This document shows, piece by piece, positions 1 through 64,000 of a stretch of 64,000 nt of DNA (the first letter of the stretch is position 1; each line of letters opens with the position of its first letter). The stretch lies in IMG/VR virus record IMGVR_UViG_3300050014_000823, positions 62,001 to 126,000 of that record; one strand, 5' to 3'. The notes beneath the pieces were generated by a model. That model saw only the letters and a list, made by a program, of their open reading frames with translations, did not search any database and was not told where the DNA came from. The translations under genes and the position numbers were made by a program.

Positions 1-817
1 CAAGACTAACAGGTACTTTATATACGTTTCGTGCAACCCTTGTCATATCTAATGCAAGTTGTCTGCTTACTGTTGTTACTGATGTTAATCCGTCCTTTTC
101 ATAACCATCAGCATCCTGCCAACCATCAAAAACGGCTTTTTGTTTTTCATTTGACAATTCAAACACTAATTGGGTTAAATGCTTTCCATGCGCATACATA
201 CCAAACTGTATCATAAACTCATATAATTCTTGATTAGTGATATGAAATTTAGTACATGTTCTTTCGACTACCTTTGCCGAACTATAACCAGCATTTACTA
301 TATATTTTTCAAGGTTATCTGCATCATCATTTGATGTGCAAATTATTACTCGATGATTATACGAATTCTTTCTACTATTTGGTTTATTTTTATCGGGTTT
401 TCTTTTAGAATTATTAGTCCAACCATCACCAAGATATCGTCCAACCATGTACCAAAACTCAATAGAATGGCTATCGTTGTCGTTTGGTGTGTCGAGAACA
501 TATCCGACATAATCACCCCTTTTTAAATTTTTTGCTTCGACAAAATATGGGTCAGTAAAAAATCTGTCATAACTTCTTCTTTCACGATTAAATTTATGAT
601 ATTGACTTCTTACATAAAATGGATGCTCTGCAGTGGTTTCTAATGCATCTGGTAATCCTTGTGCTCTGACACTATAAATTTCATTGGCTTCCCGTTTCAT
701 TAACGACAAGACTTTCTTATAGTTACCAGTATGTGTTAAAACTGAATCTTCTAATGACACTTCATTTATTTTAACATATCCTCTTTTAGTGGCAACCAAA
801 GTATTTTCAGTAAAACA
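1..817 (-). mobile_element. Intein with LAGLIDADG homing endonuclease, inserted at the methyltransferase PC catalytic motif (partial)
   Basis: Block A CFTENTLVATKRG, block B TTAEHPFY, LAGLIDADG motifs MVGRYLGDGW and VFDGWQDADG. Confidence 0.9.
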
Positions 818-1063
818 GGGGACACCGCCTGTGATGATATCAATTCTGTTTTTCCACTGAGAAAAATCGGTTGTTGTAATGTCTTCATAAGTAATACTGT
901 TTGGGAAGTGCGCTTTCAGCACCTGTAGGCAGAATGGTTTTATCTCACAATGAAATTCGTTGGACCAACCAACTCTTTCAGCAGCCAAATCAAAGCCGCC
1001 AATACCGCTAAAAAGAGAGCCATGTTTTAACCTATTCTTTAAGTCCAAGTTGTTGTGGGTCAT
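1..1063 (-). CDS. dcm: C5 cytosine DNA methyltransferase with intein (partial, runs off window start)
   Basis: Manual translation, absent from ORF track: MTHNNLDLKNRLKHGSLFSGIGGFDLAA (motif I FxGxG) ... CEI ... DIITGGVP, then intein sequence. Confidence 0.92.
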   Translation of the reverse strand, partial: MTHNNLDLKNRLKHGSLFSGIGGFDLAAERVGWSNEFHCEIKPFCLQVLKAHFPNSITYEDITTTDFSQWKNRIDIITGGVPCFTENTLVATKRGYVKINEVSLEDSVLTHTGNYKKVLSLMKREANEIYSVRAQGLPDALETTAEHPFYVRSQYHKFNRERRSYDRFFTDPYFVEAKNLKRGDYVGYVLDTPNDNDSHSIEFWYMVGRYLGDGWTNNSKRKPDKNKPNSRKNSYNHRVIICTSNDDADNLEKYIVNAGYSSAKVVERTCTKFHITNQELYEFMIQFGMYAHGKHLTQLVFELSNEKQKAVFDGWQDADGYEKDGLTSVTTVSRQLALDMTRVARNVYKVPVSL

Positions 1064-1577
1064 AACCTTTTCTGTCTATTAACATGTGACACGTGGGGCA
1101 AAGAATCCATATTTTTTCTGGTGTAGTATTCGCCACAGTTCTCCACGCACCTTTTCTTTTATACTTGGGTTTGTGTGCTATATCTAATACTCTATCTTCT
1201 CCACACGACTCACATTTTTTTGGTAAGTCAGGATATCTTTTATATAATCTTTTTAAATTTCCGTCACTACCGTTTTTATTTTTACTTGTGCTATAATATT
1301 TATCGTATATGTTAGGGTTTTGTTTTAAAAACTTTGCCCTTGATTGTCTCGCACTTTTAATTGCACATTCTTCACCACAGTGTAATGTACCTGCTTTATT
1401 TGGAATAAAATGTGTTCCGCACTGTTTACAAAATCTTCCAATGTCTCGAATTAAACCATCATTCTTCCTTCGTTGTTTTTCTTTACATGCAGGTGAACAA
1501 AATTTTCGTCTTGCTGTTTTCGCAGTATATTCTTTACCACAACAGATACAATATTTAACAACGGTGTTTATGTTCAA
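1032..1577 (-). CDS. HNH-type endonuclease with N-terminal CxxC zinc-ribbon repeats
   Basis: Repeated CxxC..CS motifs; C-terminal CESC..IAH..LCPTCH. Confidence 0.65.
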   Translation of the reverse strand: MNINTVVKYCICCGKEYTAKTARRKFCSPACKEKQRRKNDGLIRDIGRFCKQCGTHFIPNKAGTLHCGEECAIKSARQSRAKFLKQNPNIYDKYYSTSKNKNGSDGNLKRLYKRYPDLPKKCESCGEDRVLDIAHKPKYKRKGAWRTVANTTPEKIWILCPTCHMLIDRKGYDPQQLGLKE

Positions 1578-1591
1578 TTATTTTCACAAAA

Positions 1592-1628
1592 ATAATAAAT
1601 CCTTGCCGATTAAGCAAGGATTATTATT
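1592..1628. terminator. Hairpin, putative terminator
   Basis: AATCCTTGC-CGATTAA-GCAAGGATT inverted repeat between genes. Confidence 0.45.
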
Positions 1629-3055
1629 TAAAATTCAAGAGGATTCCAACAAGCTATGCTGTAGTCAAGTTGAAGTTCTTTCCTGACTCTTTTTTTCTTC
1701 TTACGTGGATAGTTTTTAGTCTTTCTCCACTCAGCAAGAATCTGTTCTTTACGTTCTTCCTGTTGGGTTTTCATGTCATTCAACATTGACATGCCCATCA
1801 TAAGATATGCACCAAGTACCGGACTTATTTGTGAGTTCATATTAACGTTCTTTACTGATTGAATTTACATCGACAAGTTTTTCGAAGGTTGCTTCACCGC
1901 CAGGAAATATGGTGATGTATGCCTGTACTTGGTTTTTATCCGCATATCTGACAAAGTAGTAGTCGTGCATTCCAGTGTTGTCGTGAAAGATTATCCTGTC
2001 ATGTTCTTTAAGTGGCAGGTCTTCGGGATATTCATACTTAATTGAACCCCAAATAAATACGACAAATATGACATACAACCAAAAACTGATGTTTATGGTT
2101 AATGCACAGGCAAGAATCGTCATGAGAATCTTCAACCAATAATACGAATTACTGTAAAGTCTCTTTTCGTTTGCAATGAAGTCTTTCCAAGTCATGTTAC
2201 TCTTTGTTTTTAGTTTCGTTCTTGTAATAGAATAACTTCGGAGTAAGTGTCTGTATAAACTGTCCCAAATAATGAATGACAATTATAAAGGCGAACACGT
2301 GCCAGTAGTTAACATGGACAAACGGAAGTTTCCATGTCGTCAGATAGAGTTCATTTAACTTAGGTGCAAGATAGTTAAATGCAACCATAAGTATAAGGGA
2401 TTCGAAGACAGTATATGTCAACCAAATCCAATTCTTTACGAAAGATAATAACATTCCAATCATAGTTTTAGTATATTGCAAGTTTAATAAATTGCTCAAG
2501 TTTGTCTGCTTCTGTGAAAATATTCACACGGACTTCTCCATCGTTTGAACCAATGACCTTTGTAAATCATTCTTTATCCTTATTAAACTCTACCTTTACT
2601 TCAGGAATTTCTGGTTCCCAACCTTCGGCATCAATGCGATTAACGAAGTCGGAGAACTTAATATCTTCAAGAACCCTGCGGGTTGCATCTAAGATTATAA
2701 CCCTGTCACACCAATAGTATGACCTTTGTGCTGATTTTACCATAGGGTTGCCAAGAGTCCATTCCCTACGACCATACTTGTTAAGCCAAAAATCCTGGTT
2801 GTCGTGTTTAGGTGGAACTACCCAAGCATCAGTATTAATATCGGGTTCGTTTGAAATTTTTTCCGACTTGAGTTCTTCTTTGGCAACGTCCATTATTCTT
2901 TGCAGTAGCATTGAGGCTTCCATAACCAAATCAAAGTTTCTGCTTAATGTGTTTTCACCATCAGTAAACCTGTCACGACAAACCTCATAACGTCTTTCGG
3001 CTTCTTCACGGGAATATCCGGAGATTATCTTAGCCATTTTAATCATGTCTCTCAT
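1628..3055 (-). other. Cluster of four small hypothetical phage ORFs (two membrane-like)
   Basis: Tightly packed ORFs 1628-1840, 1842-2195, 2197-2463, 2567-3055. Confidence 0.65.
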
Positions 3056-3056
3056 A

Positions 3057-3368
3057 TTATTCGTATGTTTCTGCACCAACTTTAATACGGTCTTCTTCCT
3101 TGATTCTTTCAATCTCAAGCTGCTGATAAACTGCATTCAAGGTAGCCATGTCATCCAACTTATAGGTGGTATTGCCTTTGATGTAGTTCTCATATCTCTT
3201 TGGACTGATGTGAAATAATTCACAGAACCTTTTCTTGTCAAGTTTGTATCTTTTGATGATACGCTGTAAGTCACCTGCAATCTGAATTGTTAGTTCCAAA
3301 TAGCGAAATTCGGTTTCGTTCAAGTCCTTCATGAACCTCTGAACTTTTTTACTGTCGAGTCTTTCCAT
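3057..3368 (-). CDS. XRE-like helix-turn-helix protein
   Basis: KLDKKRFCELFHISPKRYENYIKGNTTYKLDD fits an HTH pattern; start reassigned to MERLDS. Confidence 0.55.
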   Translation of the reverse strand: MERLDSKKVQRFMKDLNETEFRYLELTIQIAGDLQRIIKRYKLDKKRFCELFHISPKRYENYIKGNTTYKLDDMATLNAVYQQLEIERIKEEDRIKVGAETYE

Positions 3369-4339
3369 TATTAATAGGGTAAATCTGTTTGTTTGAATAT
3401 TTCGTAAATGCCGAAAACCACCAAAAGTATCACCATGACACTGAAACCAGTAGCATAGTATGTCTGCCAATCCATTGGATTTACAAGTTTTCCACGGAAA
3501 TATGCAATACCAATTGCAATTGCTGGACCAATGTTAAAGAAAACAACTGTAAAGAAAGTCATTTTCAACACTAAATATAAGAATTTCAATTTTTTCATGC
3601 TCCGTATACTCCTACAACTTTTTCTTCGATGACAATATCGTTATTATCCCTCAGAAATCCTAATTCCGTTAAATATTTCTGTTCTTGTATGAAACGAATG
3701 TCGGGTTTGTAAGGTAAGATTGAGCCGAACTTCGTCATAAGCAAGGTATATACTTCCTGCTTGGTTGTTTTATCATACCACTTTGCAAGTACAAAATGAG
3801 TATAGTAATAGATATTACTCAAATGCTGATGTGTAATTTCTTCGGCAGGTATGTGTCTGCCATCCCATGTTGTCCATCCTTTTAACATAGCTATTCTTTT
3901 ATTGAGATTTGTATTTCAACTGGTAGTACAAAAAGATTATCCGTAGTATCTCTGCGAGTAGTCTGACTGTAAATCTTCACATAATAATTCATTGACCTTT
4001 CTGCTTCGTCTTTACTACTGAAAGTCCGGGCATTCTTAATCTGCTCAGTAAAGTATTCACTCTTGGATAAGAATGTCTTTAGCTTGCTATTGTAGATAAC
4101 ATAAGCGGTGTCTTCTTCGGGAGCAGGACTTTCATCAAGCCACTCGAATTTTTTCATGTCAATCTCAAATGGAAGTTGATGATTACCAGTCTTTTCCAGG
4201 TTCAGTTGTTCGACAGCGTATATCTTCATAGATAATGCACCACTTAAAATAATACCGTAGTTGTTTCCAACTGGTCTGAAAATAATGTCTGACCCATCTA
4301 CGGGCATGCGTTCACCTGCGTTTATCCATTTCATAGCCG

Positions 4340-4369
4340 ATTATACGTAAACAAAATTAAAATGTTACA
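4340..4369 (-). promoter_or_regulatory. Phage promoter motif TGTAAC-N18-TATAAT
   Basis: One of 14 equally spaced copies; just upstream of ORF start 4334. Confidence 0.8.
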
Positions 4370-5730
4370 AAAATCAATATAAATCTTCGCTGAAAAGAGT
4401 TTCTTTCTGTTCGGGTATTTGGTTGGCGTAAAATGCTATCTCTGCACCTTCCTTCCTGTCAACAAACCTATTCTTGTTTGTCAAGAAGCCTTGTACGTAT
4501 TCACCTACCTCTGGCGTAACACTTCGTAATCCTGTAATTGATATCATGGTATACATGCAGTGTGGATGTCTGAAACCACAGAAGACCAAGCCTCTGTCAC
4601 AGTTAACAGGCAGAACATTACAGTCAAAGACTTTCTTAAGTACTAAGTCTTTATACCAAATAGCTGCACATAATATTATTTCCATAGTTACCAAATTACA
4701 TCGTCACTTACAACACTAATTGCCCGAATTTTTATTTCAGCATCTTCCTTTTTCTGATTTCTCAGACTACCATCGGAAGTAAGTACACTACCCTTTTCAC
4801 CGAATGTTTGTTTGTATTCGGCATATGCCATTGCTTTACTCGCAGCTTCATTGTAGTCTTTTGCAACCACATACACAGGTGATAATATGTTATTTGCAAA
4901 TGCAAATGACAGGATTCCACCCGATGTTCGTGGTTCTCCAAATTCAACAAAAAACAATTTTCTATCTTCCATATTACATTTTATTTAAGTCTTCAACAAA
5001 GGTTTCTGGTCGCCATATGCCATACTGACCTTCAATCTTTACCCATAAAACCTTATCATCATACCAAATATCCGGGCAAAGCCGGGAGTAATGACCTTTC
5101 TCAATAATGACCTCATCGACAATTACTTTTTGTCCTTCGGTAAAGATTATCTGACCACCAATGGTAAATATTTCACCATTTACAGTTAATGTATCACCTA
5201 CCTTGACCATTAGTCTTCAGGTGTGTCAATTTCACAATAGTGTGTTGGGTGAAACACGTTGGCATTATTATCACCAAGTATACCATTAAACATATTGGCA
5301 AGTGGGTTGTTTTCGTTTGCCCAATGTGGACCTTGAATGTCAATTGATTTCAAGTAACCCGTAGCTACTTTAGTCAACATGTTCGGTCTTTTCTCTGCGA
5401 GTAAGACCGTTACCTTAAAATTCGGTAAGTTATATTTGTCTTCTGCTTCTGTGTTGATTTTAATCCAATTCATTTTCATTTCTTTCATCCCTTAGTATAT
5501 CGTTAAATAACTCTTGTTCGGTAATCGGACGTTCATCGTCTTCACTCTGAGTGTCATCTGGAAGTCCATGATAGTGTGATTTTGAATCATCATCCTGGCT
5601 CACCATTACATCAAAATCGCTGACTGTCTGTTGGTCAGAGTCCTCTTCCATTTTCTGTAATTGATATTCTTCGTGTTCACGCTGATTTGCTTCTTCTTGC
5701 ATCTGTCTTTCGAATTCCCTTTCTTGACGG

Positions 5731-5783
5731 TCTTCCTCAATTTGACGTTCGTCTTCCTCAATTTGACGTTCTTCTTCCTCAAT
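5731..5783. repeat. 21-bp tandem repeat (~2.5 copies) encoding ERQIEED
   Basis: tcttcctcaatttgacgttc(g/t) repeated. Confidence 0.85.
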
Positions 5784-6726
5784 TCTTATTTTAGCTTCTT
5801 CGTCTTTTCTGCCCTGCCAGTAAGCCAAATCTTCTGGTTCATCACTATACTTGTCATGGTCGTAGTCCCTGCGATTATGTTGTGCGTCTTTATGACCAAG
5901 TTTGTTGGCTTCCTGTTCTTCGTCTGTTTCGTAATATCTGCTCATTTTGTGATTGTTATTAATAAAGTTATTTTTCGAAGTCAAAGCCAACAGTGAAGTT
6001 AACTTTTTCGGCTTTAAGTACTTCTTCAATGAAATATCTCATAGAGAGTTCTTTTTTATTCTCCCTATTGACTTTCCAATATTTTCTCTGAATTTTTGCA
6101 CGTTCATTTGAAGTTACCTTGTCCGGATATACGTATTGTACTGCACCAGTACTGTTACAGAACATATTAACATCCCGGTCAGAATAGAACTTAGCTTGGT
6201 ACATGCCATATTCATACCACAAATCAAAGTTTTCTTTGTCGATATGATATACGGTGTCAGTAACTACTTCGTAGTCTTCATCGTAGCCTTCGCCTCTATT
6301 CAATATTATAATTGTACCTCTCATATGTTTTATATCATCTGTGTCAGTTTTGTGCTGCCATATTATTAGTTATTAAAAAATAGTAAATATGCAATCAGTG
6401 TGAAGATGAAGGTAAACAAGAATCTGTACCTTCTCTGTTGACTGTTTTCTTTCTTTATTAAACTCCATACAAGTGTGATTATAAACCACACAATTAAGAA
6501 TGATATGAATCCTGCTCTGTTGTGTATCATCGGTATTGACTGTTAGTTTCACTTACATCAAAGAGTACTGCTTTGATTTCATCCCGTCTCTTTTTCATGT
6601 CTTCGAGATTATTCGTACTCCAACCACCATCTTCGGTACTGATTATCCACTTATTCAAGTATGATAAGTCTTTTCGTAGTTCTGCTATAAGTTTTGCGTT
6701 CATATGAAAATTTGTTGTTACAGGTG

Positions 6727-6756
6727 ATTATACGTAATGTCGGAGAAAATGTTACA
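6727..6756 (-). promoter_or_regulatory. Phage promoter motif TGTAAC-N18-TATAAT
   Basis: attatacgtaatgtcggagaaaatgttaca. Confidence 0.8.
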
Positions 6757-7863
6757 GAAAACTCAGATTATTTTAATCTGCATTGGGTGTAACATCATTA
6801 TCAAGTACTACTCTTCCCGAAGGACTGAACTTAAAACCATCGGGCAGACCATCTGTTTTAGGTGCTTTGGTTGTGGTAGTTGTTGTTGTTAAGAATTTAC
6901 TATTAACTTCAACAAGTTCGACCATCTTAATTGCTTCAACTCTCAATGGGCATTCATCAGGTACACGACCTCTGCTGTTCTGTTGGGTGATAATCATCCT
7001 GTCCCAAACATTCGCTTTAACAAGAAGATGTGGATGTAGGCATTCCATTTCATTTCCTGCATTGCCGAAAAATGGACAACGGTGGTAGCATTCGTCTACC
7101 ACTGTGATTTTTTCGTAGGTTTTCATTATTCTGCCTGTATATAGCGTCTGTTCTCGACAAAAATATTATTTTCTGGGATAAACTTAGTAGTATCTCGATT
7201 GCCGTAGTTGTCACTCCACCAATTTTCAAACTTAAGTTTTACATCAGTTTGAGTACCGGGAGTTAGGTTTTCAAAATTTCCCGACATATCATCCAAAAGT
7301 CCTGCAACAAATGCTTTCCATGCCAATTCTTTGGCAGTTTTCATGAATTTTTTTGCCATTAGTCTTTCTTATTAAGTTCTTCAACGGTCTTTCCGGGACA
7401 ATTATCTGCACGGGCAACCATCATTTCCATTGCTACACGTGCATCAAGATATGCTTTCATGTCGGTCTTTTTCACGCACTCAAAGCCGTGAATGCCAATG
7501 ACAAGGTAACGGCAACACGCATAACCTTGTCCGGCTCTACAACAATTTTTTACTTGGTCATTCATTTGATAATTTCTAAAATTTGTAGTTCACGTGTTCT
7601 TACCCCGTAAGGTTTGAATTCGAATATAATTTCATCGCACTCACTGCATTTGATTTTAGTCACAGCATTAGGTTGAAAACCCATGTAGTTTGAAATGAAG
7701 TTAAAATGACCATTTTTACAATGGTATCTCTCACTTCCACTATTTTCAATAGGAATACAGTTGAACTTAAACAAGAATTTAAGTTCCTCATTAGGGTCGA
7801 GTTGACTGTTTAATTCAGTCAACTCTTTCTCTGTCAATACCTTTGTAATTACTTCGCTCATTG

Positions 7864-8280
7864 TTATAGTGTTCCTTCTGCCTTTGCAGTTACATATGCG
7901 TTTGTTCCCATAGTGGTTTGCTCTTTCCACTTAACGCCATTACGCCAAATTTCAACAGTAACCGTAACATGTGTTAAAACAGATTCTGCGGTTACTCTTA
8001 TATACATACCCTTTGGATACTTACCCCAATCTTTACCAATTGAAAGGGGAGTGTCACAATACATAGATACTGAGCTGCTACCTGAAGGAGTTGTCAACGC
8101 AAGATTTGTTACGTCAGCATTTATAGAACCTCCGTGGTCTTTTGGATTGTCATAGGTGGCTTTGACGATATAGTTAATTGTATCACCACCACCACTACCA
8201 GCACCATCATCTTTGGTACACGAGAAGAACGATGTTACAACGAACATCAGAAGGACAAGCAATAAATTTTTTGTTTTCAT
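7864..8280 (-). CDS. Bacteroidota-type lipoprotein
   Basis: Signal peptide plus lipobox FFSC followed by TKDD. Confidence 0.75.
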   Translation of the reverse strand: MKTKNLLLVLLMFVVTSFFSCTKDDGAGSGGGDTINYIVKATYDNPKDHGGSINADVTNLALTTPSGSSSVSMYCDTPLSIGKDWGKYPKGMYIRVTAESVLTHVTVTVEIWRNGVKWKEQTTMGTNAYVTAKAEGTL

Positions 8281-8293
8281 ATTAAGAATTTAT

Positions 8294-8857
8294 TTAAATT
8301 AATAGTAAGCAACATTGCTTATATTTTTTACCTGACCCACAAGGGCACAGGTCATTACGACCTACATTAATTTGTTTTGGTTCTGGAAATCCTGGTGCTT
8401 CAATGCGTTCAGCTATACCATTAAGGTGATTGACTTCGTGTTGCCAAACCTGTGCATCAAAACCTTTGTAGATTTCACTGAAATGCACATTGCCGAGAAT
8501 GTCAACATATGTGACTTTAACTGCACGACTGCGTTCAGCAACAATGACTTTGCCTTGCCAAGTCAAACAACCTTCACACTTGATTTCCTTAATACCTATG
8601 TATTCATCGATTACAGGATTAATTGCTATTCTCCAAACCTTATCAAATCTGTCTTTATATGCAAAGGCACGTAGCATGAATCTTTCACCATTAAGACTTA
8701 CTTGATTACAAGCCAATCCTGCAGCATTGAGTCTATAATAACAATCATCAATAAATTCTTGAAGTATTAAAACATGTTCTTTAACATAAGCATTTATGTC
8801 ATCAACCTCTGGCACCTTTGGTGTCTGTTCGTTTGGTATGATTTCGAATTTATTCAT
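8294..8857 (-). CDS. def: Peptide deformylase with C-terminal SEC-C motif
   Basis: [20 protein letters not shown]; [18 protein letters not shown]. Confidence 0.93.
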
Positions 8858-9411
8858 ATTAATTATGTCTATCGTGTTTAATAAAAAATTCGTTTACTGT
8901 CATTTCTTTGCCCTGTGCATACTGACCTTTCTCAGTTGCCATAAACTTCTGCAACTCTCTTTTGATTTCACCTTCTGTTGTTGGATTTAAACCTTCACTC
9001 TCAAGATACTTTTCAAATTCACTTCTACATTGATAACAAACATATCCGATGCCATTAACATACGTATCACACATTATCTGTGGACAATCCGGTCTACTAC
9101 AGTTCATTACGCCCATTCTGGTTTCCTTTCTAATATTTCAACGTATTTTTTAAAATACTTATGAAGTTCATCGAGTTCATCCGTCAAGATTTCATACCTC
9201 ATGCTCTTAAGTACCAGCAGGGGATATGGCTGTTTCATTATGTCGGCATGAAGATAGAAATAAGCCTCACCTATACCATTGACACAACAAACCCTTATCT
9301 TATCTTTTATGAAATGAAATTCCCTTTCCTTCGAGGAAGGATGATTATTGTAAATCTCCACATAACCTTTTGGCAATAGCCAACTTGTTATTGTTTTGTA
9401 AAAAATATCTG

Positions 9412-10440
9412 TCATATTTTAATCATATTTAATCCTAAAACCAATGCTTCTTCAAAGGCATCCTCATATTTATCCTTACATTCAGAACTTACACTGCAAT
9501 CAGCAATACATTCTTTTAATGTAACTAAACCATAATATTTAAAACAACCTTCCCGGCTTAATTGGGGAATATAAAATGGTTTGACGTATACTTCAATACC
9601 ATGTACTTCTCTTAACCATTTCGCAAGTACTGACTGTGTTGGTGCATATAAGTATTTATTAGTGCTGAATTTAATACTTCGTAGACTTGTTAAATTTTTA
9701 GTATCCTTATGATATACAAATGAACTTTTGACCTTATTATTAATAATGTCACATATTTCAAAGGATAATATTTCCGATATGTGTATATTTATACTTTCAT
9801 TGTTTATAAAAACACCAGTTTTCTCTAAATTTTCTATTGATTTTACTTTAACTTCCTTATAATGTTCACAACTTATTGTAAAATATTTTACTATTTCTTC
9901 TTTACTTAACTTTCTATCTGAAAATAAAAATTCTTTATGATAATCTTTATTATTTAAAACTTCACATATTTTCGAATCACTAATTTTCAATTGTCTACTA
10001 CATTCGCTTATGGAAGGAAATAAATATTCAATATGATTTTTATCATAAGCAAATAAACATCTGCCCACCTTTTCAGCAAAAATACTTCTTCTTTTTTGAA
10101 TTTCTTCCATAGTTAAATCTTTATATGGATAAGATGCTATTTTGGAAACATTAAATCCGTTATCCGTATATGATTTATAATAATCCATCCAGTATTGCTC
10201 TCTTTCTATTAATTTTTCCTTTTCACAAAATTCCTTTACTTCAAATATAAATCCCTCGAAGCCATGTTTGTTACAAAAATTTTGTAATTTAGGATTAGTG
10301 TGCCGATTATTTTTAAGTTTATTCTTATGACAATAAATTCTTGAATACATATTTATTGAACTTCCTATGTAAACCCTCTCAGTATTTTTATGCTTTATAA
10401 TATAAACACCGGGTTTTCTATCTAAAAAAGGTCTTCCCAT
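9412..10440 (-). CDS. GIY-YIG homing endonuclease fused to the C-terminal part of a conserved phage protein
   Basis: GVYIIK..VYIGSS..R, EREQYW, NUMOD1-like FPSISECSRQL; tail YAPTQSVLAKWLREVH. Confidence 0.85.
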   Translation of the reverse strand: MGRPFLDRKPGVYIIKHKNTERVYIGSSINMYSRIYCHKNKLKNNRHTNPKLQNFCNKHGFEGFIFEVKEFCEKEKLIEREQYWMDYYKSYTDNGFNVSKIASYPYKDLTMEEIQKRRSIFAEKVGRCLFAYDKNHIEYLFPSISECSRQLKISDSKICEVLNNKDYHKEFLFSDRKLSKEEIVKYFTISCEHYKEVKVKSIENLEKTGVFINNESINIHISEILSFEICDIINNKVKSSFVYHKDTKNLTSLRSIKFSTNKYLYAPTQSVLAKWLREVHGIEVYVKPFYIPQLSREGCFKYYGLVTLKECIADCSVSSECKDKYEDAFEEALVLGLNMIKI

Positions 10441-11032
10441 AACATTATTTTATGCTTATGACACAAATATCATGCCAAGATTTCGCAAGTTTTGCTGTTG
10501 CTAGACCTATTTTTGTATCTTCAATTGGTTTTTCCATTATGCTTTTATATGTAAGTGTAATTCCTCTACTACTTGTTTAATTGACATACCTGCCAATTCT
10601 TTAAAATCCTCACGTTTAAGTTTTGGCTGAGTACTAAAGGAACACGCCATACCAATAACATCGGTTTTAATATTGCCATTTGGTCTACTATCCATTAAGT
10701 CAATTGCTGTTGCAAGTAAACGAAATTTTTCTGCAAGACCAACATCTTTTCTTCTATTTCTATTACTTTTCATTGCTTATACTCTCCATTTAAAAGATTC
10801 ATATTAAAAATAGTTGTGTTTAATGCAATACTGAATTCCATTAAAGAGATTTCAGTATAATTAGTGTGTTCAAGAAAACCAACAGGATGTGTGCAAATCA
10901 AACCATTTGAAGTAACAAGAAGGACATCATTTGCTCTTTGATGATAATAAAAATCAACAGACTTATAGCAATTTCCCACAGGTTTACAAGGCTTATTTGA
11001 ATATTTATGTTCTATGACCTTAAACGTTAAAT

Positions 11033-12112
11033 TCATATCAGTTCGTTTTTAATTATTTTCTGTGTACTCCAATGCCCGTGATTATTCTGTACGTGATTTT
11101 TCCGTACATATTTACCACAGACTTTACGAAATTCTGAGTAATGATACTCTCTTGCAAGTCGTACAACATACCGTTCAATTGTTCCGGGGTTGTTCTCCAT
11201 TTTCTTGTTAAGTTCATTAATGAAGTCCATATCCCAAATACCATCATACATAATTGTTGGTGTAACCAATCCCAATAATTCAAACCATTCCTGTGTTTCA
11301 TCCCAATCCAAGCACATGTTTTTCTCATTCCATATACTAAATGCAAGAAAAATTGATTTTAATGCATTGCCATTTGCTTTGGTATAATGTATTGCATGCT
11401 TTGCATACATATTCTCGCCACATAATCTCCAATCTTCCGGAAGTTCGTAACCAATTTGTGCCCATAGATTTTTAACCCAATTTCTTGAAGAATGACTGTC
11501 AGTATCTAATGAACGTGCATGTATGATATCTTTCATCATAGTAGTGTTCTCGCCATCCATTTTTTCCATAATAATTACACGTTGACCTTCGAATATTGAG
11601 ACATCTTCCATCATGCGGTCATCCCTATTCATGCCAGGTGACCAAGGTAGGTGAAAAGTACGATTGTATTTCACCCTATTTGTGAATTGTCCTAATATAT
11701 TACCTTGATTTAATATCTTTTGAACAGAATCATCATTAAAAAGTTCACCTTTTATTCTCGTACCGTTACGTAAAATTTCATTACCCCACTTGTCATATTC
11801 TACGTCTTCATATAAATGTTGTGGTAATACAATTGTTTTAATACCCGCTAATTCTCTGATTCTATCACACGAAAGAATAGTTTGTTCTGCTTCAATATGA
11901 TGAAGTTCGCAAAGCGTTGCCCCGTTATCAATGAAATATCCCTCACCAAATGGTTTAAATAATCTACGTTCAAGTATGTGATGTGCACTTAAATTAACTA
12001 CTTCACCGAATTGGTTGAATTGTGCCTTTTCACCACAAACAATGCATTTGTATCCATCCCTCTTAAGAACAGCATTTCTAAATTCATCCCGTGTTAATTC
12101 GTCTTTCATCAC
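11033..12112 (-). CDS. HNH domain-RNA ligase fusion
   Basis: RDGYKCIVC..AHHILERR..NGATLCELHH; ligase KYNRTFHLPWS, EKMDGEN, GEN, KYVR. Confidence 0.85.
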   Translation of the reverse strand: MMKDELTRDEFRNAVLKRDGYKCIVCGEKAQFNQFGEVVNLSAHHILERRLFKPFGEGYFIDNGATLCELHHIEAEQTILSCDRIRELAGIKTIVLPQHLYEDVEYDKWGNEILRNGTRIKGELFNDDSVQKILNQGNILGQFTNRVKYNRTFHLPWSPGMNRDDRMMEDVSIFEGQRVIIMEKMDGENTTMMKDIIHARSLDTDSHSSRNWVKNLWAQIGYELPEDWRLCGENMYAKHAIHYTKANGNALKSIFLAFSIWNEKNMCLDWDETQEWFELLGLVTPTIMYDGIWDMDFINELNKKMENNPGTIERYVVRLAREYHYSEFRKVCGKYVRKNHVQNNHGHWSTQKIIKNELI

Positions 12113-12117
12113 AATAA

Positions 12118-12960
12118 TTATTTACTAAAATATTCTTTTATATCTCCGGCACAATTATAATCTTTCTCATATATCACATAATATTTTTTCTTAAGAGATT
12201 TACCAATAATTCTTCTATCTTTTCTTGCATGTTTAATATTACAATATATGAAACCAAAAAAATCAGCTACTTCTCTACAGTTATTAAAGGTATGTGCAAT
12301 TTCAAAAGTATTACTATCAAGGACTAATGTTTTGTTTGACTGTATTTTAGATATTTTATCTCGATACTCCTTAGATTTTCGTGACTTTTGAAATTTTTCG
12401 GAACTTATCATCGCCAACCGATTAATTTCAATTTGACTTGCAGACAAAGTAAATCGTTTACCAAACATACCATTATTTTCTCCCTCATTTGCCTTAGATA
12501 TTTTATCTTTTGTTTCTTGAGTAAGAAAATTACGCTTACCACCCAAATCAATGTTGGTTAGTTTGTTACTTTTATAGTATTCAATCCAAAATATTTCTCT
12601 TTCGTCAATATCTTTAATGTCAACTTCTTCAATTAATTCTATTAATATCTTATTAGCAATACCTTCCTTTATTAAACCAAGTATCCAGTTCTCTTTATGT
12701 GTTAATTGTTTATTCAATTTAACACTACGTACAGTTTCGTAAATATGACTTTTTAATCTTTTATTTAAAGTCAATATTGTTTGTCCAATGTATCTAATCT
12801 CATTAGTCATCGGACATTTTAAACAATATATATATCCTTTCATAACCATAAATACTTGTAATGTTATGATAAGTTCTTGGATATTTAAAATAAAGTGATT
12901 CGCACCGTCTCTTTCGAATACGGATTCCCGGAAAATATCTCTACTTAATAGTGTTTTCAT
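12118..12960 (-). CDS. GIY-YIG homing endonuclease (internal start ~12843) with in-frame vestigial RNA-ligase N-terminus
   Basis: GYIYCL..RYIGQT..RL..H, EREIFWI, NUMOD3 GENNGMFGK. Confidence 0.85.
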   Translation of the reverse strand: MKTLLSRDIFRESVFERDGANHFILNIQELIITLQVFMVMKGYIYCLKCPMTNEIRYIGQTILTLNKRLKSHIYETVRSVKLNKQLTHKENWILGLIKEGIANKILIELIEEVDIKDIDEREIFWIEYYKSNKLTNIDLGGKRNFLTQETKDKISKANEGENNGMFGKRFTLSASQIEINRLAMISSEKFQKSRKSKEYRDKISKIQSNKTLVLDSNTFEIAHTFNNCREVADFFGFIYCNIKHARKDRRIIGKSLKKKYYVIYEKDYNCAGDIKEYFSK

Positions 12961-12965
12961 ACGAC

Positions 12966-12995
12966 ATTATACGAATATAAATGGAAAATGTTACA
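12966..12995 (-). promoter_or_regulatory. Phage promoter motif TGTAAC-N18-TATAAT
   Basis: attatacgaatataaatggaaaatgttaca. Confidence 0.8.
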
Positions 12996-13159
12996 GTTTC
13001 AACAATATAAATGATACCAGTCCCTATTATGGACCTCTAAAAGTTCAGGGTGGTGTTCTATGAAATTGTTGATAATTGGAATTGCTTGGTCGTCATCCAT
13101 ATGAAACACTGCACAACGAATATCGTTCAGTAGTTCTTCGAATGTCTGGTCTTCGGGTT

Positions 13160-15651
13160 TCATTTGTTATATTTTTCCACAAGATTAAAAATCTTCTTAG
13201 GTATGCTGAGATTTATCTGAGGATTTCTACTTTGAATCTCAAGCAATTTATTTATCATTGACTTTGATAGCCAACTATAATGTATCTGATTTTGAATGCC
13301 ATTAAGATATGCATGGTCCGAATCTGATAATTTTTCTGGGAAAATTCCTGCGTCATTATCGACAATAGCCTTTTTACAACTACCAAGAATTCCATAGATA
13401 AAATTACTATCTCTGGAAGTACTTACCCGATGAAATGCGTAGATTTTACAAGCACTTTTGTCTTTGAGTCCTTTGTTATTCCTTCCGGTAAGTTCAATAC
13501 GACAGATTTCTGGATTTTCAATCCAATTAAAAATCTCGTCTTTCTTTATAAGATGTTCTATGCGTATCATGAATGATTATACGTAAAGCCGGGAAAAATG
13601 TTACAATTATTCCTCTTTTTTTTCGTGATTTTTTTGATTTTTAATGACCATTATGACGGTCCATGTGAAAAGAAAAGCGAAGATTCCGCAACATATATAA
13701 CCCCAAACTACTTCATTGGGTGCGACAGTGGTTTTGTGTACTCCGTAGACATACACTAACAGGTAGAGAGTATAGATTATCCCTTTCACAATCTTCATCC
13801 ATATTAAGGTTATATATAGAAGTTATTTACATTCCTGGTCTGTTCTGTCTTTAAATACTCATAAATAATTAATCGGCAAGCAATTCCTCAATTGTTTTAC
13901 CACAAATAATGCATTTTCCTCCATCACTTTCAAATTTATGTACGTGATGTGTTGGGTCTTCAACTTTCTCAACAGGAATTTCTATCTTACTATAGTCTTT
14001 ATTTTCGCCCATGCTTAAGTAGTTCAACGTATTTAAATTTCAGCACAATCAAGTCCAGACCTGTAGTTAAACCATCAAATGCAGTTTGTAGTGTATTGTG
14101 ATTTACAGGCGTACAAATTTCTACGTATGCATCAAACTCTCGTTGTTTTTGCTCAACAATTTTCCGCAGTTCTTCTACCTTCATCTTGTAGATATTATCT
14201 GCCCAAGTCTCAATTGAGACTTGTTCGTAGATTGGAGATAGGTCTTCTGTCATGGCTATTTATGTAAAATGTTGACGTTAACAGTATCGTTTAACGGTTT
14301 CACAGTACCCCAAGGACTACTAATCCACACATAGGTACTATCATTAATCGGACGAACTCTGATTGTATCTTTCATTGCATCTGCTTGACCCTGTACGTAA
14401 CCTGCTTCCATAATCATTTTCATTTCCAATAAATGATATTGGACATTGGCAGCTTCTTGTTTCTTCGCAACTTTACTTACATAAACAAGCAGTCCCATAC
14501 AGATTAGAAATCCAATGAACATAAGAATCAACCTGTTTCTTTCGCCCTTTGCAAGTTTTTCCATTACTTTGTAAGTTTCTTAACACCAGTTAATTGTGCA
14601 ACCTTAAGTCCTTCGAACTTAAAATTATACTCAAAAAGTGTTGGATGATTTTTCTGTGCCAGAGCAAGTTCACTCTCGTGATAGCGCACACCTTTGAAAA
14701 TAGGTGAGTTACCAAGGTTGGTACGAACTTCTTTGTCTTCGACAGGTGAGTAAACCTTTACGGGTTCTAATGTAGCTTTGTCCATGTTGCGTATATAAAT
14801 TTAGTTAGCAAACTTACTGTTATTTTATCGGATAATCAAGACTTATTCAAAAAATTGTGGGGAAAAAGTATATGGTCCAAGAAACCCCACGATGTCTGGT
14901 TGCATTTCCCAATCGTAACCGCCACTATAATAATCGTATGAACCCAAGTAACGAAGTTCAACTATCATAATATTAGTTGTCGGGAATACAAACTTTGACA
15001 AGTTTTCTTCTGGTTCGGGTTTAAATGGAGTCTTAGCAAGCAATGCCTTGAAATTAATATCTTTAAACAACTCAACTATGCCCGATTCGCCAAACTCATA
15101 ATCCAACTGATGGTCAACAGGATATATATTAATGAAAATAATCTTCTGTGGTTCACGTACTTCTTCTTGACCTACAAATTGCAAGTATTGTCCTGCATCG
15201 CATAGGTGTCCGTCACCCCGGAGACTATACTCAGGAAGATGGTCAAATACTTCCTTGTGGTTATTATGAACTTTCCATAGTTCAGCAATGAAATTTTCTG
15301 AAATTTCATGCAGCTCTACCGACATTAAACATCTGATTGTTTTTGACATTATCTTGTATATGTTACGAAATAGTAGTGAAATTCTCCATTAACATCGAAT
15401 TGCTTCTCAACCGATTTTTTGACAATAAGTTCATCTGACTCATGCATTCTCAAAGCATCAATGGAAAGCGGTTCGTTCAGTCCCAACAATCCGTTACCTG
15501 AACGTTCCAATATTTTACCAATGATTACACATTCACCATTACGTGTATTGAACAGGCATGAAATATCTTCATCGCCACCTAAGTCCCATTTTTCCTGCTT
15601 ATCTAACTGCACCAATATGTCGTAGATAAAATATTGATTTGTACGTGCCAT
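13160..15651 (-). other. Run of small hypothetical ORFs
   Basis: Packed ORFs 13160-13570, 13607-13798, 13999-14253, 14256-14564, 14564-14785, 14843-15349, 15349-15651. Confidence 0.6.
13576..13605 (-). promoter_or_regulatory. Phage promoter motif TGTAAC-N18-TATAAT
   Basis: attatacgtaaagccgggaaaaatgttaca. Confidence 0.8.
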
Positions 15652-15652
15652 A

Positions 15653-16567
15653 TTATTTAGGTTTTTGCATTATCATACTATAATTATTACCAACAAGTGT
15701 CCCATCAACTGCTCTGAATCCAAGTCTGCTTATGTATTCAAGAAGTTCCATATCAATGTCTACCTCTGTAAGTTGATTGAAGAAGTGAGTATAACCTCTG
15801 CCCTTATTATCCTTTACTCCCCAATATGCTTCATTTTGATTCTGTTTGGTCATGAGGAAACATGAGAATAAGAAGTGACCGCCAGGTTTTAATGCTGAAT
15901 AACCTTGCTTAAAATAATCGAATCGGTCCTTCTGGGAACAATGCTGTAGAACATTTACTGCATAGATTATGTCAAAGTAATTTTCATCCAACAGATAGTC
16001 CGGAATACCACTTTTGTCTATCTCAATAAAGTTTTTATATTTTTTTAATGCCTTTGGTACAGTATAGTCGATACCAATATACTCACATTTGTCATTAATT
16101 TTTTCGAACACATTTCCGTAACCAAAACCGATTTCCAATACTTTTAAAGGTTTAGTGCTTTTCTCAATTCGTTCAAGAAGAAATGGATAGAGTTTCATCA
16201 TTTCACTCATTTGTAGTGTCTGTTCATTGACCTTCTTAATGCTTTTGCTTTCAGCACCACAAATACTAACTAAAGGAAAACTCTGCTTTGCTCTTATCCA
16301 AAATTCCTTATTGTCGATTCTGTTTGGATGAAACCTGTCAACAGCTACGTCCTTCACATATACAACACCTGCATGATTTCCCAAGTCAACCACCCTATCG
16401 TACAATTCTTCCACCATTAGGGTATTAATCATACGAGTGTAACCCTTCGGTACTCCCGGAACTTTCAAATGCACATAGTATTCATTACTTCGAAATTTAA
16501 TGTCATCGAAGAAGTCAAATGAATCTTGAAATGTCATGAACCTATATGCAGCTTTTTCCCTTTTCAT
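15653..16567 (-). CDS. Class I SAM-dependent methyltransferase
   Basis: VLEIGFGYG, YIGID, FDIIYA..VLQH, LKPGG. Confidence 0.85.
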   Translation of the reverse strand: MKREKAAYRFMTFQDSFDFFDDIKFRSNEYYVHLKVPGVPKGYTRMINTLMVEELYDRVVDLGNHAGVVYVKDVAVDRFHPNRIDNKEFWIRAKQSFPLVSICGAESKSIKKVNEQTLQMSEMMKLYPFLLERIEKSTKPLKVLEIGFGYGNVFEKINDKCEYIGIDYTVPKALKKYKNFIEIDKSGIPDYLLDENYFDIIYAVNVLQHCSQKDRFDYFKQGYSALKPGGHFLFSCFLMTKQNQNEAYWGVKDNKGRGYTHFFNQLTEVDIDMELLEYISRLGFRAVDGTLVGNNYSMIMQKPK

Positions 16568-16568
16568 G

Positions 16569-17000
16569 TTAGTATATTGTGATGTATGCTAAGTACATTA
16601 AAACCAAGTGTAATGTGTTATCTGTTGCGGTATAAACCAATGAGGTAAAGCCACCTTCGAGTATGTCATAACGATTAAGGTCGGGTTTTGCCCATGTTTT
16701 CTCAGTAGATTTTCCACTGTCTTTCAGTACATAATCTCTCATACCTTTTCCTTTAATGTAGTGCATGTACTTCTCAGCAAGTGCAAACTTATCAATTGGA
16801 AAGTGTGTTAGATATACTATCAGCATCCAATTAAGGTCGAAGTTCCACATGAATGTGCACACTGCAAGGGTATAAAGCAAACAGTGAATTGTTGCTGATA
16901 ACCACCCAACAAGAGTAGATTTGCTTTTATTTAACGCTAAATATTCGTTTTGAAGAAGATAATCTCCAACCAAATGACCCAATAACATTTGAAACCACAT
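16569..17000 (-). CDS. DUF3307-like membrane protein
   Basis: GHLVGDYLLQ, IHCLLY, THFPID, DNTLH. Confidence 0.75.
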   Translation of the reverse strand: MWFQMLLGHLVGDYLLQNEYLALNKSKSTLVGWLSATIHCLLYTLAVCTFMWNFDLNWMLIVYLTHFPIDKFALAEKYMHYIKGKGMRDYVLKDSGKSTEKTWAKPDLNRYDILEGGFTSLVYTATDNTLHLVLMYLAYITIY

Positions 17001-17005
17001 AATTT

Positions 17006-17737
17006 TTATTTTTTAATAAATTTTGTCCACCCATAATAAGATTTTACACCATTACGATGTAGCTTACTCATTCCTTTCATTCTTAAATCATGTTCAACAC
17101 AAAAATTTGTAAGATTTGTTATGTTTTCATGTACAATTCCTTCTGGACTGATAAAAGAATATGTGTGAGAATAATCTTTCACCCATCCCTTATAATAATA
17201 GATTTCTCCCTTTAATAATAATCCTATTGCACCATTTTCTAATCCATTATCTCTGCAAAATTTTCTGATATTTCTAAAGTCAACAGTTTTATTTTCTGGT
17301 GATATTAGTGTATATGTTTTATTTGCTTTCTCACCCCATGTTTTAGACATCTGTTCCCTAACCGTAGCAGGTATTGTCTTACCCAAATGACTATTTGACA
17401 TTTGTTTTATTGATGCAACACTAAACTGACGACCACTACAATTACCCGCAGTCCAACATATATTATAGTTTAAGTTTGCAGGATAATTCTTTTTTCTGTC
17501 ATCAAGGTATTTCTGTTCTTTAGTCAATATAAATTTATTATCCACATTTTCCAAAACAATAAACTCAAAATTATTTATTCCATGCTTATTATATGCCCTT
17601 TGAAGATGTATATTATGATGATTATTTGCTTTCAAATCTTTCTTATGTCTAATCCAACGAGAGTTACCATTACCAATTGCACTACCAATGTATGTGGCAT
17701 CATTAATTTTATTTACTATAGAATAAACAACTCCCAT
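17006..17737 (-). CDS. GIY-YIG homing endonuclease
   Basis: GVVYSI..YIGSA..RW..H, C-terminal ISPEG..FC repeats. Confidence 0.85.
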   Translation of the reverse strand: MGVVYSIVNKINDATYIGSAIGNGNSRWIRHKKDLKANNHHNIHLQRAYNKHGINNFEFIVLENVDNKFILTKEQKYLDDRKKNYPANLNYNICWTAGNCSGRQFSVASIKQMSNSHLGKTIPATVREQMSKTWGEKANKTYTLISPENKTVDFRNIRKFCRDNGLENGAIGLLLKGEIYYYKGWVKDYSHTYSFISPEGIVHENITNLTNFCVEHDLRMKGMSKLHRNGVKSYYGWTKFIKK

Positions 17738-19222
17738 TTAAATCATTTTGCTATAAATACTCACCAATATACTATTCATCGTTATTATCGGGTTGACTTG
17801 TTAAATGCCAGAAACCACATATGTGACATCTGTAACTTCTTTGTGGGCGCATGTCTTTCTTGCCCATCCTTCTGTTAATCCTCTTGCCATTAACGTACTT
17901 GTGGTGGTTCTTGGCATAGTTGATAACTGCTTGCGCATCTTTAAACGACCTATACTGGATTTTTTCACACTTTGGTCGCTTAACGATTGCCACGGGAACT
18001 TCAACATTGCGTTGAATAATTTCCACGTTTGTGTCGGGAGTCATAGTTTCGGGTAACATAACTAAAGGTCTTTAGCAATATGTCTGATTTCAAACTGTTC
18101 AAATTGTGGTGAACCGCCAACACCAACCGCAAAGCCATCGAAAGGTTTCAACCACTTAATGAAGTCTTCTTCTGAACCTTCAACAACAGCATTGTCGCCT
18201 TCCATCATATGTCCTTCGGAATCATTATCGGCAGGAAACACAACACTAATTTCACCAAAGTTAGCTAATACCTTAATTGTCTTAGGCATTGCCATTTTTA
18301 ATTCTGGGGTTAAGAGTATATTATTTGTCATATTACGTGGAGTTCTTTAACAATTATTACTGTAAGCATCATTATTGACACAACACCATCAGCAAATAAG
18401 TATCTACTGATTTGTTTAGTGAACACACTTCTTTCCATAACATCATCCATTATTTGAAACGCTGTAATGACAGATACTATAAGCACAGCTAATCCTATGT
18501 ACCAATATCCGACAAACATCAGTGCCACTAAGAATAACATATAGGCAATTTCAACAATCACCATCCAAAAATTCTTATCACGCTTTGTTGCTGCAATCCA
18601 ATAGGTTGGAAGCATGAACAATTTCAATAATTCGTATGCTATAAAGCAAAATGTTAAATAAGTAATTAGTTTCATGATTATTATTTTTTACCAAATTTCC
18701 GAGTAATCCAAGCAATTGCCGTATTGAGCCATTTTACTACAACGTTGGGTTTTTTCTCAATTTTCTTTTCTGGTTGCATTGCATTCCAAATATTATCAAG
18801 TTGTTCCAATGTGAACACGCCCCAAGGTAATGCTTTCCTTGATAATACATCAAGAGTAACCAATGTATTAGGTTCGAGTTTGTAGTCCAAATAATAGGTG
18901 TATATTACTGCATTTCTGGGATTTTCCATATATAGCAGTAACATTATAAGTGCACCAAGCGATATTTTAAGGGTCGTGCAAACCTCAACTCGTTTGAGAA
19001 ATACTCGTGATACAAATGAATCGATAATCGGTTCGAAATGCAGGTATAAATCAGAATTCTTATCCAACTTATTGATGTCGATATTGAGATTATCATCTTT
19101 GCTCATAAGAAATGACATAAGAATTTTTGCATCTTCTTCTGTCAATTCCATGCAAGGTTGATTTACCTTAAATGCTTCTATAACTTTATCATCGTAGTTG
19201 TTCATAGTAGTATGTTTTCGTG

Positions 19223-19252
19223 ATTATACGTAAACCAAAGAAAAATGTTACA
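19223..19252 (-). promoter_or_regulatory. Phage promoter motif TGTAAC-N18-TATAAT
   Basis: attatacgtaaaccaaagaaaaatgttaca. Confidence 0.8.
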
Positions 19253-19470
19253 GATTACAGTCTCTTTTTTTCTTAAAAAATGGTTTAAGGTCTTCTTTGG
19301 TAATTTTACCTTGCTCAAGCATAGCTGTAACAAATTGTCTTGATGATACAATATAATTGTTCCTTGCTTGAATTACCTTCTGATATTCTGTACAGAAATT
19401 TTCCAAACGATTGATTTCCTTCTGATGACTTGAATTAGCTTTATCGAAAGGTGTTTTTAATAGCTTACGC

Positions 19471-20193
19471 TTACTGTTTAGGTATGTCATTCTGTTTGAT
19501 TTTAAGGTGTTTATAGTTCCGATAGTAATCCCAATATGCTTTCAACCTTACCTTAATGGTAGGTTCATCTTCGAGTTTATATCTATAATCTATGAAAGGA
19601 AGTATTGTAAAAAAGTACGGTAGATTTGTTCTAACCATTTCACGAGCAATCCTGTCAGCAGCTTCTTCACTCTCATCATTATTAAGTGTTATGGCATAGT
19701 GATGACCAATCTCATGAAAGTATGTTGAGTAGAAGGCAAGTAAACCGAACTTCTGTGCTTCTTCATGACAGAGCAAAATCTTTGGTAGAACAAAGCTATC
19801 TTCCTGTACATTTGTTTCTTCACCTGCAAATTTACAGATATCTCTATATGACTTCCTGTACTTTTTCTCTAACTCTCGGATTTTTCTTAAAGTATTGTCA
19901 CAATTCTTCTGATGTTCCGGGTCACGAGTGTAAACATACATGCCAAGTGCTTCCTTCTTTTCCTCTGTGCCTCCCCTGCCTTTATTAAGTTCTTCGTATG
20001 TCTTATAAAATACAGGAAGATTCTGCTCAGTTGTAATTCTGAGCAGAACATCATCTATCATCTTAATAAGTGCGGGGTGCTGTTCTAATTTAAATCGTAA
20101 AAAGCGTACCTGTAGACCAAGCCATGTGACTTGTAGTAATGCAAATCCCATTGCGCAGAGAAATACTCCGACAAATATGAATAATCCAACCAT
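19471..20193 (-). CDS. Membrane-anchored zincin-like metallopeptidase
   Basis: N-terminal TM; FHEIGHH...EEAAD. Confidence 0.55.
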   Translation of the reverse strand: MVGLFIFVGVFLCAMGFALLQVTWLGLQVRFLRFKLEQHPALIKMIDDVLLRITTEQNLPVFYKTYEELNKGRGGTEEKKEALGMYVYTRDPEHQKNCDNTLRKIRELEKKYRKSYRDICKFAGEETNVQEDSFVLPKILLCHEEAQKFGLLAFYSTYFHEIGHHYAITLNNDESEEAADRIAREMVRTNLPYFFTILPFIDYRYKLEDEPTIKVRLKAYWDYYRNYKHLKIKQNDIPKQ

Positions 20194-20745
20194 TACAGTA
20201 AGCCATTAGCAACATAATGTTCAACAGTAGCATCAAGCGAAGCAATACGAATTACATCAGTATCAACGCCAAAATGATATCGAAGTGGAATGCCTTTATC
20301 AATGCCAAAATTTGCGACCATTTCATCAACGATAAAAATAGCAATACCCCTTTTTCCATAATTGAGCATGTCGTTGATAAGTTCATAATTATCAACAACA
20401 CTGTAACTGTCAACATTAACCCTAATGAGTTTTTCGGGTTTGCCGATTTCAATCACAGGTGCTTTTTTCTGAAACAATCCCGTACTACCGTTTAGCGGTA
20501 GCATAGCATCATACTTGGGATTAATAACATCCTTGTCAACGTCATATGTGAATGTTGGACTGAATACGAAACGCACCTTGTTGATTGGTACATTATTATC
20601 GTGCAATATTCTCCTGTTAAGTTTAACTAAACTCTTCTGATGGTCGGTCAACACATCAGCACCAAAGGTATGTTTCTGATAAACAGTTTTACCTTCGAAA
20701 ACATTAGCTACTTTTCCAAAAATGTATTGCAAGAAGTTCATTGTC

Positions 20746-21297
20746 TTACTGTATTAAATCGTTAAACCATTCGTAGTTGTCTTGTGACTTATCTCCCGTT
20801 AAATTATCACATCGATAGAACTTCAAATAAAGTTCCAAACTGTCAAGTGCATTTAAATCACTTATAAGTTTTTCTGCACGTCTTTTTGCTTTGTACCAAT
20901 CTTCATGTCTTCCACCTGCGGACCAAGCATTGTATGCATCATCATGCAATAAAATAACTTGAAGTACGTTTGTGTCATGGCAAAATTTTTCTGCAAATTT
21001 TTTGGCTATAAAACCATGATGGTTGTCACCTTGTTTCGGGAGATTCTGATTGACTTTGTTCTTGAACGTGTCGTGTGTTATAGCAATCAGTCTGAGGCTC
21101 GTCCTGTCTTCATCGTCTTTAAAAAACTTGTCGATGTTACCGAGGACTTCCTCGATATGATAAATGACTGCTCCTTCGGGGTGTCCTGGTCTGCTCTTTC
21201 CGTAATTTGCTCCAACAATAAATTCTTCGTCTTCACAAATAGCCAGTTCTACTCCACTCTCAGGTTTTATTATTTCTTTAATTTCTTGTTTATTCAT
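20746..21297 (-). CDS. HD-domain phosphohydrolase
   Basis: HPEG..YH, ITHDTFK, HH, LHDD, D. Confidence 0.8.
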   Translation of the reverse strand: MNKQEIKEIIKPESGVELAICEDEEFIVGANYGKSRPGHPEGAVIYHIEEVLGNIDKFFKDDEDRTSLRLIAITHDTFKNKVNQNLPKQGDNHHGFIAKKFAEKFCHDTNVLQVILLHDDAYNAWSAGGRHEDWYKAKRRAEKLISDLNALDSLELYLKFYRCDNLTGDKSQDNYEWFNDLIQ

Positions 21298-22076
21298 TTT
21301 ATTATTTTTATTAATAATTCTCGTGTAAGGTAAAATCTATTAGCCAATACAATGTTTAAATCAGGATGGTCTTTTTTAAAGCATTCAAATTTCTCCATTG
21401 ACCTTTTATATGTGAAGCCTTTAACTTCAAAAATACAGTCATCAGTAAAAAAATCGGGAGTATATGTACTGCCATCGCTTAGTTTATATGTTGTTTTTTC
21501 ATAATCCCAATCAACATGGCATTTATCCAAGTATTGAGCAAATTTTTCTTCCCATTTTGACCTAAAAATAAACATTCTTCCTTTAACATCAATAAAAGTA
21601 ATTGGTTTAACTTTAGGTGGAAGTTTTCCATACTGACCATTTTTATCACCAGATACTTTTTCTCTGATTGTTTGCTTGGATGCTTCCGTGTGATGCCAAT
21701 CATGTGGTGGTATTCTGTTTTTATTGTATTCACTAACTCCCGGTTTTTTAATTCCTAAATTACCAATTCTTATTTTATTTTTTGTTTCATCACTAACAAT
21801 TCGTCCTTCACGAGATTTACAATTCTTTTCACGATATTCTTCATCTTGCCAACGTAATACAACTGCTTTACCAATTTTATCCTTATGTTCTTGGGATAAT
21901 TTTTTATTTTTGGTTTTTAAAGTCATAGATTCGGACCTGCGTTTTCTTTCACTATCCGATATGCATTGTTTTTTACCTGTTAAATAAATATTTCTACATT
22001 CAATCGAACAACAGTATTTTCCTTGACCGAAATAAGATTCATTACAAACATTACATATTCTATGACTTTTTCCCAT
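21294..22076 (-). CDS. NUMOD3 plus PD-(D/E)XK putative homing endonuclease
   Basis: NUMOD3 repeats; RSKWE..YE..YTPDF..EVKG. Confidence 0.75.
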   Translation of the reverse strand: MGKSHRICNVCNESYFGQGKYCCSIECRNIYLTGKKQCISDSERKRRSESMTLKTKNKKLSQEHKDKIGKAVVLRWQDEEYREKNCKSREGRIVSDETKNKIRIGNLGIKKPGVSEYNKNRIPPHDWHHTEASKQTIREKVSGDKNGQYGKLPPKVKPITFIDVKGRMFIFRSKWEEKFAQYLDKCHVDWDYEKTTYKLSDGSTYTPDFFTDDCIFEVKGFTYKRSMEKFECFKKDHPDLNIVLANRFYLTRELLIKIIK

Positions 22077-22078
22077 AA

Positions 22079-22468
22079 CTATAGTGATATTTCAAATCTA
22101 CTTATCATTTTCAGTATTGTTTCATCGGGAACAGAATGTATATTTTTTGTTGACATTCGATTCTCAACTATAATACTAAATACTTTGTAGTTGAAATTTT
22201 GTGCTAATTTCATATATGGTTGCAATTCTCTTTCGGTTGTCAAAGTGTTTGCAACAATAATGCGTGATGCTTGCTTCTTCATGAATCTCCTGCACTTACG
22301 CTGGCACCATGAGTGAGCTGCACCAATCTTAGCGGAATTCCACAAATACATACCGTCACGCACAAAATAATCATCAGCACAACACACCGCTTTAATGCTA
22401 AGTGCCTCTGCCAATGACGATTTTCCACTGCCTGGAACGCCACGAATCAAAAATAATATCTTTTCCAT
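22079..22468 (-). CDS. Polynucleotide kinase-like P-loop protein (AAA_33)
   Basis: IRGVPGSGKS, ADDYF, AHSWC, HSVP. Confidence 0.85.
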   Translation of the reverse strand: MEKILFLIRGVPGSGKSSLAEALSIKAVCCADDYFVRDGMYLWNSAKIGAAHSWCQRKCRRFMKKQASRIIVANTLTTERELQPYMKLAQNFNYKVFSIIVENRMSTKNIHSVPDETILKMISRFEISL

Positions 22469-22474
22469 TGTGCA

Positions 22475-22504
22475 ATTATACGTAAAATAATTTAAAAGGT
22501 TATA
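22475..22504 (-). promoter_or_regulatory. Phage promoter motif (variant TATAAC-N18-TATAAT)
   Basis: attatacgtaaaataatttaaaaggttata. Confidence 0.7.
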
Positions 22505-22744
22505 ATTTATCTCAAAATAAATCTGTCATTGAGTGTTTTTTCCAATGACTCATAAATTTCTGAGTGTTTCTCCCAAAAAATTACAGCCATAAGTAGTTCT
22601 TCCCGAAGTCTACTGGCTTCGGCATCCCAATCTGGTGGTTCTTGCCAATATCCTACAAAGTGAATGACTGTTGTATTATCACTTCCAATATCATCGGGAT
22701 TCTCTGGGTCAACGACCATTATACCATGTGTGAATTTTTCCATT

Positions 22745-23221
22745 TTACTTTAATATTTCACGTACTTCCATTAATGCTTTACCTAAGAGGTTCATACCTC
22801 TCCACTGACTTTCATCGAGAACCCTATCGTCTTCCCAATGTAAACCAATTCCCCATATTATATCATAGGGACTTGCCTCAACAATTATCTTATCTTCTGT
22901 TGATTTAAGTAAGGATTTTAAGTCTTTATTTTGGTCGAACTTGGCATAATTAACATCGACCATAGCATCATATCCTGCAGTCAGCCACTCTTTTTGGTCA
23001 AAGTTTTTAACTTTACGACCTAATTTCTTTACAACACTTGGGGTAGGGCAGGCAAGTATCATACTTGCAGATTGACTGTCGTTGAAATACATTGCTTTTT
23101 CCCACATGAATGCCTGTTCACTGTTCTGAAAAATATGCTCTTTGTATTTGAATGTGCATAAGTGCCAATTGGAGAATTCTGAACCCCAAAAGAATACATG
23201 TGTGTCAGTTATTCTTTCCAT
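22745..23221 (-). CDS. NADAR (YbiA-like) family protein
   Basis: FSNW, SEQAFMWEKA, KKLGR, KFDQN, VEASPYDIIWGIG, GMNLLGKALM. Confidence 0.93.
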   Translation of the reverse strand: MERITDTHVFFWGSEFSNWHLCTFKYKEHIFQNSEQAFMWEKAMYFNDSQSASMILACPTPSVVKKLGRKVKNFDQKEWLTAGYDAMVDVNYAKFDQNKDLKSLLKSTEDKIIVEASPYDIIWGIGLHWEDDRVLDESQWRGMNLLGKALMEVREILK

Positions 23222-23223
23222 GA

Positions 23224-23688
23224 TTAAAATTTTAGTTTAACTCCAATGCCATTTTCATTCATACTTAATCCTGCTTTTCCCATGTTACCAATTCCAGACA
23301 ATTCAAATCCAAATCCAATTAGAGATAATATGCCAGCACCAATATAATAGTTCTTTCTACTACTTGTGAGGTCATTTATTTCTTGAACACTTCTTGCATC
23401 TGTTATTCTTTTTCCATAAGAATCCGAAATTACTAAAGCAAACGCCCCTGAAAATATTTGAAGTCCAACGCCCGTAAAAATTTGATTTTTTGCTTTTATC
23501 AAATAATCCCCCGGTAAAATAGCATTATCGTTTATTGTTGATTTTTGCTTTTCATTAAGATTAGAATTATAAATGTTAATGGGTGGTGTTGTATATGGTT
23601 TAACCGCCTCATACAAATTTATTTGCTGTCCAAAAGAATTTAATGTTAATAGAAACATTGTTGACATTAAAAATAATAATTTTTTCAT
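23224..23688 (-). CDS. Secreted or membrane hypothetical protein
   Basis: Signal peptide MKKLLFLM..SFGQ plus two TM segments. Confidence 0.6.
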   Translation of the reverse strand: MKKLLFLMSTMFLLTLNSFGQQINLYEAVKPYTTPPINIYNSNLNEKQKSTINDNAILPGDYLIKAKNQIFTGVGLQIFSGAFALVISDSYGKRITDARSVQEINDLTSSRKNYYIGAGILSLIGFGFELSGIGNMGKAGLSMNENGIGVKLKF

Positions 23689-23721
23689 AATTTTTAAAAT
23701 TTTAATTAATGTACTTTTTTG

Positions 23722-23751
23722 ATTATACGTAAATAATTTAATAATGTTACA
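23722..23751 (-). promoter_or_regulatory. Phage promoter motif TGTAAC-N18-TATAAT
   Basis: attatacgtaaataatttaataatgttaca. Confidence 0.8.
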
Positions 23752-23806
23752 ATTATAGTACATTTTTTCATAAAATCAAAGTATTTATTGTAAATACGTT
23801 GTCAAT

Positions 23807-23962
23807 ATGAAGAACAAAGAAACAAAAAAAATGTATTCGCTGAGAATACGTAAAGAACAAATAGAATATTTAAAGGAAGTTGCAGATAAGAATTTCACCA
23901 CCGTGACCCAATATATTCTGGATTTAATAAATGCTGATATGAAAATTGGTAAAAATGTATAA
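23807..23962 (+). CDS. Small ribbon-helix-helix-like protein (51 aa)
   Basis: Manual translation MKNKETKKMYSLRIRKEQIEYLKEVADKNFTTVTQYILDLINADMKIGKNV; overlaps the GIY-YIG start. Confidence 0.65.
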   Translation: MKNKETKKMYSLRIRKEQIEYLKEVADKNFTTVTQYILDLINADMKIGKNV

Positions 23963-24647
23963 AATCTGTGGCATATATAAAATAACATCACCGACAGGTA
24001 GAATTTATATTGGGCAATCGAAGGATATTTCTAAAAGAATTGAAACTTATAGAAATGTTCGGTGTGTCAAACAAATTAGATTATATCGGTCAATTATTAA
24101 ACATGGGTGGGATGCTCATATGTTTGAAGTTATTCATGTGTGTGATGAACTAAAACTTAATGATTTGGAAAAACATTACATTAAATTTTATGATTGCTTT
24201 GATACTCTTAATGGATTAAATTTAACGAGTGGCGGTGATTCGCCCATAGTTTCAACTGAAACGAAAATAAGAATTGGTTTAGCAAGTAAAGGAAGAGTAC
24301 CACACAATAAAGGTAAGTCATTATCTGAAAAAACCAAAGAAAAATTAAGTTTGTCACATATAGGACTAACACCACACAATAAGGGTAAAAAAACATCAAT
24401 TCAAACAAAGTTAGTACAAAGTCAATCCCACATGGGTAATAAAAGTAAATTAGGTAGTTATGAACTATATAATCAAGATAATGAATTGATGTATAAGTTC
24501 AGTGATAAATTTAAAAATAAAATGAAAGAATTTGGATTACCCACATATTCTTTCATTAGGTCATATCAAAATAGCATAAAAATAAACAGAGGAATGTATA
24601 AAAATTGGTATGCGATAAAATTATTAGATGTCAATTCTGTTGCATAA
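23955..24647 (+). CDS. GIY-YIG homing endonuclease (NUMOD3), antisense to neighbours
   Basis: CGIYKITSPTGRIYIGQS..R; PHNKGK repeats. Confidence 0.9.
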   Translation: MYKICGIYKITSPTGRIYIGQSKDISKRIETYRNVRCVKQIRLYRSIIKHGWDAHMFEVIHVCDELKLNDLEKHYIKFYDCFDTLNGLNLTSGGDSPIVSTETKIRIGLASKGRVPHNKGKSLSEKTKEKLSLSHIGLTPHNKGKKTSIQTKLVQSQSHMGNKSKLGSYELYNQDNELMYKFSDKFKNKMKEFGLPTYSFIRSYQNSIKINRGMYKNWYAIKLLDVNSVA

Positions 24648-26144
24648 GACAGTAGCTGTCATTGAGGGTCTTGTAATTGCAACATAAAAAATTTGATTTC
24701 TTTCCTTTAGCACCCAATTATTTTCAATGTCGTTGAGCATAACATACACATGGGTGTATGTTGAACCCTGAGATTTATGTCCAGTAATGGCATAACCGTA
24801 GTCTAAGTCTTTCTTAATAATATCTGAATTACCTCTGAGAGTACCATTACGAAACTTATCAATGGTCACCATTATGATGCTTTGTCTGCGGAAGTCATAA
24901 TATTTATTCCAGAGTTTTTTATTTGGTATTGCCATGTCTTTGAAATAATCATGCATTTCAGCATATAGGTGCAGATTGTCATAATCATTCGAATCAACAA
25001 TGAACACGTCAACAAATTTGAACTTGTTATGTGCAAGATTTTCCCTCAACTTAACAGTCCAACCTTTGAGTCCGTAGAAGTTTTCTTCCAAATCGGATTT
25101 CTCCATCACACGGTAGTCTGCGCTGTTTTCAATTATATTATAACGCTGACTTTCACTCATTATGCTTCTGTATGCCATTAGAACATCATTGACTTCAATA
25201 ACATCAGGATTGATATTTTTCAGCAGTTCAATACGAATTATATTATTGGCTGCCATGACGGTTTCATTTCTCCAAGCAATGACCTTTACAAAATCAGTGT
25301 CTTTCTGATATTCTTCATTACTGAACTTCTCCAACATCAACTTGCGAAATTCCCTCTTATTGACTGTGAAGTAAATGCCCTCACCCAAATGATTTATATT
25401 GGACTTCCGGGGGAAACCACCATCAAGTCTATCAAGATTATTTCGTAGTGCATCGTATACAAATGCAAGTGGATTAGTGTCGTTCTGCCTTTCAATCTTG
25501 GTCAGCCAGTGAATTTCAATGTCTTGTTGTGTGAACACCACAGATTCTCTTTCACCTACAGGTGGTATCTGTGCCGGGTCGCCCATGAACAGTACTTTGG
25601 TTCGACTACCAGTTGTCAGTCTCTTAATGAGTTCAAAGAGTTCTTGGTTAATCATTGATGCTTCGTCAATGATAACGATATTATAATCACAAATTTTCGG
25701 AACTGCAATAGGATTGAAAATAGGTGAGTTTGGATTGAATTCATCCAAGTTCACATCCGGACGTAAACCACAAAGAGAATGTAGTGTTTGACCGTCTTCC
25801 CCGGTGGTATTCATAATGACCTTTTTGGCTTTATGTGTTGGTGCACTAACTACAATTCCCCATGAAGTTTCATCTAGTATTTTCTTAATCAATGTTGACT
25901 TACCTGTTCCCGCATAACCCGCTAATGTAAAGAACGTCACACCTTCCTTCTTTATCCACAAGCGAATTTTTCCAACACCATCGTATTGTTCAGTATTGAA
26001 GGTGATTAGTTTGCCTGTGGGAAGCAATAGTTGATTGTCATTCTCAGTAATTGCTCTTACCGGTTTACTGCTGAATAAATCATCAAAGTCCATGTTTTTC
26101 GAGAAATCTCTGAATGGACTTTTAAATGGTTGTTTATAAGACAT
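24624..26144 (-). CDS. dda: Dda/RecD-like SF1B DNA helicase
   Basis: GYAGTGKS, APTHKA, IDEASM, GDPAQIPP, ERQ, YAITGHKSQGST, YVAITR. Confidence 0.9.
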   Translation of the reverse strand: MSYKQPFKSPFRDFSKNMDFDDLFSSKPVRAITENDNQLLLPTGKLITFNTEQYDGVGKIRLWIKKEGVTFFTLAGYAGTGKSTLIKKILDETSWGIVVSAPTHKAKKVIMNTTGEDGQTLHSLCGLRPDVNLDEFNPNSPIFNPIAVPKICDYNIVIIDEASMINQELFELIKRLTTGSRTKVLFMGDPAQIPPVGERESVVFTQQDIEIHWLTKIERQNDTNPLAFVYDALRNNLDRLDGGFPRKSNINHLGEGIYFTVNKREFRKLMLEKFSNEEYQKDTDFVKVIAWRNETVMAANNIIRIELLKNINPDVIEVNDVLMAYRSIMSESQRYNIIENSADYRVMEKSDLEENFYGLKGWTVKLRENLAHNKFKFVDVFIVDSNDYDNLHLYAEMHDYFKDMAIPNKKLWNKYYDFRRQSIIMVTIDKFRNGTLRGNSDIIKKDLDYGYAITGHKSQGSTYTHVYVMLNDIENNWVLKERNQIFYVAITRPSMTATVLCNRIDI

Positions 26145-26385
26145 TACTTCCTTTGTTTGAGTGCCTTAATAAGTGCTTTAAGTGTTCTCAGACTTTTGAA
26201 TTTAATTTCTTCCACGTCATACAATTCAATAGTATAACCACCTTTGACTTTTTCATCATTTGAATTTGAAATCAATATGCCCTTTCCATTAACCTCGAAA
26301 GTGTAGTAATGAAATTTATCACCAAAATCGACATCATTTTGTCTTTTGAAACCTAATTTAAGTAGGTCTTTTGCTTTAATTCTTT

Positions 26386-27003
26386 TCATTTTATTTCTTC
26401 TCTTAATAAGTTACCGAAAAACATTTTGTTGTGAAAAATTACTGCACCCTTAATTGTTTCATCGTGATTGAATGCCCATTCGTAATTTGCATATGTCATG
26501 TAGAATTCTTCGAGTTTCATCCATTTAACAACGGCAGTTTCTTTACAAGTGAATTTTTCAATATCAGCGGGAAATTTATCTGGTTCTTTTGAAAAATCAA
26601 GTACATTGAGATATATGTGAGAGATATTCTGACGTTTATCTTCTGATGGTTTATCTTTAGTCCTGTAAGGTTCGCCACTATTATTAAACAACATGTACTT
26701 TTCGTATTCCGGAAGATATAATGAAGTTTCTTCATAAACCTCACGTATCATTGCTTCATGACGGGTTTCATTAAAGTCCAAATAACCACAAGGAATACCA
26801 TATTTATTTGCTTCATCACGCATAGTATTAGACCTCCGGGTTATAAGAATTTGCATACCTACATTAGTAAATGCAAATACTACACCCACAACAGCAGTTG
26901 CTCTACAAACAAAAAAATCTTGCTGAATTTTTAATCCACATTCATCTGAATAGTAGTACTTCACATGTGCATTCGGCTTATTGTTAAACTTCGGTGCTTC
27001 CAT
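26386..27003 (-). CDS. NUDIX hydrolase
   Basis: PCGYLDFNETRHEAMIREVYEET Nudix box; WAFNH. Confidence 0.9.
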   Translation of the reverse strand: MEAPKFNNKPNAHVKYYYSDECGLKIQQDFFVCRATAVVGVVFAFTNVGMQILITRRSNTMRDEANKYGIPCGYLDFNETRHEAMIREVYEETSLYLPEYEKYMLFNNSGEPYRTKDKPSEDKRQNISHIYLNVLDFSKEPDKFPADIEKFTCKETAVVKWMKLEEFYMTYANYEWAFNHDETIKGAVIFHNKMFFGNLLREEIK

Positions 27004-27079
27004 TTCATATAATTTAATACGACAACAAAAATAGTACTTATTTAATAAAAAACAACTATATTTGTATTTATTATTTTAA

Positions 27080-27679
27080 ATGATGAATAAAATTTGTGGC
27101 ATATATAAAATAACTTCACCTACCAATAAAATTTATATTGGGCAATCTGTTAATATTTACCGGAGAATTAACCATTATGTGAATATTATGTGTATTGACC
27201 AGCCAAAATTGTATCATTCGTTAGTTAAATATGGATGGAATGCACATATTTTTGAAATCATACATGAATGCGAAGCATCTGAATTAAATAATTTGGAGAA
27301 ACATTACATCAAAATTTTTAATAGTTTTAATACTGAACATGGATTAAATTTAACCGATGGTGGTGAGGGTGCAAATGTTACGCAAGAAACAAGAGAAAAA
27401 ATACGATTATGTAAGATAGGTGTTAGCCGACCAACGAGTATGAGAAAAAAATTAAGTAATACAAAAAGAGGAAAACCCCCACATATTAATTGTAGACATA
27501 AACCAAAGGAATATGAAATTTATAACCAAAATAGTGAATTAATTGCTAAAGGTAAATTTAATATAAAAAATAAATTAGCAGAATTACATCTACCTACATA
27601 TAGTTTTTGTAAAACATATAGAGAAAATACAAAAATACGTAAAGGAAAATATAGGAATTGGTTTGTTGTTAAATTATAA
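27080..27679 (+). CDS. GIY-YIG homing endonuclease, paralogue of 23955-24647
   Basis: CGIYKITSPTNKIYIGQS..R; GLNLTDGGEG. Confidence 0.9.
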   Translation: MMNKICGIYKITSPTNKIYIGQSVNIYRRINHYVNIMCIDQPKLYHSLVKYGWNAHIFEIIHECEASELNNLEKHYIKIFNSFNTEHGLNLTDGGEGANVTQETREKIRLCKIGVSRPTSMRKKLSNTKRGKPPHINCRHKPKEYEIYNQNSELIAKGKFNIKNKLAELHLPTYSFCKTYRENTKIRKGKYRNWFVVKL

Positions 27680-28201
27680 CACAACCATTTTTTCTTGTAG
27701 TTTAATTATTTTTTCTTTCAGTGTCCAAATTCTCATTGTGCCAAGCCTGGCGATTTTAAAACATTCTTCCGTTGTCAGTTTCCTTGCATTCTTCCTTCTT
27801 GGTGGCTTCCGTACTTCCTTCACGTATATTCTTCCACCATCCCAACTGGGTCTGTGACAGGTCAGTATCCCGGCTTCCGGTGGTATGAGGTCTTTAACCT
27901 TTTCATACAATGCTTCTGGCATTGCGTAATAAAAGTAAGAAATTCTCCCGCCTCTGTCACCATGATTATGTCCCTTTTTAAAGTCTGCAAGCAAGTCTGA
28001 CTTACTTATTTTTATTTCAATTTCTGTTGCTATTCCTGCTTTCGTAACCACAAACATATCGCATTCATGCATTCCCGGCAATCCCCAACTGATATTCGGT
28101 ACGATAATGTTTATTCTTATTCCAAAATACTTGGCTAACGCCACTTCAATATCAATCGTTTTTATTGGTTTGGGTTTCGCAACTGTCTTTCTTACTGCCA
28201 C
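27674..28201 (-). CDS. MmcB-like PD-(D/E)XK nuclease
   Basis: HECD..EIEIKISKSDLLADFKK..FYYAMP..AGIL. Confidence 0.7.
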   Translation of the reverse strand: MAVRKTVAKPKPIKTIDIEVALAKYFGIRINIIVPNISWGLPGMHECDMFVVTKAGIATEIEIKISKSDLLADFKKGHNHGDRGGRISYFYYAMPEALYEKVKDLIPPEAGILTCHRPSWDGGRIYVKEVRKPPRRKNARKLTTEECFKIARLGTMRIWTLKEKIIKLQEKMVVL

Positions 28202-28215
28202 TTCTCATAATCTTA

Positions 28216-28740
28216 CTATCTTAAGTTATTTTTTCTGTAGTAAGTTATCTTGTATAAGATATTATTCTTACTATTTTGCCAGCCATTTTCATGGTAAACG
28301 GCAAAGTTAGCAAATAATTTGTCAATCGGAAACCTTTTATTACCTTCCGAGATATTTAAATTCACCCAAGTGATAATACACTCATCACAATAATCTATAA
28401 GTGAATCATATACCTGTGCTCCACCCGCAACAAAAATTTTATTAAAATCCAAATTTTTATTATCGAGTATACTGAAAATCATGTCTAAGTTCCTAAATTG
28501 GTAGATACCCGCAAGGTCTTCTATGGGGTGGTGACCATTTAATACTATGTATTCTCTGCCTTCAAATGCTTTTGGCGGTAGGGTTTTATAGGTATTATAC
28601 CCAACGAGTAATATGTTGTCCATAGTAGTATTCCTGAAGTGTTTAAAATCTTCAGGAATTCTCCAAGGCATTTGGTCGCCTATGCCGATAACACCATCCA
28701 CACTTACGGCAGCGATTATAACTAACTTGCAGTATTTCAT
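28216..28740 (-). CDS. folA: Dihydrofolate reductase
   Basis: VIGIGDQMPWRIPEDFKHFR, VGYNTY, GR, AGGAQVY. Confidence 0.92.
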   Translation of the reverse strand: MKYCKLVIIAAVSVDGVIGIGDQMPWRIPEDFKHFRNTTMDNILLVGYNTYKTLPPKAFEGREYIVLNGHHPIEDLAGIYQFRNLDMIFSILDNKNLDFNKIFVAGGAQVYDSLIDYCDECIITWVNLNISEGNKRFPIDKLFANFAVYHENGWQNSKNNILYKITYYRKNNLR

Positions 28741-28847
28741 TTGAATACAAATATGTGTACCAACAAATATAAGATTGCAAGCAAAAACAATATCATACCG
28801 ATTTTTTGTAACTTACTCATCTTAATATTTGTAATTTATTCTTATTT

Positions 28848-29468
28848 TTAAGCCTTCTTCCTATCTTTTATAAGTTCACGTAAGAAGACGTTTTTAATTC
28901 CACCAATAAACCTTACCCATTCTTTGTAATACTCCGGAAACATTTCCTGTTGCTTCTCTGCACTCTGCATTTTAATCATAATGTAGTTTTGTTCGGGCAC
29001 ATTACCTCTTGCTTCTGGATACATCTTAACATCAAAGATATAGTCCACAAAGTCTGGATAGTCCTTTCTGTTAAATACACGTTCATCACAGATAAAGCTA
29101 AGTGCGGTAAGTGCATGATTTAAATCGGGTTCAATCATGAACGCAAATTCAATGTCATTTTCCTGTAATTGGTCGCCAATTAAATTCAAGCTGCCTGCAG
29201 GAATCATTTCAAAGTCACGCTCATCATTCGTTGTACCACCATTAAGAATAACAAAAGTCTCAAATTTCTCCAAGAAATCCCAAACAATATGATTTGGGTC
29301 ATGTCTGCCATACTTCAAACAATGGCGACCAAGCGCATGTCCTGCCTGTATGCCTTGTTGAATTGGACTGATGTTGTACGGTACAAAAAAGTACATACGT
29401 AATTCAAGTACTTCTACTTCACTGTAATTGCTATTATCTCCCATTATTCCTGTGGTTTTTCGTTCCAT
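28848..29468 (-). CDS. Phage peptidyl-tRNA hydrolase (Pth2)-like protein
   Basis: QQGIQAGHA, ILNGG, EPDLNHALTA. Confidence 0.6.
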   Translation of the reverse strand: MERKTTGIMGDNSNYSEVEVLELRMYFFVPYNISPIQQGIQAGHALGRHCLKYGRHDPNHIVWDFLEKFETFVILNGGTTNDERDFEMIPAGSLNLIGDQLQENDIEFAFMIEPDLNHALTALSFICDERVFNRKDYPDFVDYIFDVKMYPEARGNVPEQNYIMIKMQSAEKQQEMFPEYYKEWVRFIGGIKNVFLRELIKDRKKA

Positions 29469-30411
29469 TTATGTTTAGGAAGCATGTCGGTGATATCTTC
29501 CTTTGCTGACATTTTCCTATCGAGTTCATGCCAAGCATCATTTGACATACCATGTTGCCAATCGTGCCAATGTTCGAACCATTTCCAATAGTTACCATCG
29601 GGACGGTTCTTAGCACTTTCCGGGTCAACACCAAACTTACTGAGCTGCTGAACACAATATTCTTGTTGTTCTCTGAGTTCAGCGAGTTCTATTATCATTT
29701 CGGGTGTCATTGGATATCTGCCATGACTTACGTCATGATTAGTTCTCCACAAAATACCGCCAATCATATCAATGAAAAAATATGTGGTTACTTCGTCAAA
29801 TCCTTCGATTTTTGTTTTGTCTTCTGCTTCCATATTATTCTATGTTTTTTATGTATGCATCTTTAACTGCACTGTTTATTATTGTGTCAAATAAATCGTT
29901 TAATTCTTTATCACGACAAGTTTTATCTCTTATCTTTATTCTCAAAGCGAATCTGTCAGTTAATGTAGAGACTGGCACCCATGCAATATGACAATGACTT
30001 TCTTTAAAAACATCATTACGATAAAGCACAAGATATTCCTTTTCGTGAAACCATCTTTTCCTCTGTCTGCCAAACCAAACTGCTTTAAAGGCAAATCCAG
30101 GTACTGCTTCGAGCCAAAACTGTCTTTTTTCAATCTTGAATTCTGGATTGAGACCTACGCTTAAAAAATTCCAAATATGTATTGCCATTGTAGATGTTTT
30201 AACTGATTACAATATCACCTGTCTTAAACAATTCGGTGTTTCTTCGAAGCAGTTCCTCAAATAATGGTTCGCCTTCGCTTTCTACAGCAAATTTACGTGC
30301 TTCATCAAGCGAATAACCGTTGCAGTGCACGAGAATTAATACGTAGTCTGAAAAGGTTTTCAATTTTGCACTTGCTTCGTAACTTTTTTTCTTTATATTG
30401 CTCATGTCTGT

Positions 30412-30606
30412 TTAATTAAATGGTGTTTCAAATGGACTGTCAAACGCTCCGTGAGGATGCGGTGGCTTTGGTGGATGTGGCGGGTGTGGTGGATGATGGG
30501 GATGCGACATCATTACAAGACTTATCGTGTTGTCCAACGCTATTCTTGTTATTGTTGGCTTCACGTAGACTTTTTTCTCGCATTTCTTTTTTATGTTCTT
30601 TTTCAT
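30412..30606 (-). CDS. Small peptide with YxKP leader-like motif and His/Pro-rich tail
   Basis: KKVYVKPTITRIALDNTISLVMMS-HPHHPPHPPHPPKPPHPHG. Confidence 0.55.
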   Translation of the reverse strand: MKKNIKKKCEKKVYVKPTITRIALDNTISLVMMSHPHHPPHPPHPPKPPHPHGAFDSPFETPFN

Positions 30607-30694
30607 GTTTTAATATAAATACCACAAAACCAATACAACCACAAATAACACATATAACAAGTACAAGCAATAGGTCATCAATGGTTTTCATTTG

Positions 30695-30922
30695 TCAATA
30701 ATTATACGGTTCTTCTTCATAAACAGCAACAACAGTTGACCCCCAATATTCAGTGAACTGAACTCTTGAATGGTCGATAAGTGCTTTAGCACCTACGATA
30801 GCTATAAGTACACTGAGGAACGGAATAAAATATTCCCACCAAACGAATTCATGCTTTTTGAAGTAATAGAAAATTCCCGTTACAATAAGGGGAATCAGTA
30901 ATGCTAAATAAACTGTTGGCAT
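30695..30922 (-). pseudogene. Probably truncated phage membrane protein
   Basis: Two TM helices then TEYWGS..YEEEPYNY and an abrupt stop. Confidence 0.35.
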
Positions 30923-30948
30923 AGTCTGAATTTTTAAAGTTATGACTG

Positions 30949-30978
30949 ATTATACGAAATTGTCCCGGAAATGTTACA
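30949..30978 (-). promoter_or_regulatory. Phage promoter motif TGTAAC-N18-TATAAT
   Basis: attatacgaaattgtcccggaaatgttaca. Confidence 0.8.
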
Positions 30979-31759
30979 AATCCGGAACAAAAAAATCAAG
31001 AAATATTTTATCCTGAGTAAAAGTAGGACATTCACTACTTACCCAAACAGTCCTCTGATAGGCTTTTTGTTGCAGTTCTGCTTTAACAAAAGGAGTTTCC
31101 ATTTCACGAACTTCTTTCTTAATAAACCTACCTCTTTTTTGCTGTGGGGTAAAGTCATTCCAGTTGATACCCTTTTGAAATATCATTTCCTGCTGTACGT
31201 TCATGTTCTTGCCGTTGAGTTCTCTGTGGCTGTAAAGTGTCTGAGCAACGCTTGAAATACTGTTGCGAACTGTGTCCTGTTGTCTCCAGATGAAGTAGTT
31301 TTTCACTTCATCGTTTGAAGGAATAGTAAACACCCTTGCATCGAATTCGGCAAGTTTCATATCGGCATAATTAAATCCAATAGTATGTTTTAATTGTCGA
31401 ATTGTTCTTAATTGGTTGAACTTAGCGGTAGCTATACTTGCTGCAACACTGACAACCTTCTGCACGTTACCGTCAAACCAGGCATCAGTACCGATTTCAT
31501 CGAAGTCGGTCATAAGAATACTGATTTCGTCACTCTGAACAAATGCGAATTTAGCACCCTGTATGTTCTTGCAGAGATACATTGCAGCTCCATCCATGTC
31601 AGTCATAAGACCTTCATCGAAAGGTTTTTTCATACCTCTGGTATAAGTGTGAAATGCTTTACCGTCAATACGGATAATGCTATATGACCTACGGGGAAGC
31701 CAAGTCTTTGCTCGGTCCTCATAATAGGATTTCATGCGATTTCCAAGTTCATCAACCAT
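30974..31759 (-). CDS. thg1: tRNA(His) guanylyltransferase Thg1-like protein
   Basis: RIDGKAFH, QSDEIS, FDAR, YFIWRQQD..RNS. Confidence 0.93.
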   Translation of the reverse strand: MVDELGNRMKSYYEDRAKTWLPRRSYSIIRIDGKAFHTYTRGMKKPFDEGLMTDMDGAAMYLCKNIQGAKFAFVQSDEISILMTDFDEIGTDAWFDGNVQKVVSVAASIATAKFNQLRTIRQLKHTIGFNYADMKLAEFDARVFTIPSNDEVKNYFIWRQQDTVRNSISSVAQTLYSHRELNGKNMNVQQEMIFQKGINWNDFTPQQKRGRFIKKEVREMETPFVKAELQQKAYQRTVWVSSECPTFTQDKIFLDFFVPDL

Positions 31760-32289
31760 TTTTCAAAATATTAGTTTATTTTACACGGACACCACTCAGG
31801 TATTGGAGTTTTGTCATGCCATTCAACAAACCCGGCAATTTGACGCTTCGCTTTTTTACATGTCCATTTAAATGGCATTTCAAAGCTATCTGCAGTATAT
31901 ACTCTTTCTGATTCCCAGAAAGGACACTCACTACAGTCTTTAATTTTGATTTTAATTTCAGTTGCCATTGTTTATCAATTTCAGTTTTTCCTGGAGTTCC
32001 TTCTCCATTCTGTCCTTAACTATAAGAGCAAATGTTTCTTTTGAAACACCGTAAAGCGGACACCTTTTAATCTTCTCGAAGTCGATATTACACATACCTC
32101 TTCCGAAGAATTGAGAACTGTAGTCCAAAGGGTCTTCGATTGTTCTACCTGCGCACTTATGCCCATTTATACTGCAGAGGCAATAGTTTTCGCAATCACC
32201 CGAAAGCATGTATTCGTAGTTTTCTTTCGTTAATGCGGGGCATGTTGTCCCGATTTCCGGTACTTCGATTTTCTTCTTTCTCTTTGCCA

Positions 32290-32796
32290 TTATTCGAATA
32301 GATTATATGGTTTATTAACTTTTACTACGCCTACTTTAATATAGTTTTTAATATCAAGTATCTTAGCAACATCTTTTAACTTACAAACAAATACCCGGTC
32401 TTGGTCAAAATCAACTTCTTTAAGTTGATTATCTGCACCGTGATAATTTATTTTTATTCTCGTTAACTTGGGAACAACAAATACAATATATCTTCCCGCA
32501 AGCGAACCTAACTTGTAATATCCTTCGAACCGTTCAATACTAACAGTCAAGTATTCGAGTGTTTTAAAAATATCTTCCATGTTAGAAGGTATTAATATTA
32601 CATTTGCACCACCATGATTAGTGTCTTGAAAAATTGTTGCAGAAGTCTGATTGATTTTCGTACACAATGTTTGATTCCAATCAGTCTGATGCATACTTTC
32701 AGGATACTTACTGTCTTTATATCCTTCATAATCCCATGAAACTAAGGGTATGTGAGTCGATAAAAAGTTTTGTAGTTTACTCATTTTACTCTTCAT
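32290..32796 (-). CDS. Stand-alone fragment resembling the C-terminal half of a T4 gp23-like major capsid protein
   Basis: DWNQTLCTKINQTSATI...GGANVI...IFKTLEY...GSLAGRYIVF. Confidence 0.6.
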   Translation of the reverse strand: MKSKMSKLQNFLSTHIPLVSWDYEGYKDSKYPESMHQTDWNQTLCTKINQTSATIFQDTNHGGANVILIPSNMEDIFKTLEYLTVSIERFEGYYKLGSLAGRYIVFVVPKLTRIKINYHGADNQLKEVDFDQDRVFVCKLKDVAKILDIKNYIKVGVVKVNKPYNLFE

Positions 32797-33829
32797 TTTT
32801 AATCAAGAATTTGTTTGAAATTGCTTTAAAGCTAAGTCTGCCTTGATTTTTAAGTTCGTATCGTACAAATACAACACCCTCACGTTCTGTCTGAGGATTA
32901 AGAGCACTTTTACCTTCTGCGTATGCGAGTATTTCATCAACACTGGCAGGAAGTATGTAATTCCTGTCAAGTATAGGAACTGTCTCAATTTTAAGCGTAT
33001 TGCACAGTTCAATCATTTCTTCGTATGGTAAAAATTCATACCTGTCAATGTCGAACATACGGAAAAACCTTACGGTCTGACCTTTGAGTTTATATTTGTT
33101 CTTCTGAATACCCTCACCAATGATTTCACCCTGCAGACCTAAGTTCCTGCCAAGTACACCAAGTTTTTCCTCAAGAAAGTTCTGACGAGCAAATTTCCAA
33201 AATGAATTACTTGGACTTTCGTAGTATTCCCAATTCCTACCGCAAACACCGAACATACCGTCTTTCCAGAAGAAACTTCCACTGCTACCATCGAGTTTTT
33301 CGGTAGTAACAAATGACTGACCTGCATATTCAACAGGTATATGTGGAAGTATCTGAATACGGTCTTCATCGGTAATCATCATGAATGAAGGAAAACCACC
33401 TTTAGCATCACCCGCAAGTTCTGCAGGGATAGGTGCTTCGTATTTTTCAACACCAAGTTCCTCGCTGACATCAAAACCAACAGGACTGTCAGCTAAGTCA
33501 TGTAAGGTAATTCTTGACCTTTCAAGTTCTTCGATATGCCATTTAGTATTAGCATTGAGTATATCCAACGGAAAACAAATGCCCTGGCTTACTTGCCCTC
33601 TCAAGCGTACTGTTCTGATTCTGTAGTTGTTGTGCTTTAAGAATTCAAATTCCTCACGTTTTGGAACGAGACTATCTATTTCCAGATAGACCACTAATTC
33701 ACCTACATGAAACTGATTTTTCTTAACTACGACTTTCCAGCCAAGAATTTGTGCAACCTCGATTGCTTGTGCATCTGGAATAGGACTAAGATTTAAAATC
33801 CTCTGAATTGTTGCTAATTTTCGTGCCAT
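32786..33829 (-). CDS. RNA ligase (DRB0094/Rnl2-like) with N-terminal OB domain
   Basis: RKLATI..SQG; TDEDRIQ, TEKLDGSS, QGE, REGVV, FKAIS. Confidence 0.92.
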   Translation of the reverse strand: MARKLATIQRILNLSPIPDAQAIEVAQILGWKVVVKKNQFHVGELVVYLEIDSLVPKREEFEFLKHNNYRIRTVRLRGQVSQGICFPLDILNANTKWHIEELERSRITLHDLADSPVGFDVSEELGVEKYEAPIPAELAGDAKGGFPSFMMITDEDRIQILPHIPVEYAGQSFVTTEKLDGSSGSFFWKDGMFGVCGRNWEYYESPSNSFWKFARQNFLEEKLGVLGRNLGLQGEIIGEGIQKNKYKLKGQTVRFFRMFDIDRYEFLPYEEMIELCNTLKIETVPILDRNYILPASVDEILAYAEGKSALNPQTEREGVVFVRYELKNQGRLSFKAISNKFLIKNEE

Positions 33830-34329
33830 TTTATTCTGCTATATAAATGTATGAATCTCTTTCATATTCAAATTTACCACTTTCTTTTGTCGCATCTACT
33901 TGATAATCTTTCACCCGGCTATTATCGGGTTTAACAGGACATTTAACTGCATAATGTATTTGACATCCTGCAATTATTATTTCTCTCTCATTACCGCCAA
34001 TTCTTGCAAACCAATTACTGCTGTTTCTATTGGTTATGACACCCAAGAATTTGTCATCCATTATCACAACTTCTCCCCACGCACTACGATACTGTTTGCC
34101 ATCGGGAGCAATGAACCAATGGTCTGTCGTGATTAAATATTTTCCTGTCATATTCATGGTAATCTCAATATAAATAAACAATCCGATTTATGTATGCCAC
34201 CATAGCAATCACAGTGTTCGCACTTCTTACCCAACGATTGCTTTGCATCTTCTATCGCTATTGCCAATGCAACCCAAGCATCTTCACTGATAGTAACTAC
34301 TTTCTTCTCTTTTTCCATAATAATAAAAT

Positions 34330-34490
34330 TAAAAAACCAGTTCATTTATCCACTGGCAAGTTAGGTTTAGTTGCCAACTTTCCTTTGTGACGGTGCTTCC
34401 TTTATCTGGTATACCAGACCACAAAATTGAGCATGTTATCCGTCATTTCAACACGCAGCTATCGTGTTAGTAATCGAGCGCAAGATAATA
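34330..34490 (-). ncRNA. Putative structured leader RNA ending in an intrinsic terminator
   Basis: Hairpins AACACG/CGTGTT, TGACGG/CCGTCA, TCTGG/CCAGA, TGGCAA/TTGCCA, then CCAGT/ACTGG-TTTTTT. Confidence 0.4.
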
Positions 34491-34532
34491 ATTCGAAAAT
34501 TAATATCCAAGTATTTATATAAAAATTTTCAT

Positions 34533-35360
34533 ATGAAACCAAATTTTAGTGAATCTGAATATCAAAACGCCAAATCAGAAGAATTATTATCTTGTTTATG
34601 TTATTCTTGTAATAACTCATTTAAAACATTTAAAAAAAATATAACCAGAGAATTAAATCACAATATGGAAATAAATAAATTTTGTTCAAAAAAATGTCAA
34701 GGAGTATATTATACTAACAAAAACACTATCAAAACAAAATGTAAATGTTGTAATTCCGAAATGACTATACCATTATCTCAATATAAAAATTCTGAATCGG
34801 GAAATAATTTTTGTTCACGTAGTTGTAACGCAACATATAATAGTCCACAAAGAATTTATAATAGTAGAATCAAAACTAACTGCAAAAATTGTAATAAAGA
34901 AATTAATGTAATATTTTCAGTTCATAAAAAATCAAAATCTGGAAATCATTTTTGTTCACAGTCTTGTGCTGGTACGTATAATAATACGCATAAAACTAAG
35001 GGTAATCGTAGGTCTAAACTTGAAAAATATCTTGAAGAACAATTAATTTTATTATATCCAGATTTGGAGATATTATTTAATGATAAAAATATTATTAATT
35101 CTGAATTAGATATTTATATTTCCGAATTTAAAGTTGCTTTTGAACTTAACGGTATTTTTCATTATGAACCAATATATGGTCAGAAAACATTAGGAAATAT
35201 TCAAAATAATGATAATCGTAAATTTCAAGCATGTTTAGAAAAAAGTATTGAATTATGCATCATAGATACTTCTCAGCAAAAATATTTTAAAGAAGAATCA
35301 TCCCAAAAATATTTGAACATTATTAAAATAATTATTGATAGTAAATTCAAAAAATTTTGA
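34533..35360 (+). CDS. Zinc-ribbon repeat plus Vsr/Hef-like endonuclease
   Basis: CxxC..FCS..C repeats; ELDIY..AFELNGIFHY. Confidence 0.75.
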   Translation: MKPNFSESEYQNAKSEELLSCLCYSCNNSFKTFKKNITRELNHNMEINKFCSKKCQGVYYTNKNTIKTKCKCCNSEMTIPLSQYKNSESGNNFCSRSCNATYNSPQRIYNSRIKTNCKNCNKEINVIFSVHKKSKSGNHFCSQSCAGTYNNTHKTKGNRRSKLEKYLEEQLILLYPDLEILFNDKNIINSELDIYISEFKVAFELNGIFHYEPIYGQKTLGNIQNNDNRKFQACLEKSIELCIIDTSQQKYFKEESSQKYLNIIKIIIDSKFKKF

Positions 35361-35464
35361 GCGCAGTGAGGGATTCGAACCCCCCTGTCCAGTAAATTGG
35401 TGCACCATTTCTTCTGTCAACCACATCTTCCCGATGTGTGCCTTCCCCATTAGACTTACTGCGC
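35360..35464 (-). tRNA. Atypical tRNA-like RNA (anticodon GGA, Ser-like) with very long variable arm
   Basis: Acceptor GCGCAGT/ACTGCGC, D arm GTCT/AGGC, anticodon arm CACAT-CGGGAAG-ATGTG, T arm GGGGG-TTCGAAT-CCCTC. Confidence 0.7.
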
Positions 35465-35473
35465 ATAAAAAAA

Positions 35474-35733
35474 TCTTTCTGACCGTTCCAAGTACGGAAT
35501 AGCTTTTCAGTCCGTTTGTCCATTTGAACGAATTCATTTGGGGTCTGTGTGGGTCTCCGGATGCGCATTGTGAAGAGGCGTGAGTCCCTACTGCTACCTT
35601 TCAGTAAACACCGTCCTCTTGGAAGGACATACAAGGCGACCACAGGTTCAACTGTCAGGAATTTCAAGTGTTTACGGGGACGAATCCCCCTCCCGTGCTT
35701 AAACAACCTTGCTGTTTACCTACAGCAGAAAGA
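35474..35733 (-). ncRNA. Unclassified ~260-nt structured RNA
   Basis: GC-rich; closing stem TCTTTCTG/CAGAAAGA; several internal hairpins; promoter and boxA upstream. Confidence 0.6.
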
Positions 35734-35737
35734 AGTA

Positions 35738-35763
35738 TTTTCAAAGAACATCGTACAAATGTA
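35738..35763 (-). promoter_or_regulatory. Bacteroidota -7 element (TACATTTG) followed by boxA-like GTTCTTTGAAAA
   Basis: Minus strand TACATTTGTACGATGTTCTTTGAAAA. Confidence 0.6.
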
Positions 35764-36152
35764 GTAATTATTCTAACAAGTTCGATATATATTTAATAGT
35801 TTCTTCACATTTTGGTATTTCTTTTTCAATCAACTTCTTCAACTTGCCTTTCAAGTCTTCTTTTTCTTCCTTGAAGTAGAGTTTGAGAAGCGACAGGAGA
35901 TTATACGAAGGTGTGAGTTTGTTGCGAATATCTGCACCAACAGTACTTGAATCTCGTATTTCATACATTTCGAATTCTACAAGTTCAAGGTCATCCAAAT
36001 CAAATTGGTCCGGAAGTGCTTCATACTTTGCATAGTATTCTCTCAAACCTTCCATAGTAGCAGTCAATGGCTGTGTGTGAGGTAGGTTACAAGTATACAT
36101 TATCATGGTATTAGCCATAATATCAATGATGACGAACTCTTTAGGTTCTCTT

Positions 36153-36362
36153 TTAGTTTGTAGTGCCTTGAATTTCATATGGTTGAGTATTTTTGAAAAT
36201 ATAAACATCGTAAATTGCATCACGTAAATGATTCAGTGCTTTTTCCTCAGTTTCACCCTCTGCAATTATTTCCGGGAATTCTTTGAAAAAGGCAGTAAAC
36301 CCACCAATTTTTGGGTCTTCCACAAATATGGGAGTTAATGGTATGGTTACAAGTGCTATCAT
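36153..36362 (-). CDS. HicB-like antitoxin domain protein
   Basis: DPKIGGFTAFFKEFPEIIAEGETEEKALNHLRDAI. Confidence 0.75.
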   Translation of the reverse strand: MIALVTIPLTPIFVEDPKIGGFTAFFKEFPEIIAEGETEEKALNHLRDAIYDVYIFKNTQPYEIQGTTN

Positions 36363-36703
36363 TGTTTGAATGTTATGGTTGTTCTTGTTGTTTTTAAACC
36401 TAATTCAACTGCATGCTTTTTTATTGTGCCGTAAAACGAACTCCAAATAATCTGAACCACATACGCAAATGCATTGTCGCTCTTTGTGGGGTCGTAATGT
36501 ATGCAATGTTTACAAGCTGCAACATATGCCTCTGATTCACAGAGAATTTTTATGTTATCGCTTATGCATTTATACCTTGTCTTTGGCGTTTCAAGCCAAA
36601 CAACTTCCATAAGAAGTCTTTTTAAATCGAGAGTCAGTACATCGGTTGCCCGATAGTTAATTATCTCCATCCGTAATGCGGTGTTTAGTTTATCTGATGT
36701 CAT
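36359..36703 (-). CDS. Short gp55-like sigma-factor region-2 protein
   Basis: HYDPTKSDNAFAYVVQIIWSSF resembles the gp55-family FDP.KS.N.FAY.TQI motif. Confidence 0.55.
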   Translation of the reverse strand: MTSDKLNTALRMEIINYRATDVLTLDLKRLLMEVVWLETPKTRYKCISDNIKILCESEAYVAACKHCIHYDPTKSDNAFAYVVQIIWSSFYGTIKKHAVELGLKTTRTTITFKQ

Positions 36704-37547
36704 GTATTCCTGAGTTTTTTATTATTGGATTTTCTTTGAATTCTTTTATCCTGTCACCCAAACAAATGAGTTGAGCCATCATGAAATCACCATCAACGTT
36801 TTCATCCAAAAGACTGATGATTTTCTTACAAGTCTGTGATAGATTGTCAATGTTTTCTTTGGTAAAAGTCTTTTCCATGTTATTTTATTATTTCTTTTTT
36901 AATTCTGAAACTCTGTCCTGCAACTTTCGCATTGGCTTTCATTTCATCACGTAATTTATGCCCGATTCTCTCACAAGCAATCAGTGCATCAACACAATGC
37001 GACAAATCTTCTTTATACTCTCTGTCACTGACAACCACATTACCTTCCCAAACGTTCCTGCCAGGTTGATTGAAACCTTCAATCATTCGTAGTTCGACAG
37101 TAACAATCAAGTCCTTCAACTCTTTGTCAACGGTATAGTCGAGTTTGTATATTCCCTTTAGAACCATTATTCGCAATTATAACCATTTAACTTATCACAC
37201 ATGTCCTTGGCAGTTTTTTCACCTTCAAGTTCTTCCGTGATAGTCCACCAAAAGAACACACCTTTCTTCTGAACAACATAACGAAGTTCTGAACTATTCC
37301 AAGTATCACGTACTTTTGCATGCACCCTGTACTTTAAATGTCTTTTTTCTTCCATATTAGATATTGTCAATTTTTACCGTAATAAATTCTTTACCGTCTT
37401 CGTACTTACCTGCACTGATAGCATAAAGCATAGTGCCGGGAGTCTTAATGAGTTTCACAATATGGTCCTTGTCGGTAAAGACAGTACCTTTATAATATGT
37501 CTCTTGATAGATGACATTGGTTGCGGGGTCTTTTTTCTTTGCCATGA

Positions 37548-38924
37548 TTATAGTGATGAAGATTCGTTAATTTCAATACACTCAGCCAAAGTATTGGCTA
37601 TAGTTTTATCGTCTCTGAAATGCTTGTAAACAGGGTGTAGTGTGGAATAGTTTCCCTTACTGTCCTGTGAAAGACCACTGCATTTGATTTCAACAATCTT
37701 ACCCATTAACACGCCTTGGTTGGCTGTAATATAGTCCATTTCGTCTTCGTCAATTCCCTGTGGTTTAGTCTTTAACAGACCATCCTCAGATTCAACATTG
37801 AGACTTGATATCAGATGCTCATTTTTAGTTCCTACTGTGCCATAGTTGAAACCGACAACACGTAAGTCCAAGTTCATTTCTTTCTTAACCTTAATCTGGT
37901 ATGAAGGTTTGGTATCTGCCCATACACCGTCCATGCTCTTGACAACAGTTCCTTCACCATTGCGTTTGAGAATTTCTTCGAAGTGTGCCATAACCTCTTC
38001 TAAGGTACTGACTTCTCTTGTCTCAACGACAGATACTGTCTTGAATCCCTGTACAGTGGCGTTCAAATCAGCAAGTCTTTCTTTGTATTTTCTCTTACAG
38101 GTACGGGTGAAGTATTCGTCAACGGTCAAGATATCCCATGCAGTAACACGAATTAAGTCCAATGCTTCCCTGTATGGCAGGTGTTTGGTTTCGAGTTTTA
38201 CTATGTCTTTTCTTGGGTCTTCACCTGCAGCTCTTTTAGTAGCGATGCTTATCAGTGATGAAACAATTCCGTTACTTTCATATCGTGGAAGACCTTCCAT
38301 TGTTAACTCAGCATTAATAACACAATCTTTCAACTGTGATAATTCTGAGAGGAAGTACGGTCCTTCTAAAATTGTTGGTTCACCTTGACGAGATTCCATC
38401 ATAACTTCACCGCCTTGAATAACGATGTTGACGAATCTGCCGTCCATTTTTTCCTGGCTGTAGCACTTGCCTTTAGCCAATAATTTAGTAATAAGTTCCT
38501 TTGAATAAGGTTTACAACCCATGTAACCTGTCTTCTCAATTAAGTCCGGAATGACTTTGTTAATATTACGAGTACCAATATTCATCTTACAGTCTTTTTC
38601 AATGACTCTTTCGATAATATATCTGTCGTCAGGAAGCAGGTTTTCGAGAATTTTCTGTAAATGTTGAATGGCAGCATTACCACTGATTTCTCTTGCACTC
38701 AAAGGTGACAAGGCATCCAATGCCATATCAAGGGTAGTAACATAAAACGGTGTACCGTGATTATATTCGGGAATCTGTTTGATGTAGAACTTAACTCGTT
38801 TAGAGTTAGCCATGTATAGCACACGTACAAGAAGTTCCATATCTTTGTATTTTGAGAGGATGTTCATCTTCTCGTTGGTGCTCGATTCACGGGCAATTTC
38901 GTCAAAAATCTGTTTGATTGTCAT
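37548..38924 (-). CDS. lig: ATP-dependent DNA ligase (T4 gp30-like)
   Basis: EKMDGRF, SRQG, AEL, WD, EGTVVK, KVK, C-terminal OB fold HPVY..RDDK. Confidence 0.92.
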   Translation of the reverse strand: MTIKQIFDEIARESSTNEKMNILSKYKDMELLVRVLYMANSKRVKFYIKQIPEYNHGTPFYVTTLDMALDALSPLSAREISGNAAIQHLQKILENLLPDDRYIIERVIEKDCKMNIGTRNINKVIPDLIEKTGYMGCKPYSKELITKLLAKGKCYSQEKMDGRFVNIVIQGGEVMMESRQGEPTILEGPYFLSELSQLKDCVINAELTMEGLPRYESNGIVSSLISIATKRAAGEDPRKDIVKLETKHLPYREALDLIRVTAWDILTVDEYFTRTCKRKYKERLADLNATVQGFKTVSVVETREVSTLEEVMAHFEEILKRNGEGTVVKSMDGVWADTKPSYQIKVKKEMNLDLRVVGFNYGTVGTKNEHLISSLNVESEDGLLKTKPQGIDEDEMDYITANQGVLMGKIVEIKCSGLSQDSKGNYSTLHPVYKHFRDDKTIANTLAECIEINESSSL

Positions 38925-38947
38925 AATAGTTTCTTTAAGTATATTGT

Positions 38948-38977
38948 ATTATACGTAATTAATTCAAAAAGGTTTCT
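38948..38977 (-). promoter_or_regulatory. Phage promoter motif (degenerate upstream box)
   Basis: attatacgtaattaattcaaaaaggtttct. Confidence 0.6.
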
Positions 38978-39196
38978 AATATTCCCATTTTTTTCCGAGA
39001 ATTTTTCTCGTAATTCCATTACCTGTGCTTCTCAGTAGAATCCAGATAACTAAAAGCGGGAAGAATACTGCTGACAATACTCTCTCGTATTCATTGCTGA
39101 TGTTGATTCCTTCTACTTGGTCAAGTAAGTTGCCAAGCACGATACCTATAAGCAGGTATACGATAATGCCTAAAATAATTAATGTCGTAATCATAG

Positions 39197-39961
39197 TTAA
39201 AAATTTATAAATAAGTATTCTCTGAACCATCTGTGAAACATCTTCGGAAGTATCCGCAAGTCTGCAAAACCATAAAGTCCGCAGGAGAAGAAATCATGTG
39301 CCTCTATAATAAAGGTATCGCCTAAATGGTCCACAAATTTATCAGTATCTTTAATCCCGATATCAAGTGTATAGGCGATTGGCGCATTTTCGTCTTTCTC
39401 ATATTTGGCAATCATTTCCATGAGTATTGGCATATACGGGAATAGTGTGAAGTCACCAGCATAATTCTGTAAACCAACGAGTTTTCCCTCATATACGAAT
39501 GCACGCCATTCACTGTCAATATCAATTGTTTCGGAAATCTGATAATTGCCTTCTGGGACATCAATATCGTCATCAACAATCTGACAAAATCCTTTAATTT
39601 GGTCGTTGGATTTTACGAATTTTTTCCCGACAATTTCTTTTTCTGTGCCATTAAATACAAAGCGTTTTGTGTATTTAAAGTCGAGTAATTCTTCCGGGAT
39701 ATTAATGGGTTCAACAGGGTAGCCATAAAAGTGGTTAATGAACTCTGAGACAAACTCTACCGAACCAATTGGCACATAGCCTTTATGAAATTTTTTGAAC
39801 TCTAATTTTGTGAACTTGCCAGAGTAAAACTCTGTATTAATGAACTTATATTTAATTTCTTTGTTGTTGTGAAACCAATTGCAATATTCAATGGCTTCAA
39901 GTAGCGTAAATGCGAAGTCATGTTTGACCTCTTTAAAACATTTTTGTATTAAGAATTTCAT
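39197..39961 (-). CDS. ATP-grasp protein (DUF4343/R2K-like)
   Basis: PIGSVEFV, FVKS, SEWRAFV, TLDIG, IEAHDFFSCGLYG. Confidence 0.8.
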   Translation of the reverse strand: MKFLIQKCFKEVKHDFAFTLLEAIEYCNWFHNNKEIKYKFINTEFYSGKFTKLEFKKFHKGYVPIGSVEFVSEFINHFYGYPVEPINIPEELLDFKYTKRFVFNGTEKEIVGKKFVKSNDQIKGFCQIVDDDIDVPEGNYQISETIDIDSEWRAFVYEGKLVGLQNYAGDFTLFPYMPILMEMIAKYEKDENAPIAYTLDIGIKDTDKFVDHLGDTFIIEAHDFFSCGLYGFADLRILPKMFHRWFREYLFINF

Positions 39962-40000
39962 ATTTGTATAAATTTTATCACACAAATGTAATGATAAATT

Positions 40001-41131
40001 TTAATTATGCAAGAATCCTTTGTCCGATTCGCTAACTTTAACATTAAATATTCCCAACCAATTAGCTAATTGTGTAGGATAGAGGCTTTGCAACACTCCT
40101 TGTTTCGTTACAGGTATGATACTTTCTTGAACTTGGTCCAGACAAGTGAAAACAATTGTTTTCTTAGAGTCGGGATTATGATACTTATCACACTTTAATG
40201 CATATTTAAGCAGGTCGTAATCCAATACAGACTTTCTGAAAATTCCTTGATATCCTGTGTCAACATTTGTCTCTTTTGGATTTGGAGTAATATAGCTGAT
40301 ATCCATACCCTCATTGGTCATTGGACCATTACCGTGACGTGTCTGATAGGCACGAGTAACATAATAGGTTTCAATAGCTTTATCGGTCAGACCGTTGTTA
40401 CGAATGAATTCCATTGCATTTCTGGAAGTACAGTAGCTTCTCGTGACGTTTGGGAAGAAGCCGTATTGCATATCAAGCAAAATGCCCTGTCCACCTTCAA
40501 AGATTAAGTCACAACCAAATTTGTCGAGTTGTTTGAAACTTTCAACAATATCGTATTTTTCAACAAATTGTGTACAGGCATCAACAAAATTATCGTAGTA
40601 CTGTTGTGCTTTTGAGTTTAATGGAGTCGTATATTTATAATAATTCATGATGGCTTTGAGTTTAGCATCACGAATTACAGGAAATAACAAATCCCGGACA
40701 TACAGATGATAATGGTCTTCGTTTCTCTGAATGGTATTGCCAAAACCTACACCAACAGTACCGTGACCATTGGATAAATCGTGGTTGATGTTCTGTATTA
40801 TATCAAATGGAGTAGTAACCATTGCATTGGCATTGTAATAGACTTTAGGCACAATACCATAATCGACAAGTGCCCGACCTTCCTTAATAACAGCAACAGG
40901 ATTTACGGTGCAATATTCAGTCCAATAAGTCGGTACACCTTTAAGGCTACCACTACCAAAGTTTGAAAATGCATGAAGTAGGTCACCTTCTCGGACAGTA
41001 TGTCCAACTTGATGTCCACCATTGAATCTTACAACTAATGAACCCGAAGGTTGATTCTTGCAAAGCGAATTAACAGTTGCACCTTTACCTTCATCACCAT
41101 ATCCAAGACCGACTACCACCATGATTTTCAT
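40001..41131 (-). CDS. purA: Divergent adenylosuccinate synthetase-like protein
   Basis: GYGDEGKG, RFNGGHQVGHTV, FEGGQGILLD, TRAYQTRHGNGP. Confidence 0.85.
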   Translation of the reverse strand: MKIMVVVGLGYGDEGKGATVNSLCKNQPSGSLVVRFNGGHQVGHTVREGDLLHAFSNFGSGSLKGVPTYWTEYCTVNPVAVIKEGRALVDYGIVPKVYYNANAMVTTPFDIIQNINHDLSNGHGTVGVGFGNTIQRNEDHYHLYVRDLLFPVIRDAKLKAIMNYYKYTTPLNSKAQQYYDNFVDACTQFVEKYDIVESFKQLDKFGCDLIFEGGQGILLDMQYGFFPNVTRSYCTSRNAMEFIRNNGLTDKAIETYYVTRAYQTRHGNGPMTNEGMDISYITPNPKETNVDTGYQGIFRKSVLDYDLLKYALKCDKYHNPDSKKTIVFTCLDQVQESIIPVTKQGVLQSLYPTQLANWLGIFNVKVSESDKGFLHN

Positions 41132-41135
41132 ATTC

Positions 41136-41879
41136 TTATGTTTTTAATTTATATTTCCAAATATATTTACCGGATGTTTTTATTCTTCCTTTTAAACAAG
41201 CACAAATGCTGCTTTTATTAATGTTTAATTTTTTTGATGCTTCAATAATGCCATTCCAATTACGTATAAATTTTTCATTTAAGTCATATTGTGAAATTTT
41301 CACTAATATTTGTTTTCTTTGTTTTTCAATTTCTTTTTTTGTTTTCTTTCTTCCTAATTGCGATTTATTGTGTCCACTAATAAATCTTTTTGAAGATGTA
41401 ATCATACAAATGAAAGATTTTTGACAACCACAAACACAAATTCTTTCTTCACGTGGAATATATCGTGGACTATCTTTGCCTGATTTATGATGACAAATGG
41501 GACAATCACAATCTACTTTATGTCCTCTTTCTTCTGTTGTTTGACCAATATGTGCCAATGACATATTCAATTTTGATTTATCCGTATGTTTCACACCTAA
41601 AGGACTACCTGCAATTTTTGCAAAATTAAATGTTGGAGATAAATTGTCAATCCAATACTGTTCTCTTGTAATTAAATTTTCTTTTTTATCTACAACCTCA
41701 ATAATTTCAAAAATAAATGCATCTTCACCATATTTATTCCAAGAATTTTGAATAAATTGATTTTTATGTTTATTTTTTCTCAAAGAACTAATATGACCCC
41801 ATTTTCGATTTTTAAAATTAACTGCTGAACCAATATAGAAGTCATTTGTTATTAAATTGGTTATTTTATAAATTACCAT
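41136..41879 (-). CDS. GIY-YIG homing endonuclease (NUMOD1)
   Basis: VIYKITN..YIGSA..R, REQYWID, C-terminal NUMOD1. Confidence 0.9.
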   Translation of the reverse strand: MVIYKITNLITNDFYIGSAVNFKNRKWGHISSLRKNKHKNQFIQNSWNKYGEDAFIFEIIEVVDKKENLITREQYWIDNLSPTFNFAKIAGSPLGVKHTDKSKLNMSLAHIGQTTEERGHKVDCDCPICHHKSGKDSPRYIPREERICVCGCQKSFICMITSSKRFISGHNKSQLGRKKTKKEIEKQRKQILVKISQYDLNEKFIRNWNGIIEASKKLNINKSSICACLKGRIKTSGKYIWKYKLKT

Positions 41880-42479
41880 AATACATATATTTCATATAAA
41901 TACTACGGAAATCAAAACCTAACACAATTTAAATATTTTCATATAAACTTATTTCCTCACCATAAAGCCATCAGAATATTTTTCCGAAATTACAGTTATT
42001 AACATTTGAACATCCCTACCACAACATTTTCCACTTTTTAAAGTATTAATAAAATGTTCTACGCCATTTGCATCTACAACTGCTATAATGTTTTCATCTG
42101 AATTAGCATAATCTTCTAAATCACTTGATATTGTTGAATCTTCAAATGCTCCATTATCTGCACATGAAAACATAGTTTGTGAACCAAAATATTCTTGTAG
42201 TTTGGTATCTTTTAATTTACATAAATAATAACCCATATATTATTCTTTTTTAAGTTCAACCATGATTTTACCCGCACGTAATGGGCACTCAGGATGTAAG
42301 TAGGGTTTACTGTGGTAAACAAGATTTTCTGCTTTCTGGTCAAAGTACAGACCATCTTTAACAGCATTGCAGTTTGAGGTTAACATTTCATCCTGTAACT
42401 CGTAGAAAGGACATTCTCTTCCACAAAACTCTACCTTTATAATTTCATTGATAAGTTTGGACATACAATAATTTTCTCG

Positions 42480-42509
42480 ATTATACGTAAATAAAAATAA
42501 AATGTTACA
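42480..42509 (-). promoter_or_regulatory. Phage promoter motif TGTAAC-N18-TATAAT
   Basis: attatacgtaaataaaaataaaatgttaca. Confidence 0.8.
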
Positions 42510-42545
42510 AAAAAAGGGACATATTTTCACATGTCCCTTTTTTTT
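42509..42545 (-). terminator. Intrinsic terminator
   Basis: A7-GGGACAT..ATGTCCC-T8. Confidence 0.8.
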
Positions 42546-42557
42546 GATTAAGCCGGA

Positions 42558-43475
42558 TTAAAGTTTAATTATACCTTCGTCACCTGCTGCAACGATTGTT
42601 GTCGTTACTTTTGCAAGTGCGTTAGTTACCATACCTGCGGTATGTGCATCAAACTTACTCGTAACTGTTTTGATATCAACACCATGCTGTACAGCGATTA
42701 ATGTTGCAATAGTTGCGCAAATTGCGTGGTAATCGTTCAGCACGATAAGCCTTTCGCCAACCATATCATTCCAGTAATTCAGAATCCTTGGGTCGTCACG
42801 ATAAGAACCTTCGTTTACGTGAATGTGGTAAACGTTATAGAGTCTCTGTGCTTCTTCAAGAACCTGTTTGTCGGTAATCTCTTCATCCTGGTTGTAACCC
42901 AAAATGACTTTGAGTCTGTCTGAACTTACACAATCCCAACTTTTTTCGTCACCGATGGTGAAAAGAAAGCCTTTCTGATTACGTTTTTCGAAGCAGTCGA
43001 TTGAGGTATGACGACCTGCAACAAGCCAAGCAAGAAGATATGATTCCCTGTCCTGTGCACCGCCACCACGTTGAAGTGCGATACCTGTCAGCCATTTATC
43101 AAGTTCCTCTGTTCCAGATTCGAATTGACCAACCTGAATCGGAGTATCAATGCAATGATGGTCATTGATTGTGCCGAAAAGAACCTGTGGATGCTGTACA
43201 CCATTGTCAATGATAGTGTTCATGAGGGTCGGAAGTTCGTTTTTAACAACGTCTTCGGGTATTCTACCCATACTTCCGGTATCATCAAGAAATACCATAA
43301 TTGCGAGAGATTCGGGATGAATATCACTGTCACGTGATTCCCTTACTGTAAGATTTACTGGAAGCATGTCGGTATTTGCAGTTTTACTGAAAATATCGTC
43401 AGCATCCTTACTTGCATAACCCTTACTTGAAGACAAGTTGGTGTATGCGTCATCTGACCATTTACTGTAACCCAT
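42558..43475 (-). CDS. vWA-like (MIDAS) domain protein
   Basis: VFLDDTGSMG, GQFES, GGG..ESY, FTIGDE; start MGYSKWS. Confidence 0.8.
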   Translation of the reverse strand: MGYSKWSDDAYTNLSSSKGYASKDADDIFSKTANTDMLPVNLTVRESRDSDIHPESLAIMVFLDDTGSMGRIPEDVVKNELPTLMNTIIDNGVQHPQVLFGTINDHHCIDTPIQVGQFESGTEELDKWLTGIALQRGGGAQDRESYLLAWLVAGRHTSIDCFEKRNQKGFLFTIGDEKSWDCVSSDRLKVILGYNQDEEITDKQVLEEAQRLYNVYHIHVNEGSYRDDPRILNYWNDMVGERLIVLNDYHAICATIATLIAVQHGVDIKTVTSKFDAHTAGMVTNALAKVTTTIVAAGDEGIIKL

Positions 43476-43479
43476 GTGT

Positions 43480-43650
43480 TTACTCTGTTTTAGAGGTTTC
43501 CACGTTATCAGTCGTAACTTCTGTTGCAACTTCTGTTGCTACCTCTGTTTTGACTTCTGTTTCTGCTGTTTTTGCTACTTCAGGTGCAGAATCCTGTGCT
43601 TCAGCCATTTCTTCGAATGACCCAAGATTTGAGAACTTGTCTAATCCCAT
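43480..43650 (-). CDS. 56-aa acidic low-complexity peptide with TEVA repeats
   Basis: Manual translation MGLDKFSNLGSFEEMAEAQDSAPEVAKTAETEVKTEVATEVATEVTTDNVETSKTE. Confidence 0.65.
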   Translation of the reverse strand: MGLDKFSNLGSFEEMAEAQDSAPEVAKTAETEVKTEVATEVATEVTTDNVETSKTE

Positions 43651-43725
43651 GTTTGATAAAAATTAATTGTTAGTACTAAAAATAATTATTTCAAAAAACA
43701 AATGTATATATTAAATTTTAATTTC

Positions 43726-44613
43726 CTACAAATCCAGTGGATAAAAATTCTTCTTGAAGTTATTTGCAAGTAAATCCCGATACTGTTTATAGTCATCTTT
43801 GCCATTCTGATGCTTCGTCAGAAGAAATGTTAAAACTGCTTGATTTACTTCCTTATCCATTTTCAATTTCGTTCCTGCTGCTGATTTATCACCTAACAAA
43901 TATAGTGCAATTTTCTTACAGAGTTCCAAATCAATGTCCTCAGTAGCAATCTTTTTCACAAAAAGGTCGGTAGGATACCACATTTTATACTTGGCACTGA
44001 TGGTTTCGGCTTTCTTGCCTAACTTGGTCATATGATAGAAACTAATCACTATAATACCATGAGTCTCAGGCACTACGAAGACTGTTGTTGGGTTTAATCC
44101 CATATGAGTATAGCCAACTTGACCAAACCACAATGAAATTTCGAACATCCTGGAAAACAGCCAATTAACGTGATGTTGTGGTAATTTCTGTCCTGTTAAG
44201 GGCACTGCACGGTCTTTCAGATTTATTACGAGTTTGTCTTTTTCTAAGACCATACTTTCTGGCAGGTATCTTTTGAAATTGTCTGACGCTTTGTCATGAA
44301 GTGCCATTAAAGTATTGTAATTATTGACTGATTTAGTCAGCAGCTTACGATTGGCATCAGTCACGACATACTCAATGCGCTTTTCGAATACCTTGAATGG
44401 TCCGGTTTCATCAACATAAGGAGTACCATTTTCGATGACATCCTTATAGTGATTCATAATTGCCATTGCGTTGCTTGCGCCACTAAGACTACAAGCATCT
44501 GGGTGAATTAATTTACTGTAACGCAAATAATCCTTTTTCCAATCATCGGTAGAAAAAATGTCTGAGGGTTTCTTTGACTTAATTAGTTTGTCAACGAGTT
44601 CAACGTCTGTCAT
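43726..44613 (-). CDS. J-domain-like (HPD) plus protein-kinase-fold (pseudokinase) protein
   Basis: YSKLIHPD; WLFSRMFE..GYTHMGLNPTTVFVVPETHG. Confidence 0.65.
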   Translation of the reverse strand: MTDVELVDKLIKSKKPSDIFSTDDWKKDYLRYSKLIHPDACSLSGASNAMAIMNHYKDVIENGTPYVDETGPFKVFEKRIEYVVTDANRKLLTKSVNNYNTLMALHDKASDNFKRYLPESMVLEKDKLVINLKDRAVPLTGQKLPQHHVNWLFSRMFEISLWFGQVGYTHMGLNPTTVFVVPETHGIIVISFYHMTKLGKKAETISAKYKMWYPTDLFVKKIATEDIDLELCKKIALYLLGDKSAAGTKLKMDKEVNQAVLTFLLTKHQNGKDDYKQYRDLLANNFKKNFYPLDL

Positions 44614-45209
44614 TATGTTCGCTTTATTGAGTAGTTAAAAAATCTTTCTATTCTATATACTATATTGGGTGTTAGTCCACTATATGCATCACACTGAAAA
44701 AAGTTATATTGTTGCCAGAGCAACATATCCGAGTCATCGTCAATGATTGCATAACGGCTGAATTCGTGGCTGTGTACACCAAACCATTTTTGACAATTAT
44801 CATCCAGCCATTTGTATATTTCAACACCACGTATTCTTTCATTGCAATATCCGGTTTTATCTATTATTGTAAATGTACCGCCACAATAATTGAATATTTC
44901 CTGTAATTCTTCCGGAGTCCAACCACTTCTCATTGATGCTGAGAGGACTACAGCACTGTTGGTTCTTTCACAAAGTCCATTAAGCATGTCCATACGCATC
45001 GGACACATTTCACCTTTATAGTAATCCCACTTAGAAATTTCCTTTGTCTTAAGCATCTTCCGGAGATATTTCTTCACTGTCTTATAGAAAGGTATACCAC
45101 TATATTGTGTCAAGTGTTTATACCTTTCAGTATAAAATAACTGACAATTCAAAACACCATCAACGTCCAAAAACACCAAATTTTGAAATTTATTAAGTTC
45201 TGGTTCCAT
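44613..45209 (-). CDS. HAD domain protein (RNA-repair 'Swiss army knife' type)
   Basis: FLDVDGVLN, VLSASMR, RGVEI, IIDDDSD, GLT. Confidence 0.8.
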   Translation of the reverse strand: MEPELNKFQNLVFLDVDGVLNCQLFYTERYKHLTQYSGIPFYKTVKKYLRKMLKTKEISKWDYYKGEMCPMRMDMLNGLCERTNSAVVLSASMRSGWTPEELQEIFNYCGGTFTIIDKTGYCNERIRGVEIYKWLDDNCQKWFGVHSHEFSRYAIIDDDSDMLLWQQYNFFQCDAYSGLTPNIVYRIERFFNYSIKRT

Positions 45210-46002
45210 TTTTATATATATTATATTTACGCATTAAATAATATTTAAAATTATTGTCACCATAAATGTAATTTAAAAATTTATCTGCACCTTTATATAG
45301 ATACATTTTCCACACATTTGGCTTATTCTTAGAGACTTTGGTTCTTGACAATTCATTAATACCCATATCGGTCAATAAAATACCAATAAAGTCTAACACT
45401 TCTTTGGTTGAAATGAGACTTATTCGCAACTTTCCTTGATTTCGAAAACCAACTGACCCGTCACCATCAAATAATCCCGCAATAAAATAAGAATAATATT
45501 CTTCATCAATCTTAGGAAATTCCAATGCATTGGTTTTATTTGATGTTATGCCCAAATTAATTAAATGTTCTACAAACAACTCATTACCAATTTGAATTGA
45601 ATATCCGGTATATGTTTTATTGGTTCGCTTATCGAAATTAGTTCTTATGCTAATAGCATGTTCTGCACCAATAGCTTTCTTAAAATTTTCAATAACAATT
45701 AAATCTTTTGATATTAATGAAACTTTATTATTACTTTTCTTAATATTGCCATCCGCACAAATAAATCCAAGCCAATATGCTTTATCCGGAGAATTGATTT
45801 CCTTGAAATAGTCTATACTAAGTGCAAGATGACTCATATTCAATCTACTCTTTTTTTGTTTGGAGATACCGTTTCTCATTAAAATTAATCGAATTCCTGG
45901 TTGAGTTCTTCCGTACTTCAATGCAATTGATTTTTGTGACATTGTTTTGGATAATTCAATAATTTCCATTTCCAATGCTTTAGTTGCAGGTCTTGTTGTC
46001 AT
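45193..46002 (-). CDS. LAGLIDADG homing endonuclease
   Basis: AYWLGFICADG and FIAGLFDGDG. Confidence 0.9.
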   Translation of the reverse strand: MTTRPATKALEMEIIELSKTMSQKSIALKYGRTQPGIRLILMRNGISKQKKSRLNMSHLALSIDYFKEINSPDKAYWLGFICADGNIKKSNNKVSLISKDLIVIENFKKAIGAEHAISIRTNFDKRTNKTYTGYSIQIGNELFVEHLINLGITSNKTNALEFPKIDEEYYSYFIAGLFDGDGSVGFRNQGKLRISLISTKEVLDFIGILLTDMGINELSRTKVSKNKPNVWKMYLYKGADKFLNYIYGDNNFKYYLMRKYNIYKNGTRT

Positions 46003-46328
46003 AATAATCTTTTCATATAAATACGTTCCTACATCTAAAAAGATTATATCAGTTCTAATTCTTCGTCAATTTCTAACTGCTGTTCTTCGAAGGTCTCAAC
46101 TTTGCAGCTTTCACCGCAATAACTTTCGAATGTCAGTTGCAGTAATGCACGGAATTCATCGAGTTCAACTTGGTTATCAAAATAGAAATCTCCATCGAGT
46201 TTCCATTCACTGTCTTGAATCCCCACGGACATGTCGCCCGGAAGTTTAATGTAAAACCCAGTGATTTTCTGAATCTTAGATGCGTTCTCTGCAATTTTAT
46301 TGAACTTTTCCATGATTAAATTTTTCTG

Positions 46329-46358
46329 ATTATACGTAAGCGATTGGATAATGTTACA
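46329..46358 (-). promoter_or_regulatory. Phage promoter motif, leftward at the divergence point
   Basis: attatacgtaagcgattggataatgttaca. Confidence 0.8.
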
Positions 46359-46451
46359 AAAATACACAAATAAATTTATAATACAATAATAATTTGCTAA
46401 TGTCAAAAATTTTACTACATTTGTCCTATGAAGTTTACCTGTATATAATAA

Positions 46452-46532
46452 TATGGTATATAAACACGATAAAAGAGAAATATGCAGTTAAAATACGATA
46501 AAATGATTTTATGTACAAAATAAACGATAAAA
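46452..46532 (+). repeat. Three phased direct repeats TATG-N10-ACGATAAAA, 29-bp period
   Basis: ACGATAAAA at 46466, 46495, 46524; TATG at 46452, 46481, 46510. Confidence 0.75.
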
Positions 46533-46534
46533 AT

Positions 46535-46564
46535 TGTAACCTTTTATTTTTAAATTCGTATAAT
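46535..46564 (+). promoter_or_regulatory. Phage promoter motif, rightward at the divergence point
   Basis: tgtaaccttttatttttaaattcgtataat. Confidence 0.8.
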
Positions 46565-47008
46565 GGTGTGAAGTATGGAAGAAATTAGAAAACATATCGA
46601 AGAAAATCTCAACGATGCCAAAAGAGAGTATGATAATATCTACTATCATTATGAGCAAGCCAAGGAAGCCATGCAACGTGCTAAAACGGAAATGGAATCC
46701 CTACAAGAATCATGTGTGAAGGTGAGAAATAAAATGGTATATTTTGAAAAATTATTAAATGAACTAAATGATAATGAAATATGAACGAAGTAGTAAAAAT
46801 TAACGAAGGAGCATGGGTATTGATAGGTTTTGTTGCATTCATTGCAGTTATATTCATATTATTATACATGAATGCTAATGGTGCATTTAAGAATAAAAAC
46901 ACTAAAAGTGCATCAGATGGATTTGCTAAAGAATTTAAAAAAAGACCAGATGAAAAACATCACACGACTTAATTGAAGATACTCAGTATTTATATTAAAT
47001 TTTCAACC

Positions 47009-47650
47009 ATGTACATATATAAAATAACCAATAATATTAACCAAAAAATTTACATCGGGAAACACGCATCCAAAAGAAAGTGTTATTGGGGTTCAGGTAA
47101 ATTAATAAAATTGGCAATTAAAAAACATGGAATAGAAAATTTTACCAAAGAAATTATTGAAACTTGTGACAATGAAGAGCAATTATCAATTCGTGAAATT
47201 TTTTGGATAGAATATTATGGCTCAAGAAACAGATTAATTGGGTATAATATTACAGAGGGTGGTGACGGTAATAAAGCAATATGTAATGGATTTTGGCGTG
47301 ATAAAAAATTGAGTGATGAACATAGAAAAAACATATCTAAGCATCATGCAGATGTCACCGGAGATAAAAATCCAATGTTTGGAAAGACACAAGCTAATTC
47401 GGTAAAAGAGAATTTAAAGAAGATAAAAACCGGTTTAAATTATTCAAACGAAACTAAATTAAAACATTCAAAAAGAACAAAAGGTAGTAATAATCCAAAT
47501 TCCAAGTTAAATGATGTAATTGTATTAAATATAAGAAAAGAATATAGTGATGGAATAAGCACAAATGACCTTGCAAAAAAATATGGTGTAAATAAACCGT
47601 GTATATGGAAAATAGTACACAATTATACTTGGAAACATTTAAAACAATAA
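47009..47650 (+). CDS. GIY-YIG (Seg-like) homing endonuclease
   Basis: YIYKITN..YIGKH..YWGSG, REIFWI, GYNITEGG, NUMOD3 and terminal HTH. Confidence 0.9.
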   Translation: MYIYKITNNINQKIYIGKHASKRKCYWGSGKLIKLAIKKHGIENFTKEIIETCDNEEQLSIREIFWIEYYGSRNRLIGYNITEGGDGNKAICNGFWRDKKLSDEHRKNISKHHADVTGDKNPMFGKTQANSVKENLKKIKTGLNYSNETKLKHSKRTKGSNNPNSKLNDVIVLNIRKEYSDGISTNDLAKKYGVNKPCIWKIVHNYTWKHLKQ

Positions 47651-47652
47651 AT

Positions 47653-48222
47653 ATGAATACAACATTTAAAAATTTAAGAGAAATTGCACGTAAACAATAC
47701 AATGATTCTAATTGTAGTTATGGTGATGGTGAATATATGATTCATATTGATATGGTGAGCGATTTTCTTTTTAATCACATTGCAGTATTTAAAACACTTA
47801 ATGATGCCGAAAACACATTAAATGCATCGCTTTTTCACGATAGCATGGAAGATGCCAAACAAACCTATAACGATATTTGTATGGTTGCAGGTAAAGACGT
47901 TGCCGACATTACATTAGGTGTAACCGATGTACCTGCCGAAAACCGTCTGATGAAGCATTTGCTAACAATGGGTAAAACTGTTCGTGACTATCGTGCAATC
48001 ATACTGAAAATGGCTGATATGTATTCAAATGCCAAGTACAGTAAGCAAAGTGGCAGTACTATGTATGTAAAGTATGTTGCAGAGTACCGCTATCGTAAGC
48101 CAATATTTGAAATGGCATTAAGTTGGTACAAGAACGACCTTAACCAAGAAGTACTTGCTGTCATTTGGAAAGAACTTGACGAAATTCACACACCAGATAA
48201 TTTTGTTCTTAAAACGATATAG
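47653..48222 (+). CDS. HD hydrolase, RelA/SpoT (Mesh1)-like
   Basis: Y..H...V, FHDSMED, VTD, LKMAD..N. Confidence 0.7.
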   Translation: MNTTFKNLREIARKQYNDSNCSYGDGEYMIHIDMVSDFLFNHIAVFKTLNDAENTLNASLFHDSMEDAKQTYNDICMVAGKDVADITLGVTDVPAENRLMKHLLTMGKTVRDYRAIILKMADMYSNAKYSKQSGSTMYVKYVAEYRYRKPIFEMALSWYKNDLNQEVLAVIWKELDEIHTPDNFVLKTI

Positions 48223-48270
48223 GGTATGCCGAAAACCTCATAGAGTAGGCACAATTAATACACATTAAAC

Positions 48271-49290
48271 ATGTTGTTATTTAAAATTTTAGCTTGGCTC
48301 ATATTAATTTATGGGATTGTTGCACTCATCCTGCGCACAGTAAAGGTTGTTAATGAAGTCCCGGATGGTGACAAAGACAGCTACGGCAGACAGAAAACCA
48401 AAAAAGTCAGTGAAAGCATCAAATTGCCATTCGCAATTCCTTCACTTATTTTAGGTTTAATTACTGCTGTTACTCTTGCACTTGTTACAATCGTTGGCGC
48501 ACAGGAAGTTGGCGTTATTACTACCCCGCAGGGAGTCGTAGAACAGCCGTTACACACTGGTTGGCATATGGTGATGCCTTGGAATAAAGTTCATTTTATG
48601 GACAAAACCGTATGGGTATATACTTGTGCACAAGCCATTAAAGAAGGCGCAAAGCCTAATGCAGACGCAATCTGGGCACCGACTAAGGACGGTATTAAGA
48701 TGGGTTTTGACGTATCAGTTTCATGGAGAATTGTCGGTAATGAAGCACCGTGGATTTATCAGAACGTAACTGAGAATGATGGTGGTAATTCAGGTAGATA
48801 TATTTGGCTCGAAGAAAACGTAATCAGACCCAAATTAAAATCCGCTATGGCATTAACAGTATCTAACTACACCCCTATCGAAGCCTACAGTACCAAAAGA
48901 CAGGACATTCAGAACGATATTCTTAATCGTATGATTGCCGAATGTAAGCAGTACAAGTTGCAGATTGACAACGTTGACGTAAGAGAGGTTTACTACAACC
49001 CCGAATACGAAACATCAATCAACAACAAGAAACTTGCAGAACAGGAAGCATTACGTCTTGTGGAAGTTACCAAACAGCGTGAGGAACTTAAGAAACAGGA
49101 AGCCATCAACAAGGATATCGCTATCTTGAAGGCAGAAGGTGAAGCTAAGTCATTACAGATTAAAGGTAACTCAATCTCTAACAACCCGAAGATTATCCAG
49201 CTTGAGTGGGTAAACAAATGGGATGGAAAATTACCTATCTACATGATGGGTGATGCGCAGAGTGTCATGATGAACATGAATAATAAATAG
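48271..49290 (+). CDS. SPFH/prohibitin (band 7) membrane protein
   Basis: TM helices; GWHMVMPW, TKDG, AEGEAKS, KWDGKLP. Confidence 0.9.
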   Translation: MLLFKILAWLILIYGIVALILRTVKVVNEVPDGDKDSYGRQKTKKVSESIKLPFAIPSLILGLITAVTLALVTIVGAQEVGVITTPQGVVEQPLHTGWHMVMPWNKVHFMDKTVWVYTCAQAIKEGAKPNADAIWAPTKDGIKMGFDVSVSWRIVGNEAPWIYQNVTENDGGNSGRYIWLEENVIRPKLKSAMALTVSNYTPIEAYSTKRQDIQNDILNRMIAECKQYKLQIDNVDVREVYYNPEYETSINNKKLAEQEALRLVEVTKQREELKKQEAINKDIAILKAEGEAKSLQIKGNSISNNPKIIQLEWVNKWDGKLPIYMMGDAQSVMMNMNNK

Positions 49291-49306
49291 AGTTTCCCGG
49301 CATAAG

Positions 49307-49338
49307 AAAGAGGATGATGAAAATCACCCTCTTTTTTT
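49307..49338 (+). terminator. Intrinsic terminator
   Basis: AAGAGG..CCTCTT followed by T-tract. Confidence 0.7.
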
Positions 49339-49413
49339 ATGTAAAAATGAGTGAGAATAACGCATTGCTACATTATGAACTCACTCACCCTCTGAAAACA
49401 AAAAAAAATTGTT

Positions 49414-49599
49414 TTAGATGTGTGCACCGCCTAAATAGGCAAAAACCCCAAACACCTTAAGTAGCCAAAGGATAACAGCAATTACTGCAACAATGTTGAA
49501 TATTTGCTTGATTTTTCCATCCATAGGAATGTAGTTGTTGACTGCCCACATGAGAAGTCCAACACAAATTAATACGATTAAAACTGTAAGTACTGGCAT
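49414..49599 (-). CDS. Thivi_2564-like small membrane protein
   Basis: LIVLICVGLLMWAVNNYIPMDGKIKQIFNIVAVIAVILWLL. Confidence 0.75.
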   Translation of the reverse strand: MPVLTVLIVLICVGLLMWAVNNYIPMDGKIKQIFNIVAVIAVILWLLKVFGVFAYLGGAHI

Positions 49600-49603
49600 G
49601 TTT

Positions 49604-49915
49604 TTAATTTTTTATTTTTTTAAAGTTATTTTTGTTGTAGTTCTTCCACCACGAACAATTCCTACTATTACTGCAACGCATGCAATAACAAGAAGAGCGT
49701 GAATTAACCGTTACAATAGAGTCTTTTGGAAATGTTCCATTACCAATGGTTGTCCCACCAAGAACTGGATTTGACGATAATGCTACCGTATATTCCACCT
49801 TTGGTGTAGGGCATATTCCAACGAGTTCGTTGAAATTGTCTTTTTTACATGTGACAAGCATAATCAGTGCAATGAATGACATTGCAATGAATGCCAATAA
49901 TTTTTTTGTTTTCAT
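49604..49915 (-). pseudogene. Deletion-fused remnant: lipoprotein N-terminus plus out-of-frame lmo0937-like C-terminus
   Basis: LVTCKKDNF..GICP..ALSSNP..GGTT; alternative frame 49612-49707 LIHALLVIACVAVIVGIVRG. Confidence 0.55.
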
Positions 49916-50129
49916 TTTTGTGTGTATTAAACTACAATTATTTGTATATTGTGTTGCAGTTGACAGAGATAGAGAAATTGAGCAGGGTATGGATACAACA
50001 TATACTATAAATAGAAAATCGACCAAGATAAAAGTTACATAATTCCGATATAATGTTACATGATTCACACATTTGAAAATTGTTTGCATATTTCAAATTT
50101 ATAATTACCTTTACGCAAAATAATTAAAA

Positions 50130-50693
50130 ATGGAAACCGCAGATACAAAAAGATTAGGTCACGTAATGGTAGACCTTGAAACAATGGGAAACAAAAGTAA
50201 TTCTGTTATTTGCTCACTCGGTGCTGTCGAATTTGACATCAACACAGGTGAACTTGGCAGAGAATTCTACACAAGAGTCGATATGCAATCCTGCCTTGAC
50301 AGAGGCTTAATTGTCAATGCTGATACTATTGAATGGTGGCTCATGCAGAGCGAAAGTGCACGTAAGAAAGTTACAGAAGGTATTGGTAAGAATCTTGCAC
50401 AGGCACTCTATGAATTCAAACTTTATCTCGAACAACTCGGTGCGAACACTGTTCAACTTTGGGGGAATGGTGTACGTTTTGACATGGGTATTCTCGAAGA
50501 TGCTTACAGAGCATGCAACTTAAAAGAACCCTGGAATTTCAGATGCGAAAGAGACGTGAGAACACTTGTTTCTTTTGCTCCAGAAGTAAAAGACCACTTT
50601 CCAAAATTCGGTACTGAGCACAATCCAATTGACGACTGCAAGTATCAAATCGGCTATTGCACAGCGATTTGGCAAAACTTAAAAGGAATTTAA
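50130..50693 (+). CDS. DEDDh 3'-5' exonuclease
   Basis: MVDLETMG, WW, WGNG..FD, RDVRT, HNPIDD. Confidence 0.88.
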   Translation: METADTKRLGHVMVDLETMGNKSNSVICSLGAVEFDINTGELGREFYTRVDMQSCLDRGLIVNADTIEWWLMQSESARKKVTEGIGKNLAQALYEFKLYLEQLGANTVQLWGNGVRFDMGILEDAYRACNLKEPWNFRCERDVRTLVSFAPEVKDHFPKFGTEHNPIDDCKYQIGYCTAIWQNLKGI

Positions 50694-50698
50694 TAATT

Positions 50699-50724
50699 AA
50701 GCAGGAAAATTTTCCTGCTTTTTT
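50699..50724 (+). terminator. Intrinsic terminator
   Basis: AAGCAGGAAA..TTTCCTGCTT-TTTT. Confidence 0.75.
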
Positions 50725-50753
50725 GTAACATTTTCATTTCCTTTACGTATAAT
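50724..50753 (+). promoter_or_regulatory. Phage promoter motif TGTAAC-N18-TATAAT
   Basis: tgtaacattttcatttcctttacgtataat. Confidence 0.8.
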
Positions 50754-50758
50754 CACGC

Positions 50759-51553
50759 ATGGCAAAGAGAAAACCTATAGACCCCGAAGTACGCAAAAAA
50801 GAAATGCTTGAAACAGAGTGTAGAGAAATGCGTGAAATGATTGTTGTTGGTATCTTACCACTCAACCCTACGAGATTTTTCGCTGTTGGCGAAAGAGTAC
50901 AGTGGGGAGCATTGGAAGAAACCTACATCAGACAAATCTTTGAAGGTGGCGTATATTATCTCATTGAAAGTATAAATGTTAAACGTTACAGAGACCAACC
51001 CGGTGAAAATGAAATTCGTTACATGGGATGGATTGACCTTTACAAATACAATCAACGTCAACCCACAAATTTTGCCAAACCCGAAGAACATCGTATAAAT
51101 TATCTCAACTCAGGAATATCTTCATTACTTAATATGGTGTATCATTCGGGAGTTGATTTTAATGTTGACTATCAACGTGACCATGTATGGACTCTCGATG
51201 ACAAGATTGCTTTAATTGACAGTATATTTGGCAATGTTGATATTGGCAAGTTTACGTTTGTTCAGCGTGATTTCCGTGTTGAGGGTAAAATTTATGAGAT
51301 TCTTGACGGTAAGCAAAGACTCTCAACCATTGCAGAATTTGTCGAAGGCAGATTTTTATATCATGGTTATACGTTTGCAGAATTAAGTGGTTATGATAAG
51401 CACAGGTTCGAAGCACACCCAATTTCTTGGGGATATTTGGAAAGACCAACTAAACGTGCTATATTTGAAACCTTTATTAAACTCAACACCTGCGGAAGAC
51501 CGATGAAGAACGAAGATATTGACAAAGTAAAAAAATTATTGGATGAACTCTAA
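50759..51553 (+). CDS. DUF262 (ParB-like/GmrS) domain protein
   Basis: YQRDHVW..LIDSI, ILDGKQRL, FIKLN. Confidence 0.85.
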   Translation: MAKRKPIDPEVRKKEMLETECREMREMIVVGILPLNPTRFFAVGERVQWGALEETYIRQIFEGGVYYLIESINVKRYRDQPGENEIRYMGWIDLYKYNQRQPTNFAKPEEHRINYLNSGISSLLNMVYHSGVDFNVDYQRDHVWTLDDKIALIDSIFGNVDIGKFTFVQRDFRVEGKIYEILDGKQRLSTIAEFVEGRFLYHGYTFAELSGYDKHRFEAHPISWGYLERPTKRAIFETFIKLNTCGRPMKNEDIDKVKKLLDEL

Positions 51554-52025
51554 ACCCACATTCTTCCTTGATATGGATGGCGTTATGGTTACAGAAAGAC
51601 AACTTTTTGACCAAATGCATCCCGAATTTCATTTGAGTTATTTCGACCCAGAATGTGTTCAGATATTAAATGAGATATTGTCAAACTTTACCGACTTCGA
51701 CTTGATTTTATCCAGCGATTATCGGTATAATTACGAATTTGACATCATTAATAAAGCCTTTAAAGAATACGGAGTCAATGGCTTACTTTCCGATATTACC
51801 CCCAATCTATGGGGAGTAAGATATAAAAGCTATCAACAACTTGAAGAATGCCGTGCAGAAGAAATTCTTGCTTATGTCAAAGAGCATGAACTTACAAATT
51901 GGGTCGCAATTGATGACCTAAACCTTTCCCCTTGGATTCCCGATAACTTTGCCAGATGTACCGATTATACTCTGGGCATCAAGCAGAGTGGAGTTAAAGA
52001 TAAAATTCTCAAAATCTTAATTTAA
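51543..52025 (+). CDS. HAD domain protein
   Basis: FLDMDGV, LSSDYR, RAEEI, AIDD. Confidence 0.8.
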   Translation: MNSKPTFFLDMDGVMVTERQLFDQMHPEFHLSYFDPECVQILNEILSNFTDFDLILSSDYRYNYEFDIINKAFKEYGVNGLLSDITPNLWGVRYKSYQQLEECRAEEILAYVKEHELTNWVAIDDLNLSPWIPDNFARCTDYTLGIKQSGVKDKILKILI

Positions 52026-52029
52026 AACA

Positions 52030-52596
52030 ATGAAAAACGAAAAATTGGAACTTTTGTTGAACAAGATGGTCACTTATGAAAAAAGTGAAAAACTTGTGTC
52101 TTTGGTGTTTTCTTATAAGGGTTTCCTTTATAAGAACGGCACAGATTCTTACTACATTAAGGTAGTTGAAACCGAAGTCGGACCTACACAGCCTGGTCAG
52201 ATAATCTATTTGAGCAAGGGTGATGAAGACCTCATTACTTTCGCTGCAAAGCCTAAACTTATGCGAGTAAGTTTAAAATCATGGCACTACAGACTCATGC
52301 AGTTCGTTCTCCGTGATAATACTCCAACACCACGAACCATGCAGAATGGTTGTCCGTATTTCTGGCTGTTGGTACTCTCAATGCTTGCATTACCTTTCGT
52401 ACTGATTGGCAAAGGAATAAAAGGAATTTTCCTTGGTGTTATTGGCATTATCAGATGGTGTCTTAAATCGTTGGTTAACGGTTGGCTCCAGAGTATTGAC
52501 GATGTTATGGCATACGAACTTTACTGGAGAGGTAATTACAGTAGCAATTATGGTGTAGCAATGCCGAAAACCGCTAAGTTATACTTCAAGGGTTAA
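52030..52596 (+). CDS. Hypothetical membrane protein, probably interrupted by an IS607 insertion
   Basis: Ends at GG junction; can be continued in frame at 57331. Confidence 0.5.
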   Translation: MKNEKLELLLNKMVTYEKSEKLVSLVFSYKGFLYKNGTDSYYIKVVETEVGPTQPGQIIYLSKGDEDLITFAAKPKLMRVSLKSWHYRLMQFVLRDNTPTPRTMQNGCPYFWLLVLSMLALPFVLIGKGIKGIFLGVIGIIRWCLKSLVNGWLQSIDDVMAYELYWRGNYSSNYGVAMPKTAKLYFKG

Positions 52597-52688
52597 TCAA
52601 CTGCTACGATAATATTTCACAAAATTATACAAAAATTAATAATAATTAACAAAATTTTTCGTACTTTTACAAAAAATATACTATTTAT

Positions 52689-52904
52689 ATGAAAAAGATT
52701 ATTAAAATTATGGAAAATTTGAAAAACCAATCGTTGAAAGTTGTCCGTGTTGATAAACACGAATTCGAACTTGATAATGGTGATGTGTATCCAATACCTT
52801 TCGAATTGGATGTTGATGAAGATATCAGCGTTGAAGAATTTCAGAAGATTCTGGACTCTTCAAAAGAACTGATGCTAAAGATACTTGAACAGTCAAATGA
52901 ATAA
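52689..52904 (+). CDS. Small acidic protein translationally coupled to tnpA
   Basis: Stop overlaps tnpA ATG (ATGAATAA); preceded by CTATTTAT. Confidence 0.65.
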   Translation: MKKIIKIMENLKNQSLKVVRVDKHEFELDNGDVYPIPFELDVDEDISVEEFQKILDSSKELMLKILEQSNE

Positions 52905-53487
52905 GTTATTATCCATACAACAAGTATCTATGACTCTTGGTGTCACCAAGAAAACATTACGGATATGGGATAACGAAGGTAAACTCATATCAGTTAAAAC
53001 CGTTGGTGGACACCGTAAATACCGTGAAGAAGACATTAATAACTACATGGGTGAACATAGTGTTGAACCAGTGATAACAGGTGTTGCCACATATAGTCGT
53101 GTCAGTTCACATGAACAGAAAACTAAAGGAGATTTGGACAGACAGTCTCAGAGGATTTCTGAGTACTGTGCAAAGAAGAAATACAGCGTGGAACACATTA
53201 TTAAGGATGTTGGGTCTGGACTTTCGGACACCCGTGTTGGTTTTGTTAAACTCGTGGATTTGGTTATTAAGAAAAAAATCAGTAAAATTGTAATCGAAAA
53301 CAAAGACAGGTTAACCAGATTCCAATTCAATCTGATAAAGACATTCTTTAACAGTTATGATGTTGAACTGGAATGTGTGGATAACAACAATATATCCAAT
53401 GAGGAAGAGTTTGTGAACGACATAATGATGCTCATGGCTTCCTTCTCAGGAAAACTCTACGGGAAAATAATAGTAACTAAAATATAG
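52897..53487 (+). CDS. tnpA: IS607 transposase (MerR-HTH serine recombinase), C-terminus truncated
   Basis: TLRIWD..GGHRKY, YSRVSS, DVGSG, KDRLTRF, SGKLYG then abrupt end. Confidence 0.9.
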   Translation: MNKLLSIQQVSMTLGVTKKTLRIWDNEGKLISVKTVGGHRKYREEDINNYMGEHSVEPVITGVATYSRVSSHEQKTKGDLDRQSQRISEYCAKKKYSVEHIIKDVGSGLSDTRVGFVKLVDLVIKKKISKIVIENKDRLTRFQFNLIKTFFNSYDVELECVDNNNISNEEEFVNDIMMLMASFSGKLYGKIIVTKI

Positions 53488-53533
53488 AACAATATTATAC
53501 AAATATAAACTTTGGTATAGTTTTTGTAGTGTT

Positions 53534-54139
53534 ATGTATATGATTGGAATAAAAGAAGCAGCAGAATTACTTGGAATTACTCCCAAAACATTAAGATTAT
53601 GGGAGAAAAACGGTAAAATAACGAGTCATAGGACTGAAGGTCAACATAGAAGATATGTAGTTTCAGAACTTATCGGTAGTCGTGGAGACAAACTATTAAC
53701 AATTGCTTATGCCAGAGTATCAAGTTATGACCAGAAAGATGATTTAAAACGACAAGAATTGGTATTGGAAAGTTATTGTGCGAGTAAAGGATTTGAATTT
53801 GAATTAATTTCTGATTTAGGTTCTGGAATGAACTACAAGAAAAAAGGACTTATCAGATTAATAAAACTGATTTGCAGTAATCAAATTGATAGATTGGTAA
53901 TCACACATAAAGACAGATTATTGAGATTTGGAAGTGAGTTAATTTTTATGCTTTGCGAAATCTTTGCTGTTGAAGTTTGTATAATTAATAGGAGTGAAGA
54001 TAGCACCTTTGAAGAAGATTTAGCCAACGATGTTTTGGAAATTATAACTGTCTTCAGTGCAAGATTATATGGAAGTCGAAGCCATAAAAATAAACAGATA
54101 ATACAACAATTAAAACAGGTAGCCAAAGATTTGAAATGA
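53534..54139 (+). CDS. tnpA: IS607 transposase
   Basis: YARVSS, DLGSG, HKDRLLRFG, FSARLYGSRS. Confidence 0.95.
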   Translation: MYMIGIKEAAELLGITPKTLRLWEKNGKITSHRTEGQHRRYVVSELIGSRGDKLLTIAYARVSSYDQKDDLKRQELVLESYCASKGFEFELISDLGSGMNYKKKGLIRLIKLICSNQIDRLVITHKDRLLRFGSELIFMLCEIFAVEVCIINRSEDSTFEEDLANDVLEIITVFSARLYGSRSHKNKQIIQQLKQVAKDLK

Positions 54140-55311
54140 AGTCAATTAAGGTAAGATTAGAACTAAACAATAAGCAGACTACACTTGCCAATAAACACGC
54201 AGGAGTGGCAAGATATGCTTATAATTGGGGAAAATCTGTCTGTGATTTGGCAATACAAAATAAGGAGCACAGACCAACAGCAATTGATTTACATAAGAAA
54301 TTTGTTAAAGAAGAAAAAACTATTAAGTCTTGGTTGTATGAAGTATCCAAGTGCAGCCCACAACAAGGTTTAAGAAATTTGGATGAAGCATACAAAAGAA
54401 CATTCAAAGTTAAAAGTAGTCATTTTCCTAAGTTCAAAAAGAAAGGACAACACGATAGTTTTTATCTGGAAGGTGCTATCAAAACTAATAGTAATAAAAT
54501 TAAAGTACCTAAGTTTGGTTGGTTAAGATGTTCAGAAACATTACCAGAATGTGAAGTCAAAAATGTTGTTATAAGTAAAACTGCTAATCAATGGTTTATT
54601 GCTTTTAAAATACCATTTGAACCACAGATTACTAATAAGGTGAATGGTGTTGTCGGTGTTGATTTAGGTATTAAAACACTTGCAGTATTGTCAGATGGTA
54701 AAGTATTTGAAGCAGTTAAACCATATAAACGAAACAAACGGAAATTAAAAATACTACAAAGAAGATTAAGTAAGAAACAGAAAGGTAGCCAAAATAGAAA
54801 AAAAGCCTGTGTGAAGATAGCAAAACTACATTACAGGATAGCAAACATTAGAAAAGATACCACACATAAATTAACAACATATTTAAGTAAAAACCACACT
54901 GAATGTGTTATTGAAGACCTTTGTGTTCGTGGAATGAGTAAAAATCACAAATTAGCATCAGCCATATTGGATGGTGGATTTTCAGAGTTCAGAAGACAAT
55001 TAGAATATAAGTGTCAATGGTATGGTTCAACACTAACAATAGTTGATAGATTTTATCCAAGTTCAAAGACTTGTAGTGGATGTGGTAATGTTAAAAAAGA
55101 ACTAAAATTATCTGAAAGAGAATATGTTTGTGAGAATTGCGGATTGGTGATAGATAGAGACCTAAATGCTGCAATTAATTTAAGAAATAAGTCGGTGAGT
55201 TACACCGAATCAGCCTGTGGAGTGCCTAAACAACTTGATACTTTTGTATCTGGTGGCGCAATGAATCAGGAAGTAAATTGCAATGTTCAACATTGTGTAA
55301 GTTTTACGTAA
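54136..55311 (+). CDS. tnpB: RNA-guided endonuclease TnpB
   Basis: RuvC GVDLG, IEDL, DRDLNAA; zinc finger CSGC..CENC. Confidence 0.95.
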   Translation: MKSIKVRLELNNKQTTLANKHAGVARYAYNWGKSVCDLAIQNKEHRPTAIDLHKKFVKEEKTIKSWLYEVSKCSPQQGLRNLDEAYKRTFKVKSSHFPKFKKKGQHDSFYLEGAIKTNSNKIKVPKFGWLRCSETLPECEVKNVVISKTANQWFIAFKIPFEPQITNKVNGVVGVDLGIKTLAVLSDGKVFEAVKPYKRNKRKLKILQRRLSKKQKGSQNRKKACVKIAKLHYRIANIRKDTTHKLTTYLSKNHTECVIEDLCVRGMSKNHKLASAILDGGFSEFRRQLEYKCQWYGSTLTIVDRFYPSSKTCSGCGNVKKELKLSEREYVCENCGLVIDRDLNAAINLRNKSVSYTESACGVPKQLDTFVSGGAMNQEVNCNVQHCVSFT

Positions 55312-55387
55312 CGGTTAAAGGAGTTGATTTAACCGAACCTCAAATTTTTGAATTATTCGAAAAAGAATTATTATAAATTAGTTAATT

Positions 55388-55750
55388 ATGGAAAGACAAA
55401 TTAAATTTAGAGCATGGGACGAAGGTAATAAAATCATGCACAACAACTTTCAATTCATTCGTTCAGGAGAAGAAGGTAATGATTGGATAGTATTCACATC
55501 CGATAAACAAACTCTTAAAGATAAACAGCATCCATTAGAAAATCCTTATTTTCAACAACAATTGAAAATAATGGAATGGTCTGGAATCGAAAACATCTTC
55601 GAAGGAGATATTGTCACATTAGGCGAAATTGATGGAGAGGGTGTAGTTAAATACAATGAAGACAGATTTTATGTTGATTATGGAACTACGCATACAAGAG
55701 TGAGTAAAAATCATAAAGTATTAGGAAATATTTACGAAAAAACTGAATAA
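55388..55750 (+). CDS. YopX-family protein
   Basis: IKFRAWD..IFEGDIV..VLGNIYE. Confidence 0.85.
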   Translation: MERQIKFRAWDEGNKIMHNNFQFIRSGEEGNDWIVFTSDKQTLKDKQHPLENPYFQQQLKIMEWSGIENIFEGDIVTLGEIDGEGVVKYNEDRFYVDYGTTHTRVSKNHKVLGNIYEKTE

Positions 55751-56193
55751 AATGAGTGGAGAAGTAGAATTCGGAAGATGTGATATTTGTAAAGAGGATA
55801 AACCTCTTGAAAGGACATACTATCATTATGACATTAAATGTGAATGTCATTCACCCCGTCATTTTGAATTGGTCAGGCATTGTAAAGATTGTGTTCCAGT
55901 AGAACCTCTTGAAACAACCTTAACTATTAAAATAGAGACATTAAGAATATTATTACACTTGCCGAAACATTAATAATATGAAATCACAATATAAAATAAT
56001 TAAAAAATTTAAACCCACAAAAATAAACGGGATTGATTTTTATTCTGATGTACAGGTGTGGAAAATGATTGATATGGCATACGAACAAATTCGAAACAAA
56101 GAAGAAATATCAGAACCAATGGAATCAGGCGCAGAGTTTTATTGCCCTGATTGTGGTAAAAGTGTTTACAGTTGTGGATGTTAATTTATAAAT

Positions 56194-57327
56194 ATGAAAC
56201 TAATCCGTTCAACCAAATGTAGTCTGAAATTCGCAACAGCGAAGAAGCAGAATGAACTATCGGTCATCTTGAGTGAATACTCGAAGGTTGTTAATATCTT
56301 CATTGACTATTTCTGGTTGAATGCTGATAAAGCAACTAAAGGTGAACTTCTTAAACCAGTTGTTGATATTCCCGAAACATGGTTATCAGCACGACTGAGA
56401 AAAGTAGCAGCCAGAGAAGCAATCGACATGATTAATGCCAGTAAGCAAAGGTGGAAAGAAAAAGCAGTGAAGCCAGTTCATAAAGGTAACAGAATGTATG
56501 TTAGTTGCACCATTGCTGATTTGGTATCCACAAAGAACAACGGATATAAAACCGAAGACAGTTTGAGGTTTGATGCTTGGTTACACATAGCAAGTGTTGG
56601 TAACAAAATGATAATGGACTTACCGATTAAATATCACAAACATTTCAACAAATATAATAACATCGGTAAGAGATTGAATTCATATATCATCACCAAGAAT
56701 TATGTCCAGTTCAGTTTTGAGATAATCACCGAGACAAAAAAGGAAGGTAAACATTGCATCGGTATCGACACTGGAATAAACGCACTGGCAAGTCTTAACA
56801 ACGGCAATCAGTATGGTCTGGACATCAAAGGTTGTATCGAGAGAGTTAAAAGATGTAAGCAGAAGTCCAAAGGTTATTATGTTGCTAAAAGAGCGTTGAA
56901 ACAAAGAATTGATGAAACAGCGAAAGAGATATTAGTAAAAGAAAATCCAGATTTAATTGTTGTTGAACAACTAAAAAAGATGGGATATAAAAGTAAAGCC
57001 AAACGCTTGTTGGCTAAAAATATCAGGCGTTCTATCGGAACTTGGAATTGGAAGTATTGGCTCAAAAGGTTAGAAGCACAATGCGAGATTAACCGTGTTA
57101 GTTTTCGCAGTGTAGCACCTTATTACACCAGTACAACCTGTCCAGTATGTGGTCATTCTGATAGGGGAAATCGACTCGGTGAAGTGTTCTTGTGTCTATC
57201 ATGTGGTCACAAAGACAATGCAGATATAAATGCGGGTAAGAACATTTTGAATCGGTTTCTCACGGGACAATACGGTGCTCGTTACAAGGAAATAAAGGAT
57301 GTGCAAGTTTGTGCAGATTTATTTTAA
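56194..57327 (+). CDS. tnpB: Second, divergent TnpB
   Basis: GIDTG, VVEQL, TSTTCPVC..CLSC..NADINAG. Confidence 0.9.
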   Translation: MKLIRSTKCSLKFATAKKQNELSVILSEYSKVVNIFIDYFWLNADKATKGELLKPVVDIPETWLSARLRKVAAREAIDMINASKQRWKEKAVKPVHKGNRMYVSCTIADLVSTKNNGYKTEDSLRFDAWLHIASVGNKMIMDLPIKYHKHFNKYNNIGKRLNSYIITKNYVQFSFEIITETKKEGKHCIGIDTGINALASLNNGNQYGLDIKGCIERVKRCKQKSKGYYVAKRALKQRIDETAKEILVKENPDLIVVEQLKKMGYKSKAKRLLAKNIRRSIGTWNWKYWLKRLEAQCEINRVSFRSVAPYYTSTTCPVCGHSDRGNRLGEVFLCLSCGHKDNADINAGKNILNRFLTGQYGARYKEIKDVQVCADLF

Positions 57328-57716
57328 CGGTAATGCAGAAGCATTGCTACAAATGCAGAAAATGGGATTAAAAATCGATTTTAATTAAAAAATTATAAAA
57401 TTTTATAATTGTTTACAGTATTTATTGTAAACAATCGTAAAATGGCAAAATATATTAAAGAAACAGCAAGAATTGACGTTAAGTTCATTGACGCAGCGAC
57501 AGAAGAAACTATCCTTGAAGTACCAGACAGAAACTGGATGAATGTGGGTGAGATATTGAGTGCTCGTCACGGAGATATGATACTTCAAGCAAAACTTAAA
57601 GGTAAACGATTACCAAAAAAAGTATTGATTTTGGTACTATCTGAATTGGTTCTGGAAGAATAACGTGTTTTTTAAGTGTTTTAAATGCGCATAGAAGTGA
57701 TTTTATGCGCATTTTT

Positions 57717-57746
57717 TGTAACATTTTTCATCGGTTTACGTATAAT
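57717..57746 (+). promoter_or_regulatory. Phage promoter motif TGTAAC-N18-TATAAT
   Basis: tgtaacatttttcatcggtttacgtataat. Confidence 0.8.
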
Positions 57747-57771
57747 CAGTCATAACTTTAAAATTAATACG

Positions 57772-58755
57772 ATGAAAAAGATTTTAACAATTATGATTTT
57801 TTCGATGCTTTCAGTACTTGCATCAGCACAAATAAAATTGTGGTTCAATAAGATAAGCGAGACTGAAATCAATCCCGACTACAATGGTGGTATTAACACT
57901 ATGGAAGGTTATGTAAGACCATTCATTGATACTTGTGGTATTACCGAATACAATAAAGTTATCGGATTACTTGGTTCTGGCGAAATCGATAAATATATGC
58001 AATATCTTAATGATTTGGGTGAAAGACGATTTGTCAGAGAAGCCAATGAAATTAAAAGTATGTTATGGAACATAAATAAAAGCAAACTGTACTTTATCAG
58101 CAACGATAAACTGTATGTTGTTACATATGACGTTACCGACCACAAGAGTTTATACTTGTTTCGCAGGGATGACGATGGTTGGAAGCCAGCTTCGGATTTA
58201 ATCGCTGTAGATGATTATCAGTTTAAAGAATATATGAAAAGGTTCGAATCTCGTACAACTCGTTGGAATGCTACAGATACTCTATATACTCTTGAAAACC
58301 AATTCTATGGTGAAGTCCGTAAGATTTCCAATGGTTCGGTATTCGTTACGTTCAGTACTGAGATATGGTATCCGAAAGAAAGCAATACATATAACAGCAT
58401 CGCAATATTTGTTCCCGATACAATCACCAAGGAAACTTATCACGTGTCGTTATTTGAACCTGAAAATAAGGCAGGTAAGGCAGTGAAAAACGTTACTTCA
58501 TACTATTGTACTTGGTCGAAAGACTTCAAACCAATATGGCACAAAACAATTGGTACTGTTAAATATCCGATATTGTATGGAACACGTAATACTGATTATA
58601 TGGAGTTTACCGATGGTAATACATTTAAGATTACATATTGGGATGGTAGTAGGGAAAATCCACGTATGACAGGAACAATAAATTTCAAAATTGTGGATTA
58701 CAGTGCTTTTATTGATGCGGTAGGTACTACAATTGTTTTAAACAAACTGAAATGA
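57772..58755 (+). CDS. Secreted hypothetical protein
   Basis: Signal peptide MKKILTIMIFSMLSVLASAQ. Confidence 0.65.
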   Translation: MKKILTIMIFSMLSVLASAQIKLWFNKISETEINPDYNGGINTMEGYVRPFIDTCGITEYNKVIGLLGSGEIDKYMQYLNDLGERRFVREANEIKSMLWNINKSKLYFISNDKLYVVTYDVTDHKSLYLFRRDDDGWKPASDLIAVDDYQFKEYMKRFESRTTRWNATDTLYTLENQFYGEVRKISNGSVFVTFSTEIWYPKESNTYNSIAIFVPDTITKETYHVSLFEPENKAGKAVKNVTSYYCTWSKDFKPIWHKTIGTVKYPILYGTRNTDYMEFTDGNTFKITYWDGSRENPRMTGTINFKIVDYSAFIDAVGTTIVLNKLK

Positions 58756-59234
58756 TGAAAGCCGTACCGTTCATATACACTATGGGTACTGAGAAGTTTC
58801 ATCAGTTTCTCTCTGTAGAGTTTAAAGTAGATATGTTGTACCCTGTGTTTGGTGAGAAGTCTTGTGATAGACTCTTCGATGGTTGGCGTGGAAAGGATAT
58901 GGGTAGCTACTATAAATTCACAAACGAACAGGAGATTGTTCTGGAGTTTTACCCCAATCACTATGACATTTGTAAGAAAGACGGTAGAACTGTTATTAAA
59001 CATAAACTGACGTTTTTACCAAAAAACATCAACGATTTTATAAATGACATGCATCGATATGGGGTAGAACTTCAATGGAGCCAGTGGGTGGATGAACACT
59101 TTGAACCCAAGGATTTCCTGCATAAAGACGACATAAAACCGTACTATGTTGACCTCTTGCATAAACTTGATAAAGACTTTGAATTACAATAACACTTGAT
59201 TTTTAAATAAATTATACTTAGATTTGCATCTACT

Positions 59235-60008
59235 ATGGACAGAAAAAGTTGGGAAATATGGGATGTCTTGAATAACATTACATTTAAGACACAGGGATAC
59301 AGGAAGAACTTTGACCTCATTACTGAGAACGAAAACATCATCAGTGAATACGTTGGGAATATTCTCATGGCAAGATTAAGTGAAAATAAACCCGCATTGA
59401 TTATTGGCGAATACACATTTTCAGTTTGGGACATATCCATGTCGAAGATACTGAAAATTGACTTGAATAAGCTACTTGATGCACACCACATGGTCAATGC
59501 ATACGTAGAGTTGATTAAGATGATAAGAGCAAAGGAAATCAACATTAACGAGTATGATAAGATTGTTCTTATACACAGTTTAGTTGTTCATCCGGAGTTC
59601 AGGAAAATGGGAATAACCGAAGAGTTCATTGAAATGATTTACCGGGATTATCACTTCGATAAAACGGCAATCATCGCAATAGTTCAACCATTCCAAAACA
59701 ACGTTAACGATTTAGACTATTACATGATGCAGAAGACAGTATTGGTCCGCAACGATTATGGTGCACCAAATAGGTCTAACGTATTGCAAGCTGCAGAGTA
59801 TTATTCTCTACAGAAGTTCATCGACAAAACCGATACTGAAATGAACGAATACAAGCTATTTGCAGTGGCAAATAGATGTGGATTCAACAGGATTAATAGT
59901 TCACATTTGTTTTTACTCACCCCGGACACAATACTTGAGAGAATTAAGAAGAAAAAGGAAATAAATAAACATATAGACGAATCATGGGAAAAGGAAGAAA
60001 TAAAATAA
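59235..60008 (+). CDS. GNAT-like acetyltransferase
   Basis: IHSLVVHPEFRKMGI acetyl-CoA motif A. Confidence 0.55.
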   Translation: MDRKSWEIWDVLNNITFKTQGYRKNFDLITENENIISEYVGNILMARLSENKPALIIGEYTFSVWDISMSKILKIDLNKLLDAHHMVNAYVELIKMIRAKEININEYDKIVLIHSLVVHPEFRKMGITEEFIEMIYRDYHFDKTAIIAIVQPFQNNVNDLDYYMMQKTVLVRNDYGAPNRSNVLQAAEYYSLQKFIDKTDTEMNEYKLFAVANRCGFNRINSSHLFLLTPDTILERIKKKKEINKHIDESWEKEEIK

Positions 60009-60488
60009 AAGATTTGGATAGATTTCACTATCACGAAGCACTCGATAGAGCATATATCATTGGTAATATGATAAATGAGCATCTAACAGAGCATCCTGTC
60101 ATCATGAAACACAAGAAATTACGAAAATTAATTAAGGTGGCTGAACAAAATGTAATGGATGTTTATCAGATGATTGGTGGTTTGGATATGAAATTATTTC
60201 CAAACGACTCGGAACAACGTGGTAAGCAATAAGTTGTAGTTTACTTGGTGGCGAAGTATTTATATGAGATAAATAATGGACAGTAATTTAAAAATATCAA
60301 CGGTTTCTCGACAAAAAATCCCTTCAAGAAAGGTAGATATTGTTCAAAATTTGGCTTTGCAAGACTTCGCAACACCCAGGAAAACTCACATTTCTGGGCA
60401 TTTTCATTTAATAACCCCAATAAATATTGAAAATCAGGCTCCTAAGTCACTGATTTTCTGATTAATAACTTTACTAAATTTTACGACT

Positions 60489-61169
60489 ATGAAGAAATTA
60501 TTGTTATTTTTGTTTTTAATGTTTTCGTCCTTTGGATTTACAAGTCTTCCTGTTACCAATGCAGAAAATGGCGACAAGGACGAAATGAGCGAATATTTAA
60601 CGAAACAAATTGAGGATTTAAAAACTCAAATGTATTTACAAAGTTTAATACAATACATTGAACTTGAATCAGAGGTAATAATTCCAAAATATCTTGACAC
60701 TAAGTATGTGGAATTTATTTATAACACTGCAAATCAGAATGGTGTGCCAGTTAGGACTGCATTCAGATTAGTTTTTAAGGAATCGTCTTTTAGAGATACC
60801 GTTACTTCACCAATGGGTGCAGGTGGTCTTATGCAACTAATGCCGGACACTCGCAAATTATATAGAGAGATTCTTCGTACAGATACTCTTAAATTTGATA
60901 AAAATCAAGAGGATATTTATATAGGTATATATATGGTAAAAGACTTATATAATTATTGGGTTGGCAGAGGTAATTCTGTTGGCTATTCTTGGAAGTTGTC
61001 ATTAGCTTCATATAATGCAGGTAAGGGCACTGTAATCTACTATAAAGGAATTCCACCAATAGGTGAGACCACTGATTTCATTGCATTTATACTCAAGGCA
61101 CATTCGAATCCAAGTTTCTATGCAAGCTATTTGAAAAAATACGGTAACGACATAAAAAATCACGCATGA
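60489..61169 (+). CDS. Lytic transglycosylase (SLT domain)
   Basis: Signal peptide; KESSF, SPMGAGGLMQLMP, ASYNAG. Confidence 0.92.
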   Translation: MKKLLLFLFLMFSSFGFTSLPVTNAENGDKDEMSEYLTKQIEDLKTQMYLQSLIQYIELESEVIIPKYLDTKYVEFIYNTANQNGVPVRTAFRLVFKESSFRDTVTSPMGAGGLMQLMPDTRKLYREILRTDTLKFDKNQEDIYIGIYMVKDLYNYWVGRGNSVGYSWKLSLASYNAGKGTVIYYKGIPPIGETTDFIAFILKAHSNPSFYASYLKKYGNDIKNHA

Positions 61170-61484
61170 TAACACACATTAAAGAAGTTCACACAGAGCA
61201 GTACTCTAATGGCAGTAGAACATTGGGAGTACTACTCAATTACGAAGTCACTAATAGTAATGAACATAATGACTTTAAAGAAAGTTTTGTATATATGTTC
61301 AGAGAAACAGAAGACGGTGGTATGTATGTCTTTTTTAACACAATGTTCGATATGTGGAGTTTTATGCTTTACAGTGAAGACAAGATGAAAAGAGCATACA
61401 TGTCAGAAGCCGACTATGATAAACTTTTCGATGCTCCGCACATAGACGGTAAGTTTACGAATAAATTAGTTTGGGTTTAACATA

Positions 61485-61520
61485 AAAACCCCGTCAAATT
61501 AGTGTTTTGACGGGGTTTTT
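61485..61520. terminator. Bidirectional terminator at convergence point
   Basis: AAAAACCCCGTCAAA..TTTGACGGGGTTTTT. Confidence 0.9.
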
Positions 61521-61556
61521 AGCTTATATCTGTGCAATTGCATATGTGTAGACCTT

Positions 61557-62492
61557 TTACCAATTGGTTGGCTCAAAAACTATCCTACGGTCTTCATCAA
61601 AAGCGGTTTCATATCCTTCGGTCCACCAAGCAGTCATTTCTTCCTTATTAAACACCATACAATTTGCACTTAGTTTTCTTGGTAGCCAATAAACAGTTAC
61701 TTTAGTGCCTTCGTCATTTAGTCTTTGTATCTTCTGTAGAAAGTATTCAAATTCAATGTCATATCGCATTGCATTAACGCTTGTAGTAAAATTTTCCAAT
61801 ATGTTGCGTATTTCATAACCCTCATATTTTTCTACAGTATTTGTACGGTGTAATATAACATCAATTTCCTTGTATCCTTTACCCATAATTTGGTCCAAAC
61901 CAACTAAGTCGGTTAAACCACCATCAGACCATAAACCAACATGAAATTTCCCCGAACAGTCTTTCCAAGATTTTTGTACAAGTGTTGTGAAGAATGGAAA
62001 GTTAGCTGAACACCACATCCAGTCTTTAAAATCCTCATAATTTTCTGTTTGTGAACTGAAGTAATGAATCTTCGATGGTTGTTGTGCGTAGTTCTGTGTT
62101 CCTACAAGAATTTCTTTGTTTTGTTGTTTTAGTAAATCAAAAAATTCCTGGGGAAAAAATTTGTCTATTGTTTTTCTCATGGAATTAGATGTACATATGG
62201 TTTTCTCACCCATTATGAACGAAATTAGTATTGGTAACTTCCTTAATTTACCCTCTCGTGATAATGGCGCAGGCTTATACCAATAATTATCAAACACACT
62301 GTTATTAGTCACTGTTGTATAACCTTCTTTGAGTAAATCCCATTCTTTTAAAATTGTCAATGGTGCTAAGAGACTGCCAGTTGAGACACCCACAATAGTA
62401 TCGTAATCGCCATTAATTCTTGCAAGCGTACCACCACCGTAAGCACCCCATGAACCGCCACCCGAAATAACTGCAGCTTTTTTGTTATTCAT
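61557..62492 (-). CDS. Patatin-like phospholipase
   Basis: SGGGSWG, GVSTG, DGG. Confidence 0.9.
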   Translation of the reverse strand: MNNKKAAVISGGGSWGAYGGGTLARINGDYDTIVGVSTGSLLAPLTILKEWDLLKEGYTTVTNNSVFDNYWYKPAPLSREGKLRKLPILISFIMGEKTICTSNSMRKTIDKFFPQEFFDLLKQQNKEILVGTQNYAQQPSKIHYFSSQTENYEDFKDWMWCSANFPFFTTLVQKSWKDCSGKFHVGLWSDGGLTDLVGLDQIMGKGYKEIDVILHRTNTVEKYEGYEIRNILENFTTSVNAMRYDIEFEYFLQKIQRLNDEGTKVTVYWLPRKLSANCMVFNKEEMTAWWTEGYETAFDEDRRIVFEPTNW

Positions 62493-62517
62493 GAGTTTAG
62501 TTTTTTATAAATACAAA

Positions 62518-63078
62518 TTATTGTTTGATTTTTTGCCAGATGCGCAAATGTCTTGTTTCATCCGCAAATATCTTTAAAAATCTATCATCCTTTTCACTTT
62601 CAAATTTCCAACCACATACAATTACATATGCATCAAGTTTCATATTGTCTTCAACTTTTGTTTTTAACACTTTCTGAAGTTCTTCCCGGCAAAATGGCGC
62701 ATAATAATAAATTATGTCATAATCATAGTAATTATTAAAATCCCGAATATCTACATTATAAAAATTAAGTGTTGAATATATTTGTTTTGCAATACCGTAC
62801 AGGACTGGATTTAATTCAATACCTTCTGCAACAAGTCCCATTTGTTCTGCAACACCACACACATTACCAACACCACAACCAATATCTAAGAATTTTTTAC
62901 CAATAAAATTTTCTTTTTTTATACGTTCACAAATTATACCAAGTGTATGAGTAATATACTCAATTGGTGTGGGACAATAATCACAACCAACGTCTTTAAG
63001 GCATGCATCAAAAGCATCAGACGAAATTCTTGTAAAATATTCGTTTATTTTATTCAATATGTAATCGTTCATATCCAT
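62518..63078 (-). CDS. Class I SAM-dependent methyltransferase
   Basis: FLDIGCGVG, GIELN, YDIIYYYAPF. Confidence 0.85.
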   Translation of the reverse strand: MDMNDYILNKINEYFTRISSDAFDACLKDVGCDYCPTPIEYITHTLGIICERIKKENFIGKKFLDIGCGVGNVCGVAEQMGLVAEGIELNPVLYGIAKQIYSTLNFYNVDIRDFNNYYDYDIIYYYAPFCREELQKVLKTKVEDNMKLDAYVIVCGWKFESEKDDRFLKIFADETRHLRIWQKIKQ

Positions 63079-63089
63079 TTTATTATATT

Positions 63090-63989
63090 TTATGCGGGTG
63101 GACTACCACCATAACTTGCTTGGTCGTATGGCGTACCACGACAGAAACTTCCATTTACTGGAGTAACACTTAATATCTGAATTTCTGCAATTGAACTTCC
63201 ACCAAAGGTAGGAATACTTGATGCAAGTGTACAAACCATCCAACAAGAAGCACCATTAATACTTGTAATACACCAAGTACCGCTGCAAGTTTTAGTAAGG
63301 TTTGAAAGTGAACACACGCAATATTGAAAAGCACCATTATATACTGATACCATTGAACTTGTTGCTTTACCCACATTATTACTTAAATACCATTGTAAAC
63401 AAACATTATAACACTCACTACTGATTGGATTTCCTTGAATACAAGCAAGTGCGCAACAACCACCAACACCAGTATCACATGTATATATGTTCTGAAAACA
63501 AACTGGCTTATATGAAGGTGCTGCCGTAGTAGTTGTGGTTGCTGCTATTTGACAAAGACAAATATATTTAACATCAGCACTACAAGCATTTGGTTGTAAA
63601 CTGACATTTTCGGCTCTTGCACCACCAGTATTTGCATAAACACATATTTGTGGATTAACACCTGACGGTGACAATGTTGGAAGTGTTAAAATAGTACTCC
63701 AATATCCACCACCACTTTGATATGCATTGGCAGCTGGACCACATGCAGTAGCACATACAATTCCACCTGCAGCAGGTATGTTAACTATTGTTGTTGGTGT
63801 AACTTGAAAATTATTATATCCATACCAACAACTTGTCATATTTATTGAACCGCCTTTACCTGCGGAAGCACCTAAAGCAAGTAATGATTTAGGTCCGCTT
63901 GTATTAATACACGATGCCAAAGAAATACTACTACAGCCACCTTGCGGTGCAGATAACATTCCCATAGTACCACTACCACACATTGACAT
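63090..63989 (-). CDS. Cys/Gly/Thr-rich putative virion or tail-associated protein
   Basis: 24 Cys in 299 aa, beta-rich, BACON-like ANTGGAR segment, Thr linker. Confidence 0.45.
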   Translation of the reverse strand: MSMCGSGTMGMLSAPQGGCSSISLASCINTSGPKSLLALGASAGKGGSINMTSCWYGYNNFQVTPTTIVNIPAAGGIVCATACGPAANAYQSGGGYWSTILTLPTLSPSGVNPQICVYANTGGARAENVSLQPNACSADVKYICLCQIAATTTTTAAPSYKPVCFQNIYTCDTGVGGCCALACIQGNPISSECYNVCLQWYLSNNVGKATSSMVSVYNGAFQYCVCSLSNLTKTCSGTWCITSINGASCWMVCTLASSIPTFGGSSIAEIQILSVTPVNGSFCRGTPYDQASYGGSPPA

Positions 63990-64000
63990 AATTATTCCTT

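What the first reader, a model, noticed from the sequence alone, without database searches (positions are those of the whole stretch)
35474..35763. Unclassified ~260-nt structured RNA with host-type promoter and boxA, co-transcribed with the tRNA mimic
Seen: GC-rich island in an AT-rich genome. TACATTTG then GTTCTTTGAAAA precede an RNA closed by TCTTTCTG/CAGAAAGA, containing GCTGT/ACAGC, GGGGA-TTCG-TCCCC, long-range GTAAACAC/GTGTTTAC, GTCCT/AGGAC, TACTG/CAGTA and ACGGA/TCCGT stems, followed by T7 and the tRNA-like gene. Established: boxA marks antiterminated stable-RNA operons. I see no RNase P, tmRNA, SRP or 6S hallmarks. Inference: candidate new phage ncRNA class and the best novel-system candidate in this window.
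Basis: partly seen in the sequence, partly recalled or inferred. Interest (0 to 1): 0.8.

Follow-up and report, generated by a model that had tools for sequence, protein, structure and literature searches.

The report
Phage scaffold RNA carrying AbiF-antitoxin hairpin
The roughly 260-nt RNA is a real, conserved and probably transcribed non-coding RNA of an uncultured peat jumbo phage, and its near-invariant core copies the RNA antitoxin hairpin that bacteria use to restrain the AbiF suicide nuclease, so the phage probably uses it to disarm that defence.

Summary
Window 35733..35474 (minus strand) is a GC-rich, non-coding, 260-nt RNA gene. A conserved leader precedes it and a tRNA-like gene follows. 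No Rfam family reaches its threshold. It is still not a wholly new class. Its near-invariant 51-nt core (94-98% identical between lineages, against 82% for a neighbouring gene) is a hairpin. The 19-nt loop and inner stem of that hairpin are letter-identical to the abiF motif (Rfam RF03085), and the geometry is the same. RF03085 is the RNA antitoxin of the AbiF HEPN toxin. In bacterial genomes the same 19-mer lies directly upstream of a roughly 310-aa Abi_2 gene in 60 of 108 testable copies. In 101 testable phage copies, and in this window, no AbiF gene was found. The rest of the RNA is a scaffold supported by covariation (helices P1, P2', P3, P4) and found in seven phage lineages. In two lineages other hairpins replace the abiF module. 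Relatives occur as 169-268-nt contigs in metatranscriptomes. Most likely function (inferred, about 0.5): a stable decoy, matured by tRNA-processing enzymes, that keeps host AbiF inactive. Promoter and boxA are plausible but unproven. I rate it a new variant of a known kind.

The parts
35756..35767 (-). TTACTACATTTG, containing TACATTTG, a possible Bacteroidota-type -7 promoter element (TAnnTTTG)
   Evidence: An exact second copy lies at 46412-46423 in a divergent intergenic region with a TTTG at -33 spacing. TATATTTG (L338) and TATCTTTG (L328) occupy the same position upstream of the leader. The motif alone occurs at chance frequency.
35738..35749 (-). Conserved leader GUUCUUUGAAAA (boxA-like), 4 nt upstream of helix P1
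   Evidence: GUUCUUUGA precedes the RNA in the window, L083, L204, L338, L328 and L332; L327 has CACUUUAAAGA instead. The 9-mer is not enriched in the window. Its function is untested.
35474..35733 (-). RNA X: 260-nt structured non-coding RNA from P1 5' strand to P1 3' strand
   Evidence: Homologues of 197-228 nt occur in L083, L204/L205, L338, L328, L327/L334 and L332. No reading frame is conserved. Metatranscriptome contigs cover 35527-35714.
35726..35733 (-). P1 5' strand UCUUUCUG
   Evidence: Pairs with 35474-35481. It is 8/8 canonical in all seven lineages, with one U-A to U-G change in L327.
35474..35481 (-). P1 3' strand CAGAAAGA
35713..35719 (-). P2' 5' strand GUAAACA (RNA positions 15-21)
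Evidence: Pairs with UGUUUAC at 35604-35610. The second pair is U-A in the window, C-G in five lineages and U-G in L338. RNAalifold proposed this helix too.
35604..35610 (-). P2' 3' strand UGUUUAC (RNA positions 124-130)
35707..35712 (-). P3 5' strand GCAAGG (RNA positions 22-27)
   Evidence: Pairs with CCUUGU at 35631-35636. Five different covarying versions exist across lineages: CAAGG/CCUUG, UAAGU/ACUUA, UAAUU/AGUUA, GUAUG/CAUAC and GUGCA/UGCAU.
35631..35636 (-). P3 3' strand CCUUGU (RNA positions 98-103)
35613..35628 (-). P4 hairpin GUCCU-UCCAAG-AGGAC with a conserved loop
   Evidence: Stem versions are GUCCU/AGGAC, AUCCU/AGGAU, GUC/GAC, GUCAC/GUGAC, GUUAC/GUGAU and GUUCU/AGAAC. The loop is UCCAAG or AUUCCAA.
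35551..35588 (-). abiF-type (AbiF antitoxin) hairpin. Outer stem GGGACUC/GAGACCC with one A.A mismatch, spacer A, inner stem CGC/GCG, 11-nt loop CUCUUCACAAU, 3' bulge CAUCCG.
   Evidence: The 19-mer at 35562-35580 is identical to that of more than 240 database abiF-motif copies. The geometry equals the RF03085 consensus. The Rfam local match scores 19.1 bits. The outer stem is completely replaced with compensation in L338 and L328. The 51-nt core is 94-98% identical between lineages.
35520..35541 (-). Lineage-specific hairpin CCAAAUGAA-UUCG-UUCAAAUGG
   Evidence: Present only in the window and the X19/X20 variant; absent from L083, L204, L338 and L328.
35467..35473 (-). U7 spacer between RNA X and the tRNA-like gene
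   Evidence: A U5-U7 run follows the RNA in the window, L204, L338 and L328, but not in L083.
35360..35464 (-). tRNA-like gene tL1, the probable RNase P/Z processing signal
   Evidence: Rfam tRNA 29.9 bits with a roughly 35-nt insertion; ARAGORN finds none. Homologues lie in L004, L083, L204, L338 and L328. The acceptor, D and T arms are canonical and the anticodon arm is not.
34327..34476 (-). RNA Y: second unclassified conserved RNA of the same operon, ending in a terminator hairpin followed by U6
   Evidence: nhmmer E = 2.7e-21 against L204; sequence. Its 3' motif occurs in 16 IMG/VR loci from 16 contigs. No Rfam match.
34464..35360 (+). AT-rich endonuclease-like ORF (298 aa) on the opposite strand, occupying the place of the second tRNA-like gene (tL2) of related phages
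   Evidence: GC is 0.19-0.27. Pfam gives only a weak zinc-finger hit. In L204 and L083, tL2 lies between tL1 or RNA X and RNA Y.

Best explanation
RNA X is a stable, roughly 260-nt non-coding RNA of a 299-kb peat jumbo phage. It belongs to a family of modular scaffold RNAs. Helices P1, P2', P3 and P4 form the scaffold. At a fixed site the scaffold presents a cargo hairpin, and in this phage the cargo is a copy of the bacterial AbiF antitoxin RNA (abiF motif).

Proposed mechanism. The RNA is transcribed early from its own promoter, together with the tRNA-like gene. Host RNase P and RNase Z cut at the tRNA-like element and release it. It accumulates because its ends are locked in P1. Its abiF hairpin then occupies the RNA-binding groove and HEPN active site of the host's AbiF-family toxin. 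That keeps the nuclease silent once host antitoxin synthesis stops, so abortive infection is not triggered. The neighbouring RNA ligases, Thg1-like enzyme and HAD repair protein would mend RNA damage that still occurs.

Shown: the RNA family, its covarying scaffold, the identity of the core with the abiF motif, the absence of any AbiF gene nearby, and the presence of relatives in RNA libraries.

Inferred: binding to AbiF, the decoy function, tRNA-type processing, and the link with the repair genes.
For: - **Core identity.** The 19-mer CGCCTCTTCACAATGCGCA occurs once in the window. It is identical to the loop and inner stem of abiF motifs that score 40.5-54.8 bits, above the Rfam gathering score of 37, in 12 of 13 stand-alone phage loci tested. 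The layout of 6-7 bp outer stem, 1 nt spacer, 3 bp inner stem, 11-nt loop and 6-nt 3' bulge matches RF03085.
- **Selection acts on that hairpin.** The core is 94-98% identical between lineages. The 5' domain is about 61% identical and an adjacent protein gene 82%. The outer stem is fully rewritten with compensation in L338 and L328.
- **The motif is a bona fide antitoxin in bacteria.** Of 108 testable bacterial copies, 60 are followed within 500 nt by a member of one roughly 310-aa protein cluster (the ORFs start 3-51 nt downstream in the examples printed). Four of these were tested and are Pfam Abi_2, E = 8e-45 to 4e-57. The published work on AbiF and its RNA antitoxin is in PMC12373285, PMC12737573 and PMC13064643.
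- **Phage copies are orphans.** tblastn with 53 AbiF proteins gave no hit in the window or in any of the first 205 fetched loci, 203 of them IMG/VR phage loci. Of the phage copies, 101 have at least 1100 nt of downstream sequence. None of ten downstream phage ORFs is Abi_2. None of the 36 window ORFs of at least 190 aa is Abi_2, and ten unannotated ORFs gave no AbiF or other significant hit in PADLOC.
- **tRNA linkage.** In phages, 23 of 117 abiF motifs lie within 300 nt of a same-strand tRNA, against 3 of 128 in bacteria. Two other RNA-ligase phages carry abiF-like loops inside tRNA clusters.
- **Expression.** Metatranscriptome assemblies hold 199-218-nt contigs covering 35527-35714, and 169-nt and 268-nt contigs over the core at depths 6.9 and 24.9. 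Eight RNA runs hold its words.
- **Context.** The window also encodes two RNA ligases, a Thg1-like enzyme and a HAD_SAK_2 repair protein.
- **Precedents.** Phage TE escapes the ToxIN system with an antitoxin-RNA mimic (PMC3475682). [quoted passage not shown]
Against: - No experiment supports any step, and the host and its AbiF are unknown.
- The Rfam model scores the window hairpin at only 19.1 bits.
- The outer stem carries a conserved A.A mismatch. Folded alone, the hairpin is weak: -5.7 kcal/mol, z = +0.45.
- Two lineages (L327/L334 and L332) keep the scaffold but lack the abiF hairpin, so the scaffold has a role that does not depend on AbiF.
- About half of the phage abiF motifs are followed by a U-run (58 of 115) and could serve mainly as terminators.
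- Only 64 kb of the 299-kb genome was visible. The IMG/VR scan for AbiF used just two peptide patterns, so a phage-borne AbiF elsewhere in the genome is not excluded.
- The RNA-library evidence rests on assembled contigs, which can derive from contaminating DNA.
Confidence: 0.5

Rival explanations
1. RNA X is the resident antitoxin of a toxin-antitoxin pair carried by the phage itself, for example for superinfection exclusion or genome maintenance. The AbiF-like or other HEPN toxin would lie outside the 64-kb window.
For: Phage- and prophage-borne AbiF systems exist (PMC12373285; 21 IMG/VR loci). 235 kb of the contig was not inspected.
Against: In the 60 AbiF-linked bacterial copies found here the toxin gene lies directly downstream of the RNA. 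Here tRNA-like and other RNA genes follow instead. No Abi_2 gene occurs in the window or in any RNA X locus. The window's contig is not among the IMG/VR AbiF hits, although that scan had low sensitivity.
Confidence: 0.1
2. The abiF-like hairpin in phages is bound by something other than AbiF. Candidates are a phage protein or the host transcription machinery, since its loop CUCUUMACAAU resembles the E. coli boxA sequence as recalled from memory. RNA X would then act in transcription, processing or another housekeeping role of the phage.
For: Phage copies sit upstream of capsid, terminase and lysin genes, and half carry U-runs like terminators. The scaffold persists without the hairpin in two lineages. 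A second boxA-like leader precedes the RNA.
Against: The loop is letter-identical between phage orphans and bacterial copies that are physically coupled to AbiF genes across many phyla. AbiF is the only documented partner of this motif (PMC12373285, PMC12737573). The boxA resemblance is recalled from memory and was not tested.
Confidence: 0.2
3. RNA X is mainly a leader or spacer of a tRNA-like operon. It would be a processing or antitermination cassette whose product is discarded, and the abiF hairpin would be a captured passenger.
For: It is always adjacent to tRNA-like genes. Module order is shuffled between phages: X-tL1, tL1-X-tL2 and X-tL2.
Against: The core is more conserved than the flanking genes. 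Helices covary. Discrete RNA-sized contigs appear in RNA libraries. A passenger hairpin would not stay 94-98% identical.
Confidence: 0.1
4. The region is not a functional element, only a GC-rich remnant of foreign DNA.
For: Folding energy is no better than for shuffled sequence.
Against: Seven lineages retain the scaffold with compensatory changes, and the element has a conserved operon position and leader.
Confidence: 0.03

Closest known systems
abiF RNA motif (Rfam RF03085), the RNA antitoxin of AbiF: AbiFr of a Prevotellaceae bacterium and RCd22 of C. difficile
   Same: The 11-nt loop and 3-bp inner stem are identical. The outer stem, 1-nt spacer and 6-nt 3' bulge have the same layout.
   Different: RNA X is embedded in a 260-nt scaffold instead of being a roughly 45-nt sRNA with its own -10 box and terminator. 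No AbiF gene lies downstream. It has one motif copy, whereas RCd22 has two. An A.A mismatch sits in the outer stem, and the score is below the Rfam threshold.
Pseudo-ToxI of phage TE, an RNA mimic of a type III antitoxin (PMC3475682)
   Same: It is a phage-borne copy of a bacterial RNA antitoxin without the toxin, proposed here to work the same way by keeping the abortive-infection nuclease bound.
   Different: The toxin family differs (ToxN versus the HEPN protein AbiF). Pseudo-ToxI is a tandem repeat array, whereas RNA X is a single hairpin in a structured scaffold. The pseudo-ToxI function was shown genetically. The function here is only inferred.
Stand-alone orphan abiF hairpins in other phages, for example cyanophage S-CREM1 (PMC9964418) and at least 119 IMG/VR contigs
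   Same: They have the same motif, the same lack of an AbiF gene, and a frequent position next to tRNA genes.
   Different: They are simple hairpins of about 37 nt, and about half carry a U-run. RNA X adds a covarying scaffold of about 200 nt.
GOLLD and ROOL RNAs, large phage-associated RNAs often found next to tRNA genes (PMC5737381)
   Same: They are phage-borne structured RNAs of unknown function that lie next to, and are possibly co-transcribed with, tRNAs.
   Different: They are much larger (from memory, roughly 580-800 nt). Neither gave an Rfam match here, and neither is known to contain an abiF module.
Phage T4 stable RNAs C and D, co-transcribed with the tRNA cluster (from memory)
   Same: They are small stable RNAs processed out of a phage tRNA operon.
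   Different: No sequence relationship was tested, and their function is also unknown.

Membership tests
abiF RNA motif / AbiF antitoxin RNA (RF03085) | 11-nt loop CUCUnAACnAU closed by a 3-bp inner stem | tested here: met
   The window has CGC-CUCUUCACAAU-GCG. This 19-mer is identical to at least 119 phage and at least 120 bacterial database loci.
abiF RNA motif / AbiF antitoxin RNA (RF03085) | 6-bp outer stem, 1-nt 5' spacer and a roughly 6-nt unpaired 3' bulge | tested here: met
   The window reads GGGACUC-A-...-CAUCCG-GAGACCC, the same layout as the model consensus. One A.A mismatch is present. The stem covaries in L338 and L328.
abiF RNA motif / AbiF antitoxin RNA (RF03085) | Score at or above the Rfam gathering score of 37 bits | tested here: not met
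   19.1 bits, E = 2.7, local match to model positions 8-26 only. It is not listed at gathering threshold.
abiF RNA motif / AbiF antitoxin RNA (RF03085) | Lies directly upstream of an Abi_2 (AbiF) toxin gene | tested here: not met
   No Abi_2 gene among the 36 window ORFs of at least 190 aa. tblastn with 53 AbiF proteins gave no hit. The rest of the 299-kb genome was not seen.
abiF RNA motif / AbiF antitoxin RNA (RF03085) | Short independent sRNA with its own -10 box and a U-run terminator | tested here: not met
   Bacterial copies: 74 of 124 have a -10-like box and 107 of 124 a U-run. In RNA X the hairpin is internal, with about 145 nt on its 5' side and about 77 nt on its 3' side.
abiF RNA motif / AbiF antitoxin RNA (RF03085) | Binds AbiF and neutralises its RNase activity | not testable with these tools
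   This needs co-expression or toxicity rescue, a gel-shift assay, or a structure.
Phage-encoded type III antitoxin mimic (pseudo-ToxI type) | Phage carries the antitoxin RNA without the toxin | tested here: met
   within the 64-kb window and in all related loci.
Phage-encoded type III antitoxin mimic (pseudo-ToxI type) | Confers escape from the cognate abortive-infection system | not testable with these tools
   The phage is uncultured and the host is unknown.
rrn-type antitermination leader (boxA) | boxA consensus near the 5' end of a stable-RNA transcript | tested here: inconclusive
   GUUCUUUGA is conserved in position in six of seven lineages. The 9-mer occurs at chance frequency in the window: 2 found, 1.6 expected. 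The consensus it was compared with is recalled from memory.
rrn-type antitermination leader (boxA) | NusB/NusE binding and antitermination | not testable with these tools
Known large or housekeeping RNAs (RNase P, tmRNA, SRP, 6S, group I/II introns, GOLLD, ROOL, HEARO) | Match to the family covariance model | tested here: not met
   Rfam 15 gave no such match at gathering threshold or at E <= 10 over 34800-36300 and E <= 5 over the whole window. Relatives are also negative.
Protein-coding gene (119-aa ORF 35347..35706) | Reading frame conserved in homologues | tested here: not met
   Homologues have 2-5 stops in that frame. RNA lengths are 260, 228 and 224 nt. The ORF also runs through the tRNA-like gene.

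The most novel reading that the evidence does not exclude
Jumbo phages of this clade carry an RNA-only counter-defence operon with three kinds of element. The first is a scaffold RNA (RNA X) with a fixed cargo site. That site displays interchangeable hairpins: the AbiF antitoxin in five lineages, a GGGUUUGGG-loop hairpin in L327/L334 and other modules in L332. The second is a set of tRNA-like genes that carry 35-130-nt inserts, acting as natural 'tRNA scaffolds'. The third is another unclassified RNA, RNA Y. Host tRNA-processing enzymes would mature all of them, and they would together sponge several host RNA-binding defence nucleases.
Probability: 0.3. Interest if true: 0.8.

Novelty: new variant of a known kind. 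Interest (0 to 1): 0.62.

Why it matters
AbiF is a widespread abortive-infection toxin and the proposed ancestor of Cas13. Its RNA antitoxin was characterised only in 2025.

The searches here give three results that I did not find described in the searchable literature.
- The antitoxin hairpin is common in phage genomes, with at least 119 IMG/VR contigs holding the exact loop.
- In phages it was not seen next to an AbiF gene in any of the 101 copies that could be tested, although more than half of the bacterial copies are.
- In phages it is often wired into tRNA operons.

RNA X is the most elaborate version seen: a covarying, modular scaffold that presents the hairpin. If the decoy function holds, three things follow. 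It would be a second natural case of RNA-based antitoxin mimicry, after pseudo-ToxI. It would give a direct handle for inhibiting AbiF- and Cas13-like nucleases. It would also be an example of natural RNA-scaffold engineering.

If the decoy function fails, the family is still a new conserved phage RNA whose partner is unknown.

Tried and rejected
- **Known RNA families:** Rfam gave nothing for RNA X except the sub-threshold abiF match, at gathering and permissive thresholds, on the window and on relatives.
- **GenBank phages:** blastn and megablast of the RNA, its core and the 12-kb neighbourhood found no match.
- **Thermodynamic support:** none (z = -0.30). Single-sequence MFE folds disagree between homologues, so I did not use them.
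- **Coding hypothesis:** rejected.
- **First relatives examined:** nhmmer of the RNA against 80 RNA-ligase-linked loci found only the phage itself. The upstream ORF of 151 aa also led nowhere.
- **A chance hit:** the gapped pattern ACAATGCGCATCC...ACTTGGAA returned L203, which lies inside a coding region. I discarded it.
- **Helices dropped because they fail in other lineages:** ACGGA/UCCGU, UACUG/CAGUA and my own candidate GACUG/CGGUC, which shows A.A or U.U mismatches in three lineages (and hand comparison).
- **GGGUUUGGG hairpin as a widespread stand-alone motif:** rejected. It was found only inside this RNA family.
- **Literature searches:** the boxA sequence search returned nothing relevant. 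No paper on orphan phage abiF motifs as counter-defence was found. The 2025 Cell paper on AbiF and Cas13 is not in the library and may contain relevant data.
- **The count of structure pairs:** not used. I tabulated helix pairs by script instead.
Full report
**Observation.** In order they are:
- TACATTTG at 35763..35756;
- GTTCTTTGAAAA at 35749..35738;
- an RNA closed by UCUUUCUG (35733..35726) and CAGAAAGA (35481..35474);
- U7 at 35473..35467;
- a tRNA-like gene at 35464..35360 (Rfam tRNA 29.9 bits with a roughly 35-nt insert; ARAGORN finds none).

GC is 0.49-0.53 in the RNA, 0.19-0.29 in the ORF to its left and 0.29-0.39 to its right. Folding energy alone gives no support (z = -0.30). Rfam 15 has no family at threshold here.

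**Source and context.** The window comes from IMGVR_UViG_3300050014_000823, a 299-kb phage contig from peat metagenomes. It has no relative among GenBank phages. On the same strand lie a DNA ligase, small ORFs, RNA X, the tRNA-like gene tL1, a second conserved RNA (RNA Y, 34476..34327), an RNA ligase and a Thg1-like gene. Further away are a second RNA ligase and a HAD 'RNA repair' protein. An AT-rich endonuclease-like ORF on the other strand (34464-35360) sits where related phages have a second tRNA-like gene, tL2.

**It is a conserved RNA gene, not a protein gene.** I found homologues in six further lineages.
- L083 came from a degenerate-pattern scan.
- L204/L205 came from the metagenome scan.
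- L338 and L328 came from phages that share RNA Y.
- A profile built from five sequences added L327/L334 and L332.

Lengths range from 197 to 260 nt. The 119-aa frame is broken in homologues by 2-5 stops and by indels that are not multiples of three.

Hand-curated helices hold in all lineages and show compensatory changes.
- P1 is invariant.
- P2' pairs GUAAACA with UGUUUAC. Its second pair is U-A, C-G or U-G depending on lineage.
- P3 has five different complementary versions.
- P4 has six stem versions around a conserved UCCAAG or AUUCCAA loop.

RNAalifold independently recovers P1, P3 and the core hairpin. The interior of P3 holds lineage-specific hairpins.

**Expression.**
- Freshwater metatranscriptome assemblies contain contigs of 218 and 199 nt. 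They lie entirely within RNA X (35527-35714) and represent a variant with 12-14 substitutions and 16 inserted bases.
- A peat metatranscriptome has 169-nt and 268-nt contigs over the core, at depths 6.9 and 24.9. One of them has L083-type flanks.
- Eight RNA runs from seven studies hold words of the RNA.

This evidence is suggestive only. Contigs do not prove transcription.

**What the core is.** A 51-nt stretch is 94-98% identical between lineages. The 5' domain is about 61% identical and a neighbouring protein gene is 82% identical.

There it forms stand-alone hairpins that Rfam calls abiF RNA (RF03085). Twelve of the thirteen stand-alone loci tested score 40.5-54.8 bits against a gathering score of 37.

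The model consensus is a 6-bp stem, 1 nt, a 3-bp stem, an 11-nt loop and a 6-nt 3' bulge. RNA X has exactly this layout, with one A.A mismatch in the outer stem. That mismatch explains its 19.1-bit local score and its weak stability when folded alone.

In L338 and L328 the outer stem is completely different yet still complementary. L328 carries the Rfam consensus loop.

The abiF motif is the RNA antitoxin that binds and blocks the HEPN RNase AbiF, a type III toxin-antitoxin and abortive-infection system (PMC12373285, PMC12737573, PMC13064643).

**Bacteria versus phages.** The same 19-mer occurs in at least 120 bacterial loci from many phyla.
- Of 108 bacterial copies with enough downstream sequence, 60 are followed within 500 nt by a roughly 310-aa ORF of one cluster. 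The four I tested are Pfam Abi_2.
- tblastn with 53 of these proteins finds nothing in the window or in any of the first 205 fetched loci, 203 of them IMG/VR phage loci. Of the phage copies, 101 have at least 1100 nt of downstream sequence.
- The downstream phage genes I checked are capsid, terminase, lysin and sugar-epimerase genes.
- None of the 36 window ORFs of at least 190 aa is Abi_2, and a PADLOC scan of ten unannotated window ORFs gave no AbiF or other significant hit.
- A low-sensitivity IMG/VR scan for AbiF found 21 loci, none on this contig.

So in every copy I could test, phages carry the antitoxin without the toxin.

Phage copies are also linked to tRNA genes. Of 117 copies, 23 lie within 300 nt of a same-strand tRNA, many within 13-20 nt, against 3 of 128 in bacteria. 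Two other RNA-ligase phages (L018, L055) have abiF-like loops inside tRNA clusters.

**Modularity.** In L327/L334 and L332 the scaffold (P1-P4, the leader and the 3' end) is kept, but other hairpins replace the abiF module and its conserved flanks. One of these is a GGGUUUGGG-loop hairpin with covarying stems. It also occurs inside P3 of L338 and nowhere else in IMG/VR. RNA X is therefore a scaffold with exchangeable cargo.

Operon order is also modular:
- window, L204, L338 and L328: X then tL1;
- L083: tL1, X, tL2;
- L327 and L332: X then tL2.

RNA Y closes the operon in the window, L083, L204, L328, L332 and L338, but not at the L327 locus.

**Leader and promoter.** GUUCUUUGA directly precedes P1 in six of seven lineages. 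It also follows tL1 in L083 and L204. In the three lineages where RNA X opens the operon, a TAnnTTTG element lies 4-9 nt upstream of it. The 12-mer TTACTACATTTG recurs at a divergent intergenic region of the window. Neither short motif is enriched in the window as such. The promoter and boxA readings are plausible on positional conservation but untested. The boxA consensus I compared it with is from memory.

**Mechanism.**
- Best-supported reading: a scaffolded antitoxin mimic. Type III toxins are released when the labile antitoxin RNA is no longer replenished. A phage that makes a stable copy keeps the toxin bound. Phage TE does this with pseudo-ToxI (PMC3475682), and a hairpin from phage sk1 inhibits AbiF (PMC13064643).
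- The tRNA-like neighbour offers RNase P and RNase Z sites to release the RNA.
- P1 locks the ends of the RNA.
- The RNA-repair genes nearby fit a region devoted to surviving RNase-based defences.

All of these functional steps are inference. The rival readings are a resident antitoxin of a distant phage toxin, a non-AbiF partner, or a processing leader. They are listed with their tests in the rival-explanations section.

**Verdict.** The finding is real and more interesting than a plain unknown RNA, but it is not a categorically new class. It is a new, modular variant built around a known antitoxin motif.

**Limits.**
- Only seven lineages are available.
- There is no statistical covariation test.
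- The host is unknown.
- 235 kb of the genome was not seen.
- The key 2025 Cell paper on AbiF could not be read.

Noticed in passing
window 35360-35464 (-); also L004 9749-9859, L083 1045-1152, L204 2701-2820, and downstream of RNA X in L338 and L328: The tRNA-like gene tL1 keeps canonical acceptor, D and T arms. Its 'anticodon' arm varies in length and sequence (loop CGGGAAG in the window, an extended arm in L204). Its long variable arm always carries a palindromic hairpin around GUGCAC (UGGUGCACCA in the window, AAGUGCACUU in L004, with compensatory flanks). It looks like a scaffold or decoy and not a decoding tRNA.
   Followed up: partly
window 34327-34476 (-): RNA Y is a roughly 150-nt conserved RNA that ends in a terminator hairpin followed by U6. 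It closes the RNA operon, is 78-86% identical to L204 and L083, and its 3' motif occurs in 16 IMG/VR loci. It has no Rfam match. It is a second unclassified RNA family.
   Followed up: partly
L204 2835-3005; L083 ~1403-1545; L332 ~2680-2842; L327 ~2780-2960 (-); L328: A second tRNA-like gene, tL2 (Rfam tRNA 36.2 bits in L204), carries a 70-130-nt insertion between its D and T arms. It is missing from the window, where the endonuclease-like ORF 34464-35360 (+; GC about 0.2) occupies its place. That suggests a mobile cassette inserted into or replaced it.
   Followed up: partly
L084-L202 (IMG/VR) and L206-L325 (bacterial genomes): Orphan abiF antitoxin hairpins are common in phage contigs (at least 119 with the exact 19-nt loop). 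None of those tested has an AbiF gene, and 20% lie beside tRNA genes. In bacteria, 60 of 108 testable copies sit directly upstream of Abi_2 genes. I found no description of this dichotomy in the searchable literature.
   Followed up: yes
L279 328-961 (Arenicellales MAG); L244 823-1093: Some bacterial genomes carry tandem arrays of the abiF motif: four copies spaced 205 nt apart in L279 and three copies in L244. These resemble the repeat arrays proposed as a step towards CRISPR-Cas13 arrays.
   Followed up: no
window 35562-35580 (-) and abiF motifs in general: The abiF loop with its closing bases (GCCUCUUAACAAUGC) resembles the E. coli rrn boxA sequence GCUCUUUAACAAU as I recall it, differing by one U. 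This is a lead only and was not tested.
   Followed up: no
L332 ~2500-2535: The 5' domain of the scaffold-only relative contains GGAUUGGGUUAAGUCC. From memory this matches about 13 nt of a universally conserved 16S rRNA segment (near E. coli position 1090). It could be another mimic module. Not verified.
   Followed up: no
window 48219-48251 (+): A DUF805b RNA motif (RF02914, 39.6 bits, above threshold) lies just upstream of an SPFH/Band 7 gene at 48271-49290.
   Followed up: no
window 52885-57327 (+): Two serine-recombinase genes (52885-53487, 53534-54139) precede two TnpB-like genes (54136-55311, 56194-57327). A sub-threshold RAGATH-18 match (32.3 bits, E = 0.033) lies at 55214-55272, at the 3' end of the first TnpB. 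This fits IS607-type elements with their guide-RNA scaffold.
   Followed up: no
window 9412-47650: The region is unusually dense in homing-endonuclease genes (GIY-YIG, NUMOD3 and LAGLIDADG types at 9412, 12118, 17006, 21294, 23946, 27080, 41136, 45193 and 46973). It is also rich in RNA-repair genes: RNA ligases at 11033-12112 and 32786-33829, a Thg1-like gene at 30974-31759, and HAD_SAK_2 at 44613-45209.
   Followed up: partly
L018 3280-3706: A 427-nt gap with no tRNA gene lies inside a 16-tRNA plus tmRNA cluster of another RNA-ligase phage. It ends with an abiF-like loop (GCCUCUUCACAAUGC) about 60 nt before the next tRNA. It may be an unrelated scaffold RNA carrying the same module.
   Followed up: no

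Follow-up and report, generated by a model that had tools for sequence, protein, structure and literature searches.

A three-gene cassette of an adaptor, a vWA protein and a PurA-like enzyme is shared by phages and bacteria and is linked in Bacteroidota to NAD/ADP-ribose genes

Several described systems resemble parts of the locus analysed here. Adenylosuccinate synthetase, PurA (EC 6.3.4.4; PF00709), and the phage enzyme PurZ, which acts in making 2-aminoadenine (Z) for modified phage genomes, both use aspartate as a substrate. The MoxR AAA+/vWA remodeller pairs include CbbQ-CbbO, NorQ-NorD, RavA-ViaA and the chelatase BchI-BchD. DNAJB1-PRKACA (J-PKAc), with a J-domain N-terminal to a kinase fold, is a human oncogenic fusion whose kinase is active. 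NrtR/WYL-regulated, ARG-centred systems with vWA 'chaperones' and a predicted anti-ADP-ribosylation role were described by Iyer, Burroughs, Anantharaman and Aravind (2022; PMC9503650, section 3.8), and the phage NAD+ reconstitution pathways NARP1 and NARP2 use Prs-like and NAMPT-like enzyme families (Osterman et al. 2024, bioRxiv 10.1101/2024.02.11.579819).

The window, a 64,000-nucleotide stretch of the 299-kb genome of a jumbo phage, carries on its minus strand, in order, genes for a HAD phosphatase, a J-domain/pseudokinase (J-kinase), a 56-aa acidic protein, a MIDAS vWA protein, an insertion block, the PurA-like enzyme (PurAL) and an R2K ATP-grasp ligase:

44613..45209, minus strand: HAD_SAK_2-type HAD phosphatase (Pfam PF18143, 61.8 bits; phrog_1818)
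43726..44613, minus strand: predicted J-domain plus catalytically dead protein-kinase fold, adaptor type 1 (HPD, hhalign, AF2/Foldseek)
43480..43650, minus strand: acidic protein of 56 aa, N-terminus conserved, tail of TEVA repeats (pI, repeat, phage orthologues)
42558..43475, minus strand: stand-alone vWA with intact MIDAS, half of the conserved core (phrog_2971; AF2; invariant residues)
42240..42530, minus strand: 96-aa orphan ORF in the vWA/PurAL insertion (no Pfam, PHROG, PADLOC or NCBIfam match)
41949..42236, minus strand: 95-aa orphan ORF in the same insertion (sub-threshold Arm-repeat match only)
41136..41879, minus strand: GIY-YIG/NUMOD1 homing endonuclease, inserted between vWA and PurAL (Pfam GIY-YIG and NUMOD1; phrog_314)
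40001..41131, minus strand: PurA-like enzyme (PurAL), second member of the conserved core (PF00709; phrog_1211)
39197..39961 (ORF to 39985), minus strand: R2K-clade ATP-grasp ligase, a lineage-specific accessory (Pfam R2K_2, 61.7 bits; R2K_3)
37548..38924, minus strand: ATP-dependent DNA ligase, a syntenic neighbour outside the cassette (Pfam DNA_ligase_A_M; phrog_114, E 3.8e-104)

The initial annotation had listed five co-oriented genes, namely an HPD kinase-fold gene whose catalytic HxD reads HMG, a 56-aa acidic TEVA-repeat peptide, a MIDAS vWA, a PurA-like enzyme and an ATP-grasp ligase. All five are present on the minus strand, but the list omitted the upstream HAD_SAK_2 gene, whose stop (44613) overlaps the J-kinase start by one base, as well as the inserted GIY-YIG gene and the two orphan ORFs. 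The 96-aa orphan has no homologues in the 83 phage loci surveyed (L001-L083) and no Pfam, PHROG, PADLOC or NCBIfam matches, and the 95-aa orphan has no homologues in the same 83 loci. The window also encodes NADAR, Nudix, Thg1, RNA ligase, AAA_33 kinase and HAD_SAK_2 proteins, and the phage copy of the cassette lies within an auxiliary RNA-repair/NAD-ADP-ribose region.

The gene-neighbourhood survey that the initial annotation had proposed showed that a vWA gene is followed by an adjacent, co-directional PurAL gene in 150 of 163 phage and bacterial loci. Of 83 phage loci, 75 show this arrangement, as do 72 of 80 bacterial ones, and the loci without it are at contig ends; the bacterial loci were anchored on vWA similarity and are dominated by Chryseobacterium and Flavobacterium, so these counts do not represent independent events. 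The spacer is 20 nt or less in 57 of 150 loci, and 13 have 4-nt overlaps. The linkage is far beyond chance; in phages and bacteria alike the two genes form an obligate pair, and they are often translationally coupled. Upstream of vWA there is nearly always one of two adaptors that are unrelated to each other: the J-kinase (55 viral and about 30 bacterial loci) or u111, a helical protein of about 115 aa (20 of the 26 IMG/VR loci with no J-kinase gene; 48 of the 80 bacterial loci). The conserved unit is a three-gene cassette, with vWA and PurAL as its core and interchangeable adaptors upstream. The bacterial J-kinase/vWA/PurA trio mentioned in the initial annotation does exist, in Bacteroidota, Chloroflexota and Actinomycetes. 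We found no publication describing this cassette, which is widely conserved yet undescribed.

The five genes had been read as one module, a view that the survey does not bear out. The HAD phosphatase, the acidic peptide and the R2K ATP-grasp are add-ons confined to one jumbo-phage lineage. About 20 contigs of related jumbo phages have the HAD gene upstream of the J-kinase (abutting it in about 12 loci and within about 500 nt in the rest), and the surveyed bacterial cassettes lack it. The ATP-grasp gene comes after PurAL only in related jumbo phages (31 contigs); neither the distant phages nor the bacteria among the surveyed loci have it. The gap between J-kinase and vWA is filled by an acidic-ORF homologue in more than 30 contigs of related phages; surveyed loci in which these two genes abut lack it, as do the bacteria surveyed. 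In this phage the acidic protein has a pI of 4.08 and a 12-nt unit, present 3.8 times, that encodes the TEVA repeats. Its orthologues share the N-terminal consensus MGxxKxxxxSFEEMA, always starting with MG, and have a variable acidic tail.

Assignment of the J-domain rests on the HPD motif, a structural model and an hhalign probability of about 80%, and should be read as a prediction. The motif (residues 37-39) is invariant in 44 distinct J-kinase homologues, and the family profile aligned helix II, HPD and helix III with the J-domain of E. coli DnaJ (probability 80.6%, E 1.3e-5), although the Pfam DnaJ model gave no match to this protein at E < 0.1. A Foldseek search with the AF2 model (pLDDT 95.6) gave protein kinases as matches (probability 1.0, E ~1e-6), among them, at rank 19, the J-PKAc chimera (TMq 0.51). 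The kinase fold reads HMG at the HRD position and SFY at the DFG position and lacks the beta3 lysine, and by these residues it is catalytically dead. Its likeness to DNAJB1-PRKACA, in which the kinase is active, is thus one of architecture only. The phage genome contains no Hsp70 gene, so the predicted J-domain must act on the host DnaK.

The vWA protein starts at the ATG at 43475 (MGYSKW) and not at the TTG at 43529. Integrin beta-I and RGLG vWA domains are structural matches of its AF2 model (pLDDT 90.9), and the MIDAS residues D64-x-T66-x-S68 and D176, as well as E144, are invariant. The family comprises 962 clusters (50% identity, E <= 1e-30). An N-terminal Met-Gly extends from phages to Actinomycetes, with an exact MG start in 148 of 163 ORFs and an internal MG start in the rest, and the first seven residues are modelled as free coil. 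By analogy with the MoxR/vWA pairs, the cassette would combine a stand-alone MIDAS vWA adaptor beside the enzyme it serves with a factor supplying an ATP-driven motor. Unlike those pairs it has no AAA+ gene, and the proposed motor would be host DnaK, brought in by the J-domain.

By sequence, PurAL shares the family and fold of PurA, and it falls below every NCBIfam equivalog cut-off for PurA and PurZ. Pfam Adenylsucc_synt (PF00709) matches residues 5-319 only, with 137.6 bits, and the NCBIfam models give 114.8 bits against a cut-off of 402 for purA and 28.4 against 300 for PurZ. We mapped its residues by aligning 137 distinct family members to E. coli PurA, whose numbering is used here. As in PurA, the family keeps the P-loop G12-D-E-G-K-G17 with the catalytic Asp13, the catalytic H41, Q224, the TR.G.G motif, the guanine-specific D333 and an S414-like serine. 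Unlike PurA, it has N38 changed to Q, T129 to C or V and S240 to R, R143 is unconserved, and the C-terminal region has lost about 55 residues. The aspartate loop GATTGRRRR becomes N..N..QG-.FR throughout the family, with loss of T300, T301, R303 and R304; in this phage it reads TNVDTGYQG-IFR, and GTTG becomes GTVG. The retained GDEGKG and the altered motifs noted in the initial annotation are therefore correct, and the altered loop is a family-wide trait. PurAL has kept the residues with which PurA binds GTP and transfers a phosphoryl group to a purine 6-oxo, and has lost the threonines and arginines that bind aspartate; the GTP dependence proposed earlier agrees with the retained D333 and S414-like serine.

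All five carrier bacteria tested hold a canonical purA (503-549 bits) in addition to the vWA-linked copy (74-127 bits). PurAL is thus an extra copy and not the housekeeping PurA, nor is it PurZ. The conserved loop change, the low equivalog score and the separate purA agree with the earlier view that it is no plain adenylosuccinate synthetase, and the placement of bacterial cassettes in NAD/ADP-ribose operons likewise indicates that its role is probably not plain AMP synthesis.

This operon setting, overlooked in the initial annotation, is the strongest functional clue. In Flavobacteriia the cassette is part of operons that begin with NrtR and also contain Prs, NAMPT, NADAR, Macro, Tpt1 and ARG genes. 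The order is NrtR-Prs-u111-vWA-PurAL-NADAR-(Macro-DUF4291)-Tpt1-Metallophos-ARG-NAMPT in Flavobacterium and NrtR-Prs-u111-vWA-PurAL-NAMPT in a Pricia MAG; in Mucilaginibacter it is NrtR-Prs-NAMPT-ARG-Jkin-vWA-PurAL. The Bacteroidota cassettes are therefore nested with NAD-salvage and ADP-ribose-processing genes under NrtR. Only in Bacteroidota is this link a strong one, and many bacterial trios have unrelated, variable neighbourhoods. NAD/ADP-ribose genes are sporadic neighbours in phage loci, such as NADAR 2 kb upstream of the cassette in Vibrio phage Va1, and PRTase-like and NMNAT/Nudix genes near it in Rhizobium phage TM39.

Bacterial cassettes share with the ARG-centred systems a Nudix-wHTH regulator, ARG, Macro, NADAR, a calcineurin-like phosphatase and a stand-alone vWA. 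A text search of the description of those systems (PMC9503650), however, found neither a PurA-like enzyme nor a J-domain kinase nor u111, and the phage copy has no ARG or regulator nearby. Prs-like and NAMPT-like genes flank the bacterial cassettes, as in NARP1 and NARP2, but neither pathway includes vWA or PurAL, and this phage has no NAMPT.

Our preferred reading, to which we assign a probability of roughly 0.45, is that the cassette encodes a GTP-dependent ligase of purine nucleotides whose acceptor is not aspartate and which acts together with a vWA adaptor and host DnaK in the NAD/ADP-ribose network. PurAL would first activate a nucleotide of the hypoxanthine or guanine type by GTP-dependent phosphorylation of its 6-oxo group, and a nucleophile that is not aspartate would then receive the activated purine from PurAL. 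Loss of the T129/R143 clamp on the 5'-phosphate may leave room for a larger 5' substituent, for example an ADP-ribose-like tail. Through its MIDAS, the vWA protein may bind an acidic residue in PurAL or in a client, like the vWA partners of MoxR AAA+ remodellers, and the invariant-HPD J-domain would recruit host DnaK as the remodelling motor; this part of the scheme is reasoned from known vWA systems. During infection the cassette could maintain or rewire adenine/NAD-linked pools, or process an ADP-ribose-related product. As for the conflict role suggested in the initial annotation, a conflict-type setting is plausible.

Loss of the carboxylate-binding residues with retention of all phosphotransfer residues would also fit a small acceptor. 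An ammonia-dependent AMP synthase (IMP + GTP + NH3 -> AMP), bypassing aspartate and PurB, seems unlikely to us; under NAD and ATP depletion it would replenish adenylate/ATP for the ATP-consuming enzymes that rebuild NAD (Prs or Adps-like, NAMPT). The nesting of the cassette between Prs and NAMPT under NrtR favours such an enzyme, as do the lack of a phage-encoded PurB and the ability of E. coli PurA to take hydroxylamine instead of aspartate. However, nothing about a simple metabolic enzyme would call for an obligate MIDAS vWA partner and a DnaK-recruiting adaptor, and the host already has PurA and PurB. Moreover, the strong conservation of the replacement loop argues for a specific ligand and against an empty pocket.

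It is rather improbable that the acceptor is a protein or peptide, with PurAL joining an N-terminus or a lysine to N6 of AMP as a covalent tag of +330.04 Da. The glycine of vWA or of the acidic peptide, exposed after Met removal, would be a candidate, given the Met-Gly start of essentially all vWA homologues and of every acidic-peptide orthologue, the N-terminal coil predicted for vWA and the remodelled aspartate pocket. All of this is circumstantial, most cassettes have no acidic peptide, and we know of no precedent for this chemistry on proteins. None of our analyses points to the acidic peptide, or to any other peptide, as the amine substrate.

We regard as similarly doubtful a role in nucleic-acid base repair or modification, in which PurAL would act on hypoxanthine or guanine in RNA or DNA within an NAD-dependent RNA-repair toolkit, for example by re-aminating inosine made by deaminase toxins. 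Loss of the T129 and R143 clamp could admit a polymer, and the phage neighbours (RNA ligase, Thg1-like, AAA_33 kinase, NADAR, HAD_SAK_2, R2K and DNA ligase) would suit such a toolkit. So would the bacterial Tpt1/KptA, Macro, NADAR and Metallophos genes, which have been tied to NAD-dependent RNA end repair (Iyer et al. 2022; PMC9503650). However, Pfam, PHROG and NCBIfam searches detected no nucleic-acid-binding domain in any cassette protein, and synteny with repair genes holds in one phage lineage only.

The Pfam match and the name 'adenylosuccinate synthetase' carried by homologues in database records would suit an ordinary auxiliary metabolic gene, that is, a divergent canonical enzyme boosting AMP for phage replication beside unrelated neighbours. 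This is very improbable: the four aspartate-loop residues are lost family-wide, the purA model gives clearly less than a third of its cut-off, carrier bacteria have their own purA, and chance does not account for the coupling to vWA seen in about 150 loci. A PurZ-type enzyme is the least credible alternative, since membership of PHROG 1211, which also holds PurZ, and the label '2-aminooxy adenylosuccinate synthetase' on that PHROG and some GenBank records stand against the low PurZ score, nearest solved structures that are bacterial PurA (the archaeal-type short chains 2d7u and 5k7x reach only E 1.4e-5), the lost pocket for aspartate, the presence of the same enzyme in bacterial chromosomes under NrtR and the lack of an adjacent MazZ/DatZ-like partner, with just a 52-aa MazG fragment about 180 kb away.

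The ATP-grasp gene likely starts at the ATG at 39961, as judged from relatives beginning MKFLIQKC. A GIY-YIG homologue also lies between vWA and PurAL in about 10 other phage contigs, and at a contig end or elsewhere in five further phage loci. The DNA ligase gene is found downstream of PurAL/ATP-grasp in 21 related contigs, with about nine close orthologues at 50-74% identity.

The phage genome is a single record of 299,144 bp of the IMG/VR type, estimated to be 91% complete and with about 34% GC, of which the window covers bases 62,001-126,000. The window region carries numerous small genes and several homing endonucleases, as expected for the auxiliary region of a jumbo phage. Megablast of the 9-kb region around the PurA-like gene (PurAL) against 50,697 cultured-phage records returned zero matches, and its close relatives are metagenomic contigs only. 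The initial annotation had described a five-gene module; its genes and their common orientation stood, and the start of the vWA gene and the inserted endonuclease block needed correction. In transcription order the genes are:

44613-45209, minus strand, HAD_SAK_2 phosphatase (HAD), the first gene
43726-44613, minus strand, J-domain/kinase-fold protein, its start sharing one base with the HAD stop
43480-43650, minus strand, acidic ORF of 56 aa, start codon at 43648-43650
42558-43475, minus strand, vWA-like protein, start codon at 43473-43475
42240-42530, minus strand, orphan ORF between vWA and PurAL
41949-42236, minus strand, orphan ORF between vWA and PurAL
41136-41879, minus strand, GIY-YIG/NUMOD1 homing endonuclease (Pfam-scanned) between vWA and PurAL
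40001-41131, minus strand, PurAL, the PurA-like protein
39197-39961, minus strand, R2K ATP-grasp, an identity borne out by Pfam R2K_2 (61.7 bits against a gathering score of 26.2)
38976-39230, minus strand, membrane ORF of 84 aa with two predicted hydrophobic helices
37548-38924, minus strand, ATP-dependent DNA ligase, after the membrane ORF

The membrane ORF and the 3' end of the ATP-grasp gene share 34 nt, and no homologue of it was found in related contigs. A scan for promoter and terminator consensus sequences in 37-47 kb gave counts not above those of shuffled sequence, and none of the eight proteins compared with the PADLOC defence models had a match. The window holds five GIY-YIG-type homing endonuclease genes, four of which (17006-17737, 23946-24647, 27080-27679 and 46973-47650) were recognised by an N-terminal YxITN...YIG motif. 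Homologues of the fifth, at 41136-41879, sit between vWA and PurAL in about ten further phage contigs and suggest a homing hot spot at this junction. By eye we also noted a 269-aa ORF (45193-46002) with two LAGLIDADG-like motifs (WLGFICADGNI and IAGLFDGDGSV); its homologues in related contigs lie at other positions and on the opposite strand, as expected of a mobile endonuclease.

To survey the gene neighbourhood, an alignment of the vWA protein was used as query, and 80 of the 372 matching IMG/VR loci and 80 of the at least 469 matching bacterial species genomes were taken and searched with iterated profiles. The vWA gene is followed directly and in the same direction by PurAL in 150 loci. 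The spacer between the two is at most 20 nt in 57 of these loci and is a 4-nt overlap in 13, and the bigger gaps, including that of the window, are mostly endonuclease insertions. The pair is also present in 219 cultured-phage records (about 200 cluster-C mycobacteriophages, 10 Rhizobium phages and 6 Vibrio phages), where the vWA protein is always annotated as hypothetical. The gene upstream of vWA is nearly always one of two mutually unrelated adaptors, the J-domain/kinase-fold protein (J-kinase) or u111, a helical protein of about 115 aa. The J-kinase gene was found in 55 viral loci and, among bacteria, in Saprospiraceae, Hymenobacter, Mucilaginibacter, Dyadobacter, Niastella, Chloroflexota and Actinomycetes. 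u111 lies directly upstream of vWA in 20 of the 26 IMG/VR loci without a J-kinase gene (L057, L062, L064, L066 and L073 among the viral examples) and in 48 of the 80 bacterial loci (for example 8662-8997 of L137). A third type, of 237-275 aa, is neither of these and contains RKVDGVVWDMMTGKIG; it was seen in Vibrio phage Va1 (L002, 4246-4959) and Rhizobium phage TM39 (L001, 3702-4529). The vWA-PurAL pair is obligate and the adaptor is interchangeable. The finding is real and more general than first thought, the cassette being a widespread and so far uncharacterised system of three genes around a PurA-family enzyme whose acceptor site has been rebuilt. Full-text literature searches found no paper describing this cassette.

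The u111 consensus is GAFxxSLKRNNxxIRxDRA...MLDLSPT...RYxYLFG; it has no Pfam match, and its profile gave nothing meaningful against PDB sequences. Its C-terminal motif eIkLEiAKxRYxYLFG resembles J-kinase residues 226-243 (IDLELAKRTAxYLLGD) to a degree that is not significant, and homology of the two adaptors is unsupported (hhalign probability 1.1%).

Linkage of vWA, PurAL and an adaptor is the widespread part of the proposed module, and its acidic peptide and ATP-grasp are confined to the jumbo-phage lineage nearest the window. The same restriction applies to HAD (about 20 loci; ATP-grasp, 31 loci), and all three are ruled out as core members, being missing in distant phages and in all bacterial cassettes. 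The acidic repeat peptide itself was correctly recognised (pI 4.08, with a 12-nt x 3.8 repeat in its ORF), and its N-terminus MGxxKxxxxSFEEMA is kept in more than 30 contigs. Most of its orthologues end in Glu (...KTE, ...PAE, ...TPE), and they co-occur with the RimK-related R2K ATP-grasp in one phage lineage; RimK-type C-terminal glutamylation of the acidic peptide, as a candidate substrate, is conceivable.

The HPD motif and kinase fold first read in the J-kinase were both upheld. HPD (residues 37-39) is invariant in all homologues and is flanked in the model by helices at 25-36 and 46-62, and the family profile aligns with residues 1-77 of E. coli DnaJ, covering helix II, HPD and helix III (hhalign probability 80.6%, E 1.3e-5). 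The AF2 model (pLDDT 95.6) matches Rsk2, YopO, Chk1 and PDK1 with Foldseek probability 1.0, and the J-PKAc chimera is among its kinase matches. In the window protein the beta3 lysine is missing, HRD is replaced by HMG, as initially reported, and DFG by SFY, which makes it a pseudokinase; its catalytic-loop Asn is also replaced, by T. Mycobacteriophages, Chloroflexota and Actinomycetes have a longer subtype with HGA instead of HRD, in which the Lys, the catalytic-loop Asn and the Asp of an 'IDW' motif are retained. No Hsp70 gene was found in the phage.

For the vWA protein, the AF2 model (pLDDT 90.9) has integrin beta-I and the vWA domains of RGLG1/2 and SpaC as top Foldseek matches (probability 1.0, E ~1e-5). 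Together with the invariant residues D64-x-T66-x-S68 and D176, this confirms the MIDAS vWA fold claimed earlier. The MIDAS Thr position appears to be taken by an invariant G138-G139...E144 segment, a variant form. No Pfam vWA model was matched by the window protein at E < 0.1, and its language-model neighbours carry VWA_4 (cosine scores 0.81-0.83). Rows from GenBank-record loci were left out of the alignments for structure prediction. A co-fold of vWA and PurAL, from their own alignments with rows in matched locus order, scored 0.00; it had no controls and weighs neither way on binding.

For a residue map of PurAL, 137 distinct members of the family were aligned with E. coli K-12 PurA. The P-loop GDEGKG with Asp13 and Lys16, and His41, are kept by the window protein and by at least 95% of members, and the family keeps G12-D-E-G-K-G17, H41, Q224, TR.G.G, D333 and a serine at the S414 position. 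N38 is replaced by Q, T129 by C or V and S240 by a conserved R; R143 is unconserved, and the aspartate loop GATTGRRRR (T300, T301, R303, R304) is absent, the family consensus being N..N..QG-.FR. The window protein reads TNVDTGYQG-IFR at this position and GTVG where PurA has GTTG, exactly as the initial annotation had stated, and the C-terminal region is about 55 residues shorter than in E. coli. The alignment thus shows that PurAL keeps the residues predicted for GTP binding and phosphotransfer without the aspartate pocket.

The genomic context ties the cassette to NAD/ADP-ribose biology. The neighbours in the bacterial loci were clustered and representatives scanned against Pfam, and the cassette sits inside co-directional NAD/ADP-ribose operons headed by the gene for an NrtR-family (ADP-ribose-sensing) regulator, with arrangements such as:

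Flavobacterium: NrtR - Prs - u111 - vWA - PurAL - NADAR - (u139 - Macro - DUF4291) - Tpt1/KptA - Metallophos - ADP-ribosylglycohydrolase (ARG) - NAMPT
Chryseobacterium: NrtR - NADAR - 2OG oxygenase - u111 - vWA - PurAL - Macro - DUF4291 - SIR2 - ARG - Tpt1 - Metallophos
Pricia MAG, the minimal form: NrtR - Prs - u111 - vWA - PurAL - NAMPT
Mucilaginibacter: NrtR - Prs - NAMPT - ARG - J-kinase - vWA - PurAL

Among the 80 bacterial loci, a sample heavy in Flavobacteriia (other lineages often have the trio in unrelated surroundings), NrtR-type regulators were found in 40, Tpt1 in 36, NADAR in 35, ARG in 31 and calcineurin-like phosphoesterases in 29. The neighbours of the cassette in the phage window include NADAR, Nudix, Thg1-like, RNA ligase, AAA_33 kinase, HD and exoribonuclease genes. 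An RNA-repair/NAD-network set at 30974-31759, 32786-33829, 22079-22468, 22745-23221, 26386-27003 and 50130-50693 comprises a Thg1-like guanylyltransferase, an RNA ligase with a PHA02142 OB domain, an AAA_33 kinase, NADAR, Nudix and an Rv2179c-like 3'-5' exoribonuclease; all lie on the cassette strand except the exoribonuclease, which is on the plus strand. NADAR lies 2 kb upstream in Vibrio phage Va1, and PRTase-like and NMNAT/Nudix genes are nearby in Rhizobium phage TM39.

Iyer et al. 2022 (PMC9503650) assigned the gene families listed above to a NAD+-ADP-ribose network that includes NAD-dependent RNA end repair, and described vWA 'chaperones' in NrtR/WYL-regulated ARG systems; their text does not mention a PurA-like enzyme. 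The ARG, regulator and phosphatase of the ARG-centred anti-ADP-ribosylation systems occur among the bacterial loci sampled. In the phage, neither ARG nor the NrtR-type regulator was among the window genes scanned, and local profiles over the whole genome gave none beyond one weak Nudix-level match at about 186 kb. NAMPT (PF04095), as in NARP1/NARP2, was unmatched in the 299-kb genome, and the literature on NARP3 and RyDEP is unrelated to the cassette. In 22 of the 80 bacterial loci (for example L111, L124, L125 and L146, from Chryseobacterium and Tenacibaculum), the gene directly before u111-vWA-PurAL encodes a 2OG-Fe(II) oxygenase (PF13640); a hydroxylase beside an oxo-group-aminating enzyme is a hint of C-H amination in two steps.

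What is said here on structure and genomics stands on much firmer ground than what is said on chemistry. The initial annotation had proposed a GTP-dependent ligation to another amine or peptide, and our preferred mechanism, to which we give a probability of about 0.45, combines a PurAL with a non-aspartate acceptor, the vWA protein and a DnaK-recruiting adaptor. With GTP, PurAL would phosphorylate a hypoxanthine- or guanine-type nucleotide at its 6-oxo group and would hand the purine so activated to a non-aspartate acceptor; since T129 and R143 are lost, the 5' side may be open to a larger group. The vWA MIDAS would grip an acidic residue in PurAL or in a client, host DnaK, predicted to be recruited through the J-domain, would be the remodelling motor, and u111 would take the place of the J-kinase as an adaptor of another kind. 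MoxR-vWA pairs are a parallel for a vWA protein with a DnaK motor, by analogy only.

Direct synthesis of AMP from ammonia, as a pool rescue, we consider unlikely; the missing aspartate loop and a phage that encodes no adenylosuccinate lyase speak for it, and the conserved protein partners against it. Purinylation of a protein or peptide at a universal N-terminal Gly and repair or modification of bases in RNA or DNA are both quite improbable. For the former there is the Met-Gly start, with an aromatic residue at position 6 (MG[YSH]xxW/Y), of essentially all vWA homologues in loci L001-L163, from phages to Actinomycetes, and the Met-Gly start of all acidic-peptide orthologues, a peptide of one lineage; for the latter there are the RNA-repair genes of the window. 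A more specific version, in which PurAL would be a protein-directed ligase joining C6 of GTP-activated IMP or GMP to the free N-terminal glycine (or to a lysine) of a protein that vWA/MIDAS presents, leaving an N6-linked nucleotide tag of a kind not known before, is very improbable; in it, DnaK recruited by the J-domain would load or release the client, and acceptors would be marked by the Met-Gly start that the vWA family shares with the acidic peptide.

That PurAL is an ordinary PurA is highly doubtful. It matches Pfam PF00709 (137.6 bits against a gathering score of 27), only with residues 5-319 over profile positions 1-320 of 416, and its nearest solved structures are bacterial PurAs (E ~1e-21; archaeal-type short PurAs just E 1.4e-5). 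It falls below the cut-offs of the NCBIfam purA equivalogs (NF002223, 114.8 against 402 bits; TIGR00184, 92.3 against 395.55), and all five cassette-carrying bacterial genomes tested have a separate canonical purA (503-549 bits; vWA-linked copy, 74-127 bits). A PurZ is hardly credible, with 28.4 bits against a cut-off of 300 (NF038379), no DatZ/MazZ-type dATP/dGTP hydrolase adjoining PurAL, the sole MazG match of the genome a 52-aa frame at 282 kb, about 180 kb from the cassette, and an HD protein (20746-21297) that just reaches the Pfam cut-off and lies 19 kb away. Judged by its sequence, the function of PurAL is neither that of PurA nor that of PurZ, and the cassette is not housekeeping.

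To our knowledge, PurA chemistry, the GTP-driven activation of the purine 6-oxo group, has so far had two jobs only, AMP synthesis and Z-base synthesis by phage PurZ. PurAL represents a third, large clade of the family, in which the acceptor pocket has been rebuilt and the protein partners are obligate; the vWA partner forms about 1,000 clusters at 50% identity (962 at E <= 1e-30), and the clade has members in at least 469 bacterial species and hundreds of phage contigs, about 200 cultured mycobacteriophages included. Its position between NAD-salvage genes and ADP-ribose-removing enzymes, in NrtR/ADP-ribose-responsive operons, points to NAD-centred phage-host conflict, an active field in which fresh phage counter-measures are still emerging. 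Knowledge of the PurAL substrate would bring to light a novel nucleotide metabolite or signal, repair reaction or protein modification, and would also show a vWA adaptor paired with Hsp70 and not AAA+. Tractable models are cluster C mycobacteriophages on M. smegmatis, Flavobacterium johnsoniae, and Vibrio and Rhizobium phages.

Among bacteria, the proteins that match the phage vWA protein best (L084-L101, from Saprospiraceae, Hymenobacter and Mucilaginibacter; 50-60% identity) are all from Bacteroidota, which hints that this may be the host phylum of the uncultured jumbo phage of about 34% GC.

Follow-up and report, generated by a model that had tools for sequence, protein, structure and literature searches.

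What is the 4.74-kb block of recombinase, nuclease and phage genes at 52591-57330: two insertion sequences that trapped phage genes between them, or one mobile element with genes of its own on board? We hold with good confidence that it is one IS607-family transposon, element A, into which another IS607, element B, has inserted, and that deletions accompanied them both on the flank side and internally; this confidence covers architecture and history, and the choice between two deletion mechanisms lies outside it. IS607-family elements are typically compact, about 1.7-2.5 kb with transposition genes only, and are usually treated as minimal insertion sequences.

All coordinates refer to the window, a 64,000-nucleotide stretch of a 299-kb metagenomic record, and all protein and RNA activities discussed here are read from sequence alone. 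Because the record is classified as a virus (CheckV completeness 91%) and has syntenic relatives among viral contigs, we regard the genome as viral; no match to Terminase_6C was found in it. Searched against the phage GenBank collection, the left flank had no match and the 4.7-kb block gave distant tnpA/tnpB matches only. Both elements are hosted by a jumbo phage from peat.

The inventory given by the initial annotation, namely two IS607 recombinase genes, two intact TnpB genes, YopX with small ORFs, and AACGG ends, is all present, and its view that one IS607-family element is nested in another with ends at GG holds. What changes is how these parts belong together, beginning with those of element A (a slash marks a junction in sequences below):

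52593-57330, + strand: element A, IS607-type, from left end (LE) to right end (RE)
52590..52592, + strand: GGG at the left junction, a target/TAM-like motif (AGGG here)
52593..52688, + strand: LE of element A, starting TTAATCAACTGCTA, with repeated ACAAAAT-like motifs
52689..52904, + strand: orf71, a 71-aa accessory ORF conserved in the A family, overlapping the tnpA start by 8 nt
52897..53487, + strand: tnpA#1, IS607-type serine recombinase gene (Pfam MerR HTH and Resolvase)
56194..57327, + strand: tnpB#2, cognate gene of A for a putative RNA-guided nuclease (Pfam TNB domain)
57137..57330, + strand: predicted omegaRNA scaffold and RE of A, with conserved helices at 57137-57282, a terminal hairpin near 57297-57316 and the AACGG end

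Element A thus reads LE, orf71, tnpA#1, variable cargo, tnpB#2, RE, and measures ~3.08 kb without element B. More than 40 relatives of A, with 0-2.9 kb of cargo, were found in viral contigs, and the lineage occurs in large phages from peat, sediment and other metagenomes. Genes like orf71 and tnpA#1 lie upstream of tnpB#2-like genes in at least 25 loci, separated by 0-2.9 kb, and close relatives align at the DNA level over exactly 52588-53465 and 56183-57331; tnpB#2 itself has 44 related loci at 63-100% amino acid identity. Judged from this pairing, tnpA#1 and tnpB#2 belong together as cognate genes of a single element family. A composite transposon consists of two identical or compatible insertion sequences, each with its own pair of ends, bracketing cargo. 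The initial annotation had proposed such a composite, and the arrangement here is different: tnpA#1 lacks its own right end, tnpB#2 has no separate left end and is served by the LE at 52593, and element B is internal and complete.

The boundaries of A are sharp. Similarity to relatives sets in at 52588-52590, left flanks of the family end in GGG in 15/15 cases (with A or G in front in 14), and the RE reads AACGG/T in 27/28 relatives scanned. A second genomic copy diverges directly after GAACGG. The AACGG terminus is shared by both elements, as had been claimed, at 55310-55314 in B and 57326-57330 in A, with the GG of the inner right end now placed at 55313-14; aligned from their GGG, the two LEs are in register at a spacing of 870. 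In the predicted scaffold of A, 20 of 45 pairs have compensatory changes, and 94% of alignment cells pair in register versus about 42% in a control in which the alignment was slid. The orf71 product, found upstream of tnpA in relatives, gave an AlphaFold2 model with pLDDT 86.7 (helix, three strands, helix) for which the PDB offered no match (best E 0.33); neither Pfam nor PHROG has a matching family, and an Atlas search returned unnamed viral clusters only.

As reported initially, both TnpBs keep the RuvC D-E-D residues (D176/E260/D342 in TnpB#1, D192/E258/D344 in TnpB#2), and both nucleases look catalytically intact; in TnpB#2 these residues and four Cys are invariant across 25 family members. 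With an HTH-first serine-recombinase TnpA, a cognate TnpB, a GG core at both ends and an NGGG target, A works, as far as its genes and ends indicate, like IS607. Its family members, at 2.4-5.0 kb with orf71 and passengers, exceed a compact insertion sequence carrying transposition genes only, and A is better called an IS607-type transposon with cargo.

Element B lies between tnpA#1 and a small cargo gene, gene X:

53464..55314, + strand: element B, ~1.85 kb, comprising an LE remnant, tnpA#2, tnpB#1 and an RE ending AACGG
53534-54139, + strand: tnpA#2 (Pfam MerR at residues 6-41, Resolvase at 57-187; RVSS serine motif in the translation)
54136-55311, + strand: tnpB#1 (OrfB_IS605 and TNB domains), with an ATGA overlap with tnpA#2 at 54136-54139
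55214..55272, + strand: RAGATH-18-like RNA match inside the tnpB#1 3' end, sub-threshold in Rfam
55315..55376, + strand: gene X remnant, the last 20 codons of a 60-aa cargo ORF, also the predicted TnpB#1 guide template

The initial claim that tnpA#1 is cut at LYG by a complete second IS607 was borne out: similarity to 89-95%-identical relatives stops at 53465, the start of the inner element. Up to that point tnpA#1 is native; its final ~30 codons, which in intact relatives go on LYG-KRSVKRKKEL to the stop, are swapped for 7 foreign codons. Since tnpA#1 is truncated, element A is probably non-autonomous in this genome. Element B encodes a MerR-HTH serine-recombinase TnpA and an adjoining TnpB with RuvC D-E-D and zinc ribbon, and is 93% identical at the nucleotide level to L076/L077 over 53469-55316. 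It has the GG core and NGGG flank without target duplication; its left junction is GGG with a non-canonical tip, and 191 bp are missing. Since the first ~5 nt after this GGG differ from the TT.. tips of three related copies (two of them distinct), the left junction of B may not be a clean GG crossover.

Element A without B is present in contigs of other peat samples as well as of the probable source run. In runs X3 and X4, contigs link 53465 with 55313 through 191 different nucleotides, which hold the intact tnpA#1 tail and the start of the 60-aa gene X. The L032 contig begins with an intact tnpA tail and gene X (L032:77-259, where the site reads CATGGG/TTAAAGGAG) and is 100% identical from 55313 onward. 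The B-less allele reads CATGGG/TTAAAGG and the occupied one ..AACGG/TTAAAGG, and run X1, the probable source run, contains both B-plus and B-less alleles, though contigs from RNA runs may be DNA carry-over. The 191 bp between TACGGG in tnpA#1 and CATGGG in gene X are absent from the B-plus allele, at a cost of ~30 C-terminal residues to TnpA#1 and two thirds of gene X. Taken together, the alleles indicate that element B is a recent, polymorphic insertion into A.

The predicted guides start at TTAAAGGAG and TAATGCAGA, as first annotated, and those of both TnpBs have plausible targets: in the B-less allele, TGGG precedes a sequence that matches the TnpB#1 guide template perfectly, and in three related phages TGGG precedes a 16/16 match to that of TnpB#2. 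An Rfam search gave nothing above threshold; the RAGATH-18-like match scores 32.3 bits (E 0.003), below the gathering score of 44.9, and may belong to the TnpB#1 guide-RNA scaffold.

The remaining genes, which the initial annotation had recognized as phage-gene cargo, sit between the tnpA and tnpB of element A:

55388..56184, + strand: cargo of A, comprising YopX at 55388-55750 (Pfam YopX), orf73 at 55752-55973 and orf68 at 55978-56184

With gene X these make up the passengers here; across the family, passengers include a helicase, an M24 peptidase and YopX. The cargo moves along with element A, because helicase-bearing copies occupy four different sites, L039 has the same YopX and orf73 between tnpA and tnpB, and in runs X3 and X4 A turns up with its present YopX cargo, at ≥99% identity, between other flanks, with the flanks of this phage showing no depth there. 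A native YopX-orf73 pair without tnpA/tnpB is found in L099 and L100.

Outside the element, two gene remnants abut its ends:

52030..52596, + strand: gene A remnant (ORF 52030), the first 188 codons of a ~465-480-aa phage membrane-protein gene
57329..57388, + strand: gene D remnant, the last 18-19 codons and stop (GNAEALLQMQKMGLKIDFN) of a 172-aa DEDD-exonuclease-like gene
57331 onward, + strand: predicted TnpB#2 guide template, within the gene D remnant

The gene A remnant ends AAG-GGT, takes its stop codon from the element and weakly matches phrog_944, a membrane protein. Homologues of ORF 52030 are 449-491 aa long and read on ..AKLYFKG-SDDDFLAYFL.. to about 480 aa. Gene D, a weak match to RNase_T/Rv2179c, ends in relatives in ..DDAMGNAEALLKMKEMGLKIDTN and a stop directly upstream of the o57409 homologue, with residues 154-170 of the L110 gene D matching at 82% by tblastn. 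In relatives it sits ~2.5 kb downstream of gene A; this interval is absent from our genome, and tblastn across the 299-kb record found no trace of the missing genes. Element A therefore sits between gene A codon 188 (AAGGG/T) and gene D codon 154 (ATGGG/T in relatives), both canonical target sites, ~2.5 kb apart in relatives, among which none showing the undeleted locus is closer than 69-83% amino acid identity.

This geometry bears directly on the original proposal of a 4.7-kb composite of two IS607s with trapped genes, inserted as a unit in ORF 52030, whose precise excision restores the ORF. GG and AACGG features do stand at both ends, and joining GG 52591-2 to GG 57329-30 does leave an open frame, but the product is a chimera of the gene A start and the gene D tail rather than a restored gene, and 41% of all 18-codon windows in the genome are stop-free anyway. 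Uninterrupted homologues continue with SDDDFLAYFL, not NAEALLQ, an outcome that the initial annotation had itself named as refuting, and NAEALLQ is the C-terminus of gene D; the other refuting outcome it named, a separate left end for tnpB#2, was not observed. Because the site lacks ~2.5 kb of phage genes, excision would not restore ORF 52030. Scored as gene A sequence, the tail adds only 4.3 bits on the gene A profile, equalled by 67 of 3000 random peptides (2.2%), which would be suggestive alone and is superseded by the gene D match. With tnpA#1 and tnpB#2 as partners in many loci besides, we find the unit-insertion proposal barely credible. It predicts a 206-aa ORF ending NAEALLQMQKMGLKIDFN in uninterrupted relatives.

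The 2.5-kb gap could also be an artefact, if the phage carried A twice, in gene A and again in gene D with the interval still between the copies, and the assembler had merged them. In run X1, flank contigs stop 27-29 nt inside each A end, as expected of a multi-context repeat, and the graph branches at either end of A, which means that the sample contains further copies with identical ends; element depth (about 35) also exceeds flank depth (about 24-25). Two copies per genome, however, predict a depth of about 49, contig depths being rough, and since the same element is present in X3 and X4, where this phage is not, a second host context at ~10 explains the excess as well as the split of B-plus and B-less alleles (17.7 and about 18). 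The missing genes are untraceable in the 299-kb record, and L032, an independent assembly from another sample, has the same join of RE and gene D tail. We consider such a collapse unlikely. L032 was the only contig found with another A-family insertion at this gene D site; L180 and L181, considered for the same role, were chance matches with no related genes. A contig search for the junction of gene D 5' sequence with LE, the two-copy form, returned only L069, at an unrelated site.

Phage genomes are mosaic and the content of this interval varies among relatives, and recombination with another phage might have swapped the stretch from gene A to gene D for an element-bearing block, without transposition. 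Both breakpoints, however, match LE and RE to the base, as these are defined by at least 15 independent copies, and both fall at canonical GGG/T motifs; L036 and L037, identical in element and right flank and different in left flank, point to events at element ends. Module replacement therefore seems to us quite improbable.

For the preferred reading, a nested pair with deletions at element ends, we propose the following history. Each element would have inserted by a serine-recombinase crossover at the GG of an NGGG site. Element B would have entered the junction of tnpA#1 and gene X, with loss of the 191 bp between the two GGG motifs. Each deletion could have arisen in one of two ways: two directly repeated copies at neighbouring sites may have recombined, or TnpA, in an aberrant one-ended reaction, may have joined an element end to a nearby GGG in cis. 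With a guide RNA transcribed across its own right end, each TnpB would cleave element-free alleles, which carry the TGGG TAM plus flank, in co-infecting genomes, and repair would copy the element into them. Members of the IS607 family are excised as double-stranded circles, and their donor joints undergo RNA-guided cleavage; circle junctions were absent among the contigs examined, which are blind to rare forms.

More tentatively, the A lineage might be an IS607 derivative adapted to jumbo phages, possibly acting as a gene ferry between phages, an RNA-guided drive or competition weapon during co-infection, and, through its recombinase, a source of recurrent deletions beside its ends that reshape phage genomes. 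The ferried genes (helicase, peptidase, YopX and others), guide sites in conserved phage genes (in three related phages, 16/16 nt next to a TGGG TAM) and three cases of deletion at element ends (2.5 kb of phage, the internal 191 bp, L036 versus L037) are consistent with this reading. A lineage with up to 2.9 kb of passengers and an extra ORF would show serine-recombinase/TnpB elements to be cargo vehicles in large phages; we found no description of a cargo-carrying IS607 lineage in the literature searched. The co-occurrence in run X1 of B-plus and B-less alleles, the latter with perfect TAM and target, would offer a natural test system for TnpB-driven spread among phages. For annotation, an open frame across joined transposon flanks is no proof of simple insertion.

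Compared with known systems, the ends agree with published IS607 biology, in which target and TAM are TGGG, the guide-RNA scaffold ends in UCGG and self is distinguished from non-self at position -3 (10.1101/2023.11.20.567912): judged by sequence, left flanks here are RGGG and right ends ACGG. Like IS607 of Helicobacter pylori and CboIStron, the Clostridium botulinum IStron studied in the same work (10.1101/2023.11.20.567912), both elements encode a serine recombinase whose MerR-type HTH is N-terminal and whose catalytic domain is C-terminal, have tnpB downstream of it, and are bounded by a GG core on each side, with an NGGG left flank and a CGG right end. Element B is of canonical IS607-family size (1.85 kb) with overlapping tnpA and tnpB, whereas element A differs from IS607 and CboIStron in its conserved orf71 upstream of tnpA, its 0-2.9 kb of passengers between tnpA and tnpB, and its jumbo-phage host; the two TnpBs are only 27% identical. 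TnpB#1 aligns with ISDra2 TnpB of IS200/IS605 (PDB 8bf8, 8exa) over 353 residues (E 1e-55), both with D-E-D and zinc ribbon, and in both systems the guide-RNA template, predicted here, overlaps the gene 3' end; the partner in ISDra2 is a Y1 HUH transposase rather than a serine recombinase, and its TAM is TTGAT where a G-rich TAM is expected here. RAGATH-18 RNAs guide some IS607 TnpBs, and ISFba1-type elements have a separate ~200-nt non-coding RNA region and AGGAG/GAGGG TAMs (PMC11061315). TnpB#1 resembles ISFba1-type TnpBs in length (about 390 aa), IS607 context and the weak RAGATH-18-like match near the B right end, but in element B that match is below the Rfam threshold and inside the coding region. 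T4-like free-standing homing endonucleases (Seg, Mob) likewise are phage nuclease genes targeting the element-free allele of a conserved phage gene, and, as in their co-conversion of flanks, linked genes would be expected to travel along; unlike Seg and Mob, targeting here would be RNA-guided and reset at each transposition, and the elements have their own recombinase and defined ends.

The record holding the window is a linear virus record of 299,144 bp with an estimated completeness of 91%; the contigs syntenic with it are viral and reach ~360 kb, and the 20 public runs containing the stretch are peat metagenomes. The initial annotation had described two IS607 TnpAs, two TnpBs retaining the D-E-D residues, YopX with small ORFs, and AACGG ends, and its description of the features proved accurate, all of them being present in the following arrangement.

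50130-52025, plus strand: upstream gene array of an Rv2179c-like 3'-5' exoribonuclease, a GmrSD_N/DUF262-type protein and a HAD_SAK_2 protein
52030-52596, plus strand: ORF 52030, the 5' part of a phage gene (gene A), terminating AAG-GGT-TAA
after ORF 52030 and before orf71: A/T-rich stretch of 96 nt
52689-52904, plus strand: orf71, upstream of tnpA#1
from 52897: tnpA#1, true start set by comparison with relatives
53534-54139: tnpA#2, overlapping tnpB#1
54136-55311: tnpB#1, overlapped by the end of tnpA#2
after tnpB#1: YopX, orf73, orf68, then tnpB#2 (56194-57327)

Both TnpAs carry a MerR-type HTH first and a resolvase catalytic domain second, the IS607 arrangement. TnpB#1 aligned to ISDra2 TnpB (E 1e-55) with D176, E260 and D342 present. 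TnpB#2 is only ~27% identical to it, and its D192, E258 and D344, together with four zinc-ribbon cysteines, are invariant across 25 family members. AACGG is the terminus of both the outer element (element A, 52593-57330) and the inner IS607 (element B, 53464-55314, tnpA#2 and tnpB#1), and their left ends can be aligned in register starting at a GGG. The genes at 50130-52025 form a small nucleic-acid-processing set whose synteny is kept across related phages. Three further TnpB-like genes lie in the same genome record outside the window (C1:6-287, C1:144431-145543 and C1:281025-282185), bringing the total in this 299-kb phage record to five: one is TnpB#2-like (83% aa) but partial, truncated where the contig begins, and the other two are TnpB#1-like (36-38% aa).

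Comparison with relatives revealed that tnpA#1 and tnpB#2 are the cognate pair of one element. Searching viral contigs with TnpB#2 returned 44 loci at 63-100% identity, at least 25 of which have an orf71 homologue and a tnpA#1-type gene upstream of tnpB on the same strand, with a tnpA-tnpB gap in the A family ranging from nil (L056, L058, L063) to ~2.9 kb (L034, L038, L043, L069). At the DNA level, the window resembles its closest copies (89-95%) over precisely 52588-53465 and 56183/56194-57331, which sets the element's boundaries at 52590-93 (left) and 57330/31 (right), with an internal break at 53463-65. GGG closes the left flank in 15 of 15 cases, with A or G before it in 14, and the element begins TTAAYYAACTGCTA; right ends read AACGG and then T in 27 of the 28 relatives scanned. 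Since the flanks differ among most copies, these represent independent insertions. At the partial second TnpB#2-like copy at the genome start, similarity is also lost directly after GAACGG.

An orf71-type ORF of 58-74 aa lies upstream of, and overlaps, tnpA in the examined A-family copies that keep tnpA (homologues in L034-L067), with the invariant core VxRV..EFEL..G...P...EL...EF. Its AlphaFold2 model, a confident one (pLDDT 86.7), consists of a helix, three strands and a helix, and a search for a family or fold match returned none; orf71 may be a regulator or directionality factor.

The two flanks of element A derive from different phage genes. Homologues of ORF 52030, 449-491 aa long, occur in 31 viral and 71 metagenome loci, and the closest (69-83% identity) read PSTAKLYFKG-SDDDFLAYFLNEKY and continue into a coiled region and several membrane helices. 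In relatives, gene A is followed by a ~205-aa gene, an 81-aa gene, sometimes small extras, and a 172-aa gene (gene D) with weak RNase_T/Rv2179c-like matches, which ends HNPVDDAMGNAEALLKMKEMGLKIDTN directly before the homologue of ORF 57409. The tail that follows the element in the window, GNAEALLQMQKMGLKIDFN, is the C-terminus of gene D (82% identity to residues 154-170 in the related locus L110). Nothing of the remaining gene A-gene D interval was present when sought across the whole genome; the distance between the two sites in L110 is 2,526 bp. Both are canonical targets (AAGGG followed by T in gene A; ATG-GGT-AAT in gene D of relatives), and tnpA, tnpB or YopX occurs at this locus in 0 of the 31 syntenic viral loci. 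By these alignments, phage DNA is lost here relative to all relatives. The initial annotation had proposed that joining the GGs restores the ORF 52030 frame; the joined GGs do open a frame, yet this is a chimera, because the flanks belong to two different genes, and 41% of 18-codon windows in this genome are stop-free.

Element B is a recent, polymorphic insertion within element A, and both B-plus and B-less alleles exist. Contig L032, from another sample, matches the window at 100% identity between 55313 and at least 58000 and starts with the intact tail of tnpA#1 (KRSVKRKKELKEEKLKLQQLKDEIL, then stop), overlapped by the start of a 60-aa cargo gene, gene X. There gene X reads CCAACATGGG/TTAAAGGAG, while the window at the same point reads GTAACGG/TTAAAGGAG. 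Logan contigs of the public runs X3 and X4 bridge 53465 to 55313 by 191 other letters, and run X1, the probable source, contains the two alleles: B and its two junctions lie on a 1907-nt contig of depth 17.7, the tnpA tail and gene X start lie on loose ends, and the element outside B has a depth of ~35. Further B copies (L076-L078) have the left junction GGG/TTATAAATAG or GGG/TTGAATGATAG, and the window has GGG/AAAATAATAG. Together, these sequences place B between TACGGG of tnpA#1 and CATGGG of gene X, with the intervening 191 bp missing. B could have inserted at the gene X site, followed by loss of its left neighbourhood, or in tnpA#1, followed by loss of its right neighbourhood. As a result, TnpA#1 is truncated, missing the final part of the long E helix in its resolvase-type catalytic domain, and gene X is destroyed. 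A whole-genome search found no tnpA-like gene besides tnpA#1 and tnpA#2; with TnpA#1 truncated and no other gene of its type in the genome, element A is probably non-autonomous here.

Both deletions, the ~2.5 kb of phage DNA and the internal 191 bp, have an element end on one side and a GGG motif on the other. Each could have arisen when two direct copies, inserted at nearby sites, recombined with each other, or by a one-ended recombinase reaction in cis. L036:1-4138 and L037:1541-5605 share 99.8% identity across the element and a right flank of at least 1.5 kb, and their left flanks are unrelated, both ending in GGG; this pair is a third instance of that signature and a second one in which the flanks are mismatched at an end of the element. 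The phage deletion might instead be an assembly artefact that merged two A copies per genome, and the X1 flank contigs, which stop 27-29 nt inside each A end, do indicate more than one context for the ends in that sample. However, two copies per genome would need a depth of ~49, and the X1 depths (flanks ~24-25, A ~35, B 17.7) fit a single A copy in each phage genome, with a second host context contributing ~10; X3 and X4 moreover contain A with the same cargo at zero depth on this phage's flanks. We therefore regard the artefact as improbable, keeping some residual weight on it because contig depths are rough, and favor a genuine deletion.

Passenger genes occupy the variable middle of the A family. 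A ResIII/DEAD helicase of 720-878 aa is carried by copies at four distinct insertion sites, whose nt identity over the element is 81-88%, and may have long been part of the lineage. It lies between tnpA and tnpB (L034:3198-5501, L038:3362-5995, L043:3143-5305, L069:3193-5508), and L045 keeps only its first 17 codons. Other passengers include an M24 peptidase in L046 and assorted small ORFs. L039 carries the same YopX (96%) and orf73 (83%) as the window; its tnpA frame is extended by ~45 codons to reach the YopX start (L039:4536-5270), which suggests that the cargo joined at the tnpA 3' end there too. In L051/L052:5823-6000, an orf71 fragment is fused to an orf73 fragment directly upstream of tnpB, a deletion derivative pointing to a YopX/orf73-cargo ancestor that lost tnpA and most cargo. 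YopX and orf73 form an ordinary phage gene pair in L099 and L100, where neither tnpA nor tnpB is close by; the cargo thus derives from phages. This cargo travels with the element. Runs X3 and X4, from which this phage is absent, contain A with YopX cargo (at least 99% identity) in other genomic contexts, with loose ends at window positions 52590 and 57331, a left flank ending TTTTTTATGG and at least two different right flanks.

In a published IS607-family element, TnpA excises a double-stranded circle that integrates at TGGG, the GG being strictly required; TnpB requires a TGGG TAM, the guide-RNA scaffold has a terminal UCGG, and C at position -3 guards the occupied site against self-cleavage (10.1101/2023.11.20.567912). 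The RGGG left flanks and ACGG right ends observed here fit this logic exactly, and the TnpB#2 guide RNA would be read across 57330. The 190 nt upstream of 57330 hold a conserved structure in which 20 of 45 pairs show compensatory change, with 94% of pair cells paired in register versus ~42% in a control with partners slid. The predicted TnpB#2 guide template matches intact gene D at 16/16 positions beside TGGG in three related phages, and that of TnpB#1 perfectly matches the B-less allele beside TGGG. Given these matches to TGGG-flanked element-free alleles, each nuclease should cut such alleles in genomes that co-infect the cell, and the ensuing repair would insert a copy of the element. At 55214-55272, within the 3' end of tnpB#1, Rfam gave a RAGATH-18 match that stays below threshold (32.3 bits, E 0.003); RAGATH-18 RNAs are guides for one IS607 TnpB group (PMC11061315). 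The metatranscriptome X19 contains error-free contigs on YopX, orf73 and orf68, and a 195-nt contig that matches 57164-57331 (168 nt) with 9 differences before 27 nt of another flank, the shape that a guide RNA from a related A-type copy would have. These RNA-run contigs may also be DNA carry-over.

Our literature search returned work on IS607 biology, on IStrons and on plasmid gene drives; IS607-type elements that carry passenger genes in phages were undescribed in it. The main value of this locus lies in its natural B-plus/B-less polymorphism and its cargo-bearing lineage. Compared with IS607, element B is an ordinary member, whereas element A works alike but is not a compact IS, since it carries an extra conserved ORF and cargo.
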